A DNA stretch of 64,000 nt. Source: Tubulanus polymorphus (Eukaryota > Animalia > Nemertea). A model generated the notes under the pieces. That model was not told the DNA's origin. It worked only from the letters and a program-made list of their open reading frames with translations, and made no database searches. The position numbers were made by a program, and so were the translations under genes. The number at the start of each line of letters is the position of its first letter. Position 1 is the first letter of the stretch. This document shows positions 1 to 64,000 of this stretch, piece after piece. The stretch spans positions 10,912,001-10,976,000 of the forward strand of contig NC_134025.1 in assembly GCF_964204645.1 (NCBI RefSeq), given 5' to 3'.

Positions 1-114
1 ATCATTCTACGCTTATTGATATAATATATGTATATATACTACATGTATAGGAAGAAAATTGTTCCATCGTACTCACATGCAATGCAAAAATATCTGGAAT
101 GAATGAATCTTTTT

Positions 115-297
115 GGGGCCGGTTGCAAAGTCATGGCTTAGACTTAAGACCAGTCGAAGACCAACTTAGTTCTATAGCCTATCCAGGGAAGTGTGATGTC
201 ATCACACTTCCCTGGCCTATCTAACAACTTAAGACTAGCCTTAAGATTTAAGACCAATTTTAAGACCAACCTTATGTCACGATTGTGCAACTGGTCC
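115..297. mobile_element. PIF/Harbinger-type MITE with a nested 31-bp palindromic insertion
   Basis: Termini GGGCCGGTTGCA...TGCAACTGGTCC and internal ttaagacca repeats. A related copy is at ~26686-26811. Confidence 0.55.
184..214. mobile_element. Ultra-short palindromic insertion with 7-bp TSD
   Basis: gcctatc|CAGGGAAGTGTGATGTCATCACACTTCCCTG|gcctatc. The related MITE at ~26720 shows the empty site. Confidence 0.7.
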
Positions 298-688
298 ATA
301 CGGAGTTAAGTCCAATTTCAGGGCCAAGGAAAAAAGAAAGGTAATGAAAATTCGCTTACAGGTACCAGTAAGGGCTTATAGACCTTAAATTATAATGTGG
401 ATGGCAAATCATCCGAAACTGATACAACAAAGCCACTGCAGAACTCATTTAATTCTGATGACTAAGGACTGCCCAGATTTCTCCGAATTAAGTAAAATCC
501 GAATTATGAATAATAGGTTACGTGGTTCCAGGTTAAATGAACCAAATATTTCACCAGTATTAAGTGAAAATCCTGATAAAAAATCCGAATTTACATTCAC
601 CATTGAACAGATAAACACCTGACCAGGTCAAAGCTTGGCAGAAATGAGAAACCTAAGGTACCAATTTTTCAACTTAACCATGAAAAGA

Positions 689-3600
689 TTAGAAAGAATC
701 ATCACTGCAACTTGATGCTGCGTCCTTTTCAATTTGATTCAACCATTCGCAAGCAGCTTGCTTTTGTTGCGCCCAACTATAGATCTCTTCATTAAGCCTA
801 CTGTCAAAATCGACAGCGACGTTTTTAAAACTGCTGTCGGAGCAGCTACTGTAACTGCTGCTGTCCTCGGTGTAGAACGGTTCATGATCGATGCCTCTTA
901 ACGTTGAATCATCATCCGAACTATTCTCCGTATTGGACGAATTATCATTTGAAAGCGGAACCACGTCGGCTTGGTTTCGGTTGCTCAGACCCGGAGCCCG
1001 CTCAACAGAATCGCCCGCGCTATTGTCAAATGAAAAAGATTTTCGTAGCCAATTCATTATACGCCTGCCGACCGGTTTGTCATCAGCTTCAGTCTCACCT
1101 ACAATAGCGTTGGCAGAAGACGCAACGAGTGGCTGAAATACAAACATTGTTTACATTGAATACTGTATGCACATGTAAAATTACGGCATATCCTATCAAA
1201 CAAAGCAGGATCAAAATTACACTGCGGTACCATAGTTGCACAAAATACATTCCCAAATTATATTCTTTCATTATTTAAAAAAAATTATGGACAAGCTAAT
1301 CATAGCCTGGCGGAGGCTATAGAAATGAACTGATTACAAATTTCATTGCATTATAAACCACGTCTACACTAGCTAGCTGAACTCGGGTTCCGATGTACCC
1401 GGGTTTGACAAAAACCCGCGTACGCAGTGAGTAGCGTCTACACTTAACACAGTTTCCGTAGTAAGAATCCACATCTGTAGTTCATGTTCAAGGTCAATTG
1501 TGCTTCCGAACGCTGCATTGAATTCGGGTTTTGAGCGTAGTGGAGACGCATAACCTGGGTACAAAATGCTAGTGTAAACGGAGCTTTACAAAATGACCTG
1601 GCAAATTAGAAACAACAAGGTATTATTCTTTTTTATCAGACTTATCATCATTTTAATAATAAGAAAAAAGTAAAATAAAAGAAAAATCATTCTCTCACCT
1701 CTGGATTAATCAATTCACTATCGTCTAACTCCAAGGAATTGTCTTTTCTTAACTTTTTTGAATTGGATATGGCGGCAGTGTCAGACATTTTACGTTTATG
1801 TGACAACTTTTTTCCCGATTGAGGCACTGGTAACATCGTTGTTTGTTTTGAACTATTCTCCTTGAGATCCTGGAATATGATGTCGAATTAGTACACGCAT
1901 GAGTAATACAACAAAGAATAGCTACCCAGAATCATTTTGGTAGAGTAGACTACTCGTATTGTTGTCAAACCGCTCAAACCCAAATTTGTATGGAAAACCT
2001 TCTACAGTGGAACCTCGTTTTAATGACCTTGGATATAATGATTCATCGGTTATTACAAACCTAGAATTTCATCGCAAATACAACGATATCAATACTTTCA
2101 TGCTAAATATAATCGGATATAACAAACAGATTTTCTGGTCCCCTGAAGTTCGTCGCACCGAGGTTCCACTGTATTTTCTTGATTCTTAACTCGATGAAAT
2201 GAGTTTATTGTACATACCTGTATTTCTTTTTCAATGGCCTTGCTTTCATCGTCTTTACCCAAAATACTCAATGTACGTTTGTAATCGCGAAGTAACTTTG
2301 GTATGAACTGGTCACACGGCATGAAGTTTCCTTCATGCAGCAGTAACTTATAGGCCTGTGCAAAGTCTGACTCGGCATCAGTGTAATGTCTTACATGATC
2401 TGAAACAGAAAACCTTTTGATTGAACATGTACTGTACGCATCAGTTCAAATGTAATACCCTGCAGTTTTGCCTAGACTGATTTGCCTCTTAACGAATTAA
2501 TCATGTAAAAGCTTTGAAACTTTAATTGATAATGGCTATCTTGGTAATTTCTTGTTTCAAATACTGTTATGTAAAAAGCATTTTTCCATGATAATGCATC
2601 ACAGGTAGTACCTCCAGTTTTGTTTTCCAGTGCTCTTTTTCCTAAGTCATTTTTGATAGTGCCTCTCATGTAAAAGAACTTCATTCTTTGTTCGCCACCC
2701 ACCAGATTTTTGAAAAGGGAAGAGCTTTTGTTTAGAGTTCTCAGTGCTTCATCAGGATCTTCCAATTCAGCCAGGGCACAGGCTTTGTTCTTTAAAATTC
2801 GGCCATAAAGTAATGTTGATTTCATTCCAAGAGTTTCACAACACTGCAGGGCTCGATCGAAATACTTAATCGCTTCATCATATCTCTTTTTCATGCTCAC
2901 TTCCAATTTATGACCTTGCTCATCTGATTTACATTTTTCTTTTGCGTAGCAATCATGGTTGCCAAGCACAAGATAAGCACTACCTGTATTCATCATATAG
3001 TTAGGTGTATCAAAATGAAGGTCGCTTTTATCATTTTTAGCAGCGATTTCCTGCATTACAATGCACGATTTATCATAGTATTTAACAGCCTTTGCTGGGT
3101 CATCAATATTCAGATACAAATGTCCAAGCAGGTTTAAATCCCGTGCCTTCAATACATTCCATAATAGATATCTTGAGTGAATCTTCAACGCCTTTTTAAC
3201 TTCGACTATTCCCTCATCAAATCTGCCAATTCTGTCAAAAAATCTTCCCTGAACATAGAGATAAAGTGCCCTGCAAAGATCCGTTGATTTGCCTGAAGTG
3301 CTGATGTCTTTCTTTTCTAATTTCTTCAATGTCTTGTCAACTTTTTTCAACACCAACCGCACGACGTAAGGATCAAAAAGATGACCCTCGAAGTACTGCT
3401 CAGCATACCATAACAACATCATACACAAGGTTAGAGGCTTTGTAGTTGATGCAGCTTTTGCCAGATGAAAAAAATAGTCGGCCCTCCTTTCGGGCTCTAG
3501 GAACCAGTCCATGAGCATGTTTGCATAAGAATAATTACAGAATTCTTTTTTATCCCTTAAGTCAGGGATTGAAGGGGTGAACTTTTTAATGTTTTCCAGA

Positions 3601-6600
3601 TATTTCATCAGGTATTGTTTATCGTCGGCGAGGCGTTTGGTGACTTGAAGTGCTCTGCTACATGACAGCTTTCCAAGTTTCAACATCAATATTCTTCCAT
3701 AATCTATGAGGCGGAGATTGGAAACATTTAACAAATCATTTTGCTGATCAGTTAGCGATAATTGCCTCAAAGAAGTGGTCACCAATATATGTAAAGAAAA
3801 TGATTCGCCTTGGGCAGAATTAAAGGAATCAGAAGCCCGGCTGCCTCTCACTTCAAGCAGAGAGCGAGTATACAACTCGTCCAATTCCATTTTCATCAAT
3901 TGACCGTCATGACCTGTCACATGAATGGCCGCTTTATAATCGAATTGATTATTTTCGAATACGGACAACTGAATGAGAAGATCTTGCTTCGATTTATCCA
4001 AATTTTCTAAGATTGATACCATACTGGTCCTGTGATCATTGTGGATCAATCGCTCGATGAATTGATTGATCTCCATCGGTCCGCGGCTCGAGTCCTTCAG
4101 ATAGCTGCCGACGACACGAATCACGAGCGAATTGCGACCACACCTTTGCGCAATGGTTGAACATACTGTTGAATCCAATATTGCCTGAAATGTCAAAGAG
4201 AACGTGAATAGCAACTAGGGGTCCAGGGGCGCCACGTGCTCACTTGGTCTGAAATGCTAGAAATCTGATAATGACATCCCTGGTGAACATTTACAGAAAC
4301 CGATGAGCTTAAAACTCACCACTATCAGAAAATATTGTGAGCTACAACTTTGCAATTGCATGAGGTAACAAAATATGTTAAGATCCTTATATAAATGGAA
4401 GTACTAAGTCATTCCCCCATTCAACGCCTCCTAGTGAAAGTATGCAGAAGCCAATGACCTTAAGAATCATAGTGTCATGATCTACAACTTTGCTAGTGAT
4501 TATAAATTATGCATAGGTACCAATATGAATTGGAATATTTTAGGGAACATTTGATGAGAACGACATAAGGTATCATCAATAGTCAATCAGAAGTGGTTCA
4601 TTTGATTCCTCCAGTAGAGCAAATATACAAGAGGAGATCCAACCGGGTACACACAATTTTTTGACCCCCCCTCTGTACGCAAATCAGCCATTTTTTCATA
4701 TACATCTAGCAGTACAGTACGCAATTGCACTGACCCCTCCAACCTCCCCTAATGCGTACGTGATAAATGAATGACCCCTAAATAGAAACCCCTGTTGAGT
4801 ACCAATGGGATAGAGTAATACATACAGCACGCTGCTTCGTGTCCACCATTTTCTTCAGAAGATCACTACATTCATTCAGGGATAACGGTTCTAATTTGTG
4901 TACTGGTATTCTGTTTTCTATTCCGCAAGGCACGTTCTGCTGCTGCTGCTGCCAAGGATTCATGAGAGACGTCATTATTATCTTCACCTGAAATATGTAC
5001 TGGTACATCTACATATTCCTCAATATGATAAGAGATTTCTGTATATGATACCTTGCCTCTCATTTCTGCTGAACTTAAAAGTTGACCCGCCCGGCCATCT
5101 ATCTACTCTGTATATTACTTTTTTTTCAAATCATGATCAAGCTAACTCTAACAGACCCGGCAGTTAGAGAAAGATCTGATTACAAATTTGTAACGAACAT
5201 GATGGGCAGTTGTGATTTTGATTGAGTTGTGACCTTGTGATTTCTAACTTGAGTGATAGTTGACAAGATTTCCATGAATTGTACAGCTTCGCTATGGCTG
5301 CAGTTCACATCAATCAGCAATTCAGCGGAATCGAGTATCACAATTAAATCTGAAAAGACCATGATATAATGGGGACATGAAGGAGTTATGAATTGACTCG
5401 AAATAGAGGCCAAAATGAATTACGTAAACGCATTACATTGCATAAAAAACATTTCATAAATGGCTTGCGTTATGCGGAATCAGTGTAATAAAGGGGTCGT
5501 TTACTTGCCATTTTCCCAGTTCTGCAGGATTTGTTCTAAGTCAGAAATGTCTGTTTGCGAAGAAAATGTCCGGTCCATTTTAACGTATAAACGCAGCAAA
5601 AAATCCTTCACAGTTGTGATACCTCTAGAAGAACCGAAGAAGTTATGTTTCATCGAAAAACTCCCAAAGCATACATTAATCAGAGGATTGGAATATTAGT
5701 AAAACATTAGGCATGCACATCGATCCAGTACCGGTACTTCAAACCCAAAAATAATGATTCAACCAGCAATATTTTCATAAAAGCCAAAAGAAAAAGACTC
5801 AACCACAGTGATGAGGTTACTTACTAGAGATCCCTGAAATGCTTGAAAATCAGGCAATAATTGAGTAGTGCAGGCAAACCCCCTTAATCTGGATTGGTTA
5901 AATTTGGATAATATTTGCAGTCCATTTGTTCATTAATTCACAAGAAAATAACTTTTAATCTGGATTTCCCGTTTAAATGAATTTTCTTAGTCCCAAATGA
6001 TCCGAACTAAGTGGATTCTAGGCCTTCTGTAGGCTAGTAGCCTACATGTATTTCTGCTCCAAGAGATGAGGACAACCTGTTGACAGCTTACTTGTTGGGC
6101 CATTTGAGACTTGTTATTAAGGCCTCTTTCGGCCAAGATGAGACTCTACAAACAAAGCAACATGTACCTAATTATGATAATATGATTTACCTCAAATTGA
6201 CAAGACACTTGTCCACATGTCTTCTCATGCATATATTTTCAACTATAGTAGTTTTGCCAACACCAGCCATCCCATAAATACAAATACCTGTCAAAATTGA
6301 TATTAACTATGTTTGTAAAAAATCTATCAGTAATACTTCATTTAACCTTTAATGCCACTATATATGCATCACTAGCTAATATAAATCAACTCCCCACATA
6401 AAAACCTGAAAAAAACAAGAAAGCCCAAATCAGTTTCATCATTTTCAGGTAAATTCATAAATTCCTATTACAGTCAAACATCGTTAATACGATTGTGTTT
6501 AGCATGAAACCTGTTGCCTATACCAGAGGTTCCAGAGAGATAATACAAAAATCAAATCCAAAAATTTGATTGTTGCCCACAAAATTTGCATGCATCAATG

Positions 6601-7266
6601 AATTTCCACTGTAATTTCATTTTTGAAACGCATATCCTCTTGTAAAATAGGCTCATTACGATATCCAAATTATCATTTGAAGTTTACAAAGTATAATACA
6701 AAAATACATTCGGCATTCACTAATAACATAAATGAAAATGTTATATCATTGTATTACTTTTTTATATCGTAGCAAAGGAAAAGGACAAAAAAGGACCCTA
6801 AGAAAAGCGTGTAATACCATACTGTTGTTTGTCAATTTGTGGTCTTACCTGAAATATGAACCTGGTTGTTGAAAAGCAGTCTTTCGATTGCATCCATATC
6901 TTCGCGTCTACCGACAAAGTTTTCGTCCAGCACGGAGCCCTCTTCCAGTCTTTTCTTATGAAATGTTTCCAATTCATTTTCGTAAATTTCTAGCCGATCT
7001 GCCAATGACATTGATCGACCTTCTACAATCAAATGCATTTCGGAAAGATTCTTTTTTAAAAAATTCAACATTCCCTGCTTTCCATTTTGGAGGAGTATTT
7101 CGAAGACTTCCATCTTGGCCGCTCCGACGTCAAAATCTTGCGAGGACACAGTCGTTCGAATTTTCACCGGCAGTGAACACGAGATTTTATTCACTATACC
7201 CCTCAACTGATCCTTAGTCTTTACATTTGTTAGAAAGTCTGTTCTCAAAGAGTCAAATGGTTCCAT
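689..7266 (-). CDS. NLR/Apaf-1-like STAND protein, paralogue 1 (CARD-like N-terminus, NB-ARC, TPR, basic segment and acidic tail), ~1092 aa, 9 coding exons
   Basis: Exons on the minus strand: 7266-6849, 6287-6191, 5624-5509, 5349-5234, 4987-4826, 4184-2612, 2399-2218, 1869-1699, 1132-689. They total 3279 nt and join in frame with AG acceptors and GT donors (GC donor for intron 3). Motifs: pre-P-loop ENFVGR, Walker A GMAGVGKT, Walker B LIVILDSAE, KIIMTS, LEPLS..C.DLL, GLPL-position CGRNSLVI, MHD-position FSLHILV, and TPR-like helices (ARDLNLLGHLY..AVKYY; YDEAIKYFDRAL). Exon phases match paralogue 2. Confidence 0.88.
2005..2171. mobile_element. Tc1/mariner-type MITE in intron 7 of paralogue 1
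   Basis: TA|CAGTGGAACCTCG ... CGAGGTTCCACTG|TA: perfect 13-bp TIR with TA duplication. Confidence 0.8.
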
Positions 7267-7509
7267 CACGACACATACAAGGGATGCAGTTTCCCAGTGC
7301 CTTTTTGCTTGTTATTGATTAGCTACGCTGCAACTACACTGTCACTAGTCAGTAACCTGTCTGTGGTTTAGTTTCACGATCGGATATTTTCACAAACCAC
7401 TGTATATAAGGTGTTATAAGCCCATCCGATTATAAAAAGCTTACCACCAACGACTACAACTACGTGCGACACATGCTACAACAAAACGAAACATTGATTC
7501 TACATCGCG

Positions 7510-7519
7510 GGGAAATCCC
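7510..7519. promoter_or_regulatory. NF-kB (kB) site upstream of NLR-like paralogue 1
   Basis: GGGAAATCCC fits the GGGRNWYYCC consensus and lies 244 bp upstream of the ATG. An IRF-like AAAACGAAAC is at 7483-7492. Confidence 0.5.
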
Positions 7520-9414
7520 GATTTTTCCGGGTTGATGTGAGGATGGCTCCGTTATTTCAACATTTACTACACCAAGTTAGAATTCAATGAAACTTTATTC
7601 GGCAAGAAAACCCCACCGTGATTTTTTTTCAATCGAAGATCATGATCAGGAGGATAGCTGGCAACTTTATTCGGCAGGTAAACCCCACCGGTGATTTTTT
7701 GTCGGAGGATAGCAGGCGAATGATTTAGGGGGGTTCGAATATCGGCATTTGGCGAATCTAGGTGTCTTTGAGTCTGACGTGGTTCTTTTGACGAGGACCG
7801 AAGCCGGTCCGAAGTCCCCACGGGGATTTGGGGAGGAAATCTGGCAAATTAGGAGCGATTTTAAGCGTTTTCCCGCCATCTTGAGTGATTATGGAAAAAA
7901 CACGAGAGCCGTGAATAGATACAAATTACAAAAATTCCATGTTTGTTTTATCTGTTATGTATATCTTTACAAATAGTATCAAGCTGTTTACAAAACTATG
8001 TTGTAAAAAATGAAGAAACCTAGCCGAGAAAAGGAGGTTCGTTCGTTAATCTGACATTTCAGTATACGAAGATACAGTAGTAAAAGGTCAAATAAGATGA
8101 TGAATGGAAAATTGGGAAAATCGTTGAAATGAGACGAAATGAAGGACCAGGCAATGAAATAATCACGTTAAAAGAATCATTCATGTCGATAAAAATAAGT
8201 TCCCTCTCACGCGAAATGAGAAAGAAAGAGTGTACATGCGTGTCTTTTTTATCTCTAGACACATGCGTGTCTTTTTGATTTTTTAGACACTTCTGGAAAA
8301 GACGCCTGTTTGCCTAACTACGAAATCCGAACTTCGCCATTCCTGCACCCAACGCACGCACCCCTTAAGCGCAGGCTTGTAGTGCAAATCTGATCCGAGA
8401 CGAAACGTGACTAGCAAATAACAATTTGACAGAATAAATTCGCCTATAGTTTGCCTTTGCGCCTATACATTAGTTGTGACTGAGATGCAGTCTTTTATGT
8501 AAATTTTCTTTATTTCCAAAATATATACTTGATGTACATTATTCTATTAAACAACATTGTAGTAAAAATACGATCAATGTTCTGTTAAAATCGAAAGAAC
8601 ATACACATGCTTAAGATATAAGTCTCTTAACTGTTTTTTTTTCCAATTAGACAAACATTACACTGTTAAATTCGAATCTATGGTATAAAAATCATTTTTT
8701 TCTTATAACATATATATATTTTTTTTCATTCATCAACATACGTAAAAATATTTCGTAACTTTTGATTCACCTATCAATTTCATAAAAAAGATCGTAAGGC
8801 TAAAAGCTTGATACATGTTTATTGTTTCCCATTTTTTTCGGCTGAGTGTGTAAGTTAAATTACATTTTTGTTTTCAAAATCACGATCACGCTTACCATAA
8901 CAGACCCAGTAGTTATATAGAAATGAACTGATTACACATTTTATTGCAGTTAACAAAATGACCCGGGCGATTAGGAAAAATAAGGTATCGTTTTATTTCA
9001 GCCTAAAAAGGTAACTGGTAAAATATCTCCAATATTATTTTATAACCTCGTATAGTGATGCACCCTGATTACTTCAAGGCTTGGATTGTTGTACTGGAAG
9101 TGTGGAATCCCAATAATGAGTTGTATCCTATGACAGAGAATGAAAAATGTTGACATTTCCCTCAAACCATTCTCCAGATACGAACAAAAACTGATGAAAC
9201 AAATATAGCCGCTTGCTGTGTAAATATTAGCTGATCCAAGTCTGATATGTTTAACTCAAATTTTCGTAACGCCCGATATGTCATTTCAATTAGAAATCCT
9301 AGCTCTATTAATTTGTCTATCTATTTCTGATTCACGATAATCTTGTTTAATTAGTTGACCATCGTATCTCTTCGACAAGTTGTTTTGTATGCGCGATATT
9401 CGTAACAGGTATCT

Positions 9415-12400
9415 TTAATCATGAGCCGTTTTGAAAGAATCGTCACTACTACAGCTTAATTCAGTATCCGTTTTGCTTTCGCTCAGCCATTCTTGTGCAG
9501 CCTTCTTATGTTCTGTCCAACTTCGAATCTCGGCGCCAGTTCGCTCGTCCAAATCGACATCGACATTTCCGAAATGGCTACCAGAACTGCTGCTGTCTTC
9601 GGAGAAGTCTGGTTCATCACCGATACATCGTAAGCCCGAATCATTGGATGAATTGTAGCTCGAAGCTGAAACGCTGCTTGCATACGTTTGCTCATTTGAA
9701 ATTCTGGCATCATCATCATCAATATCATTATCAATATCGGATGAAAATGATTTCCTCCTCCAGTTTGAAATACGTCTCAATGGCGTTTCATTTTCTTCTG
9801 CAGTCTCAATCTCATTATCCACGGTAGAAGCCGTTACTAATGGCTGAAACATAGAACATTTCAAGTGAAAGCCAGCCGCATAAATTATAACTACAGCACT
9901 TAGCGACAGTATAATGCCGAACACTGTGCGATAACTGTGATTTCAGTAATGTTATTTATTCACTTCAAAACTAAATCTCACCTCCGGATTTTCTAATTCA
10001 CTATCTTGCAACTCTAATGACACTTGCTTCTGCCTCTTAAGCAATCTTTTTTGACGACTTGTTGCAGTATCTATCGGCAGCTTACGTTTTTGCGATGATT
10101 TTGCTTTGCTTGCTTTCATTTCTTTGGCAAGGATCTTTGACATATGTTTATTCGCTTTCTCTGCACCTATGTCTATGAGTTCCTGTGAAAGTAGTTACAA
10201 AGCTTAGACGTCGTTGCATTTGCTTGAGTAAGTTAATGTTGAATTTTAAGCATAAATTACCATTTATCAAATGAAAATAAAAACAAAAAAGAAAAACATC
10301 GCTAGAATTAGAAGTTTATTCTCTGGTTGGCTTACCCGCAAATTGTCGACGATCGTATTCGCTTCATCATATTTTCCCAGCTTTAGAAGTGTCATCTCGT
10401 AATCAGATTGTAAATTACGGATGAAATGATCGCGTGGTTTAAAGTGTCCTTCTTGCATCAGCAATGTGTATGCCTCAGCGAAGTCATGTTCCGCATCGGT
10501 GTAAAATCTTTCAAAGTCTAGAACAGAAATGTTCTTATTCAAATACTCAGTCAGCATACTGCAGAGCCCTCTCAATTCAGATTCAATTCCAATAATCAAC
10601 AATGTTCTCGTGTACATGTACATCCAAAGAATGACTAAGATTCCAGGGTTAATCCCTGCTTAATCGATTAAAGTTTTTGGCCCTAAACATAGCTCGAATA
10701 ATCAATTATGAATCAAGTTCTCAATACCAGGGCATTCAGTGTAGGGATCTGAAAGAATGATAGTTCTTCTCATGAGATGTTGACACTTAAATTATAATAC
10801 ACGTGCTGTTCGAAAGGAGAGCTATTCCTATGTACATCTCGACCCTCTAATTACAACAGACCCACTTTAATTAATTTTAAGTCCAAGCTTAAAACATAGC
10901 CCTTATTGAGTGTCGATATAGCAATTATTTTACATAAATCCTCTATGAAATCGGTCCATGGAAATGGGACTCATTGCAAATACCTTGTTGTCTTTTTTCT
11001 TGTTTAGCTGTATCTCCAAGGCTTTTCCTGATTGACCCTCTCAGATAGTAAGCTTGCATTCTATCTTCACTACCACTCAAATTGTTGAAAAGTGGAAGGC
11101 ATTTGTGAATATCTTCCAATGCTTCCTCATATTTCTCTAATTCAGCCAGCACACAAGCTTTGTGCCTCAATATTCGACCATATACTGATGTCAATTTCAT
11201 GCCCAACTTTTCGCACTCCTGCAAGGCTTCATCGAAAAGCATAATAGCTTTATCGTAATTAGCCTTCATGCTTGATTCTAATTCCAATTTCTCTCTGGCA
11301 TCGCAGTTTCGTAGATTACAATAGTCATCCTTTCCATTCTCAAAATATGCTGAACCAGTATTAAGAAGATAAGTTGGAGCATCAAAATGAAGGCTAGACT
11401 CATTCATATCATTTGGCATACGAACCAATGCATAAGCTTCCTCGAAACAAGAAATCGCCTTTCTCGGATTGTCATTTTTCAAGAAAAGGTTTCCAAGAAG
11501 ATTCAAATCTCGCGCAATCAGTATATCACAATGCGGATACTTTCTATGAATATCTATTGCTTTGTTGACATTATCAATCCCAATGCCGAGCTCACCAATT
11601 TTGTTGAGATAAGATCCCTTAACAAAGAAATAAAGTGCTCTGCAAAGTTCTGTGGATTTTCCTGATGTACTTTCTAAAATCTTCAATCTTTCATCTACCT
11701 TCTCTAAAACCAATAAAACAATATCCGCATCAAAAAGATAACCCTGAAAATACTGCTCGGCATACCATAATGATATCGTACAGCTGGTTAGAGGCTTTTT
11801 AGTCCATGCAGCTTTTGCCAGATGAAAAAAATATTCTGCTCTCTTCTCAGGCTCAAGAAACCAGTTCATTAACATGTTTGCACGAACATGATTATGGAAC
11901 ACTATTGGCAAGCCGAAGTCAGGCAGAGAATGCTTCATTTTTCTGATGTTTTCTAGATATTTCATGAAGTACTGTTTTTCATCACCAAGTTGCTTGGATA
12001 CTACAAGCAGAGAAGCGCTGCTGCTACATGCCTCGATGAACAACCTGCTTCCATACTTCAAAAGCCGCTGATTTGAATCGCTCAACAATTTCCTCTGCCG
12101 ATCCGTTTGCGAAATCTGCTCCAAAGAAGTGGTAACCAATATGTGCAAGGAAAACGATTCATTATGGGTTGACTTTACAGAATCTGAAACTCGGCCGGCT
12201 TTCACCTCAAGCAAAGACCGCACATACAAATTATCCAATTCACCGAACAAAGATTCATGGTCTCGACCAGTCACGTATGCAGCTGCGTTCACACCAAATT
12301 GATTATTCTCGAATGTGGACAACTGAATGAGAAGATCCAGCATCGATGGATCCAAATGCTCCAGTATTGTTATGAGGTAGGTCTTGCAGCCTTCTTTGAT

Positions 12401-15400
12401 TTTTGTTCCGTTGACGAACTGATGGATTTCAGCTGGACTGATGTTCGTGCTGTTCAGGTAACTTCCAACGGCACGCACGGCAAGAGCGTTGTAGTTGCAT
12501 CGCTGTGCAATGGCTGAACATATTTGTGCATCCAATGTTTTCTGGAATTTAATCAGAGAATAAATAACGTTTGAATAATTGGGTCCAGAAGAACCTGCTT
12601 AAAATGATATGCTATGCAGTTTGTTTATTTGTACAAGCTCCCTAAAATGCCCAATGCAGGTTTTCATTTGAAATCATTTGAAAAATCAAGATATTAAACA
12701 CATGGACTTCTAACTACTGGTGAAGCTGCAGTTTGATGGATTACATATGGATACAAACTGGTGTCTTAAGGGGTGAGATTATACCTACGTACATAAGTAG
12801 GAAGGGCATTGACCTGATGGATACTAACTTTAAATTTACAATTTTATAAAATCAGAAAATACTTAGATATCATTCTATTCAAAGACTTCTCGGGATGCCT
12901 TTCCTGCATCCCTTCCATAGAATTGGCTCATTACAGGCCTGGTGGTTTGACTTACAACATGCTTTGGGGTCATTCGTTTCAGAAGGTCAGTACAATCCAC
13001 CAGTGATAACGGTTTTAAGTGGAAGGTCGGTATGCTATCTTCCATACCATACACCATGATATCATCATTCTGCTTCCAAGGATCCATAAGCGATGTCATA
13101 ATTATTTTGACCTTAAAAATACGAACACAGAAATAAGATCTGAGAATTCGATCCAGTGAAAATCATTATCTAATTCAATGGGTTACTTCATTTTCGTGTC
13201 ATCATAAAATGGAATCGATGCATGTAGTTAATATTTATGAAAATTTCAGGCGAATGTCCAGTAATGAACAGATGAAACTACGCTCATAGAATTATTTCTA
13301 CATAAAAAGAATAAGACTGCAAGCATACCTTGCCATTTTCTATAGCCGTGATATCCGACAACATCTGAATGAATACTTTAGCTTCCTGTTGACTGGAATG
13401 GGTGTCGATCAGAAACTCGACCGAGTCAAGAAATATTGTCAAATCTAAAATTGAACAGTACATACATCCATGAATTCCCGACTGATACTTGTGTACTGTA
13501 TATTACGGAAAAATGCTGTAAACTCGACTCATGTCGAGTCGCTTTACTTCAAGAACTCAAATCTTAGGACCATTGCAATAAAATATCAATTAAATGATAA
13601 AATTGCCTTGTCAAAACTAGTCCCACTTGATCTTAGTCAACTGGGCCGATATAAAACAGAAAATTCCAGTAAAATTCGTGTTATTCACGGTTAGCGGTAA
13701 AAATCCCCTTGGTAAAAATCCCCCCTCGGTAAATATCCCCAATTCTTCAAAGTAGGTTAAAATCCCCCTCCTTCTGAATGTAGTGTAAGTAGATACAATC
13801 TTAAGGTCAATCAATTCATAATATTGATACATATATCCAATTTATTATTGTGGAACATCATAAGGATATCATGAGTATACAAACTTTAGTATATACTATT
13901 TGAATTAAACATACTACAAATTAACAGTTCATTAATACTAAATTAGTACTTAAAGTTATCAAAAAGCTTAATGAAAAGGTTCATCGCACATTTCAAATAT
14001 ATTACACTAGCTTGAATCTAAAATATCTAGAATTAAAAGTTCATTATCGCTTATAACTCATGGCATTGCACTGCCCAAATATACCACAAGTCAACAAGAG
14101 ACTGTTCAAAAATATTCCAGTTCGAATTTTAAGATATTATAAGTAAAAAGTTCATTATTCTTATTAATTCTAATAATTTATTTTATTCTTAAAGTTTACT
14201 TAAAGAATTTATCCCAACGATAGATTTCAGTGTGCAGTTCAAACAGATTTCAGTCTCATTGCAAATGAACAAAATTGGAGAAACGTTTTGCTTTGAAATG
14301 TTCTTGAAAATCACCGAGTGGGGATTTTTACCTACTTTGAATATTTGGGGATTTTTACCTAGGGGATTTTTACCCAGGGGATATTTATTAACCTAGGGCA
14401 TTTTTACCCAGGGGAGTTTTACCTACAACCGTTATTCACAGCACAGTTGAATATCACTTTTGAGTGGACAATGCCTTCTTAAGTATTTAGAAAACTGCCA
14501 CTTCTTTTCCAAAAGAATTGGAACAATTTAACGAAGCCTTTAAAGCCAAGAGAGTTGGATATAAAATAGCTATACCATCATCCCAATACTGTAGGATACT
14601 TTTCAAATCTGCAGCGCTAGTTTGAGAAGACCACCTCCAGCCCATTGTTAAATAAAGGCGCATCAGGAAGTCCTTCGTCGTCTTTATGCCTCTACAAAAA
14701 CAGAACAGATCATCATTTTCTTTAAACAAACATTTGTTATCAGTAACACAAATGTTTGACCCCAATATCCTAGCATCCATGTAAATGTACCTTGGAGGGA
14801 GGTAAAAAAGTTGCAACAAAATCTTCTATTGTAATTTAAATGAATAATGATAATAATCTTACATAGACGCAAGAATGAGGTATTTTTACAATTAAGAATA
14901 AATATTTAGCAATAGATTAATGAGGGTTCACAATACAAGCCTTGGGGGCTGTGGCCACTGGACCCACGGAGAAATGTGCATAGCGAGTAGAACAATGAAA
15001 AAAATCTACTAAAATGATTAAAATAGAATGCAATTAAATGATTTTATTGAAGCCTTAACTATTGGAATAACCTATAAAATTCCATTTCCAAATAAATCAG
15101 ATAAACCATGGACGTATAAACTAGATTACAAGTATCTAGTTTTATGTCCATGGATAAACCAAATCCACAAAATGCCAGGATATGAAGTTTGCTTTATTGC
15201 AGACAAAGTTTATCCTGTGAGTAAGCAGGAAGTTCTGAGATCTTTCAATTGAAGCAAGCAGGATAATAACCTCATACTAATAAAATGCATATCTACGTGT
15301 CTTCTTGCGCATATGTTTTCCACGATGGTTGTTTTACCGACACCAGCCATCCCATGAATACATATACCTGTGACCGAAACAGAATCATTTCGATAAAACA

Positions 15401-15997
15401 CGTTTAATGTACCAAGAATTTTCGAAGCCAAAATAAGAACCCTCTCAGACCCAGTCTAATGGAGACATTATTACTCAAATCCATTATTTCATAATGCGTA
15501 TTAATCTTTTTGGTCCCAAATGATGAATCGCATCAAAAGTGTGCATCAAAATTATTACTGATATTATTACCGGAAATGTGCTCTACTTGGTTGAAAAGAA
15601 GTTTTTCGATTGCGTCCATATCTTCGCGTCTGCCGACAAAGTTTTCATCCAGTACGGATCCCTCTTCTAACCTCTTTTTGTGAAGCTTTTCTAACTCATT
15701 CTCGTACAATCTCATCCGTTCTGCCAATGACATCGATTGACCATCCACGACCAAATGCAAATTGAGGCCATCTGCTAGATTTTTCAGCAAGGTCACCACC
15801 CCTGGTATTCCATTTTGTTCGAGGAAACATTCGAATACTCGCGTCTTCGCCTCGTTTACGTTGGAATCTTGCGAGGCGACTAGGCTTCGAATTTCATCTG
15901 GTAACCAGCACGAAATCTTGTGGACGATATTCAGCAACATCTCCTTCGTTTTGATGCTCATAAGAAAATCATTTTTCAAAGAATCGAATGGATTCAT
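9415..15997 (-). CDS. NLR/Apaf-1-like STAND protein, paralogue 2 (same architecture), ~1093 aa, 9 coding exons
   Basis: Exons on the minus strand: 15997-15571, 15367-15271, 14691-14576, 13444-13329, 13111-12956, 12541-10984, 10517-10336, 10182-9982, 9843-9415. They total 3282 nt in frame, all introns GT-AG. Motifs: ENFVGR, GMAGVGKT, LTIFLDSVE, KIIMTS, CNYNALAV, FSLHILV and TPR-like repeats. Exons 2, 3, 4 and 7 have the same lengths as in paralogue 1 (97, 116, 116, 182 nt). Confidence 0.88.
13689..14430. mobile_element. Mutator-like non-autonomous element in intron 3 of paralogue 2
   Basis: 9-bp TSD gttattcac at 13680-13688 and 14431-14439. Ends are GGTT...AACC, with inverted subterminal arrays of GGTAAAAATCCCC / GGGGATTTTTACC around an AT-rich core. 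Confidence 0.75.
15107..15152. mobile_element. Ultra-short CATGGA-ended element with 7-bp TSD
   Basis: gataaac|CATGGACGTATAAA...TTTTATGTCCATG|gataaac. Confidence 0.7.
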
Positions 15998-16288
15998 AAT
16001 TTTTAATGTTTGGTTCCAAGTTTCAAAACGAGGCTTAAGCACTGGGTAGTTAAGTTACAGTTTAAGTTCACTGCAGGTTCAGAGTCTGACAGACTCGTTG
16101 TCGATATTGGCATCTGAATAGAAAAACAAAATATCCATTTACTTGAACTCACAATAAGTAATCGGGTCCGGGCAACCATACAATATTGTATTCTCAGATT
16201 CCGTTGGAGTGTCACTAAACTTAATACCATACACGTACGTACGTAGTGATCACACGCAACTGCGTGATGATTCATCATACACGATAGC

Positions 16289-16298
16289 GGGTTTTCCC
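16289..16298. promoter_or_regulatory. NF-kB (kB) site upstream of NLR-like paralogue 2
   Basis: GGGTTTTCCC (reverse complement GGGAAAACCC) lies 292 bp upstream of the ATG, in an equivalent position to the site in paralogue 1. Confidence 0.45.
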
Positions 16299-17842
16299 AA
16301 TGACTTTCTTAAATAGATAAGATTCAAAATATCTTTATTTTTCCGAAACGTAATGACTTACATTATTAGTTTTGCACAATGAAGGATGAAATATAAAAGG
16401 TATAAAATATAAGAAATTTCTTTATCAGTATTGACATTATTTTACATTATCTTACATGAGTGGTATACGTATCGGACATAGTTTAGTTACAGTCGAAGTT
16501 TTGTTTCTTTACAATGGATTTCTTTTGCTTAGCCAAATATATCTACCAAGGTTGTGGGCCACCAGGGGTGACGTGTTGTATCTGTTTTCAGGGGTTGCAT
16601 ATTTTTGTTCAGGAAAATGAGGGGCGAAATATTCAATTAGTTCGCCTCTGTAATGATCAAATTTGGTGCGTTACATAACAGGACACCCTCCCTCATGACG
16701 TGACTGCGGCCGTTAATCGAAGTATTTTTAATTCACTGCTATTCATCAATTTCACTGTTTATCAAAAAGTCAAAGGTCTGGATTGTTAAATAATAACATG
16801 CTATTTTAGATTTCAATATATTTGCATATTTAGCCAATCGGCGCGCATTAAAAATATTTAGCCTGGGCGCAAACTGGCGGAGGCTTCCACACTTGAGAGA
16901 GGTCAGATATTCAGACGCGGAGAAAATAGGCCGTTCAAATATTTCCCCAATCGTCGATTCTTTTCAGTTTACAAGTCCTACCTAAAGGCCTACCAACCAA
17001 TGCTTGCTTCCGATGGGCCTGTTAGATATCTGTTCATTGATCACAGGTGCGTCAACATGTATCAAATATGTATGACATGTACTATGTTACATGATAACTA
17101 GGGGTCAAGGGAAACCAAGCCCATTTGGGATGTGGTTTCGCTTAACCATCTAACAGTTCAACCAATGACCTCGAAACTCACCACAATCATACGTAGAACA
17201 TGTCATGGACTACAACTTTGTTATCGATTGCGGTTACAAAATACTATGTGGCAATAGAAATAGACAAATTGTATATTATTCAATATTTATCTCCCCCTGG
17301 TGGCAAGAACAGAGAATCGGATGATCCCAATTCCACGCGAGAAGATGTATCCAATGCCATTGCTAATAAAAGTCAAATATCAAGACAAAAAGTTAATACC
17401 TGTTGATATTTTCCTCAAAAAACCCTTTTCCACCTACGAGTACTGATGACACTAAGTTGGGCCCACCAATTGCGTGATAATTGGCTCATTGAAATACCTG
17501 CCTTGATGTATAAAAGAATTTATTCCATAGAATACCCATCACAAATTTCAATGAAAATGGCAAACCATTGACAGCTACGTCTCGGAATTACATTTTTGAG
17601 TTCCAAAAACAGGTCACAGGACGGCCATCCTAAGTCCTATTGACCCAATTTTTCTCAGGCTGATGGGCCCTGGGGAGATACAAATATCCCGGACAATTAA
17701 TATACAGGTATGTAAAAGATCAAGATAATTAATTGAAGAGTCTTCAAAATTTCCCTCGAAAACTTCAAAAATGAGTATGAATTTCAGCGAACAATAATGA
17801 CCACCTTGATTCTGATCAGGCTAGTTTTTGGGTTGATGTATC

Positions 17843-18095
17843 TAGGGCCCTATCTCGAGGGGGTTCTAGATTGTATAAGGCACTCGCTCTTATGGGGGAG
17901 GGCACTTTCTATGTCAAATTACGGCAAAAAAGGCACTTTACATCAAAGGACTACATCATTATGGTTTTTCAGGGGCCCTCCCTCGCCAAATCAGCCCAAA
18001 CGAGGGCACTTTTACTGGATTAGGGGGTATCTCCAGGGGCACACACAAAGCTCGACAGTATTCCAGAACCCTCGCATCCCCCGGATCCGCCCCCG
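17843..18095. mobile_element. hAT-like MITE (degenerate)
   Basis: Ends resemble CAGGGGCGGATCC...GGATCCGCCCC. A related element is at 41540-41784. Confidence 0.45.
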
Positions 18096-18542
18096 CCTTG
18101 GGCAGGGACATGTATAAACCAAATATCAAGACAATCCATGCGTCTTCAAAACTTTCCACATTAACTGGATTCCGTGTCGACGGAGGGACGATAGCCCACT
18201 GGGCTAAAAACCACTCGCAGTGAAAAAAACTGCTATTTGTCGCTAATCTTGAGAATTGCATAAATGCGGCTCATTAATCGAGGTTATCGACTTAGCGCAA
18301 AACTTTCGTCGGAAGATTTAAAGGAACGCTAGTTTAAGACGAAAATGCTTGTTTGATTGAAAGTAAATTTCTGTCAGCAGTTTTCACGACAGCTAAGCGA
18401 AATTTTGCCGATGGCATTTAATTTGTGTACAAAGTTTGCGGGGCTTCGTTGCCTTCCGCTAAAAACTTTCTTTGATTCTGTCTTTTATAGTGAAAATATA
18501 GAGGTGTTGCAAATGCAGCAATCGCAATGATTTAAGTCTGAA

Positions 18543-18604
18543 CATGGACGTATAATTATACTAGTTTACCAAAAGCACCAAACTAATAAAAATATACGTC
18601 CATG
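18543..18604. mobile_element. Ultra-short CATGGA-ended element with 7-bp TSD
   Basis: gtctgaa|CATGGACGTATA...TATACGTCCATG|gtctgaa; 12-bp perfect TIR. Confidence 0.72.
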
Positions 18605-19234
18605 GTCTGAATGACGTTTGCCGCCGCGGCAATCAAATATTGCTACCAACGCGCCTGATGCTTCGCAGAGTGACCGATGCAGCTTGTTCATATCATCATA
18701 GTATATTAACCTTAATTGCAAATCATCACGTGGAACATCGTGTCAGTGGTTTATTTTCACGATCGGATATTTTCAAACTACATCAATATTAAAGCTACGC
18801 GGTACCACCAACGAGCCGGAAAACGATTGTTATCCATGCCTACCTTGGCATCCTTTGATTAAAAATTGCTAAACCGACGAGAAAAAATAGGTTTTTCTCA
18901 GAATTTAGGTAAATTTAACTGAATAATCTAGAATTGTATTTTCCGATTTAGCATTTTTTATTCTGTGTTTTTCGAATACCGGTACCAGTAATATGCAGTG
19001 TCGGAGCACAATTGCAATTTGGCGAACCACGGTGAGTGACAACTGAGCCCGTTTAAACAAGCCAGCCACACAGGACTGGTTGAAGCATAACTGAACCCTA
19101 AACACTATACCGGTAATTCAAGTTTCCAAAAGGATAAGGCGCTACTCCTCAATTGATTCAATTTCTTCGATCATTCAGTTTAGTTGTAATTAAATTTTTG
19201 TGAAACAGTTTCTCAAACTGAACCGGTTGAAAAA

Positions 19235-19300
19235 GCCGCCATTTTGAAATGACACTCGGAATCAACCCTCTCGGAATCGAAGATTAGTCCTGTCAGTGAG
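19235..19300 (+). promoter_or_regulatory. Probable promoter / non-coding first exon of the ankyrin gene
   Basis: YY1-type motif GCCGCCATTTTG at 19235-19246, followed by a donor-like CA|gtgagt near 19295. An acceptor-like tttctacagcag lies just upstream of the ATG at 21091. Confidence 0.35.
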
Positions 19301-19760
19301 TTGATTGTCAGTCCCCTGCTGGCATGACAATAATAATGCAAAGCAACATATACTCAACAAATGAATGAATGTTTATTTCGGACCCTTCAGTATCAAGGCA
19401 TTAAATTAAATCCCATCTACCTACGAGGCTACGTTGTAAGTAATACATATCAATTAAATTCAATAAAGATTTATTGCTTCCGAGTAATTACAAATTACGG
19501 ATAAGATTTATCCTACCATATTCCCTATCCGCATTTTAGCTGAAAGGATCAATCCAATCCAATTATATGTTACGTAGGGTTCGTATAAGAACGAAAAGAA
19601 AAAAGGCCCAAAAACAGAATAACTGTTGGTCCCATACGTTTCAATTCAAGGAACTATCACTATCTATCAGCTTATTTTGGGCCTGGTTCTGGTTGGGTAC
19701 ACAGTGGTGGATCTAAAGGGGGTAAATCTTCCTACATCACATGACCATGTGCAATCTAGG

Positions 19761-20308
19761 CTAATGTCTATTTATTAATTGATGAGACCTGTTTTTCTGG
19801 GATATTTTGCTTACTTTTTGGGGTACATACCTCATTTATGTCTTAACAGAATGCCAAAAATCGCGGACAACAACTGAATATCCGATATATTTCCAGTTCT
19901 GTACCAATTAGATGGATTGGCAAAAAGACTCCTTAAGTCCAATTGAATGAGAGAGAAAATCCTCCATTTTGTCAAATTTCTTGGATTTGAACATTGTTAC
20001 CATGCCTACGCCACCCTGATTTAGTTGTTGAGACCCCACAAGAAAAATAACTTCATTTCGTAGGCATGGTGACAATGTAAAAATTCAAGAAATTTCACAA
20101 AATGGAGGATTTTCTCTCTCATTCAATTGGACTTAAGGAGTCTTTTTGCCAATGCATCTAATTGGTACAGAACTGGAAATATATCGGATATTCAGTTGTT
20201 GTCCGCGATTTTTGGCATTCTGTTAAGACATAAATGAGGTATGTACCCCAAAAAGTAAGCAAAATATCCCAGAAAAACAGGTCTCATCCATTAATAAATA
20301 GACATTAG
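19761..20308. repeat. Long near-perfect inverted repeat (foldback element), ~250-bp arms and ~48-bp spacer
   Basis: 19761-20010 is the reverse complement of 20059-20308 with few mismatches (ctaatgtctatttattaa...catgcctacg / cgtaggcatg...ttaataaatagacattag). Confidence 0.92.
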
Positions 20309-21090
20309 TATAGTAGGCCTGTGTTATGTTACCAAAAGTGAGTTTTTTAGATTAAAAATGTGTCGAATGTTTTGTATTGATGCAAGTCCTTGGGTAAAGC
20401 CCGTAGTAGTCATATAATCTGAATACCAGTTGTTGTTATGGTTCCCTTACAACCGTTGTTTGAGGAACAACGGCTAGTAGGTACTAGACTAGTAGTCGTA
20501 GAATAAACCATTGTCTTTATGTCATCTGTTTTTATATCCATTGTAGCCTACACTGTATTGAAGGATTGCCGAAAAGTCTTTAATTCTCTTATGTAAAATA
20601 GAGAAAAGATCAGCCATTTTTTTAATTTCTAACAATATGTTGCTTAGTTACCTAATCGTCGGTGGTCCTAAGCTTTTTTGTGTTTTGGGAAAATATCCGA
20701 TCGTGAAACTAAACCACAGACAGGTAGACTATATGTTTCTCTGATTCAAATTATTAAAGAAGACTCTAGCAATCCCTCAATACAGTGTCAAAGTTGATTT
20801 AAAAAAAACAACGGTTTATTCAGACCGCACAGTTTTCACTGGTCGTCTAAGACCAATTTGAGGTAGCATTGTGCAAAAGAAAAAGCGAAATATTAAAGAA
20901 AAATCGATTCCAGAACAAAATAATTGACCTCAAACATGCCTGACAGCAGACAGGTTGTTGAAGAAGTTTATAAAATGAGGCTAGCCTCAGTTGATAAAAA
21001 TTGACTAAATTTGAAAATTTTCCTCTTACTAAACTTTTTGTATGGTCTATTCAATGGTCATGTATATTTCTACAGCAGGTATTGGTCAAT

Positions 21091-24000
21091 ATGGCTGGAA
21101 TACACGTTTTCAATGTTGAATTTGGTTTCAATGCAACTCCTTTAACTGTTGCACTAGAAGAGGGAAACGTAATTCAAGCGGAGAGACTGATAAAGCAATG
21201 CACCACACCGTCGTACCTGGACGAAGGTAGGTTGCGATGTGTAGTAAATGAAAACTTTCGGTTTAGTTAAGGTCACAGAAAGGCAATTCCAAGCAACTTA
21301 TAGTTTTTAGTCCTAACCTGGTTCCACATGAAAAATGAAACAAAAAGTCATGGCTCTTGCATAACCTCAAAAAATGATTGCAGACAAAATAAATAGACTT
21401 GGTCAATTCTAGTAATTCATCTGGTATTCAGACCACTTAGGATTTGAACTTGCTAAACTCTTGTAGTTCTTCCTTTCTCTATGGTCAAGCTATAGCACTT
21501 AGTTGTCAGCATGGTTTATAGTGAATAGTGGATGCCATGAAGTCTGTCCCTTATTTTTGCCCCGATGATGATGTCAATGTAAAGACTGATTAAGCGTGGT
21601 AATAACCCTCCAAAATATTTCTTCGAAGAAAAATCGTTAGCGACTATCATGATTGCAGGATTCTTATTTTCAATGAAGTAACCATCAGGCTTGGCATAAA
21701 ATTTCAGGTTGTTACCAAAGAATCCCATTGTTCATAGTTTTATGTGGTGAAAATGAGATGTTCGAAGCGAAGACTCGCGACTTCTACTTGGCCAAGTTAT
21801 TACTACAGTATGGAGCCAATCCAAATTATCGAATTCCAGAGGTAACATATGCGTCCTGCCAATTCTAGGATTTCATCAATTATGGCATGCCATTTGCCTA
21901 GGATCTATACAGTCAACTCCTTGGTTCTCCACCTTTTGTTTATCTGCCACTCTCGGCTACTGCCAAGTAAATGCTTAGTCCCGAATTGATTAATGCTTTC
22001 AGCTTCCAATTTGGAACAAATATTATAGTAATAGTTCGATTAAACACCATCAAAAATGTTTAAAACTTGTAGTGAAGTACAAATTTATTTATCAGCAACA
22101 ATTGGTATTACACTGAAACTGTTGTTTGTAAATCATCTCCAGATACTATCTATACATCACCCATGTAAACATCTATGTTAGATAGACTACAGGGACGACT
22201 ATTATCAAACCGGTATCAGAGTACAATTGATGTTCTCACTAACTCTTCACAACAGTTCTAAAAGCGTGTAGGTCAATGGGTCTTTGAAACCCGATTGTCA
22301 CCTGTGGTTGCAGAGAATTGTGTCAAAACATGAGGCTAGAAGTTGCAATTCTTGTAAAGCGTCTCAGAGGGTCATTCTCGACTGTGCACTCGCGTCAACG
22401 AAAAGCTATTTGAAAAGAAATGCCTTTCTTATTTTAGACCGATTCGTCAGAATATGTCAGCAGAGGAAAAGCACCATTGGAACTGATGGTCGACTTTTAT
22501 ATAGAATTAATCACTCGCGAGGAAACAAAAAATTACAAGTATGTCCCCATCACATGAATCTGACGTTCAATAAGCTTTGACAGTTTTGGAATGTATTTAA
22601 GGCTTAGGCCTGTATAAATCCATAAAAACAAAAACAGTACACAATTTATCTTGGATTATTCTTTTAGATGAATTGATTTTATGTTTCAGACCTTTTCAGA
22701 AAGTTGTCGGTCTAGAAAATAGCCAATTGTCAAAGACAAGGGATATTCTTCAAGAAATCCTTGAGATGATATCTGTGCTGTTAGGTAAGTAATTAAGCTA
22801 AGCGAGTTTGTTTTTTAATGGTCCTGTACTTAGATAGTCTAATCGGCGATTCCTATTTTTGGTTAGAATTTTGAGTACGTGTTTGAAAATGAGCTATTTA
22901 TTGCAGCTAATTACATTTTCTTCATAAGATAAAAACCCACTATTTAAAAATTAAAAGAAGTCTAAAATCGAGAATTTATTTATTGAAACAATCTAAAATA
23001 TAAGAACACAACGTTTTGATCTCACACTAGAGATCATCGTCAGGTGTGTAAAATAGTGGGTTAAAATAGTGGGTTTTTATCTTATCATCTGGTCACCACG
23101 TTTGAGTGTGGTTATCGTACCATTACATTATCTTCAATTCTATTTAGCGTTTGGTGCAGACGTCAACGTTACTAACGACGATCAAGAAACACCTCTATTA
23201 CGAATTCTTCAACACAGTTGCTCCGATTTGGAGCTTGTGTCGCTGCTGTGCGAGAATGGGGCGAATCCGAATGCGATCGGTACTATGTATAGCTATTCAT
23301 CTGTATTTTGTCTGTGTACGTGCCCTAGTCACGTGTCGTTCAAAGACCTTGCTCGGTCTATGTCTAGTCACACTTGTCACCGCGATCAGCAGTTCGCTAT
23401 TCTTAAGACACACGATGTGGATGTAAGTACGAGTTGACTAATAAACTGTTGATTTATTTGGAACCCTTGTGTACTGCACAAGTGCACCTTTTTCATACGG
23501 TGTTTCTATTTCCTAGTTAGAGATAAAGACCAAGGCCGGTCAAACTGTAATATTCCGTGCGCTGCAAGAAGGTCATTTTACAGTGAGTCGGCTTTTGCTT
23601 CAAAATGGTGCTAGCGTTGGTGAACCCAATATCATGCTTGGACTGAGAAATCAACGAGAGCGGCACAGGTAATTGTCACTTCGTCAAGAGCTACCAAACA
23701 GTCTTGATTGTCAGGGACCATCCCTGAAATTTGTTAGCTGTCCCCTTGGTTATCAATATGGAATTGGAAAGATGTGAAAGTCTTGTATTTGTGTCCGTAG
23801 TATGGTAGATTTCATGGCTTGTTTTTAGCGTCTTCCATAGCATCTTGATTCATAAATGTGCTGCTCCTTCGGCCATTCCTAGAATATCTATGCATCCAAT
23901 GCATAAATACTGCGGTTTGTATGTTAACCGGTAGTATTGCTATACATGTATTTGTAAAAAGGACACAATGATTATCGAGAAAATTCAAAGGTAATTTCAC

Positions 24001-24748
24001 TAAAACCACACCCCTTGTTTTTTGATATTCGTAGTATTTCAATGGTAGACTTAACGCCATTCTTTGGATATGTTATATCTTCTGAAGTACAGCAAGAACT
24101 GCTGAACTTTCCAACGACAAATTCACTTCAACAGATGGGTATTGCTTCACTGGTGGATTCAGGTAAGTAAACCAAAAAATTATTTTCTTTATGCTATCAC
24201 ATCCATTCTAGAGTTAGAATAGAATTATTTCCAATGTTTGGACTCTGGATTTCCTCAAAACTGGGTTGGAACTGGGTCTGATTTAATTCTGAATTGAGCT
24301 CATTCGTACTTACTATATCTTTTATTCAGGGCTATTTCCCTTGGGAGTACTGTTTAACGATCTCAAATCAATCATCCTTGGAGGATTTCCGGAATATAAC
24401 GAATTGCTGTTGGTCGGCCGCGAACGTCTATTTCCCTTACTGTTCGGATACACATCGGCTGGCCTGAAGCAAATCATTGCGCGCAAGATTTTCCAGTTAA
24501 TCACGAAAACGGATGGACTCACGATAACCCAATTAACCGAACGAGAAGAACCAGTTGAAAGGAGTTGGCTATTGGAGTGGCTCGGCGAGCTTCATCTACC
24601 CTTGGATATTCTAATGAATTTTCGACTCGAATGTTTTCGATACCGCATGTTGTACGGGTTGAGAGAGCAGATCCTCAAAGATATTTGGACCGATACACTG
24701 CCTTTTAGTTCAGAATTTTTCGATGATTCAGACTTGGAATATTGGTGA
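21091..24748 (+). CDS. Ankyrin-repeat protein with degenerate C-terminal SOCS-box-like motif (ASB-like), ~479-513 aa
   Basis: Exons: 21091-21226, 21708-21841, 22438-22538, 22690-22784, 23148-23422, 23517-23668, an optional frame-preserving 23829-23930, 24035-24162, 24330-24748. All are GT-AG and in frame. Ankyrin motifs: TPLTVAL, LLLQYGANPN, FGADVN..ETPL, LLCENGANPN, GQTVIFRALQEGHFTVSRLLLQNGA. The C-terminus has AGLKQIIARKIFQLI...LGELHLPLDIL. Confidence 0.78.
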
Positions 24749-26685
24749 TAACATATAGGGCTTCTAAAAACACTGTATAACAATTAACTTAAGTCTACCG
24801 TAATGGAATTCATGCGTATATATTGGGTCTCCTCTTTGAAGATATACAATTTCGCCATGGATCGGTTTGTCATCCGGGTGTTCATATCATCAAAATATAT
24901 CATTGGTATCATGGATATTGAATATTCATTTTTGGCATGGGTGGTCCGGGCCAGTTTTACAGACTGGTGTAAAAACCTGGGGGCTAACTAAATTTATTTT
25001 CAATTGGACTAACCCCCTGGGTTGGGTAAATACCAATTCATAAAACCCGGCCCAGGGTATTAGACATGTACATGTATATAGTCTGTATCTTTTCCAATGA
25101 TGGGGAAATAATAAGTCTTGAAATGGGGACCATCTATATCCCTTAAAAGGAGAGTATCAGAGGTTCATTGCTTAAACCAGTGGATAGAGATCCTGGTCGT
25201 CCCAAAAAAATTTCTAAATCTAAGTATTATATATGCATACATGCTGCATTATAAAGGCTTAAGCTTTGTGTTTGTTTAAAGGGGTACTAATCTACACCGT
25301 ATTACGAAATACGGCAAATACCATACAGTCTGGATCTGCCACCATTGTATCTAGCATATTCAGGGTCTGATCTAAGCACTTTTCCGATTGCCAAGGACAA
25401 GTATTTATATTCATTAGTGCAAATACATAATCATTTGTCTTCCGGGTTAGTGCAATTTTATATCTTAAAGCTTTTTTCCCACTCGATACAACAGATGATT
25501 GTGCCACTGATCGGACTGCCTGTGTGGGGCAAACTGATTTTTTGAGGGGCAAGCAAAATTTCTGATACGCTTGCCCCATGGGGCGTACTCTATTATGACC
25601 TCCGAAGTCTCCGTCCGAAATCTCCGGTTGGCTCCACACAAAATCCAAATCACACCACCTCGACAGAAAGGAGGTTTCAGAGACTCCAAAAAGCCACGTG
25701 ACCAATTATAGAGTATGATTGGAGGCGAACGGATTCTCCGATCTGATAAAAGAGTTCGCCCTTGGGCAAGTGGCTTTTATAGATCGAACCCTGCACATTT
25801 ATTCATTGATGATTTACTGAAACTTCTATTTATTATTCCATCCATTTTTAGGCCAGCCATAGGCTGAGCCTATTACTATACAAATGGAGCGACATGGTTT
25901 CCAGAGCAAAATCTCTTTGTCTGTGCAACCTGAGCATATATCCAGTCGCTGTCTGCGCTACTTTTGTATTCTACGATTGTATTGTGTAAATTATTAGGTA
26001 TTGACTCTCAGCTGGGAGTGTCTTTTGACAAATTTAACCCACAGAATGCATCAGCATTTGCCATTTTATGAAAAGCTGATAGTGCCCCTTGAAAGTCTGT
26101 GAGCAACAAGCTGGTTTTGCCTCAGACGGCTACTTCCGTACGCCATTCCATTATATTGTTCTGTTTGTGACAGATACTTACGAGTGCAATGTGTGTTATG
26201 TACATGATATATATTTTACAGTATATGATTGATTAGATATTTCGTTTTTAAATCTCATTGTTTTTAACTGTTTTTCTACAGGGCTTTTTTTGAATTGAAT
26301 GGTGTAATGCCGCCTCTCATGAACAAAGTACAAAATAGATAACATCTGTCTCTGAAATATCACCAAGAGCACCATCAATGAATTTCCCTAGTGAAATTTG
26401 CTTAAGCTGTCACAGAAATATCGAATGTTTAAGCAGGTATCGTCTAGACCTGCAGCCCAAACCAACCCTGCAAGACATGTAGTGTATTGTGGTGAAAAGG
26501 AAGTGTCTTGTGTGTGAGTGAACTCGATTACCCATATATTTAGGGACCAATATCTCGTGGGACAGGTAACCAAACATTGGTTTCATTTAATGAATTGACT
26601 TTTCGTGATCGGGAATTCAAAATGCCAAGGGTGGTGAAAAATCAAGGGTTGACGACATTTTGAAGCCCGATGCCTAATTCCATAG

Positions 26686-26811
26686 TCAGGGGTTAGACTT
26701 AAGACCAATTTAAGACCATCTTAGTTCTATAACCAATCTAACAACTTATGGCCAGTCTTAACATTTAAGACCATTTTTGGACTTAAGTCTCAACTGAGGA
26801 ACCAGCCCCTG
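26686..26811. mobile_element. Harbinger-type MITE, same family as 115-297
   Basis: Shared core ttagacttaagacca...cttagttctata..atctaacaactta..agatttaagacca. Confidence 0.55.
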
Positions 26812-29800
26812 ATGTTTAAAAATCGGATGAACAACTGATTGATGTGTCGGCGGTTTAAGGGATTGTTATTTGTGTAAAATATGTGTGATTAACACATTCC
26901 ACACAAGTTTCTAGTATGGAGGTATACTCCAAGTGACTCCGTAGCGTTGGGACTTCACCGAGACAACTGGATACCAAGTTAAGAATCAGGGAATTTGGAG
27001 ATTTTTCCAAATGAATTATCAAAAATATTACCGACTCGAGGGATTTACAGAGTTGTCCAGTATTGGGCAAGGAGGAGTCTACTGTATACATATGCAGATG
27101 TACAAGGTAAAGATTGGGATAAGCTCTCCATCTGCAAACAGGCTTTGGAAATATAACTCGGCACCGAACACAAGAACCAGGAAGCAATTTTTCAATATAT
27201 GACAACACCATAAATTTTAATTTTCAATTCAATACATGTATACAAAAAATTTTAAAGTAGTACATATACTCCGCAATATGAATAATGTAACAATACGAAT
27301 AGCAATTGGTAAAACAACGCAAAATAAATAACACTTTTAATTTAATGATAATGAGACAAAACGCGTCCTACGTCGTAGATATATGTTTATACGCACCATT
27401 AATCACAAAATTTGCCCACGATTAAATAACAGTGGTAAAGAATAATAATAGTCAAAATGCAAAAAGTTCAAGAAGACATTGAATGTATCACATCGTTTAA
27501 ATGCTGTTTTTCATATATATACAAAACACTGAGTGAATAAACAATATTGTAGTCGATTATTCGGTCGGGAAATTGAGAGATTCAATCGCTAATCGCTACT
27601 GAACAACAATTAACATCTTCGTGATATTTCTCGAGCACGAAAAAACTACTTCAACACATCGAATCGCTACAATTTTTAAATGCTTGTGAAAATACAAACG
27701 TTTCATGCGGAATGTTAAAAGCGAGGAGGTTCAGCTCAGTCTGTTTTCAGATCTTTTGACTAGAACCCTTCCGTGATGAAATAATCGTTCAAGCAAATTA
27801 GAAAATTTTATGTATGACCAACTGTTCACCGCAATATTTTTGTGTTCCCCCTTATAATCAAGTTGTAACTATGTCCATTTTTGCTCCTGTAAGCTTTTCG
27901 CTTAAAAAAAACCCCGTTTACAGTATCCAATGGTTGAATATTAAGTCGTCACAGTAAAAAAGCACCGTATTCAAAACATTAAGTCTCTACAATCAGACAA
28001 ATATTTGTCAGAACCCAAGCACAAATTGAGCAAATTCGTCTAAAGGAAGAAATGCTTGTCCAGTAAACTACACATGATAAGTCTTGCTATACTTTGGTCA
28101 ATTTGCCCCAGTGTTCACGAGATTCATGTTAGTTTGTGTTTGTATCATGGAAACTCTATCGAGATGATAGGACCACAGTTAACTGTATCATTCTTTAGAT
28201 GAATTCTGATGAAGATATTTTTCTGAAATCTTCAGCAAGGCAACATTGATACAATAATCACAATTGAAAATCCGATTCATATGGCACAATAACGGAGAGG
28301 ATGAATTCTATAAGAAAATATAAATCATTACATAATAGCGCAAAAGGACACAATAAATTGTAGATTTTACAACATAAAGGTCACAGAAACATAGATTACG
28401 ATTTTTCACTAACAGACAGGGGCCTAGTTTTCAGAATGACTTAAGCTAACATTGTTCCTAAGTTTCATCAAGATCGACCTGCTATTAACAAAGCTAAGTC
28501 GCTGAAAGACAGACACACAGACAGACAGTATGAAAATAAGGGTCGCGTAACGGAAGCTCGAGAACCAAAAATCCCAAAAGCGGCTACAAATTAACCAAGA
28601 ATTATGGAACCAGCTTCATGCTTTTATATACTGTTTCATCAGTTGTGTTTTCTGTTAGAAAACAACACAAATGAAAAGCGAATAATGAAGATTATGTACA
28701 TCACACGCAATAACATTTAACCTGTCTTAATAACTGCTGAACAATAATAAGGCCAATTTAACATCATTTGGTTTGAGCAAAAATGAATTCGTTAGCTTAA
28801 GCATAGCCTTTCAAACAACAGATGTACTGAAATAGTCTGCACAAATTCAAGAAAATTTGTATAGAATTGAAGTAGCAATAAGATAATTCAGTAAATCTTG
28901 CCTTGCCCAAATGTAATTAACCTTTGCTGAAAACTGACTGGTGTATTTTCACATTCCCTATCGTGAAAAAAATGCTAAATAGATCTTAAACTAAATCTCA
29001 ACGGATTGCATAAATAACCCTAAATAATCTTATGTCATGTTGGCATTGTGTACAGTAAACCTTGCATCCAGTTTACGCAGTATTATGCGTCTTTACCCTG
29101 TTGTGTCTACACTACAGTTAAGGTAGATCGAAAGATCCCATTTGTTGAAGGACCGCAAGACGACCCCCAGTCACATCCGATCCATGATTTCACTCAAAAA
29201 GCTTTCATATAGACGCAACTAAGATATATCTGGTATCTGTTTGTCATGATTTGCCCGCAATTGTTGCGCATGGTTTACCGTATTTCATATTTTTTTCACT
29301 CTTTCGCCTTTTCAATAAATACCAATGAACACGCTGCAGAATGCAAGAAATGACCAGCAATATAAGAACAATGTAAATATCTCTATACACGCTTACAATG
29401 GAATATCAGTGCCCATTAAATTAACGTAGGATTGGTAGATTCGACCGATGAAAACGAAAAATGTTGAAGATATCACCGGTATTATGCTATGAAATTTTCC
29501 CTAGCTCAAAACTGCCACCGATGAGATAGATCAGCGCTTACGTTCTGCCAACATTACCACTACGAGTTATTTCTAGTGACTTGACCGATGTTTCCACTTT
29601 GGTGATCGCAATGGAATTCAAGTTAAGCCAAGTAATAGCTTTCAGATGCTGTTTTCAGATGCTGAACACGAGCGAGAAACTAGGGTTAAAACAGGCTTTC
29701 TCGAATTCAGCCGCAAAATGACTAAGTTCTTGATAGGCCTCTTCATTGCTGATTGGTTAATTCTGAACAATAAACCCATTGCTTTCGCATCCGGGCAGCT

Positions 29801-31176
29801 GTGACAATGATCCACAGCCCTTGGTGTCCCATAATAGGACGAAGTGAATGCCCCTATTGGACGTTCCGTTGAACTAAAATATTTTCCTGATTTGATCCCG
29901 TGTTCCGGTTTAAGCAGTTCGTTAATAGTTGAAACGTCCAATGAATATTAGCTCAATGAGACATTTCCGACTCCTTTTTTAACTTAGTGTTGGATTTTAT
30001 ATTGACTGATTAGGTTGAGATAATTCATAGCAGCAATCATCGTAAGGCAATGAATGTGTTAATAATGCGATAAGCCAATTTTCAAAACTTCAAGCTTTTG
30101 AAACGATTTAACAATTGTTTTTTCGCACATCGCGACAGACTAGAAGAGACTGAGGGAAAAAAACATCTATGTGTGATTATCAATTTTTAAAAACGGGGTG
30201 TAACCATAAATTCTGCCAACAATGTTTTTCACTGCATATATATACACACATATACCGGTACAAACAATATGTGTCATCTATATACAAAGGTACTGATACG
30301 CAGATTGCGAATATAAAATACCGAGACTTAAAGTCGTTACACCATATAAGAAGAGGTGATTGAATGATAAAATGTTATACATGCATGAATAGGAAACATC
30401 GAACAATGGCGGTGTACTATTTCACCATTAAAAGAACAAAAATTCTCTTTTATACAATCATCGTGATTTTTTACAATGAGCAATTTATACATTTGTTCTT
30501 TTTTTCTAATTGAAAACGAAGCCAAAACAATCCTGAGCCGGAATAGATTGGAAATCGAGAAATCCGGAACGTCGTTCCTAAGTTCTCGGTTACATTTGAC
30601 CACATAGTTAATCATCGACTCGAAAATTTCGACTCTAGCTCTCCGGCTTAAGTAGGTTCAAGACTCTTAACAATATAGTTTGCTCGAATTCTTTTTTTCC
30701 CTGAAATTTCAGAAACAATTTTCAATTCGCCCCGCTCGAGATTAACGAACAGTATTTTTTTTGTACACATTTTTCGATGACGATAGAAAACCGTGATTCA
30801 AATCGTTAAGAGAACAACGATATCAAAATATTTATGAGTGGTTTACAATTAATAAACATCGAGATTTAAATATGATATATCTTTATTGCCGCGACCTCGT
30901 CATTTTCGTCGCTCAAACAATGATTTTGCATTCGATTTATAGAACAACGTATTTCGGCAAAAGATCGGGCCTCGCGATATACCTACATATATATTAGTAT
31001 GATCCACATTTTAGTGGAAAATCATTCAAAAATCAGACCTTAAATTCGACTAATTGTTCCTACATAGAAGTTTGACGATTACGTCATATTATGAGGTATA
31101 AATGGTATAACAGTATTAATTAAGCAGTCGAACCTCGTTAGCTGTTTTGGTATTTACCGAATTACCAGTTATACCG

Positions 31177-31841
31177 TCCTCACTTGCCAGGGTTTGATTG
31201 CCGGCCGCCAAAGCTTACACCAATGCAAGCCCTGGCTGCACTTTCATTCTAGTCTATTACACCGCGCAAGATTCCTTGGGCGGACAGGTTGCCACTCAGC
31301 AGCCACCAGTCTATTTAGCTAATCAGATGCATCATTTTTCACTGGCAGATTCGTTCTAGCTAGACAACGTATCTGATTAGCTAGATATATAGCAATCAGT
31401 CCACCCACGAAATATTGGGCAGTGTAATAGACTAATGGAAGCACAGCCAGGGTTTTTGTTGGCATGAACTTCAGCCATGGTTCCCACAGTTATATGAATT
31501 CAAAATTCCCGAGCTTTTCCCAAGTATTTCATGGGTGATTTTTCAATTTTCCCAAATACAAATGAACACATATCGTCATGCTACAGTCAACATTTTAGTG
31601 GTGACTGGTTGATAAAGGTAATTTTCAAGAGAAATCGCCGAGAAAAGTTGCCCTTGGCAAATGCAATATGTGAAATGTAATGAATTTCCCAAATATTTCC
31701 CTGATTTGAGGAAAATTTTTCAAATTCCCAAATATTTCCAAACCGGGAATTATTGTCTCAAAATTCCCAAGTTTTTCCCAATTTCCCTGTTCTGTGGGAA
31801 CCATGTTCAGCAGGAGGCAATCTAACCCTGGTAAGCGAGGA
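31177..31841. mobile_element. Foldback MITE carrying a nested element
   Basis: Imperfect long TIRs tcctcacttgccagggtttgattgcc / ggcaatctaaccctggtaagcgagga, with further inverted arms (ccctggctg..tagtctattacac / gtgtaatagacta..cagccaggg). Confidence 0.65.
31476..31805. mobile_element. Non-autonomous DNA transposon with 14-bp TIR and 6-bp TSD (hAT-like), nested in the foldback MITE
   Basis: ttcagc|CATGGTTCCCACAG...CTGTGGGAACCATG|ttcagc; internal ttccc(a) repeats. Confidence 0.75.
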
Positions 31842-32702
31842 TAAATTATATTTCCAAGACTTAGTACACAGGCGAAAATGTCTATTCAACTTAGGTTAAG
31901 AAGTCATCAGATAAGTCGTCACATTACTTCAGCAGTCATTAATATTTTGGAGTCCCTATTCGTACTTCTAATTCAATATACTATCAAGGGTAGGCCTAAG
32001 TCATTATTTGGATAAGATTCAAAGTTTTTACAAAACTGTATTGTATGACGATTTCAGAGATTTCACGATTCAGCTAACAAGATTCGACTGTATCAGCAAT
32101 GATTATCATAACCATACTATTCAAACCAGATTTAGGCCCCTCCTAGAAAGAGAGCAACTGTTACAAGAGTCAAATCGATATTCATACCGGTATGTAGAAA
32201 TGAGCACATACAATCGTATTCAAAGAAATAAGGCCCAATCCGAGAATAAACGATGGATCAATTCTCAAAATCATAGCTAGCTTAAATTCTTTTCAAAATG
32301 ATGGGACTAGGGAACGAAGTCCGTTTAAACAGTAAATGCTGAATTTTTGAGCTAAATCGATAAAATTCTATGAAATCATGTAAGATCAATTACGGTGTCA
32401 CACAGTAACGCAGTTTTTGAAAGACAGTTTCGATTTAATCTCCATTTTACCTGAAGGATGATTATGTTTTCGTTTCGAATTTCCGCGATAATCGATCGAT
32501 GTTTGCCAAACGGAGAACCGGCACAGGTGATCACGAGTAAAAGAGCCGTTGGTTTGACGTATGTGAGTATCAGTTCACTTGGAACCGCCCGTTCAGACAT
32601 TTGACACTTGATCGCCATTCTTGAAATTTTTGATCGTTTGAATTCTTCATGCGTTCACAACTTAGCTTCGGAAATGGACGAACACATGAACTAAACCACC
32701 AA

Positions 32703-32943
32703 GGGCCAGTTGCACAAAAGGTGGTTAAAGATAACCGGCGGATAAATACCACAGTAACAATGCACTTATGTCAACTATTCACTGGTTACCTCTAACAAAC
32801 TTTTGAGCGACTGGTACCTAGGCTTCAGGGTCCAGTTCCACAGTTCCGAGTTAAGATTTGACTCGGAGTAAACTCATGGAAAATGAACTAACCTTAACTC
32901 AAGAGTTAACTCTAACTCACAACTGTGGAACAACTGGGTCCTG
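32703..32943. mobile_element. Two adjacent Harbinger-type MITEs downstream of the MS4A-like CDS
   Basis: GGGCCAGTTGCACAAAAG...TTTTGAGCGACTGGTAC (32703-32818) and CAGGGTCCAGTTCCACAGTT...AACTGTGGAACAACTGGGTCCTG (32826-32943). Confidence 0.55.
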
Positions 32944-33112
32944 GGCTTCAGTCATTTTTACACGTCAAAATTTCTCCTTGCAACGGTGAATGCCTGAAGG
33001 AGTAGTTCCAGGCTGATACTCGTCATTAGTGGAGGCGTCTGGTCAAAAATGCCTGGTTCCCCTTCGGCGTCGAAAAATGGTCCCGCCTAACGACGATACA
33101 GTTCAGTCTTTC

Positions 33113-33745
33113 TCAAGCCGATCGTTGCGACGTGTTGCGCTTGATCGACGAGTTGTAAACGGAAACGTCGACCGGCGCGCCGGGCGGCGAATTAGCGTAC
33201 AAGGTGACCGCCTGATAGCGCTGATTCGGACCGCCGCTGCTTGTCGTGCGACAGCACACCAGACGACAACAGTACGCCGACTCGATGATCGACGCGACGA
33301 ACTCAACCATCGCAAACACGAACATCAAACTGTAGAACGGCACGCCGCCGTTCGCTTCGTCCTCGCGGTACAACCCGAGTCCGCCGACGAGCATGACGAT
33401 CACGACGACGACCGACGAGATGATCGATATCACCATGCAGCCGATCGTCAGGCAACGGATTTTGCCGTCGCGACAACGTACGCCCAGTCCGCCGGCGATT
33501 ACGAATATGATTCCGCCCCAGATGCCCGGTGCGCCGCCGGCCACGGCGACGTGCGAATGCAACACGAGCAAGACGATGTTCGCGATTAAACACACGATGC
33601 CCGATATGATTTGCGCCACGCCGAGAATGAGATGCGCTTTCTGGTACGATTTTGGCAGGCAGAAAAAATTACAGGTCGGTAACTCTGGCTGATGCATATT
33701 TCTCTTTCGTTCCGGGTCGGATGATCGGTTGCTATCAATAATCAT
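33113..33745 (-). CDS. MS4A/CD20-like four-transmembrane protein, ~210 aa, single coding exon
   Basis: Four hydrophobic segments with family-typical motifs LGVAQIISG, GAPGIWGGIIFVIAGGLG and E..AS..ES.YCC..CC. First ATG at 33745. A pyrimidine-rich splice acceptor (cttctttttatag, minus strand) at ~33818 implies a 5' UTR intron. The ORF is GC-rich compared with its flanks. Confidence 0.8.
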   Translation of the reverse strand: MIIDSNRSSDPERKRNMHQPELPTCNFFCLPKSYQKAHLILGVAQIISGIVCLIANIVLLVLHSHVAVAGGAPGIWGGIIFVIAGGLGVRCRDGKIRCLTIGCMVISIISSVVVVIVMLVGGLGLYREDEANGGVPFYSLMFVFAMVEFVASIIESAYCCRLVCCRTTSSGGPNQRYQAVTLYANSPPGAPVDVSVYNSSIKRNTSQRSA

Positions 33746-36700
33746 TAAGTACGCGTTGTTTATTGGTGCACACACTATTGATCATCTTTTCCAATGCAAT
33801 TCTTTTCTATCTTCAGTCTATAAAAAGAAGCAAATTGCAAATCACAAGCAAATCGAAAGAATTATTTGAGTAACCTTTCATAGGCTTAGAGAACTTAACG
33901 CTCTCAGTTTCCACCACATTGCGCTGTATAAATCGATGATGGATTTTGCTAGTAAACCGCATCGCAGTGTATTGATGTAATTAGTTTTTATCTCTATTGA
34001 AAGATGGCAGTACCTGTCAAACATATGTGTAATTTTAGTAACTAACGATACACTGCGCCACGGTGTAGATGCACAGAACAGTATGCCCATTAGGCCTATA
34101 CAACACATAGGGTAAGGATTGTCATGCAGAAAACATTCGCAACATCGGTGGTCTACGATTAGACACTGTACTAGCAATATATGCTGGCCCGAAGGTTCGA
34201 ATCCTGAATTTCCTCTCATGGACTTTGAAGATTGCTGCATAAGCAAAATATCCCTTCCTATTTGGCTAGTAATAAGCGCACAACGAGCACCAAAGGCGCG
34301 AGCTGGAAGCTCCTTAAGTTAATCGCGCATATGAGGCAAATTCAAATTTTCTATATTTCTCCATACCGTCCTTCTCAAAAAGTGTAGTTTACATCCGGTA
34401 CACATGGGCATTGGCTAAATCGCGGCAACGAAAATGATGCATGGACTTTCGGACGTATGGACTGACGGATGGACTTTCGTCGAAACTAGCGGGCCGCGTC
34501 GCGCGGGTAGTTTAAACAGGCGAATGAAGGATAACAAAATGATTTTGTGTAATTCTCAGAATATTTACGAAGAATATTCACAAAATAATGTCGGAAAATG
34601 TTATTTTCAGTTCGTATTTCTCCGTAGAAACCGATTGGAAGACTGGATTCGAATCCCAAAAAAGCACAGTCCCTTAGCAACGGGTCGAATTTTTTAGAAT
34701 AACAAGTTCGCCGGTTTCACACCATCGTTAAGGGTAGAGTCCCGGAGAATAACACACGCGCGGTCCGCGTCTTACAAAATGACCGTCCCGCTACATACAA
34801 GTACTGAATAATTAGCCTAACTCAAAATTTTGCCAATCCCTGGAGTAAAATGCAGTGCGTTTTTTAACATATCTTTTCTTTTTATGTGTCTTTTACTCCC
34901 GTTTTTCAATGGTTATTCCCCTTTTTTGTGTCGAGTAAAATTCGTACCATATACCATAACAAAAAGGCTTTCAATTTGTAATCAACATTCCCAAAGCATG
35001 TTTTTTCACAAAAATGAAATTATTTGCTATTGATTACGGCGAACCATCGCTCACAGCGGATCTTCCATATGTTGGGCGATTTTCGTTGGCCACTGGCCAC
35101 ACTGAACACAGGTGCCTTCAACAAAACCTACGTTCTTTTTCACAATGTAGAATTCCATGACTGAAGAGCCACTGGCTTGCCTCTATTTATTCATTAAAAC
35201 TTAAATCTGGCTGTGCGCTTCATCAAGTTTTTTACCCTTCTTCACATGGAAATAGCCCATGAAATTGCTGGTTGAACTTGATTTGCGGTTGGTTGCCGAT
35301 ATCGATACGGTTATAGGGTTAGGGAGGCTGAGGCGAAATTATAAAATTGATGTCGTCGTCGATGTCGATGATGAAATTTTCAGAAAACAGGGAGGTGCCG
35401 TTTTTGTTACCTCAGTTCTACCACGTAGATTTTTAAGACCTCATGAAATCACAATATTCGTCGATATCTACTATCGACGCACCATATCGAAAAATGTACG
35501 AGCTCGTAGATTTGACTATTCATCCGTAATTCGCAGCATTTTGCGGGATGTATTTTTTTCACATTCTGAACCCGGAAGTAAGTGAAAAATTGTCATCCTC
35601 GGCATTCCCTAATAGCCGGTTGCGGACTTTTGTTTGGCATTTTCTACCGGCGTAGAACCAGTAATAACCAACGGATATCTGTTTACTGTCTTATATACGA
35701 ATCATTATGCATTTTCTATACGACATTTCGAAGGATATTTCAATTTCAGTGTGTAATTTTTAGCACCGGGGAAACCTAGTCCCTGCATTCGAATTAATTT
35801 CCGATTGGCCCGCGGTGTCTCGTAGGTCTAAAAAATCCTCCAGATGCATTCCTTAGCATTTAAACCAGTGAAATTAGTTCACTAAATTTAGGACTTACTA
35901 CTGGTTTTTTCAGAATTATCTGGAATAGCAGTGTTAAAGAAAAAAATATTTTTCTCAGAGGCTGGGATTCCCTGGACAAATCCGGAGACAATCTGGGCCC
36001 CACCTCGATTGCCTCATCTTTGGTCTATGGCGATACCCACGATTTTGCACACTTAATTTTTACAGCCTTGTATCTTCATCGATTCTCTCAGATTCTCAGT
36101 GTAGTGGAACTGAAAACGATTATTATCTGGTTGGGTGTAATTATACGGTTCACCAGCGAATGCACCGAAGTTTTATGGCCGTATCTGACCAATGCCATCC
36201 GCCGGCGCAGTGAATGTGAAATGACTCCGTCGAACTAACAATGACCATTAACACTCGAACACCATAAACCATAAGGACTTTACGATGCCGTAAGACACCC
36301 CGGCGTAATATCCCTGTCATAATGCTCATTTTCTGCGCCCGTATTTATAATCGTCGGGTCACGAAGAAAAAAATCTCGTAAATAACCTATCGAATGTTTT
36401 CTACGGGATAACGGGATATTTTGAGTCATCCGAGTGGCATTATTTTCCCCCGTAAAACTCTCTGACCAGGTATTTTATCACCCTGCTAGTTCGAGTTGAG
36501 TAGATTTTGCAGGACACGCGAAATCGTTTAAGGCGTTGTTTTATTAGAAATTTATGAACTCGATTCCCATGGCCATTCGCGTCCATATCATCAGCTAGTG
36601 AGCATGCATGGATGAGTTGACGTATAGCCCCTAATTCTGTGCCAATGATGGATATAATGGCGCTTTGTTTTCCTCGGAAAAAATATACACACCTCACTCT

Positions 36701-37351
36701 CACCCTACATATTAATGGCACTTTTTACCCTATAGATCTTAATTTGGTTTAGAAAAATTAAAAACAATATTCATTCTAAAATCTTGAGATATCTTATCAA
36801 CACTTTGGGATGTCATTTCAATAGTTTGATGAACTTTGGTAGGTAGGTAATTTCACGTCTCTCAAGTCTTGTTAGGTTAAATTCTAAATTCTTTAACCCT
36901 AATAATTGTTCAATTTAGTAATATTTGTTATGAATCAAGCTAAAAAATCCTAAGCGATTTGTTACAATGTAGTTGTTTTAGCAAGTTGTTCACGTTTCGC
37001 TTTTATTTAGTGTTCGAGACAGCGGATAGATGGCGATCAAGGGAATCCATGTCGTCATCGTGAGTGGAGATTTCAATATTTGGAAATATAGATCTGTATT
37101 TAGAGTCGGAAAATTATTGTTGGCATTGATAGAAGGTTTAAAGCAGCCATGTTCCAATCAGATTACATGAAAGTTGTGTGTGAATTTGATTCGAGTATCT
37201 CAAGAATCTTAAGAATGCAGTTTGGTTCAAAAGACATTCAAGGCTGCGAGCGGTTAATGTCACCAACAAGATATAAATTACGGGTGACACCATCGGACGA
37301 CACCAAATCGGGTCAACTCATCTCAACTTAAATTGAGGGACTTGAGAGACT

Positions 37352-37495
37352 GTAACTTGGCCGATTGGTTTAAGGTCGCTAGTCTCGTCAATCCGGTATT
37401 CAGTCGTGGTGGTTCGAGTCCTTCACTGGTTTCTCCTCTTGAACCCTGCGTGGCGCTCATTCGGCAGAGGAGGGTATTAGAAAAATCTAAACTTA
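37352..37495 (+). mobile_element. tRNA-derived SINE (not a functional tRNA)
   Basis: Pol III A box TGGCCGATTGG (37358-37368) and B box GGTTCGAGTCC (37411-37421), followed by a non-tRNA body and an A-rich end. No complete cloverleaf. Confidence 0.6.
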
Positions 37496-40400
37496 AATCG
37501 TATATTGGAAGTTTTCGCATTCTTAAAACCCGGTGACAACACTGGCTACGAAACGACGTTGTCGTCGGTCTTGGTAAAAATACAATTTCACTTTGTCGTA
37601 ATCTTTATTTTACGCCGCGGGTCAGGATGGAGTCTCGGGCGCGAGCTGCGGAATATCGAACGCCGGAGAAATTCCATAAATTTAATTGCTATGTTCATCG
37701 AAAGCGATATCTGTCGTGACAGCCATCGATTGGTTTTCTTAGGCCTTCCACGTTGCGCCCTCGGGCGTCGAATGGTTCGAATTGTAAGGCGAAAACATTA
37801 CGCGCCGCGGAAATAGGTGTAATGAATATAATGGACATCGATAGAGTTCGCGTTCGCTACGAAATAACATATTGGCTTCTCGTTGATCGGAGATCATCGG
37901 TTGTACTGTGTTTTATTTGATTTCGGATGTGCGGGTTTAATTGAGTCAAGATACGCAGATAATTCGGCTTCAGCTCGAGATGCAATTTCGTCTCTCGTTC
38001 GTCGAAGATTTTGTTAATGACCGAAATATACGTTGCGAAGATCCAACATGTTTTTTTCTTACGTGAGAATTAGATATTGCTTATTACCTCCAGAACGGTG
38101 TTATAAAGTATAGATGAACGATGTTTCCAAAGTCGAGTTTGATTTGTCTATATTTTATCTTATTTCTTCATACGGATATTGTAGAATGTTTAAAAAACCT
38201 GAGCTTTTATAATTCGACATCGGAATCTCAAAAGCTATTACATATATAGTCTGTCTCAATTCCAAATGGTAAATTGTTTGTCGGATTGCAAATGTTGGAA
38301 AGGTCAAGTTCAAATGGTTTAAATCTGAATTGGACACGTTGCAACTGCGAACTCCAACTCACTTTTTGAAAAGACGGAATTACTATTAGAAATAAATACT
38401 AATGTTTTTTTTGTGCGTGAAATGTAATGTCCTATCATTTCTCTATACCATCCGTCTCATGCCGTGTAGATTTATAGTAGAAAGAGTTAGCCAGATCGAA
38501 TGGACATCATCATTAGCAAAGAGTTTCGGAAGCACGGTAATCCCAGTCGGCCGAGCCTGATTCTTCCTAAAAAAAACTTATGAACTACGAGTAGGCGCCT
38601 ATATAACTCTCTTGGAACTGGGTCCTGGCGTGTAAAGAACAATTCTAGCTAATTATTTTAACAGAGGATGAATGCTGACTGAATTAAGGAAAGATTTCAC
38701 TATAATCGAATCAAAAGTTTTGCAACTACCCGGTATTATCGAGGCTGAGACGTTGTTTTTGTGAAATACTCATCCATTGACTGACTGATTTAAGAAGTCG
38801 ACTCGTTGATTATTTTCGCCCGGCAGGCCGTGTTCATTCTGCGCGCGTATACGTTGTTCAATTAGCCCAGTGGCGTGTACTTAGCAAAGCTGAAAAACTG
38901 CTCTTGTGTCACGTTTAAATGAATTTCGGTGAACTTTCTCTATGGATAAAATTTTCTTCAATTTAAATCTGATTTCGCAATGACGGCTGAGGCGAGCTTT
39001 GGCCGTAGGCGTCGACGCGCCGTGTGAAAATGACAGGTATCATTGATAGTAATTACACATTTCGCTTCGATACCAAACGTTAGTAACATACAACTTGTCA
39101 ATCTATGTTATTTCGTAGATTCTTGTTTCGTCGCGGTAAAGTCTGTTCGAAAAACTCTTCGACGACTCGACGACGACGGGAAGAACAAGAAAGAAAAATG
39201 AGGTTTGCTAGCGCGAACAGATGATGGGTTTAAATGATAATTCTGCGCATTAGCATATTATTGAAGACGGCAAAGCTTATATCGTTCGCAACAAATACAC
39301 GTCTGAAGTGACCTCGGAACCGTCGGATTTGACAAATATCGAAGTCGCTCATTAGAATTTTAAAACTTTTCCTGCATTAGATATCATCCCGAGACTGCGA
39401 TGGAATACAAAAATGGAGAGAATAATGAATTTTGACATTCGCTTTTTGCGAAATCTTAAAGAGAAAACAAACTTGTAGCTTTGAAAGACAATGAAATATT
39501 TATGTCAATTGATTGAAATGTACTTTTTTATCATCTCTTAATTTCCTTTGAAAAATATGTTTCGTCACGAGTAAAGGCGGTTTTGTATAATTTCATTCAC
39601 TATTCATTCAACAAAAAATATGTTTACAATCCGAGATATCGTCGCGGGAGGTTCCTTCATGTATACAAATATCGCAATTGAACTAAATTTGACTTACAAA
39701 TTCACTTCGTTGCAGGACTTTGTCCCGAGTAATACTGAAATGAGTGTGTATCAACGAATAGCTGATCTCAAGCGCGCTTTAGTAATCTCATTTTTTATCT
39801 CGGTTTTTCGTTTCTCGTCCAAAAATAACGGAAACTTTCGTATTTGCAGTCATGACCAGGCGGTGCTGCCATCTACAGTTCACGACTCGAACCAATTGAA
39901 AACGTTGCTCTGGATCTTTTTATGGACTGAAGAAAGATTCATCATATAGATTTACGAATGCAAAGAAGGAATTCGAGCAATTGAATTATTTTTCTCGAAA
40001 AACGAGATGGCAGCAGTCTTTATTGGTTTTTCCCCAGCTGCCTACATCAATATCTCTTGAATAAATCTAGACCCAACTATGATACTGTAGGTTTCAAATT
40101 TGAAAAATAAATCTGAAAATTGAATTGATCTCGCCGTAATAGGAACAAACCACGGAAATCGTGTTCATTGCCACTGCTCCGTACGCCGATCGCATCCATC
40201 AAGAATTGCGTAATCTGTCTTTGGTGGCATGATCGATGTCTTCGAGGAGCTGAGATTGTTCTCAAATCGTTGATTATAATGAGGACAAGTGCTCGCGAAT
40301 TCTTTATCTAAATAAAGCCCGTGATTAACTTCGAATCCTTGGTTGGATAATCATTAACTGTTTTACTATCCGCTATCTATCTATCTACCCTGGAGTAGTT

Positions 40401-41539
40401 GTTAGTCACTCATTCTCTCAATCGAGTTCTTCGCGGCTCAATCGTGTTTTCCTTAATCATTACTAAGGGCCAAGGTGCAAGACTTAATGACTTTACTCGA
40501 AAAGTGGTCCTAAATCTCAAAACCAAAATTGGCTTCACCTGGTCTTACGCCTTGGCTCTGCGGATATTTTCTAACGTTATATAAATGAAAACTAACTTAT
40601 TGTTAATTTATTGGAAAACTAAGTTATCAAACCAATTTGACCAAATCTAAATGGAACTGTTTTTTCCACACAAAAAAAGAATCTTTCAATATGAACTGTG
40701 TGGTCTCTTGCACTCCCACAGCCATTACAGATGAGTGTCGTATTGCCCAGTTGTTTTCAGTTTAGAAAAAAGTAAATTTCAAATTCGAATACGTGGAACT
40801 CTGTAATACGAGTCTGTAGTATAAAAAACGAAGGCCTTGAAAACGTTCTTCGAAAGTCTAGTGACGTTGAAATTAGCTTGCAAGTATAAAACAGTATCGC
40901 ATGTTCTACTTCTAGACAATCAAGGTTGAAGTTAGTAGATATTAAACTTTACAGACACGGAAATGCTGTGGCCCTTTATTTTGAAATTTCCATTCTTCAA
41001 GGGGTGAATTCTTGAAAACGTTTGTTTCCAGGAGTCCTCCGGGTGAAGTTGCATATTCTGAATTTAGTTGCCGTTCAAACTCTGTTCTCTAATTTTAACC
41101 GTCAATTGTTTAACAAGCTCGCTCCTTCCTGTATCAACCCAAACCAAAGCACACAGCTGCGGAACTGAATTCAGGGTGGTGATAAAACTGGCTGCTCGTG
41201 TTAAAACACGTTGGTTTGATGCGGAGTGATGGTCCTGCATCACCACCACTACTACACGGTGGCTTCAACTGCAACACCGCATGAGCAGTGATCACTGCTA
41301 TGCATAATTATATTAATTAGTGTGAAATTATTGCGCCTTTGATGGTCTTGCCGTCCTTTAGATAATAATGAAAACCGCTATTCGATTTCTTTTCTGCCTA
41401 GGAGACATCAGTGTCACAGACCAACTGAGACATTGAAATTATGGTACGATAAAATCGGGGACCTGCAATTCTTTTTTAATGGACTAAGATTAGGGATAGG
41501 AATCGACTCTCGAAACTTTGCCCATGAATTAAGATAAGG

Positions 41540-41784
41540 CAGGGGCGGATCCAAGGGGAAGGTGCAGGGGGTGCGCACCCTCTAAAATGTCAAGTTGCCC
41601 TGCAATTCCACCAGAAAATGAATAAAAAAAACTGTTACCTAAAAAAGTTTGAACTCATGAGCTAGTCGACTGTATTTTCAAAGATTAATGTTTTGTGATG
41701 AGCTTTCTATCGGGGTGCCCTTCTCTGTGATGTGCCCTATTTTGGGGGTGCACCCCTCCCTGAATCAGACCCTAGACCCCCCTG
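41540..41784. mobile_element. hAT-like MITE
   Basis: CAGGGGCGGATCCAAGG...GGGGGTGCGCACCC ... GGGGGTGCACCCC...CTAGACCCCCCTG. Confidence 0.55.
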
Positions 41785-44091
41785 CAGTCTTGAGAGTCCG
41801 AATCCTTTTTCAATCACGCAAATTTTGCATCCTTTCGTCTGATATACGATAAGATATATAACTCTATTTCCCCGGACTAAGGGGATAAACGAGATACAGA
41901 ACACCACCTGGCGAGTCAATACTACTCACTCACCAGAGATCCAGTCCTAGTATCCGACTAAACCAAAATCTCTACACTTTTTAATCGCTTCTTGTTAGAT
42001 TTGTCAATTTAAACTCGAAAGATTTTTATACGAAGAAACCGATAGTGGACGCCGTGTCATCTTTCTGAATTCGTTACCAAACAGGAAAATATACGTGTTG
42101 ATTTTTCATCTGTCTCATATCAAACCTGCCTGTCCTCCGGTGAGAGAAGACTTCTTCCCTGATCCTTTCCTGGTGGTATATTTTTCTTGACTTTTATTTC
42201 GAGAGGAGCGTAATTCTACTTTAAAGACCATCGGCTGCACATATCAGTCGGTAATGGCCGTCCTGCGTTACGTCGGGGGTGATTTATTAATGACTACGTG
42301 TCATGGCAAGGACTGTCTAATTCTCCCTAATCATTCCTATCTCATTCAAAACAGCCTCGTCGCCGTGGCTTTAACCATCACCCTGGGTGTACGACGTCGC
42401 TTCGCATCCAGGCGTTTGAATATCGATTCCTTTATTTGCGCTAACTTATGTCCATTTAAGTTTGAATTTTTTCGAAAAATTGGCTTTGTCAGTCGTGGAT
42501 GATGTATGGGCTCGAATTCCAGCTCATTTAGCATGAGGTTTGCTGCGCGCTCCCACTTCTAAACCGGCTATTATTTAACGTGAATTACCGTTGGAGTTGA
42601 CAGTAAGAACTCTAAATCGAATACTCGCTGGAGTTCTGGTAGATTTAACTGCTTAGGTCACTGCGTAACGAAAAACGCAAACGACAGTATAGGCCACGAC
42701 GACGCGCGGAGAATTTACGGCATTTAAATTTACGAGGCATGCGTAGTTTAATGGGATCGACGCAGGACAGTGAAATCGTGCGAGGAATGGTAGACACAAA
42801 TGAATGGCTAAGCCAATGTAATTACTCAAGTTTCCAATGAAATAAAACTTGTCTTTGAACTTAATGGGCTGTTGGCTGGAATTTTGAGCGATCTCTCAGG
42901 AGAAAGTATCTGAACGGAACTTCGAGTTATTAGATTTTGTGCGCTAGCGATGTTTATTGCTTTGTTTTTTTCGATATTCATCATCTCGGTCGGCGCACCG
43001 AGCTAGTTTTATCAAAAATGCCGTATAGATATCAATGCGAAATAAAGAAAAGTGGTGATACAGCAGTTGTCCTCTTTTTATCTGGGGTCTGTTTCAACCA
43101 AATATCTATTGTGGCCAATCAAGGATTCCACCTACTGTTCCTAATATCTGTGCATGTACATCGTGTGAAAAAGTGGCTCCTGTCAAAAAGAATGGATATC
43201 TATAAATTATTCTTATGCTTTTGGGTTTAAAAATGAACTTTTAACTCCAAAAGTCACCGGAATAGGCTCTGATAAATAAAAGGTTTATTTTCAAAGTAAA
43301 GTAGCAAAGATGATTCCCATTTATGTTTCGGTTTTTTGTACACGAAAAAGCTGTATTTTATAAGTTCCGGAGGCCGAAGTTGTAAACTGAAATATCAAAA
43401 GCAACCTGACTTTTTAAGAAGCTAACTTGTTCAGCCGTTTTGCTCTTCGGGTATTTCACATAATGTGAGATGTATTTTTTCATATTTCGAATGGAATACG
43501 ATAAAAAATGCCAGTTGATTTCTAAATGTCATCTCCAATTTACGTTTTCATAAATCGGGGCCGGTTTTTCTTCTAACCATTGCTCACAGTCGACCGTATA
43601 CGTACGATCGGTCATAGAAAACAACGTCATCGATAAGACATTACCATATAGGTCGCGCGAGATCAACTCGTTCCAAAGACCTATGATTGATATGTGGTAC
43701 GTTTGTTTTTTTTTTGGTTTTCGGTCGATGAAATTACGGAACGAATGAATGAAGCCAGGAACGAGCGCGATCGAGACCAAGCGCGGGATCGCCTATCGTC
43801 GTAAAATATCGGGCGGCCTATTTGTCAAAGCGTCATATAAAGCTGACGTTCACGCTCTCTTATTGCCGTATAGAACGGGAATCGTCTTAGCTATTGCTGC
43901 TGCCGCTGCTGCTGCTGTCGCTGATGAGTCTAGCAGTCGTAGTAGAATACTATGATATACGTCGACGTCGGTAGGGTATACAGTTCGGTATCTATCTCCG
44001 GAGACAGCGAACTAACTCTCTCGTACGTTTTCGTTTTCTGCGGTGTGTGCCGAATTGATATAGTTGACAGCGACGTCGCGTCTTTAAGTGT

Positions 44092-44333
<242 letters not shown>

Positions 44334-44659
44334 GCGTTTTCAACGGTAGGAAAAAGGTCGCCACGACGTGGAGTGAATTCCGATGGAATCGACGAAAATA
44401 GCGTGTGTATGTGTATTCTATGCATCTAATAGCGACCCAACACACCGGCTCTCCCTCGAGATGGCACCTCTAAATTAGTTAATTTTTATTCCACTTTCAT
44501 CCCTCGCATCCAACATCCAAAGATTGATCAGGCTTTTTATTTACCACAATTTTATTCATTCCATTTCATTCCTTTAATTACACCATTGAATTGTGTGGAT
44601 CATTTCAGTTTAGGGAATCCAGAAATTCTACTGTGGCAAGCGAGGCTACGCTAGGTGTG

Positions 44660-44848
44660 TTAGTAATTGGGGATGAGTACCATTTTGTTCTAGAATGCCC
44701 TTTCCTTCAGAATCTTCGCACCCGGTTCATTAACCCATACTTAAGAATACGACCAAGTGCCTTCAAATTGATACAATTATTGAATTCTAAGGGTAAACAG
44801 CTCTGTAACCTGGCTCGCTTTATACAGCAAAGGTCAAAGTTTCTTTGA
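44660..44848 (+). mobile_element. 5'-truncated non-LTR retrotransposon remnant (ORF2 C-terminus)
   Basis: IGDEYHFVLECPFLQNLRTRFINPYLRIRPSAFKLIQLLNS...LCNLARFI matches the tail of the CCHC-type C-terminal motif typical of invertebrate LINE ORF2 proteins. Confidence 0.7.
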
Positions 44849-47800
44849 CTTATATCAAATATGTACTGTTCAATGTCCGCCTTAAACTATTGTTAATTGA
44901 TTGATTAGTATTCATGTATTTCTTCTCAAACTGTGTTTGTATGAATGTATGAATTGTTTGTTACTGCATGCATACGTATATCATGTATGAACCTGTTTTT
45001 TGTGCTCTGTCCAATATTCGCGCGTAGAGCTTATGTATCACAGGTGACGAAAAAGTGCGAGCGAACAGCGCACCTTCCTAGACGTACTGAGACGATATAT
45101 GAAAATGTGTCAATAGTTAGCGGTGTATTGATATTTCTCTTGATATCCAATAGCTTCTACTTATAAGGGGAAGGACCCCGGACTCTAACTGGTACATTGG
45201 ACTTTAGTAGAATAGTATATATACTTAATAAATAAAAGTTCCAATAATAATATCGGTATCTATACACAATGCTTAGCCAATTTTCCTCGACAGCGAGAGA
45301 ACAGTTAGGATGGTCACTAGGACACTGTCTGAAGTGGTTATCCCTGATACGTACCAACAATTAATAAAGACCACCGGATGGATATTAGTTTTTGCAACCC
45401 CAGAAATGTTGTGGCCCTTCCGTTTTAATCCTATATGAATTTTTGCTGATACCCAATCGTTTAACATGCTTAGGTTTATACATATTTTGTGTCCCTTAGA
45501 ATCATTCAAATGAAATAGCGGGCGGACACGAATCAAACACGTACCTGTGTCTGGCGCTCGCGACTTGCCAAGACTTTCACATCATTTCACTTCTTATTCA
45601 TCGCAGCTTAGTCATAGTACGCAAGGGGCGGGGGTCACGGACATTGCTGCTACAACCTTCAGCTCGTGTGTTTTCTGTCGTCGATTCTTTCACTCGAGGT
45701 GATTTGCGTTACATTAAGCGTCGGTTAGATAATTTAATTTAGATAAATGCACGGCATTAAGTTGAAACAATTTATCAAAACTTCTGGCAGGTGTCGTACG
45801 GCTGATGTCCAATTATATCGTGACATGATTATAAATTTGCCGAAATTACCGAACTTCTGGACAATGCGTCAGTTTTTGACGTCGCGCTATCGTGAAATTC
45901 AAATTTTGAACGCGATTGGTACGTGGCTGGCGATGTTGATTTGCGTAGTAATCATAATCATCATAATTATCTAGAATCGTCTGAATTTTTATATCCGTCT
46001 GGCTAATTAGACCGTTTGGGCTAAACTTTCGTTATTCGCAGAAAGATAACACTGATGAAACTTATAAATCGTTAAGGCGTTCTGTGAAACAGGTCCTGCA
46101 TAAGCTTGAAGACGTACAGACATGCAAAGGCGCAGTGTCATTTAATATGGCCAAGGTGTATTACGCAAGACATGTTTGGAAATTATGTTAGTATCTAAAA
46201 CTTGCTACGCATGTGAATGTAAACTTTTCCTCGAAGCTAGTGCAGGGCTGATACTATGTTGATATTACATCAGAATTATATAAGGCTATCTAACCGCTGA
46301 CACGACTGGGGAGTGTTGTGAGGCGGGGATTTGGTACATTTTAGTGTTAAGTACTAAGTTGAATGAGGGAGGAGAATACTATATCTCTCTATATGTTTTC
46401 TATCCCGGATTGTCGTGGGTTCGGAAATCGTATCATAGACCAATTTCTATGATCTATGATTCAAAATCGAATTCAAATTCAAAAACTTTATTCAGCATAA
46501 ACATGGAAATATGATGTGTAGACGAATTAAGTTTTTCGATCACCAGATGTTTTACTCCACTCCACTGAACTGCCCCCACGCAAAAACTTCTTCTTATGTA
46601 GGCAATTTGGCAAATTCAGAATCAGATGTGAAATACAAATTGCATTCCTTGATAAAGAAACCCTTCGTCGGAAAGCGCCATCGATGTCAACAACGACATT
46701 TCGGATACCAGGACAACTCTCATCCTTTTTACAAAAGCAAACTAATCAACGTGCCGGAGAAACAACATATAATGACACCAAAAAACGTCTTATCAAATCA
46801 AATCAAATCAGATCAAATCAAATTAAATCAAAACAATCAATCTATTGAAACAGTCAACCCTATTTCAAGATGAATAATGCTCTAATCCAAGATATGCTAT
46901 ACGTAATCAAGGCAATCTAAACTGTAAGGTTAAGGCAAAAAGTAAACAATTCTTACTTGGCATCCGGATGGACCCTGTTCCGATGATGAAATTTTTCAAA
47001 AACTTCTTCCCTCGACGTTAAAAACCAGTTTTAAATCTCGATCGAACGTTGATTAAATAAAACTTAATTAATCAGAAAACGTTGCTGTAAACAAGAAATT
47101 GATGCGCGTCGGGGGCCGTTCTGAAAAATTTCAATTGATTGAACTTTACAAATAGCAATTTATTACGGTTTTTCATGGCTGTTTTGCGCTGGAACTCGAC
47201 GTGCGCAGCGATCGCTTGTGTATGGAGCTGGCGATGATTTGTGTTTGCTGTAATTATCTTGGCACCGTCTGAATCTTGACCCATAGAATTTTAAGTAGTT
47301 TCAAAGCCATTAGGAATGTGAAATAGCTTTCATCTCGCGACGCGATGTTTTATGTCGTCAGCGCTCCTCCGACACGATGGTACGGTGTATATATACCGAC
47401 TGTCTTCAAGACCCTGGTCAATTGGATTTTTAAACTGCTCATTTGGGAGTCTGGTAATCGAAAGAAACTTTTTACTGCGTCGGTTCGAGTCGAAAATGGA
47501 AAATTCCAATGTGCATAAAACATTTAACTGAAATTTACACTGGCAACGCTTCCAATAGCAGCGATACTTATGATAGGGTTTATTGAATGGATTGGATGAG
47601 CAGTTCGTCAAAAAACCTGTTAAGTCTTTCTCTTGTTACGTGTTCTGAAAGAACGAAGGTCGCGAATTGAATGTCATTCATCATTTGCATAATTTGTTTT
47701 TCATCGGCATGAATTGTTATACAGTACTTTTTGTCATCATATTTAAAGTCAAATGTCAAAAGATTGAAAATTAAAAAGTGATCATTTAACAAACAGCAAG

Positions 47801-48081
47801 GTTGATCCATTAGTGTTGATCAGTAATGACTGATCAGAAAATTGGATAGGTAAGCATCGGACATTAACGCTTGAAAATTGGATTTAAAAAGTTTAAAACG
47901 TCATTCCACAATTTCCTTGCATGTTGTCGTTGAACCAAATAAGAATTGAAATCAGCATAGTCGGCGCTTTTTTAATCGGATTGATCCCATTGTTTTACGA
48001 TCATTGATCGACAATCACATACGATTTATTCTTCAGATCAGCATTGTACGTAGCTGTAGTATCGTTTTCGATGAATCGTGT

Positions 48082-48086
<5 letters not shown>

Positions 48087-48147
<61 letters not shown>

Positions 48148-48156
48148 TGTCTCTCT
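48087..48156. repeat. (CT)n microsatellite
   Basis: CT run with a few GT interruptions. Confidence 0.97.
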
Positions 48157-51100
48157 GTTGTATTGATCGGATAATGAGACTCTTGCGCTAATTCATCGTA
48201 ATTAACCTTTCTCTAATCACTTTCTACGGCGTTGCTAAGGAACATTCTTACGTTCACATTCTGCTATATTGCAAAACGACTGCTGATGTTTTAATTACTA
48301 GCTTGGTACTGATGGCAAGAATCTAAGGAGTCATTCAATTTTTGGTTGCTTATATGATATGATATTATTACCTTGGCAAGGTAGGTGGGCATTTTCATCC
48401 TTTCATTTTTAAATACGCATATCTATGACGTCAATTTCCTACTCTACTACTGTATCAGCAATTCAAGATACAATAACGAAATATAACAATATAGATTCAA
48501 TACATATTTCAATTTGTATCGGAATTGAATGCTAGCCAACGAACAGTCTTCTCCGTCCTGGTCTTTTTCTTTCGTCGTTGGATTAGAAGCCCTGATACAC
48601 GAGAATGGTGTTTTTAGTTGCAGGAATAAAAACATTTTTACGTTTTGAAGTTTGTGTTGTGTAATGGCTGCGTTGAGTCATATAGCATAAGTTAAATATA
48701 ATTTGTAAATAAGATTGTTCTGTATTTTCTTGGGATTGTCAGCAACGACAGATAGATTTCGGTGGCTTGGCAATACACTGTAATCTGCTGCCACCTTCTG
48801 GCGAAAGTTCTGACCATTTTCATCGTGTAGAACACTGACTCAAAGGCGGTATTGAAAACAATGCCTTTTACGAACTGCGAGATTTTTTGGCAGTAGAAGA
48901 AATAGACTATTTAATGAAATATTTAAAGGAAAACGTTTGAAAGCCACCAAGAAGGTTTCCATTTTTATATCGCGTAAAAGGGAGAATTGTTCAAGTTACG
49001 ATGATACACGTAAAGAAAAAAGAATTTAAATGCTTTTATCTTGAGAATCTTATATATTGAATTACCGGTTTAAAAAGTCTTTTTACTTACGACGCTGAGG
49101 ATATAAACTCCTGTATCCTATTATAAAAACTGAATTTTCTTCACGAGTCTGTTATACTCGGGTTACTTAAGTTTCTTTTCGACCAACAGAATACAACCAG
49201 TGTGTCGGGGCCTACTCATAACGAACCCGGGGTCTTAGGTTTCATTCCGCGAAAATCCGCCCAAGACCTTGTAAATATCAAGGAACGTAATACAAGTACT
49301 TTGATGGAGCTTAACATTTTTGAAATGTAGTTACGTAGGAGAAAAACTTAGCCACTCAAACTACGGCGTTTTCTGATAAACTACCAAACGTTCATACAAT
49401 GACTAGTCTAAATGCGTAGTCTTTATGAATTTTTGGTAATGCATGCATAGATAAAACTGATTCTATTCTATTCGCTCGAATTTCATACTTCTACTACATA
49501 ATAACATCTATTTAACAAAACGTTCACCTACATAGTGCAGGGCATTCAACAAATGTGGTGGTTTAATTGAAAAAATAAGATGATATGATGTTTTGAATCT
49601 AAATTGAACTTGAATGATTAAGGATCATTGAGACAATTTTGTTCGATTCTTAGATCTTAGTGCATTTTGCGGGGAGAGGAATGAAAAATCGATAGTTTCA
49701 TAATGTATTGAATTGTGTGAAATTTCATCGCCATCGCCGCTCTGCTTCCCGCGTGCTGTCGCATTGACCAAGTGGTCTTGAGATCTTTCCATCGCAGCTG
49801 ATAAAATTCATCGTCTCGGCGCGCGCGGAAGAAGATTTCCATTATATTTTGACAGCCGTCGGTTCTCACACCAATTTTCAATTTCCTTCAAACGTCATTG
49901 ACCACGTTCCATTTTTCAAAGTAGCAGCACTTGACTGCGTGCGTTTGTTCCCGCGCCTAGTGAAGACGTGACTGACTGATTACTTTACGGGCGCGAGAAG
50001 ACAATGAAGATATCCTGTAATTATTGAAGATTTATTTTAGAGTCAAAAATCATTACTTAAGAATTCGCTCGAAACGCACCGCATGATAACCCATCTTCCC
50101 TCGCGGTGGATTTGTGCGCTGTGGCTGAGTCGTCTGCCATTGGGTTCGAATCTCTGCCAAGCGAGGATGCCGATCGGACGATGGTTTATAGCTTTCGCCT
50201 AGCCACCTGTCCCGGTAAAAAATCTTTGAAATATCACAAAAATATGTCACTAATGTTGTGAAATCTGTTGTATCTTATTCAAAATCAAAAATTCCAGTTG
50301 AAAATTCCGCCTCATTCCCAACAACTCAGGACATATTCAAATTCAAAATGTGTCAGTCGGTATAGACCCTGGCACTTACATTCATGATGACCGCGGGCCA
50401 TAAGCTGACTTGAATTTTCCATTACGACTTTGATTAATTAAGTACCGATGTTTTGACCATCAGTCGTAGGAAGGCAATGACTGCAGGCATCCACGTGCAG
50501 ATGTATTCTTAGCAATCATCAGCCACCGATTCAATTAGTTATGATGATAGGCTATACGAAGAATGTTATTTTATATTGTCGTCATTATTGTAATGTCGAG
50601 AATAGGCTCAGTTTCAAAATTTATCGCGACACAATAAGTTGTGACTTCAGCATAGAACAAGTTTCAGTGAAAGTTAAGCTCCTTTATCATCAACTCCCTT
50701 TGTTTAACATCTTCGAAGATTCACATCTTTGATCATGGCTAAATATGACGAGAATAAAAACCCTGATTTGATCATTTTGGGTTCTAGGGTCATGATGTCC
50801 TTGGACCATCGACTGGGCCCGGGCCTTTGCTGTGATAGCATAATCCCTTAGGATAAGAATTCTATAGAATTCTGACCAATTGAAAATTGAATATTTTCTC
50901 AACTGAATTATGTAGCCTATATAGATCAATCCGACACGCAGGCTTTGTTTTTTGGGGTTTTTGGGCAGGAAAACTTGATACTGCTTCCATATTCGCGATG
51001 CAAATATTACCAGTTTTTTTCTCACGGTTCGGCATACAAAAAAAGTTTTCTCGCACAACTTAATCTGAGGTTATCGCAGAAGTCGCCGATTTTTTGTTTT

Positions 51101-52598
51101 CTAATAGGAGCAACATAACGATGAAAATAATGGTGAAGCGAAACATGATGCGCGAGGATATGATGAAGAGCTTGGTGTTTATGCTGTCATTTTGTCATAA
51201 AATTGTCATCTGTTATCTTAGAGCTCGCCCTTGTGTGGACTTACACTTGACAGTAATTCAATCCGGACAGCCGAATTTGTGCGGCTCAGATCCATCCTCC
51301 GGTTACTTTCCGAGGAAAAAAGTTCAGGTTGCCGACGTCTTGTTAGGTGTGCGCGTTTTGAAGTATCCGATGGCAGTTTTTATCGGCAAAGCGGGAATTG
51401 TGCGTTATTTTTTTCAGGTATTTATGTAACAATTAAGCCCAGCGTGCGAACATCAAATGGCAGAGACAAAAATGTTTGGGCGATGTAAGCATCGATTCGG
51501 TATGCAACCTAATACTCGCTGTACATTTTTGCCAAACAACTCAACAGTAATGGATGATACTCTTCGATATCATGATTTCAAAAATGGTGGGAAGCACACG
51601 ACTGTAGATGTTGGTTTCACTGGCATTTTCGCAAATTTACTTTTGTAACAATCCGTAATACAAAAACAAACGGTGGTAAACGTTTTTGTTTCGCATTTTT
51701 CTCTCGTGCTCATTTGCGATATGGGGCGTATAAGTTAATTTCTATTAGCTCAGATGATAACACTACATTTTAGAATGCAAACTAGTTTCAGATTTCGTCT
51801 TCAAATTGTGTTCGTGTTTCTTAACCTATACTCTCTAATGCAAATACGTGTACGATGTACGCATGAAACTGTTTTCGTGCTCTGTGCTACTGTATTTTGT
51901 GTAGAACAATAAACTTTAATGTAATTGTAACTTGGAATAGATAATGTTATTCATTGATTTCGATGAAATATAGTATTGACCGCTTTGTAAATGGACCCAT
52001 CGGCCATATAAAATTCCTCAGTTGCCTTGTGCGCGTCGTTTAAAGGAAATTATGCGCATGGCTTGCTTCGACAACTCTGCTTTCTCTCATCCCGTCTCAT
52101 TAAAAACGTTTTCGGTTTTTCCGTATCGCCGCCCGAAACGTTCGGTCGAAATGGTATCGAAATCGCTCAGGCCTGAAAGTGGAATCTCGGTAGCCGTGTA
52201 GACTTCCGCCTCGGTCATTAAAACGTCGACGTGGCTGCATGTAATCTGTTTGAACGATAAGGCGCGCGACCGGTGCTGCGTTTAATTGCTCCACTTTCCG
52301 CATCGGTGACTTGCACCAGCGAGGCAGAATAGTTTCGACCGAGCTGGACCGAGATATATGAAAATTATCAAGTGGCAGAGATAGAACCTTAACAGTTGAG
52401 AATGTGATGGGCTTCAATGACATCTATATTTGTATAAACTTGTATCTTATATATAGATTCCATATCTTCTCTGGTCTCACCCCTGTGGGTTGAGGGCATT
52501 AAAAAACCGTATCATACATTATACGATATATCAGACATTTTAGAAGACGAGGCTTTCACTTTAAGGAAAGGCGTATGTCATATAGGGAGGATAAAAAG

Positions 52599-52714
52599 CT
52601 GGGGCTTGGTTTATAGACCGGTATACTACCTTTGACCCGTGGGTTAACTTAATTGTTTTTCAATTCAGTCAGCCCCGGGTTAAAGGTAATACCGGTCTAT
52701 AAAATCAGCCCCAG
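52599..52714. mobile_element. Palindromic Harbinger-type MITE
   Basis: CTGGGGCTTGGTTTATAGACCGGTAT..ACCTTTGACCCG / CGGGTTAAAGGTAATACCGGTCTATAAAATCAGCCCCAG. Confidence 0.65.
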
Positions 52715-55700
52715 TAGCTTAGTTCTGTATGCAGGGTTTGATGTTGCTTGGAGTGCCTCAAGTGATTGGCCAAGCACTCTAAAAAATTGCTAATTCAAGA
52801 TTAGACCTTTCGAGATATGTCTGGGCTAGATACGATACGTACAAGGCCTTACTCTTCAGGGATGCCATTTCTGAGAAAGATAATTAGGTATATTTTTCCG
52901 GGATGACCTTGATATTGATATTTTCTGTTTTTGATTTTATGTAAAACCTAAATCAATTTATCACTGTTTCTGTTCATGGACCCAGTTTTATAAAAATTTT
53001 TTACTTAAATGCACTGCTTTAGGAGCCTGGTGTCTTCATTGTATTCAACAATTCAAACATAACCATTTCAAACTTTTGCAAAAAACTAGACTCAGGTGAT
53101 CAGGTATAAATAATGAAAAAATCCTGAACTAGGGATATCTTAAAAGATAGAACGATGAAAGTGGCAGGGCATTCAAACCATTTCTAAAGATTCACTGCGT
53201 TCGGAAATTGAGGGTGCTGTCACCTGCGTTGCTTGATAGGTTACAAGTCTCCCCTGTAGAGTTGCCAGATTGTTGCCGACTAGAATTGTAACGCGATATT
53301 ACAATAAGGCGGAATCACGAAGATTCATAATCCATCCTTGTCTTATTTGTAGCCATTCATCGTTATTGTCAAAACACCACGGCTGACCATTTACAAGGTT
53401 TTTCAGTCGTTTTTATCTCGTTCATCTTACACCGGTGCCCGGGGCCAAAAGGTGGTCAATTCGAGGTTGTGGCCTCTAGAGGTAGATAGCTTAAGTGCCA
53501 TGCGCCACGTGCTGCTTAGATGTGAAGGTTGAAAGTTTCCTATTCAAAATGGTTTCGACCATGGACTCTAGTCCATGGTTGAACTGCTGCAGTCGTATGA
53601 ACTAGCAACTAAGGTAACCAGATGTTCTCAATCGAAATCTCTCCAGGATAAAATGCCACCTTGCTTCGATGAGTTTTTAATCGACAACCGGAAGTTTATG
53701 AATTCAGATAAATCATATATATTTCAATAAATCTAGAACAAAATTACTTCTTTCCTTTTTTTATTTTCATTTTGGAAAGATCAGTTTTTTTTCTCAATGA
53801 ATTTTGAATATCTGGTCCGGAAAGATTTATCGAGGACAGATGAGCGTCTTTATTTTTTTTCGGTTTGGAAGTACGTAAGGGTACCAATACTCGAACCAAG
53901 CTGAATCGACCTGGCAGTAAATGATTTTCCAAAAAAATGTTTGGAGAACTTAATTCAGCCATTGTTGATCTCATAGAAGCTGGCTATAGTTACCTAAATA
54001 GTATAACATTGGATAGTTGACAATTAGAACTGCCTAGCTATACTCTTGTATTATCATCATGGTTTATTTTGAATGCGAAATTTTTTACTTTTAATTTAGC
54101 TATTAACCCCAGGGATTACTGGCAAATACCGTCAACTTCTACATGTTATACGGGTTCAAATCTGGTTTAGGAAATGTTGTCTCGTCCAGTGTCGTTGTCG
54201 AAATTCTTAAGTTGTCAAAGCAGCCATATGCCAGTTAAACGCTGGTTAAAAATAGGTAATGCCCAAAATTCAAACCACAACGCACAACAAACAGGAGTCC
54301 ACTTATTACTGACAATTTTTATCGAGACATTTGATCGCGCATTCAAACAGTATCGAATTACCCGTCCGCAAAAGCGAAAAAAGTTCATAGAAACTGGCAA
54401 AGAATAACACAATATACCAAACTTTTCATAATGACGGTGTCCATTACTTCCGTTTAAACGATATTTCAATACGAAATGAGAAGGAAGACAATCGGTTGAA
54501 AAAAAATGAATCAGATTTCGATCATCTTTGATGACGATAAAGACTCACCCCATCATCATCAGCATCGGTGCGTGCATGTATATGTATGTATATATGTCCT
54601 TCGGATTGAAATTTGAAGTCTTTTCTCTTTGAAAGTGCTTACGTCCATTAGAATTAGCGATTAACAATGGAACACCGGATATGCACATGCTAGTTTGTTA
54701 AGGCAGATGTCATCAACCCTAAGGGGGACCATAATGTCATACATATATGTATACTGTCTAAATTTAAGACTTGTTGTTTTGGAAGTGTATATACGAAAAC
54801 TTTCTGAAGACTTTTGTCAGGAGCAACAGCTGTCTCGGGACGGGAATAGCCTGCCGCAACGCTTTTAAATTGGCCCGACCCTCCTCAAAAAATGAAATTC
54901 AAATTCGCTTGAAACTCATTGTTCGAACGGGGACGTTTTGTCAACGGGTGTCCTGATTAAAGTTTTAAAATCCTTTGAAAAAGAATTTTTTATCGTTAAG
55001 TTCATCGCTTTGTGCGGTCTTAATGGGTTCGCGGGGGTTTCGAGGGGGTCATGACTGACCGAATTGAAGTTTGTTTCCGATTGACATGCAGATTATCTTG
55101 CAAATGCGTGATTTAGAATCCTTTATAAAGGCTTTAGATTCTCTATATTTGATTGATGTACTACTATGATACTTTTTAAAAGAAATAGGTTTACCGTCTA
55201 TAAATAAGGTTCTAAAATGAAAAAACGGGTTTTTGAAATAAGTTGAAAGTTGAAAGAAGAAAGCTGTTTTGAAAATTCAATGGATGGTTGGTCGAATTTA
55301 AAAGTCAAACGGCCTTGTGTGGGTTGTAATAAATTTCAGTTTATTTTCATCGATGCTTCTAACGACGAGTTTAACTAATGAATTTCGAGTCATATTTCTA
55401 CAATAATTGATGGCTTTGGACTGAAAGCCCACCGAGTTCAGTTCAAATCGGTTCGATTCGCAAATTCTTATCTAGCTGAATTTCAATCCTCCCGCGCGAC
55501 TATAAACATTTTTACAACTCCCGCCGGTGTCCGGGAGACCCAATTTTAATTAACGCGACGATTTTGATCCCGTTTGCCGTTAGAACGACGACGAATTAAA
55601 ATCTGAAATTAATTTCGTTATCTACGACGTCCATGCCTGATGGTTTGTGACTTGGAAATAAAGCGGCGGTGTGGTGGCAATTCGCGCGGGTCCGCGTGAA

Positions 55701-58700
55701 CTACCGCAGTACGCGCTGGTTGCTTATCGCGCAGTCGAATCAGCGCAATTAAAACCCGCGTGCACCGATTTGTGTACAGTCGCGTTCGGGCGATGTCAAC
55801 CGGATGTGCCGCCGATACCGTCTGCGGTGTCATCTTTAGCTCCGTCTCTCGACGGTTCGATCTCGGGCCGCGCGCCGAGCCGCCGGGAATTCACTTCTTA
55901 TCAGGCACGTCAAATTTTATCGAAAATTTCAAAGCGGTTTCAACGAAGGTCAGCGAATTCGAGTCCCTTCAGCCTGTCACGGTATGTAAACTAATGACCG
56001 AAATGCGATGGAAAACGCAATTTAATCTCCCTTAACCGTGGTTTAAGTGATTGCCGGATTGCCATTTAATTGCGAGCATATTGATTGTTATATTGTCAGC
56101 TAGCGTTGATAAGAGATCCCCCATGTCATGTGGTTAATGGCGCGGTTTGATGAATAACTGTACGAGCAACGTTATGAAAATGCGTTTTGAATAATTAATC
56201 ATCGATTGAAAATAGTTTCAAATACCGGACAAGTGAATGCTTTTTCCGACCACCCAGGCCATCTGCCCGTTTCAGTGCATTGTGCTCATTGTGCCTTCCG
56301 AGGAGACTTATATATGCATGATTCTCTAAGTCTATTATGCCCAACTCAATTGTCTAAAGAACCACAATTATTTATAAATGTTTCATACCTGCTTTTTTGT
56401 GACTGCTCTTCCACATTTAAACAACTTTTCTTAAATGAACATTATGCATTTGCTACTTACATGTGTTTTTTCTGTTTTTAGTTGAGAAGGACAGTATCCC
56501 TTCAAAGATGTAGGCCAAATGAATTGTGCTTGCAGTCCTGATCTACCGTCATAGTGTATAAAACCAACAACTGTTTCTTTTTTCAAGTTTATTCTATCCT
56601 TAACTACGCCAGCTTCAGCTTATCTGGGCGATGGAAAAGGTTCTTTTTTTAAATACCACGGAAAGAAAAAAAATGTAATGTAATATTTATTTCATCAGTA
56701 AAGAACTATTAACATGTACGTGCAAAATGTATAATACAGAAAGAAAAAAAGTTACATGCTTTGGTAATCAACACTGGGTTTATGCCATATATGCAGATCA
56801 GTTAATCTCACTATAACACAAATTCAATAGTATATAATGCTGTTCCAAAATCAATTGCCATGTCTTTATCATTGAAATCAGATAGATGGGACTGTAACTC
56901 TGAAAGTCCCACAAACAAGAAAAGTGTATTTATTATAGATTCTTCCGTAATGTTATGAAATGGATAAAAACCGTACAGAATTTGTGAATCGGATTGAACA
57001 ACTTTTTGGTGGCCATAAATTACGGCGAAGATGTTATCAGTTGCCACCTGCTAGTCGCATCTGATTCCAGCAGGGTAAATTTAGATACAAAACACTCGCA
57101 ACGCAATTAAATTCTAATTTCTCTGTCCCCGGTGCTGATTGAAAGTATCGAAATAATAACTCGTAAAGACTGCGTTTGACGCGAGAATTAACAGTGTTTC
57201 CCTGTCAGCGTTTGAATGCCCATTAATTTGCGGATAATATTCGCGTTTCGAAATTGCTCGCGAAAGTTTTTCCCAAAGATGTCTATACGTAACGACTGGC
57301 AGGTGGAAGCTACGAAATCTGCGAATTTAAATTTAATTTCGACTGGAAATTGAAGCCAATTTCGCCGGCTTTCTTAAAATCGCTGCTTGTCATGAATAAG
57401 TCAATCGTATAGTGAACTGCCGCTGCGAAGATGGCAGCACAATTTTCGCAGTTGTGCCTTCGCAATTCGGATTTTGACGATCGGCTGGTGAATCGAGAGG
57501 CTAACGAAGCTGCTCAAGCTGATTTAGAAGCAGACGCGGTTATGAAACACGGTGTGTGCGAGTTTCAGAAATATGACATATTTTCAAGGTCATCGACCGT
57601 GTTGACCTTTCCGTAAAGATAAATTACATTTACCGAGTGGAGATACATGTATTTCACCAAAATTCTACCACTATTATTCCATGAAAAGATTGATATGGAA
57701 TTCCTTAAATCACGTGCCGACGTCACGTATATTCCAACTTCCATAGCCCTATCAAATCCAAGTGCAATGCACCGCGTATTGAGAATGCATTTAAAATGCT
57801 ATATTTTTGTACTCAATATAATCCTGGTAGATAGAGGGGACAGGTCGAATTTTGTGGGTACGTAAGTCAGAAATTTGATACATAACAATTTAGAAAAAAA
57901 AATGAACAGCCCTCTTTTAGCTCTGCTATATACTATTTGGTCATTTGTTTTCGGATTTATTTATCCTCTCAGTGATTATGACTCACTTTTTGTAGCATTA
58001 AAAATCAAATCGAATATCGCGACGTTTTATCGCTCACCCTTCTGACCTCCGTGCGAATGCCATCCGCCGCCATATCGCACGTTCCCTCGCTCCAATCAGC
58101 TATTCAAATCTACATTTTACATTCGGCGTTTGGTCATTTAGGAAATTGGAATTTCGATATCCACCGCGAAATTCAGCATGACTCGACGCTGAAAAGGGCT
58201 TCACCAGTAATCACCGCTACCATCCATCACCGCCGCTCTAAACCGTATCGGACTCCATTTCTATAATAGACTTTAAGCCTCTTATTAAAATTGAGTGTAC
58301 ATTTTGGACTTATCAACGCAGACCAATCGTTATTGCATGCCTCGGCGTGCCGGTTTCCTTCTCACGTCACCGTCATTTTGCGGCTTTGCCAGCAAAATTT
58401 GCATGCTGCCCAGATTTGAAATGCGAATGGTATTTTTGTCGCCGTGCTGGCTTGTGTCGCGGCGGCGACTTAGCCAGATTCGATCTGTTGACTTTTAGCC
58501 AGCCATAAGCATAATGGATGATGGGCTGATGATACCGAGCTGTCTTGAATTTTGATATTTTAAACAAACAACTTCGGCCGTAGTTGGTGTTTTACATTCA
58601 AATGCATAATAAGCTTTTATGTATTTTCTTTATTACTCAGTCAGTTCTGCAGTTGTAAGAAAAGTTCGACTGTAGAGCGTTAGAGTTAGATTAGCTGCTT

Positions 58701-60200
58701 TCAAATAGAAACAAAATTTTCATCTTTCTTTTGTTGTTAGACACTCGAAGTGAGATCCTCAATTGCAAGTCCCATTACATCGGCGCCAATCACCCACCAG
58801 GGTCAAGTGGGGGCTGAATGGCTTGTGTCTTAAAAGAATAAATTTTGAAATCGATTCTGCTTTTTACAGTTTACCCGACAGTATTGCAGCATCGCTATCG
58901 GGTGGGGATTTGTTGTTCATATCGATACAATTTATTACATAGAAAAGATGTGGAGATCAGGTTTTTTATATCGTGCCTCATTCAATTCAAAGAATCTAAC
59001 TTTACTGTAGAACTGGAGCCATGTTATGGAGAACGATTTTGCAAAGAGAAGTTTCTACTGTAGTACAGAGTTATGAAGTACTCACGCAAGAAATTTTGAG
59101 AAAAATGCTCAATGAATCTCAAACTTTTATGAATTTCATGCTTTTCCAACACTCTTGGAAATGCTTTTTACCACACAGTGCGTTATGCTGAAACCATTTT
59201 TGTATCGAGCTATGAAATCAGTGGATAGGTGAAATCTCATTATTTAGAGAAAAACACGTTTAGATATTTGATGAAATGATTATAATGTTTATTCGCTGGG
59301 CAATTCCAGTCCGATTGTTATTGGTTGTTCGTAATCGTACACTTAGCCAGGAACGTTGACCCGCCCTCCGTACGATCATCCATCACATCGCGTGTCAACT
59401 GACCATTTCCAATTGGTCCAACGCTCCGTTCGCGAGTAGCTTTAACCGGTTTATCGATTACAATGGAGCGACGTCGTATGGACAGCATTGGCTGCAGTAG
59501 CTATTCACGAGTTACATCCAATGACCAGGAAGCTCCTGAGAGCAAGGCAGCGATGCGATAACAATTATGACCATTGGCTGGCCGTGTGGTGGTGTGTGGC
59601 TTGGAATAAGTAATGACCGATAGTCCGGATATCATCGGTAATGGAAATAAACGGAATGACCATTGGCTCTACTCGGGATGGAGTATCGATTTTGAATAAT
59701 GGCACTGATGGATGGCTTTGATGCTGCGTTTAAGCGGTTTCGTTTAGATGCTTGGGCGCTTGTAGAAATCATGATTCCATTGCAATTTATAATCATGATA
59801 GTACCTTGAAATGTTTTTTAAACCCTTGGAACCGAATTTGAATCGATGTTAAAGCCCCACATACCGTAGATTGTGTGTAAGTTATGTCCGTATACCTCGG
59901 AATATCACGTTTAAGAGCGAATCCAAAAATTGGCTAACGTCCGCTCCCAGACAATATCCCCCGTTTCGAGAATTCTGAGACTCGCTTTTAAGATAAGTTT
60001 AAACTTAACTTAATTTACGATGCCGCATGCTAAAGTTGTCTATACCACCGGTCCCTGGAGTCTGCTGTGTTCATAATTATAAGCTTGTATTTGAAATGGT
60101 TAAGAATTGTACATAGCAAACTTATTTTGATAATTCATTTTCATTGAACTATATATGATACAAATACATCATTAAACATATATGCACATTATAAGAAAAA

Positions 60201-60253
60201 AAACTCTTATTACAAAAAGAGACAATAATTGTCTCTTTTTGTAATAAGAGTTT
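60201..60253. repeat. Perfect 26-1-26 palindrome
   Basis: aaactcttattacaaaaagagacaat-a-attgtctctttttgtaataagagttt. Confidence 0.95.
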
Positions 60254-63200
60254 GAAATAATAGTCTATGCATGAGTCGGTCTATAGTTGATAGAATCCAC
60301 TCTCATGGCGCCGCTGCGGTCCACTACACGGATGATGTCGGACATTTTTCGTTTTGGATTTCGTAGTCAAATCAAGTTCCGCCAAGCTTGTTCCCATATC
60401 GACGTGAGGTCCTGTAATTAAATTTCATTTCCGCTCATTGCGAATCAAGTCGGCGAGATACGTGCAAATGAAAGCCGTGGCTATAAAACACCCAGGAGCG
60501 GATGGCGCGAACGCAAACAACAGTCGAGCGATGGCCAAATACACTCTTCGACGCCTGATTCGGCGTTTGCGAAACAAAATGTTGAATAATACACATAGAT
60601 TTATTAGATTATCGACGCCGGTAAAATGTACGGATCGCAACTGATGTTAAGTTGGTTAGATCCAACTGACACACGGCGTTGAAGCATGTCAAAACGGCCG
60701 CTGGTGTGAAGCCGTGATCTGATACGTAGACACGGCCCCTCGGGTACCGACGGCGAAGTCAAAATCAAAATTGAGTGAAAAGCTCGAATCCACTGGGGCT
60801 TTGTTTAAGTAATAAAATATTTTATTAGCAAGTCGGGCCAGCGCACGTTCGCGACGTGAGGTCGTGTCTGGGGGGTACTTATTGCCGGTTCGGCAAGGAA
60901 TTCGACGGGCTTCGCTCGATGACGAGGCATTTGGGTTTTTTTATGGACGCGCGATTCCGCCGTAAAATTAAAGTTCGAAGGTTACGGCCCATTACGGACG
61001 CGGCGTTTAGCATCGGTTTTAACGGCCGGTGGTAGCCGAGTTATACACGCCGAGTCATGCGATGCTCTATATGCGACCGGGCTAAACGCCAACCGGGGAG
61101 TTGCTTTATAGATGGAAGCTGTTCCATCATATTCAATACTTAACGCCGACAAGAAAGTTTAAATCCTCCCCGAGCGATTTCAATCATCGTTGCCGGTCCG
61201 TTCTGATCGTCGTGGCGTACGGCGTACGCGATCATAAAAGTTTTCATAAATTTACATTTCGAATTCCTGCATGTGTAGTAATCGTAAATTTGCGAACTTC
61301 GAAAGTGCAGTTCAGGGCTTTGGTCAATTAGTATTCTAATAAAACTAATCAGACTTTTTCTGTTCAAGTATTTTGAATATTCGCTCCATGCATTCGTTTC
61401 GTCATCTCAATTGCTAATTTCAATGCAAGGTTCATCCACGCTGTTGTAGTAATCGGGTACAAAGTTGAATTCAGGGTTTGTTCATTAAGTATTCATTAAA
61501 ATTATCGAATTAAAGAAGTTGATGTTTGTTGTTTTTTTCCAATCTTCATCAAGAGTTAATTTGGCATTGGCAGTACCAAGTATTATCTACTGTGGCCCAT
61601 TCTTTAAACCATACTTCAAGGAGGTGAGTGAAGTGTGAAATAACCTGCTTTTAGGACCAAGAAAAACAGACATTATCAGGAATTTGGCGGTATAAAGAAT
61701 GGTAGTATATTTTCATTGAATCCGAGTTAGATTCTTGGCATTTGTCTCAGAGATGAGTATCGGCGTTGTAAGCATTGAAAACGATGACGTTAAAATGCAC
61801 TTAGACTGTAATCTTTATTCGACTTCTGTGTTCGCATCACACGGCAAATTCAGCTATTCAAGTACGATAGTCTCTGCAAAATCCTTGACTTCCAATGACG
61901 CAGGTCAACAAATATACGATTGCGGCGTCTACGCCGATGACTCCGTGCTGATTTCTTTTCTTGCTTTTCGTTAATTTACTTTCATTTATGTGAATTTCAG
62001 CTGATGGAACGCCTGTTCGTTGACGGTCCATTACCGCCGGTGATTGCGTTGTCCTACTGTGTTTGTTGGGCCTTCATTTCCTCTCAAATATCCAATTCAA
62101 ATTTGAATTTCAGCCTTATTACGTCTGCGAAGACAGCAATCGAAATTGCCATCACCGGTATTTTTTTTCTAGTGTGTTTATGCGCGCGTATATTCAGCCG
62201 AGAAACTATAGTAAAATTCGAAGAAAAGAAAGTTCCATAAGTAAATTATCGAGGAGATTTTAATCATTAGTAATGTTACTAAATTAATTGATGTTTTTTA
62301 AAGTTGTGGTTCAAGGTTGTTGCCTGGGTGACTGGGCCTTTCAGGTAATAAGTCTCTTTTAACTTCACCAGTCGTCCAACGTCTTATATTGTATAATTCA
62401 CCCATGCTCCATCCTATTGTAATTTGATTCGCGTAAAACATTATCATTATTATCATTATTTCCATATCTCTATCCCTTGAATCCTCTCAAAAGTCCTCCG
62501 TTCGTAAGAGTTTACAAAATGTCTCACTTGGTTGGGGTGAAATCTTATGTACTTGACGATGACCCCATAAGCTTGGCACACACAACACGAAAAACTCAAA
62601 CACACAGAAACAGACCTGCTCCGAAACATGAAACACGTTTACAGAACTACAGTTTTGCTTTGTGCGATAGCCCGGGCAAATCGAATAATCGAAGCTCATA
62701 ATTTCGAATCAGAATCTCGCTGTAATTTGCGCTAGATAAGGCTTAGAAATGATTCAACAGAAGATCACTGACCGCGCCGTATACAGTCTTCATCCAGTTG
62801 ATCATCACATCTTGAATGTGTATTGAAAATCAACATATCGGTGAAATTTCAGTTTGTTGAAATTTCATCGCCTTCGCGGATGACAAGAGCCTCGCTGGTG
62901 AATGCGCATTGAAAATTACTCATTACGGCTCTTATTTTACTTAAATAGTTTGATGTGTTTAGGACGAAGCGTCGCCGAGTGAACTGTCAAAGCCTCATCT
63001 CCGCCTGCTAATACAACCTATCATTTACATTAGATGAAATTGAATACAGTCGCGCGAGTGACAAAAAGTTCATGCTCCGTGTTCCAGATTCGTTTTCGTC
63101 AACGGGGGAGACTATAATATCGCCTCACCGCATTCGCTTTCTCGGTTTTGAAAAGGAGTGAAATTCCATTTAGAAAAATAATCGGAAAGAGTCGCGCGGT

Positions 63201-64000
63201 TATTTCTTTCGAAAGAATGAATACAGCCTCATCTTTTGCGTAAGGAACATGATGAATTCAAGTTAATTCGTTGAGCTAAGAATAGAGACATGAAATTCTC
63301 GATTGAATCTTTTTCGATGGACATTCCTCAAGATCCACGCATGAATACTACCCAGGACGAGTTCGTAGATAGCTAATTCATGTTTTGTAACTAATTAAAA
63401 CTTGATTTGAATTGAATTTTACGATACGTTGCTACTTCCTGCTAGTTGCCTAAACCTTAATCACAGTCCGACATAAAGCTAGCTGTAGCTAGCCTTTACA
63501 GAATTGCCAGTTCCATTGCCTTCCAACTTAATGATCGAAGCTATGGTTTGGTTTAGATACGGTATACGCATTCACTGGGTTGATAACAAAACCAGAGTAT
63601 ACGGAGAAATCAAAGGGTGGCTCCTGGTAGACTTGGTTTGCATCGTGGAAACATTTTTTTTTGTATAAAAACAATATAGTAATTAATGTCTATATGATTT
63701 TCTCAATCTCGAACATGTCCATACGGATGCATTTGAAATCAGCACATCGGTGTTACGCATCATTAGTTTTTTCGTGTATAATTTGAAATGAACGAGGGTG
63801 TTTAATTTGAAATGAATGAGGGTTCTTAATGTCGTAACGCTTAATTCTGGTTGATTTATTTCACCGCGCAGTGTCGGTGTCGACCACTCCTGTCGCCTGA
63901 CAGATTCGGATCCACCTTTACAGCCAGTTGTTAATACTCAGTCAGATTATAAGAGTCGAAGACATTGTATTCATTAGTGAGAGCCATTTAACGAGGCTTT

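What the first reader, a model, noticed from the sequence alone, without database searches (positions are those of the whole stretch)
689..15997. Tandem pair of invertebrate NLR/Apaf-1-like receptors: death-fold-like N-terminus, NB-ARC and TPR, extended by a basic exon and an acidic tail
Seen in sequence: two intact 9-exon genes with identical intron phases and almost identical length, but clearly diverged proteins, so both appear to be maintained. Established: effector-STAND-superstructure repeat is the layout of Apaf-1/NLR immune and cell-death switches, and TPR-type sensors are common in fungi and bacteria and reported for some invertebrate Apaf-1 homologues. Inference: this is a lineage-specific innate immune or cell-death receptor pair. 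The extra ~200-aa module after the TPRs is not part of the canonical layouts I know.
Basis: partly seen in the sequence, partly recalled or inferred. Interest (0 to 1): 0.8.

Follow-up and report, generated by a model that had tools for sequence, protein, structure and literature searches.

The report
Ribbon-worm Apaf-1 cousins with altered switch
Two neighbouring, spliced ribbon-worm genes encode members of an old, little-studied animal family of Apaf-1-like proteins (death-fold head, nucleotide switch, TPR repeats) that likely act as sensors inside the cell; both lack an arginine that all the non-ribbon-worm relatives compared keep in the switch, and their extra tail is predicted to be a floppy address-and-brake segment rather than a new domain.

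Summary
Two head-to-tail minus-strand genes have 9 exons each, identical intron phases, 1092 and 1093 aa and 54% identity. They match RefSeq Tubulanus polymorphus proteins exactly, and 15 of 16 introns are seen spliced in one run.

Both belong to a pre-bilaterian DED–NB-ARC–TPR family (Nematostella, echinoderms, amphioxus, Lineus). This kind of architecture is in print, and I found no functional study. They are neither NACHT-LRR NLRs nor Apaf-1 orthologues.

The nemertean branch is altered. The sensor-1 Arg is absent in 5 of 5 nemertean rows and present in 17 of 17 others. The predicted death fold lacks the FL patch and RxDL and carries a β-hairpin insert.

The 'extra module' is mostly disordered, and relatives have such tails too. 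Here it carries a bipartite NLS-like motif in both copies and a terminal helix with weak support for folding back. Many deuterostome relatives end in CaaX instead.

Most likely these are autoinhibited STAND sensors that oligomerise on TPR ligand binding and signal through a non-standard death-fold partner. An obligate receptor 'pair' is unsupported. Verdict: new variant of a known kind, interest 0.4.

The parts
689..7266 (-). Gene A CDS (LOC141907812, 1092 aa). Exons 7266-6849, 6287-6191, 5624-5509 (GC donor), 5349-5234, 4987-4826, 4184-2612, 2399-2218, 1869-1699, 1132-689
9415..15997 (-). Gene B CDS (LOC141898365, 1093 aa). Exons 15997-15571, 15367-15271, 14691-14576, 13444-13329, 13111-12956, 12541-10984, 10517-10336, 10182-9982, 9843-9415
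15677..15997 (-). B residues 1-107: predicted DED-like death fold with a beta-hairpin insert (residues 81-90); FL patch replaced by His26/Lys27; no RxDL
6955..7266 (-). A residues 1-104: the equivalent DED-like domain (59% identical to B's over residues 1-110; not folded separately)
15330..15353 (-). B Walker A (intact, GxxGxGKT)
6250..6273 (-). A Walker A (intact, identical to B's)
13088..13090 (-). B Leu260 at the sensor-1 Arg position (TSL in place of TSR)
4964..4966 (-). A Leu257 at the sensor-1 Arg position
12485..12487 (-). B codon 323, the Pro position of the GxP motif: Ala in the window, Pro in runs X1 and X2 (apparent allele)
10336..12541 (-). B exons 6-7: HD1 end, winged helix with MHD-type His437, arm and TPR solenoid
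2218..4184 (-). A exons 6-7: HD1 end, winged helix, arm and TPR solenoid
10033..10089 (-). B bipartite NLS-like motif (residues 916-934) in the basic exon 8
1741..1797 (-). A bipartite NLS-like motif (residues 913-931), at the same aligned position
9415..9843 (-). B exon 9: acidic, Ser-rich disordered tail with conserved islands and a predicted terminal helix (residues 1049-1079, 9460-9552) with weak support for docking on the folded body
689..1132 (-). A exon 9: acidic, Ser-rich tail, 47% identical to B's, with the same islands

Best explanation
The two genes are long-diverged tandem copies from the nemertean branch of an old animal DED-NB-ARC-TPR family, and each likely works alone as an autoinhibited STAND sensor: predicted to rest as a closed nucleotide-bound monomer, it would open and oligomerise when a protein or peptide binds the TPR groove, and would then cluster its remodelled death-fold head to recruit a partner likely other than a standard caspase-8/FADD chain. 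Shown: gene structure, splicing, family membership and motif states. Predicted: the folds. Inferred from PH0952, MalT and Apaf-1: ADP-bound rest, clamping by arm and TPR, ligand-induced oligomer. Inferred from the missing sensor-1 Arg: activation does not depend on reading the ATP gamma-phosphate, so the open form may stay ADP-bound. The tail likely does two jobs. It addresses the protein (NLS-like here, CaaX in many deuterostome relatives), and its terminal helix may fold back as an added brake. The ligand and the output are unknown; stress or infection surveillance leading to cell death or immune signalling is the most likely role.
For: NB-ARC is above Pfam's cut-off in both proteins. The full model has mean pLDDT 76.9. 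Its best Foldseek match is the STAND-TPR protein PH0952 (E 1.9e-13), then Apaf-1. VIA gives Apaf-1 Z 27.4 (rmsd 4.7, 398 aligned) and PH0952 Z 24.8 (rmsd 8.0, 608 aligned). For the N-terminal model, FADD DED (Z 9.3, rmsd 2.2, 85 aligned), the DED-assembly chain 8ybx_A (Z 9.2) and AIM2 PYD (Z 9.1) tie, and nearly all of the top 50 rows are death folds. The nemertean N-terminal profile aligns to the DED-bearing homologues at probability 88.9, E 2.4e-6. The first ESM Atlas hit is a 75-member DED/AAA_22/TPR cluster at 0.97. Walker A, the Walker B Asp and the MHD His are kept in 22 of 22 rows. dN is far below dS in every region. Mechanism by analogy comes from PMC6468293 passages. NLS-like motifs sit at the same aligned place in both copies; shuffled tails give one 5.6% and 1.9% of the time. 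Tail helix against the folded body scored 0.59, best of 3 controls 0.01, rated weak support. At or under 0.60 only 5 of 78 solved complexes and all 4 passing mismatches scored; the runs share at least 35% of contacts and partner pLDDT is at least 47.
Against: No experiment on any family member was found. The sensor-1 Arg, which binds the dATP gamma-phosphate in active Apaf-1 (PMC4691890), is missing, so the proteins may not activate at all. The DED lacks the FL patch and RxDL, although RxDL/I is found in only 2 of 11 non-nemertean rows. Each N-terminus scored alone against the homologue profile is no better than shuffles (4.1 and 5.5 bits against a shuffled top of 8.6). Foldseek gave no N-terminal match at E<=0.001, and the model was guided by an alignment rich in DEDs. 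The TPR region is not hypervariable: 51% identity against 63% for the NBD, and no coding variant was listed in either TPR region in the runs laid. That fits a fixed self-ligand as well as a pathogen ligand.
Confidence: 0.5

Rival explanations
1. Decoys or dampeners: the proteins still bind nucleotide and ligand but cannot build an active platform, and they sequester death-fold adaptors or active family members, much as cFLIP or inhibitory NLRs do.
For: The sensor-1 Arg is lost in 5 of 5 nemertean rows, the DED contact motifs are lost, and PDB holds an Apaf-1 R265S mutant structure (title only; its loss of activity is recalled). RefSeq lists X2 isoforms of both genes that lack the DED and P-loop.
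Against: All nemertean members found share the change, so no intact nemertean partner to be inhibited was found. PMC5050015 says Arg265 is unlikely to trigger the conformational change directly. MalT can oligomerise with ADP plus inducer (PMC10427625).
Confidence: 0.2
2. Non-immune nuclear regulator: a STAND switch repurposed as a nuclear scaffold or transcription or chromatin regulator, with the acidic tail as activation or chaperone surface.
For: Both tails carry a bipartite NLS-like motif and are acidic and Ser-rich. Only two loci were found in this species, with little coding polymorphism. The best STAND sequence match of the family profile in PDB is the bacterial regulator AfsR.
Against: A death-fold head is kept under constraint (59% identity). 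Independent tandem expansions (4 Lineus loci) are typical of immune genes. No DNA-binding domain was found. Many relatives end in CaaX, which points to membranes.
Confidence: 0.18
3. Obligate receptor pair: A and B hetero-oligomerise as sensor and executor, like paired plant NLRs.
For: The genes are adjacent, both are spliced in the same run, and both have been kept since an old duplication.
Against: They lie head-to-tail, 2.1 kb from B's stop to A's start. Architecture and motif states are the same, with no integrated domain. The duplication post-dates the split from the sampled Lineus genes (100/100; B plus Lineus1 rejected at p-AU 0.014). Adjacent NBD loci are commonly explained by tandem duplication (PMC4083563).
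Confidence: 0.12

Closest known systems
Invertebrate CED-4/Apaf-1 homologues with DED/DD heads and TPR tails (Zmasek et al. 2007, PMC2246300; coral NBD repertoire as reviewed in PMC4083563; placozoan NB-ARC-TPR, PMC6321704)
   Same: Death-fold head, NB-ARC and TPR repeats. Found in Nematostella, amphioxus and echinoderms, and often tandem.
   Different: Those papers list domain combinations only. I could not see Fig. 2 of PMC2246300, so whether its subfamily C is this family is untested. The nemertean members lack the sensor-1 Arg and the FL patch, carry a hairpin insert in the DED, and have 200-320 aa tails.
PH0952 / MalT STAND-TPR proteins (PDB 6MFV; PMC6468293)
   Same: NBD-HD-WHD-arm-TPR layout; best whole-protein Foldseek match.
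   Different: These are prokaryotic and have no death fold or long disordered tail; identity is 14-15%.
Apaf-1 (PDB 3SFZ, 1Z6T)
   Same: NB-ARC and arm fold (Z 27), death-fold head, Walker A/B and MHD His.
   Different: Apaf-1 has a CARD and WD40 sensor against a DED-like head and TPR here. Its sensor-I Arg265 and MHD Asp have no counterpart here. Identity is 15%.
FADD / caspase-8 DED
   Same: Predicted six-helix death fold (Z 9.2-9.3). A sea-urchin family member's head hits caspase-8 DED by sequence (E 6.6e-7).
   Different: The FL patch maps to His/Asn-Lys, RxDL is replaced by a beta-hairpin insert, and Pfam DED is not detected.

Membership tests
STAND NTPase, AP-ATPase/NB-ARC class | NB-ARC domain followed by HD1 and winged helix | tested here: met
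   Pfam NB-ARC 28.1 and 32.1 bits, cut-off 23.5; Z 27.4 to Apaf-1 and 25.2 to NRC1 NB-ARC
STAND NTPase, AP-ATPase/NB-ARC class | Walker A GxxGxGKT, Walker B acidic residue, MHD-type His | tested here: met
STAND NTPase, AP-ATPase/NB-ARC class | Sensor-1 hhhT(S/T)R arginine | tested here: not met
   Leu in both copies, Gln or Val in Lineus; Arg in 17 of 17 other rows. Equivalence to Apaf-1 Arg265 is inferred from motif position after the strand 253-259, not from a displayed alignment
STAND NTPase, AP-ATPase/NB-ARC class | GxP motif in HD1 | tested here: inconclusive
   Pro is replaced by Ser in A and by Ala in B of the window, but runs X1 and X2 read Pro in B
STAND NTPase, AP-ATPase/NB-ARC class | Nucleotide- and ligand-dependent oligomerisation | not testable with these tools
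   needs biochemistry
Animal DED-NB-ARC-TPR family | Clade membership on the NOD core | tested here: met
   16-row animal clade at 98/98, apart from 44 mostly bacterial or unnamed and 2 plant rows; Apaf-1 and CED-4 sequences were not in the tree
Animal DED-NB-ARC-TPR family | TPR sensor after the arm | tested here: met
   TPR_12 49 and 53.8 bits, cut-off 30.1
Death effector domain | Six-helix death fold | tested here: met
   predicted model pLDDT 82; Z 9.3 to FADD DED, tied with a PYD; profile match to family DEDs
Death effector domain | FL hydrophobic patch on helix 2 and RxDL charge triad | tested here: not met
   caspase-8 K-F-L maps through P0051 to V-H-K in B and V-N-K in A (two-step alignment at low identity); no RxDL
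Bona fide animal NLR (NACHT + LRR, as defined in PMC3879445) | NACHT domain and LRR sensor | tested here: not met
   NACHT 12.4 bits against a cut-off of 26.7, no LRR family listed
Apaf-1 orthologues | CARD-NB-ARC-WD40 layout | tested here: not met
   TPR in place of WD40; head allied to DED by family
Paired NLRs (sensor/executor) | Head-to-head linkage and asymmetry between the two (integrated domain or one dead switch); definition recalled | tested here: not met
   head-to-tail with the same motif states
Paired NLRs (sensor/executor) | Physical or genetic dependence of one on the other | not tested

The most novel reading that the evidence does not exclude
Animals other than vertebrates, flies and nematodes keep a family of Apaf-1 cousins whose tail is a swappable address label: a prenylation signal for membranes in echinoderms and amphioxus, a nuclear import signal in ribbon worms. 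The ribbon-worm branch has become a nuclear death-fold receptor that activates without reading ATP, is braked by its own tail helix, and signals through a new partner via a hairpin-bearing DED.
Probability: 0.2. Interest if true: 0.7.

Novelty: new variant of a known kind. Interest (0 to 1): 0.4.

Why it matters
Invertebrate death-fold/NB-ARC/TPR proteins have been listed for years with no ligand, partner or structure that I could find. This pair gives clean, expressed gene models and three testable leads. One is a lineage-wide loss of the sensor-1 Arg with the rest of the pocket kept: a natural test of whether an animal STAND needs ATP sensing to assemble. Another is a DED kept under selection without its usual contact motifs. 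The third is a tail that seems to set location (NLS-like here, CaaX in 5 of 7 named deuterostome representatives). It is not a new architecture, and nothing yet ties it to immunity beyond analogy.

Tried and rejected
No whole genome is held, so copy number was not counted. Protein searches named only these two Tubulanus loci; tblastn of 14 family proteins found no third copy in the window.

No RNA holder was listed on record, and run X5 laid nothing; neither is evidence.

Pfam, phmmer against PDB, ESM Atlas on residues 1-115, and Foldseek all missed the N-terminal domain.

'New folded module in the tail' was rejected: pLDDT is under 50 over 913-1050 and Pfam finds nothing significant.

A phospho-FFAT (VAP-binding) reading of B's last residues was considered. 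A crude pattern, written after I saw the motif, hits B at 1087 and A at a different place (1038), with 3-4% chance each; A's frame ends before the equivalent core. PMC7705450 finds such motifs in 2,079 of 20,373 human proteins. It is left as a weak lead.

'Nemerteans lost the GxP proline' was weakened by the Pro allele of B.

The word-index homologue search with the family profile returned mostly bacterial STAND-TPR proteins and no new named animal members.

No Apaf-1 or CED-4 sequence was in hand, so the tree does not place the family against them. The tree used 15 family rows and the 45 best of 80 non-redundant others; 13 near-duplicate or partial ids were excluded.

Searches for a paper on ADP-bound RPP1 and on R265S gave nothing that I read, so those points are recalled. 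Literature searches for nemertean or lophotrochozoan members found no study of this family; subscription papers are not covered.
Full report
Observation. Reading the minus strand and splicing by script gives two head-to-tail genes: A at 7266-689 (1092 aa) and B at 15997-9415 (1093 aa). Each has 9 exons, with phases 1,2,1,0,0,1,0,0 and no internal stop; A intron 3 is GC-AG. B is letter for letter RefSeq XP_074640321 and A is XP_074653658, both labelled Tubulanus polymorphus, a ribbon worm. Contigs of run X2 skip 8 of 8 B introns and 7 of 8 A introns at the predicted places; A intron 1 is not in the truncated list. Run X1 reads through the introns. This is one study and may be the data behind the annotation, so it is not independent of RefSeq. 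The proteins are 54% identical, with dN 0.36 and dS 1.6, and DNA similarity between the genes is almost confined to exons. The duplication is old and both copies are under purifying selection.

Anatomy. Pfam gives NB-ARC above its cut-off and TPR_12 in both; NACHT scores 12.4 against 26.7, and no LRR or WD40 is listed. The AlphaFold model of B (34-row alignment, mean pLDDT 76.9) shows a helical head, NBD, HD1, winged helix, arm and a TPR solenoid running to residue 913. Residues 913-1050 are disordered, followed by one helix at 1049-1079. Foldseek ranks the archaeal STAND-TPR PH0952 first (E 1.9e-13), then Apaf-1. VIA gives Apaf-1 Z 27.4 (rmsd 4.7, 398 aligned) and PH0952 Z 24.8 (rmsd 8.0, 608 aligned). 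The head, folded alone (pLDDT 82), matches death folds: FADD DED Z 9.3 (rmsd 2.2, 85 aligned), the DED-assembly chain 8ybx_A 9.2 and AIM2 PYD 9.1, tied. Against this, Foldseek found nothing at E<=0.001, single sequences score no better than shuffles against the homologue profile, and the model was guided by DED-rich rows. Profile-to-profile comparison does link the nemertean heads to the family DEDs (probability 88.9, E 2.4e-6).

Family. An HMMER search with A's exon 6 found relatives that cover the winged helix, arm and TPR together. The 10 of them that I looked up are from Lineus, Branchiostoma, Asterias, Patiria, Antedon, Acanthaster, Lytechinus and Nematostella. Several carry a Pfam DED above its cut-off (P0008, P0010, P0021, P0022, P0051, P0081). 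The ESM Atlas first hit is a 75-member, mostly cnidarian DED/AAA_22/TPR cluster. On a 60-row NOD tree the animal members form one branch (98/98), the 4 nemertean rows another (97/93), and A with B a pair (100/100). Holding B with Lineus1 is rejected (p-AU 0.014). Lineus has at least 4 loci of its own. The architecture therefore predates bilaterians, and the duplication is local. Apaf-1 and CED-4 were not in the tree.

What is different here. Of the 22 rows of the alignment examined (the 12 fragment rows were not), all keep Walker A, the Walker B Asp and the MHD-type His. The sensor-1 Arg is present in 17 of 17 non-nemertean rows and 0 of 5 nemertean rows (Leu, Leu, Gln, Gln, Val), most simply one loss followed by drift. 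In Apaf-1 this Arg binds the dATP gamma-phosphate in the active state (PMC4691890 passage), though another structure paper doubts that it triggers the change (PMC5050015 passages). MalT oligomerises with ADP plus inducer (PMC10427625 passages), and the plant NLR RPP1 is recalled to lack this Arg and stay ADP-bound. The GxP proline is absent in the window's copies, but B reads Pro in runs X1 and X2, so that change is not fixed. In the head, the caspase-8 K-F-L patch maps through a sea-urchin member to V-H-K and V-N-K. RxDL is absent, but it is also found in only 2 of 11 non-nemertean rows. A 9-12 residue insert, a beta-hairpin in the model, is shared by the 6 nemertean rows and P0126, with a shorter one in amphioxus P0017/P0160. 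An earlier unchecked note on an oyster gene (e1-10138290) reports a similar remodelled DED; I did not test it.

The tail. All 15 rows examined continue past the last TPR by 36-611 residues, mostly charged and Ser/Thr-rich; the longest, in Nematostella, holds ZU5 and Death domains. The tail is therefore a family trait, not a new domain. In A and B it is 44-47% identical, in islands. A bipartite NLS-like motif lies at the same aligned place in both (chance 5.6% and 1.9% in shuffled tails). Seven of the 11 non-nemertean rows end in Cys-x-x-x, against 0 of 4 nemertean rows and 3 of 224 background proteins; motif definitions are recalled and prenylation is untested. Folding residues 1-913 with 1040-1085 scored 0.59 against a best control of 0.01, rated weak support. 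At or under 0.60 only 5 of 78 solved complexes and all 4 passing mismatches scored; runs share at least 35% of contacts, partner pLDDT is at least 47, and no interface was given. One conserved island is not rigid: runs X1 and X2 carry a 6-base in-frame deletion at 9753 in B.

Mechanism. By analogy with PH0952 and MalT (PMC6468293 passages), each protein most likely rests closed, clamped by arm and TPR and perhaps by its tail helix. It opens when a ligand fills the TPR groove, oligomerises, and presents clustered death-fold heads to a partner (0.5). The missing Arg suggests assembly without gamma-phosphate sensing, and the remodelled DED suggests a partner other than a standard caspase-8 chain. 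The rivals are a decoy or dampener (0.2), a non-immune nuclear regulator (0.18) and an obligate A-B pair (0.12). The pair reading has only adjacency for it: the genes are head-to-tail, with the same motif states and no integrated domain. No ligand, partner or phenotype is known.

Comparison with print. PMC2246300 (passages, part 1 of 2 of Results, supplement search) reports Apaf-1 homologues with DED heads in Nematostella and TPR in place of WD40. Its Fig. 2 was not visible, so overlap with this family is untested. PMC4083563 and PMC6321704 (passages) list such combinations in coral and placozoans and explain linked loci by tandem duplication or note clusters. PMC3879445 (passages) restricts 'NLR' to NACHT-LRR, which these are not. 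Four searches found no study of this family's function or of nemertean members; subscription journals are not covered.

Verdict. They work like STAND-TPR sensors, belong to a known but unstudied animal family, and are a distinct variant of it. Novelty: new variant of a known kind; interest 0.4.

Noticed in passing
proteins P0008, P0010, P0017, P0024, P0035, P0051, P0081: Many relatives end in a CaaX-like motif, often after a basic NLS-like patch (5 of 7 named deuterostome representatives; background 3 of 224). This suggests prenylated, membrane-tethered Apaf-1 cousins.
   Followed up: partly
window 12487: Apparent allele Ala/Pro at the GxP proline of gene B: runs X1 and X2 read the family's usual Pro.
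   Followed up: partly
window 9753: A 6-base in-frame deletion in runs X1 and X2, inside the conserved Trp/Arg island of B's tail.
   Followed up: partly
window 5350-5508: GC-AG intron in gene A, where the matching intron of B is GT-AG; spliced in run X2.
   Followed up: yes
P0001, P0003: RefSeq X2 isoforms of both genes lack the DED and P-loop. B's begins in another frame of exon 2, so these may be decay substrates rather than decoy proteins.
   Followed up: partly
window 20998-24748 (+): Exon-like ORFs of an ankyrin-repeat gene next to gene B (Pfam Ank_4 at 23057-23434).
   Followed up: partly
window 33113-33781 (-): Long GC-rich ORF for a CD20/MS4A-like membrane protein (Pfam 26.6 bits, cut-off 27.9).
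   Followed up: partly
window 13679-14440: Element of about 760 bases with long terminal inverted repeats inside B intron 3, high-copy in the DNA run; MITE-like.
   Followed up: no
window 7345-7453: Very high-copy short repeat just upstream of gene A's start (depth far above the flanks in all four runs).
   Followed up: no
window about 44100-44330: Long (AT)n microsatellite that produces spurious YI-repeat ORFs.
   Followed up: no
P0041 / P0161 (Nematostella): A family member extended by ZU5 and a C-terminal Death domain in place of the low-complexity tail.
   Followed up: no
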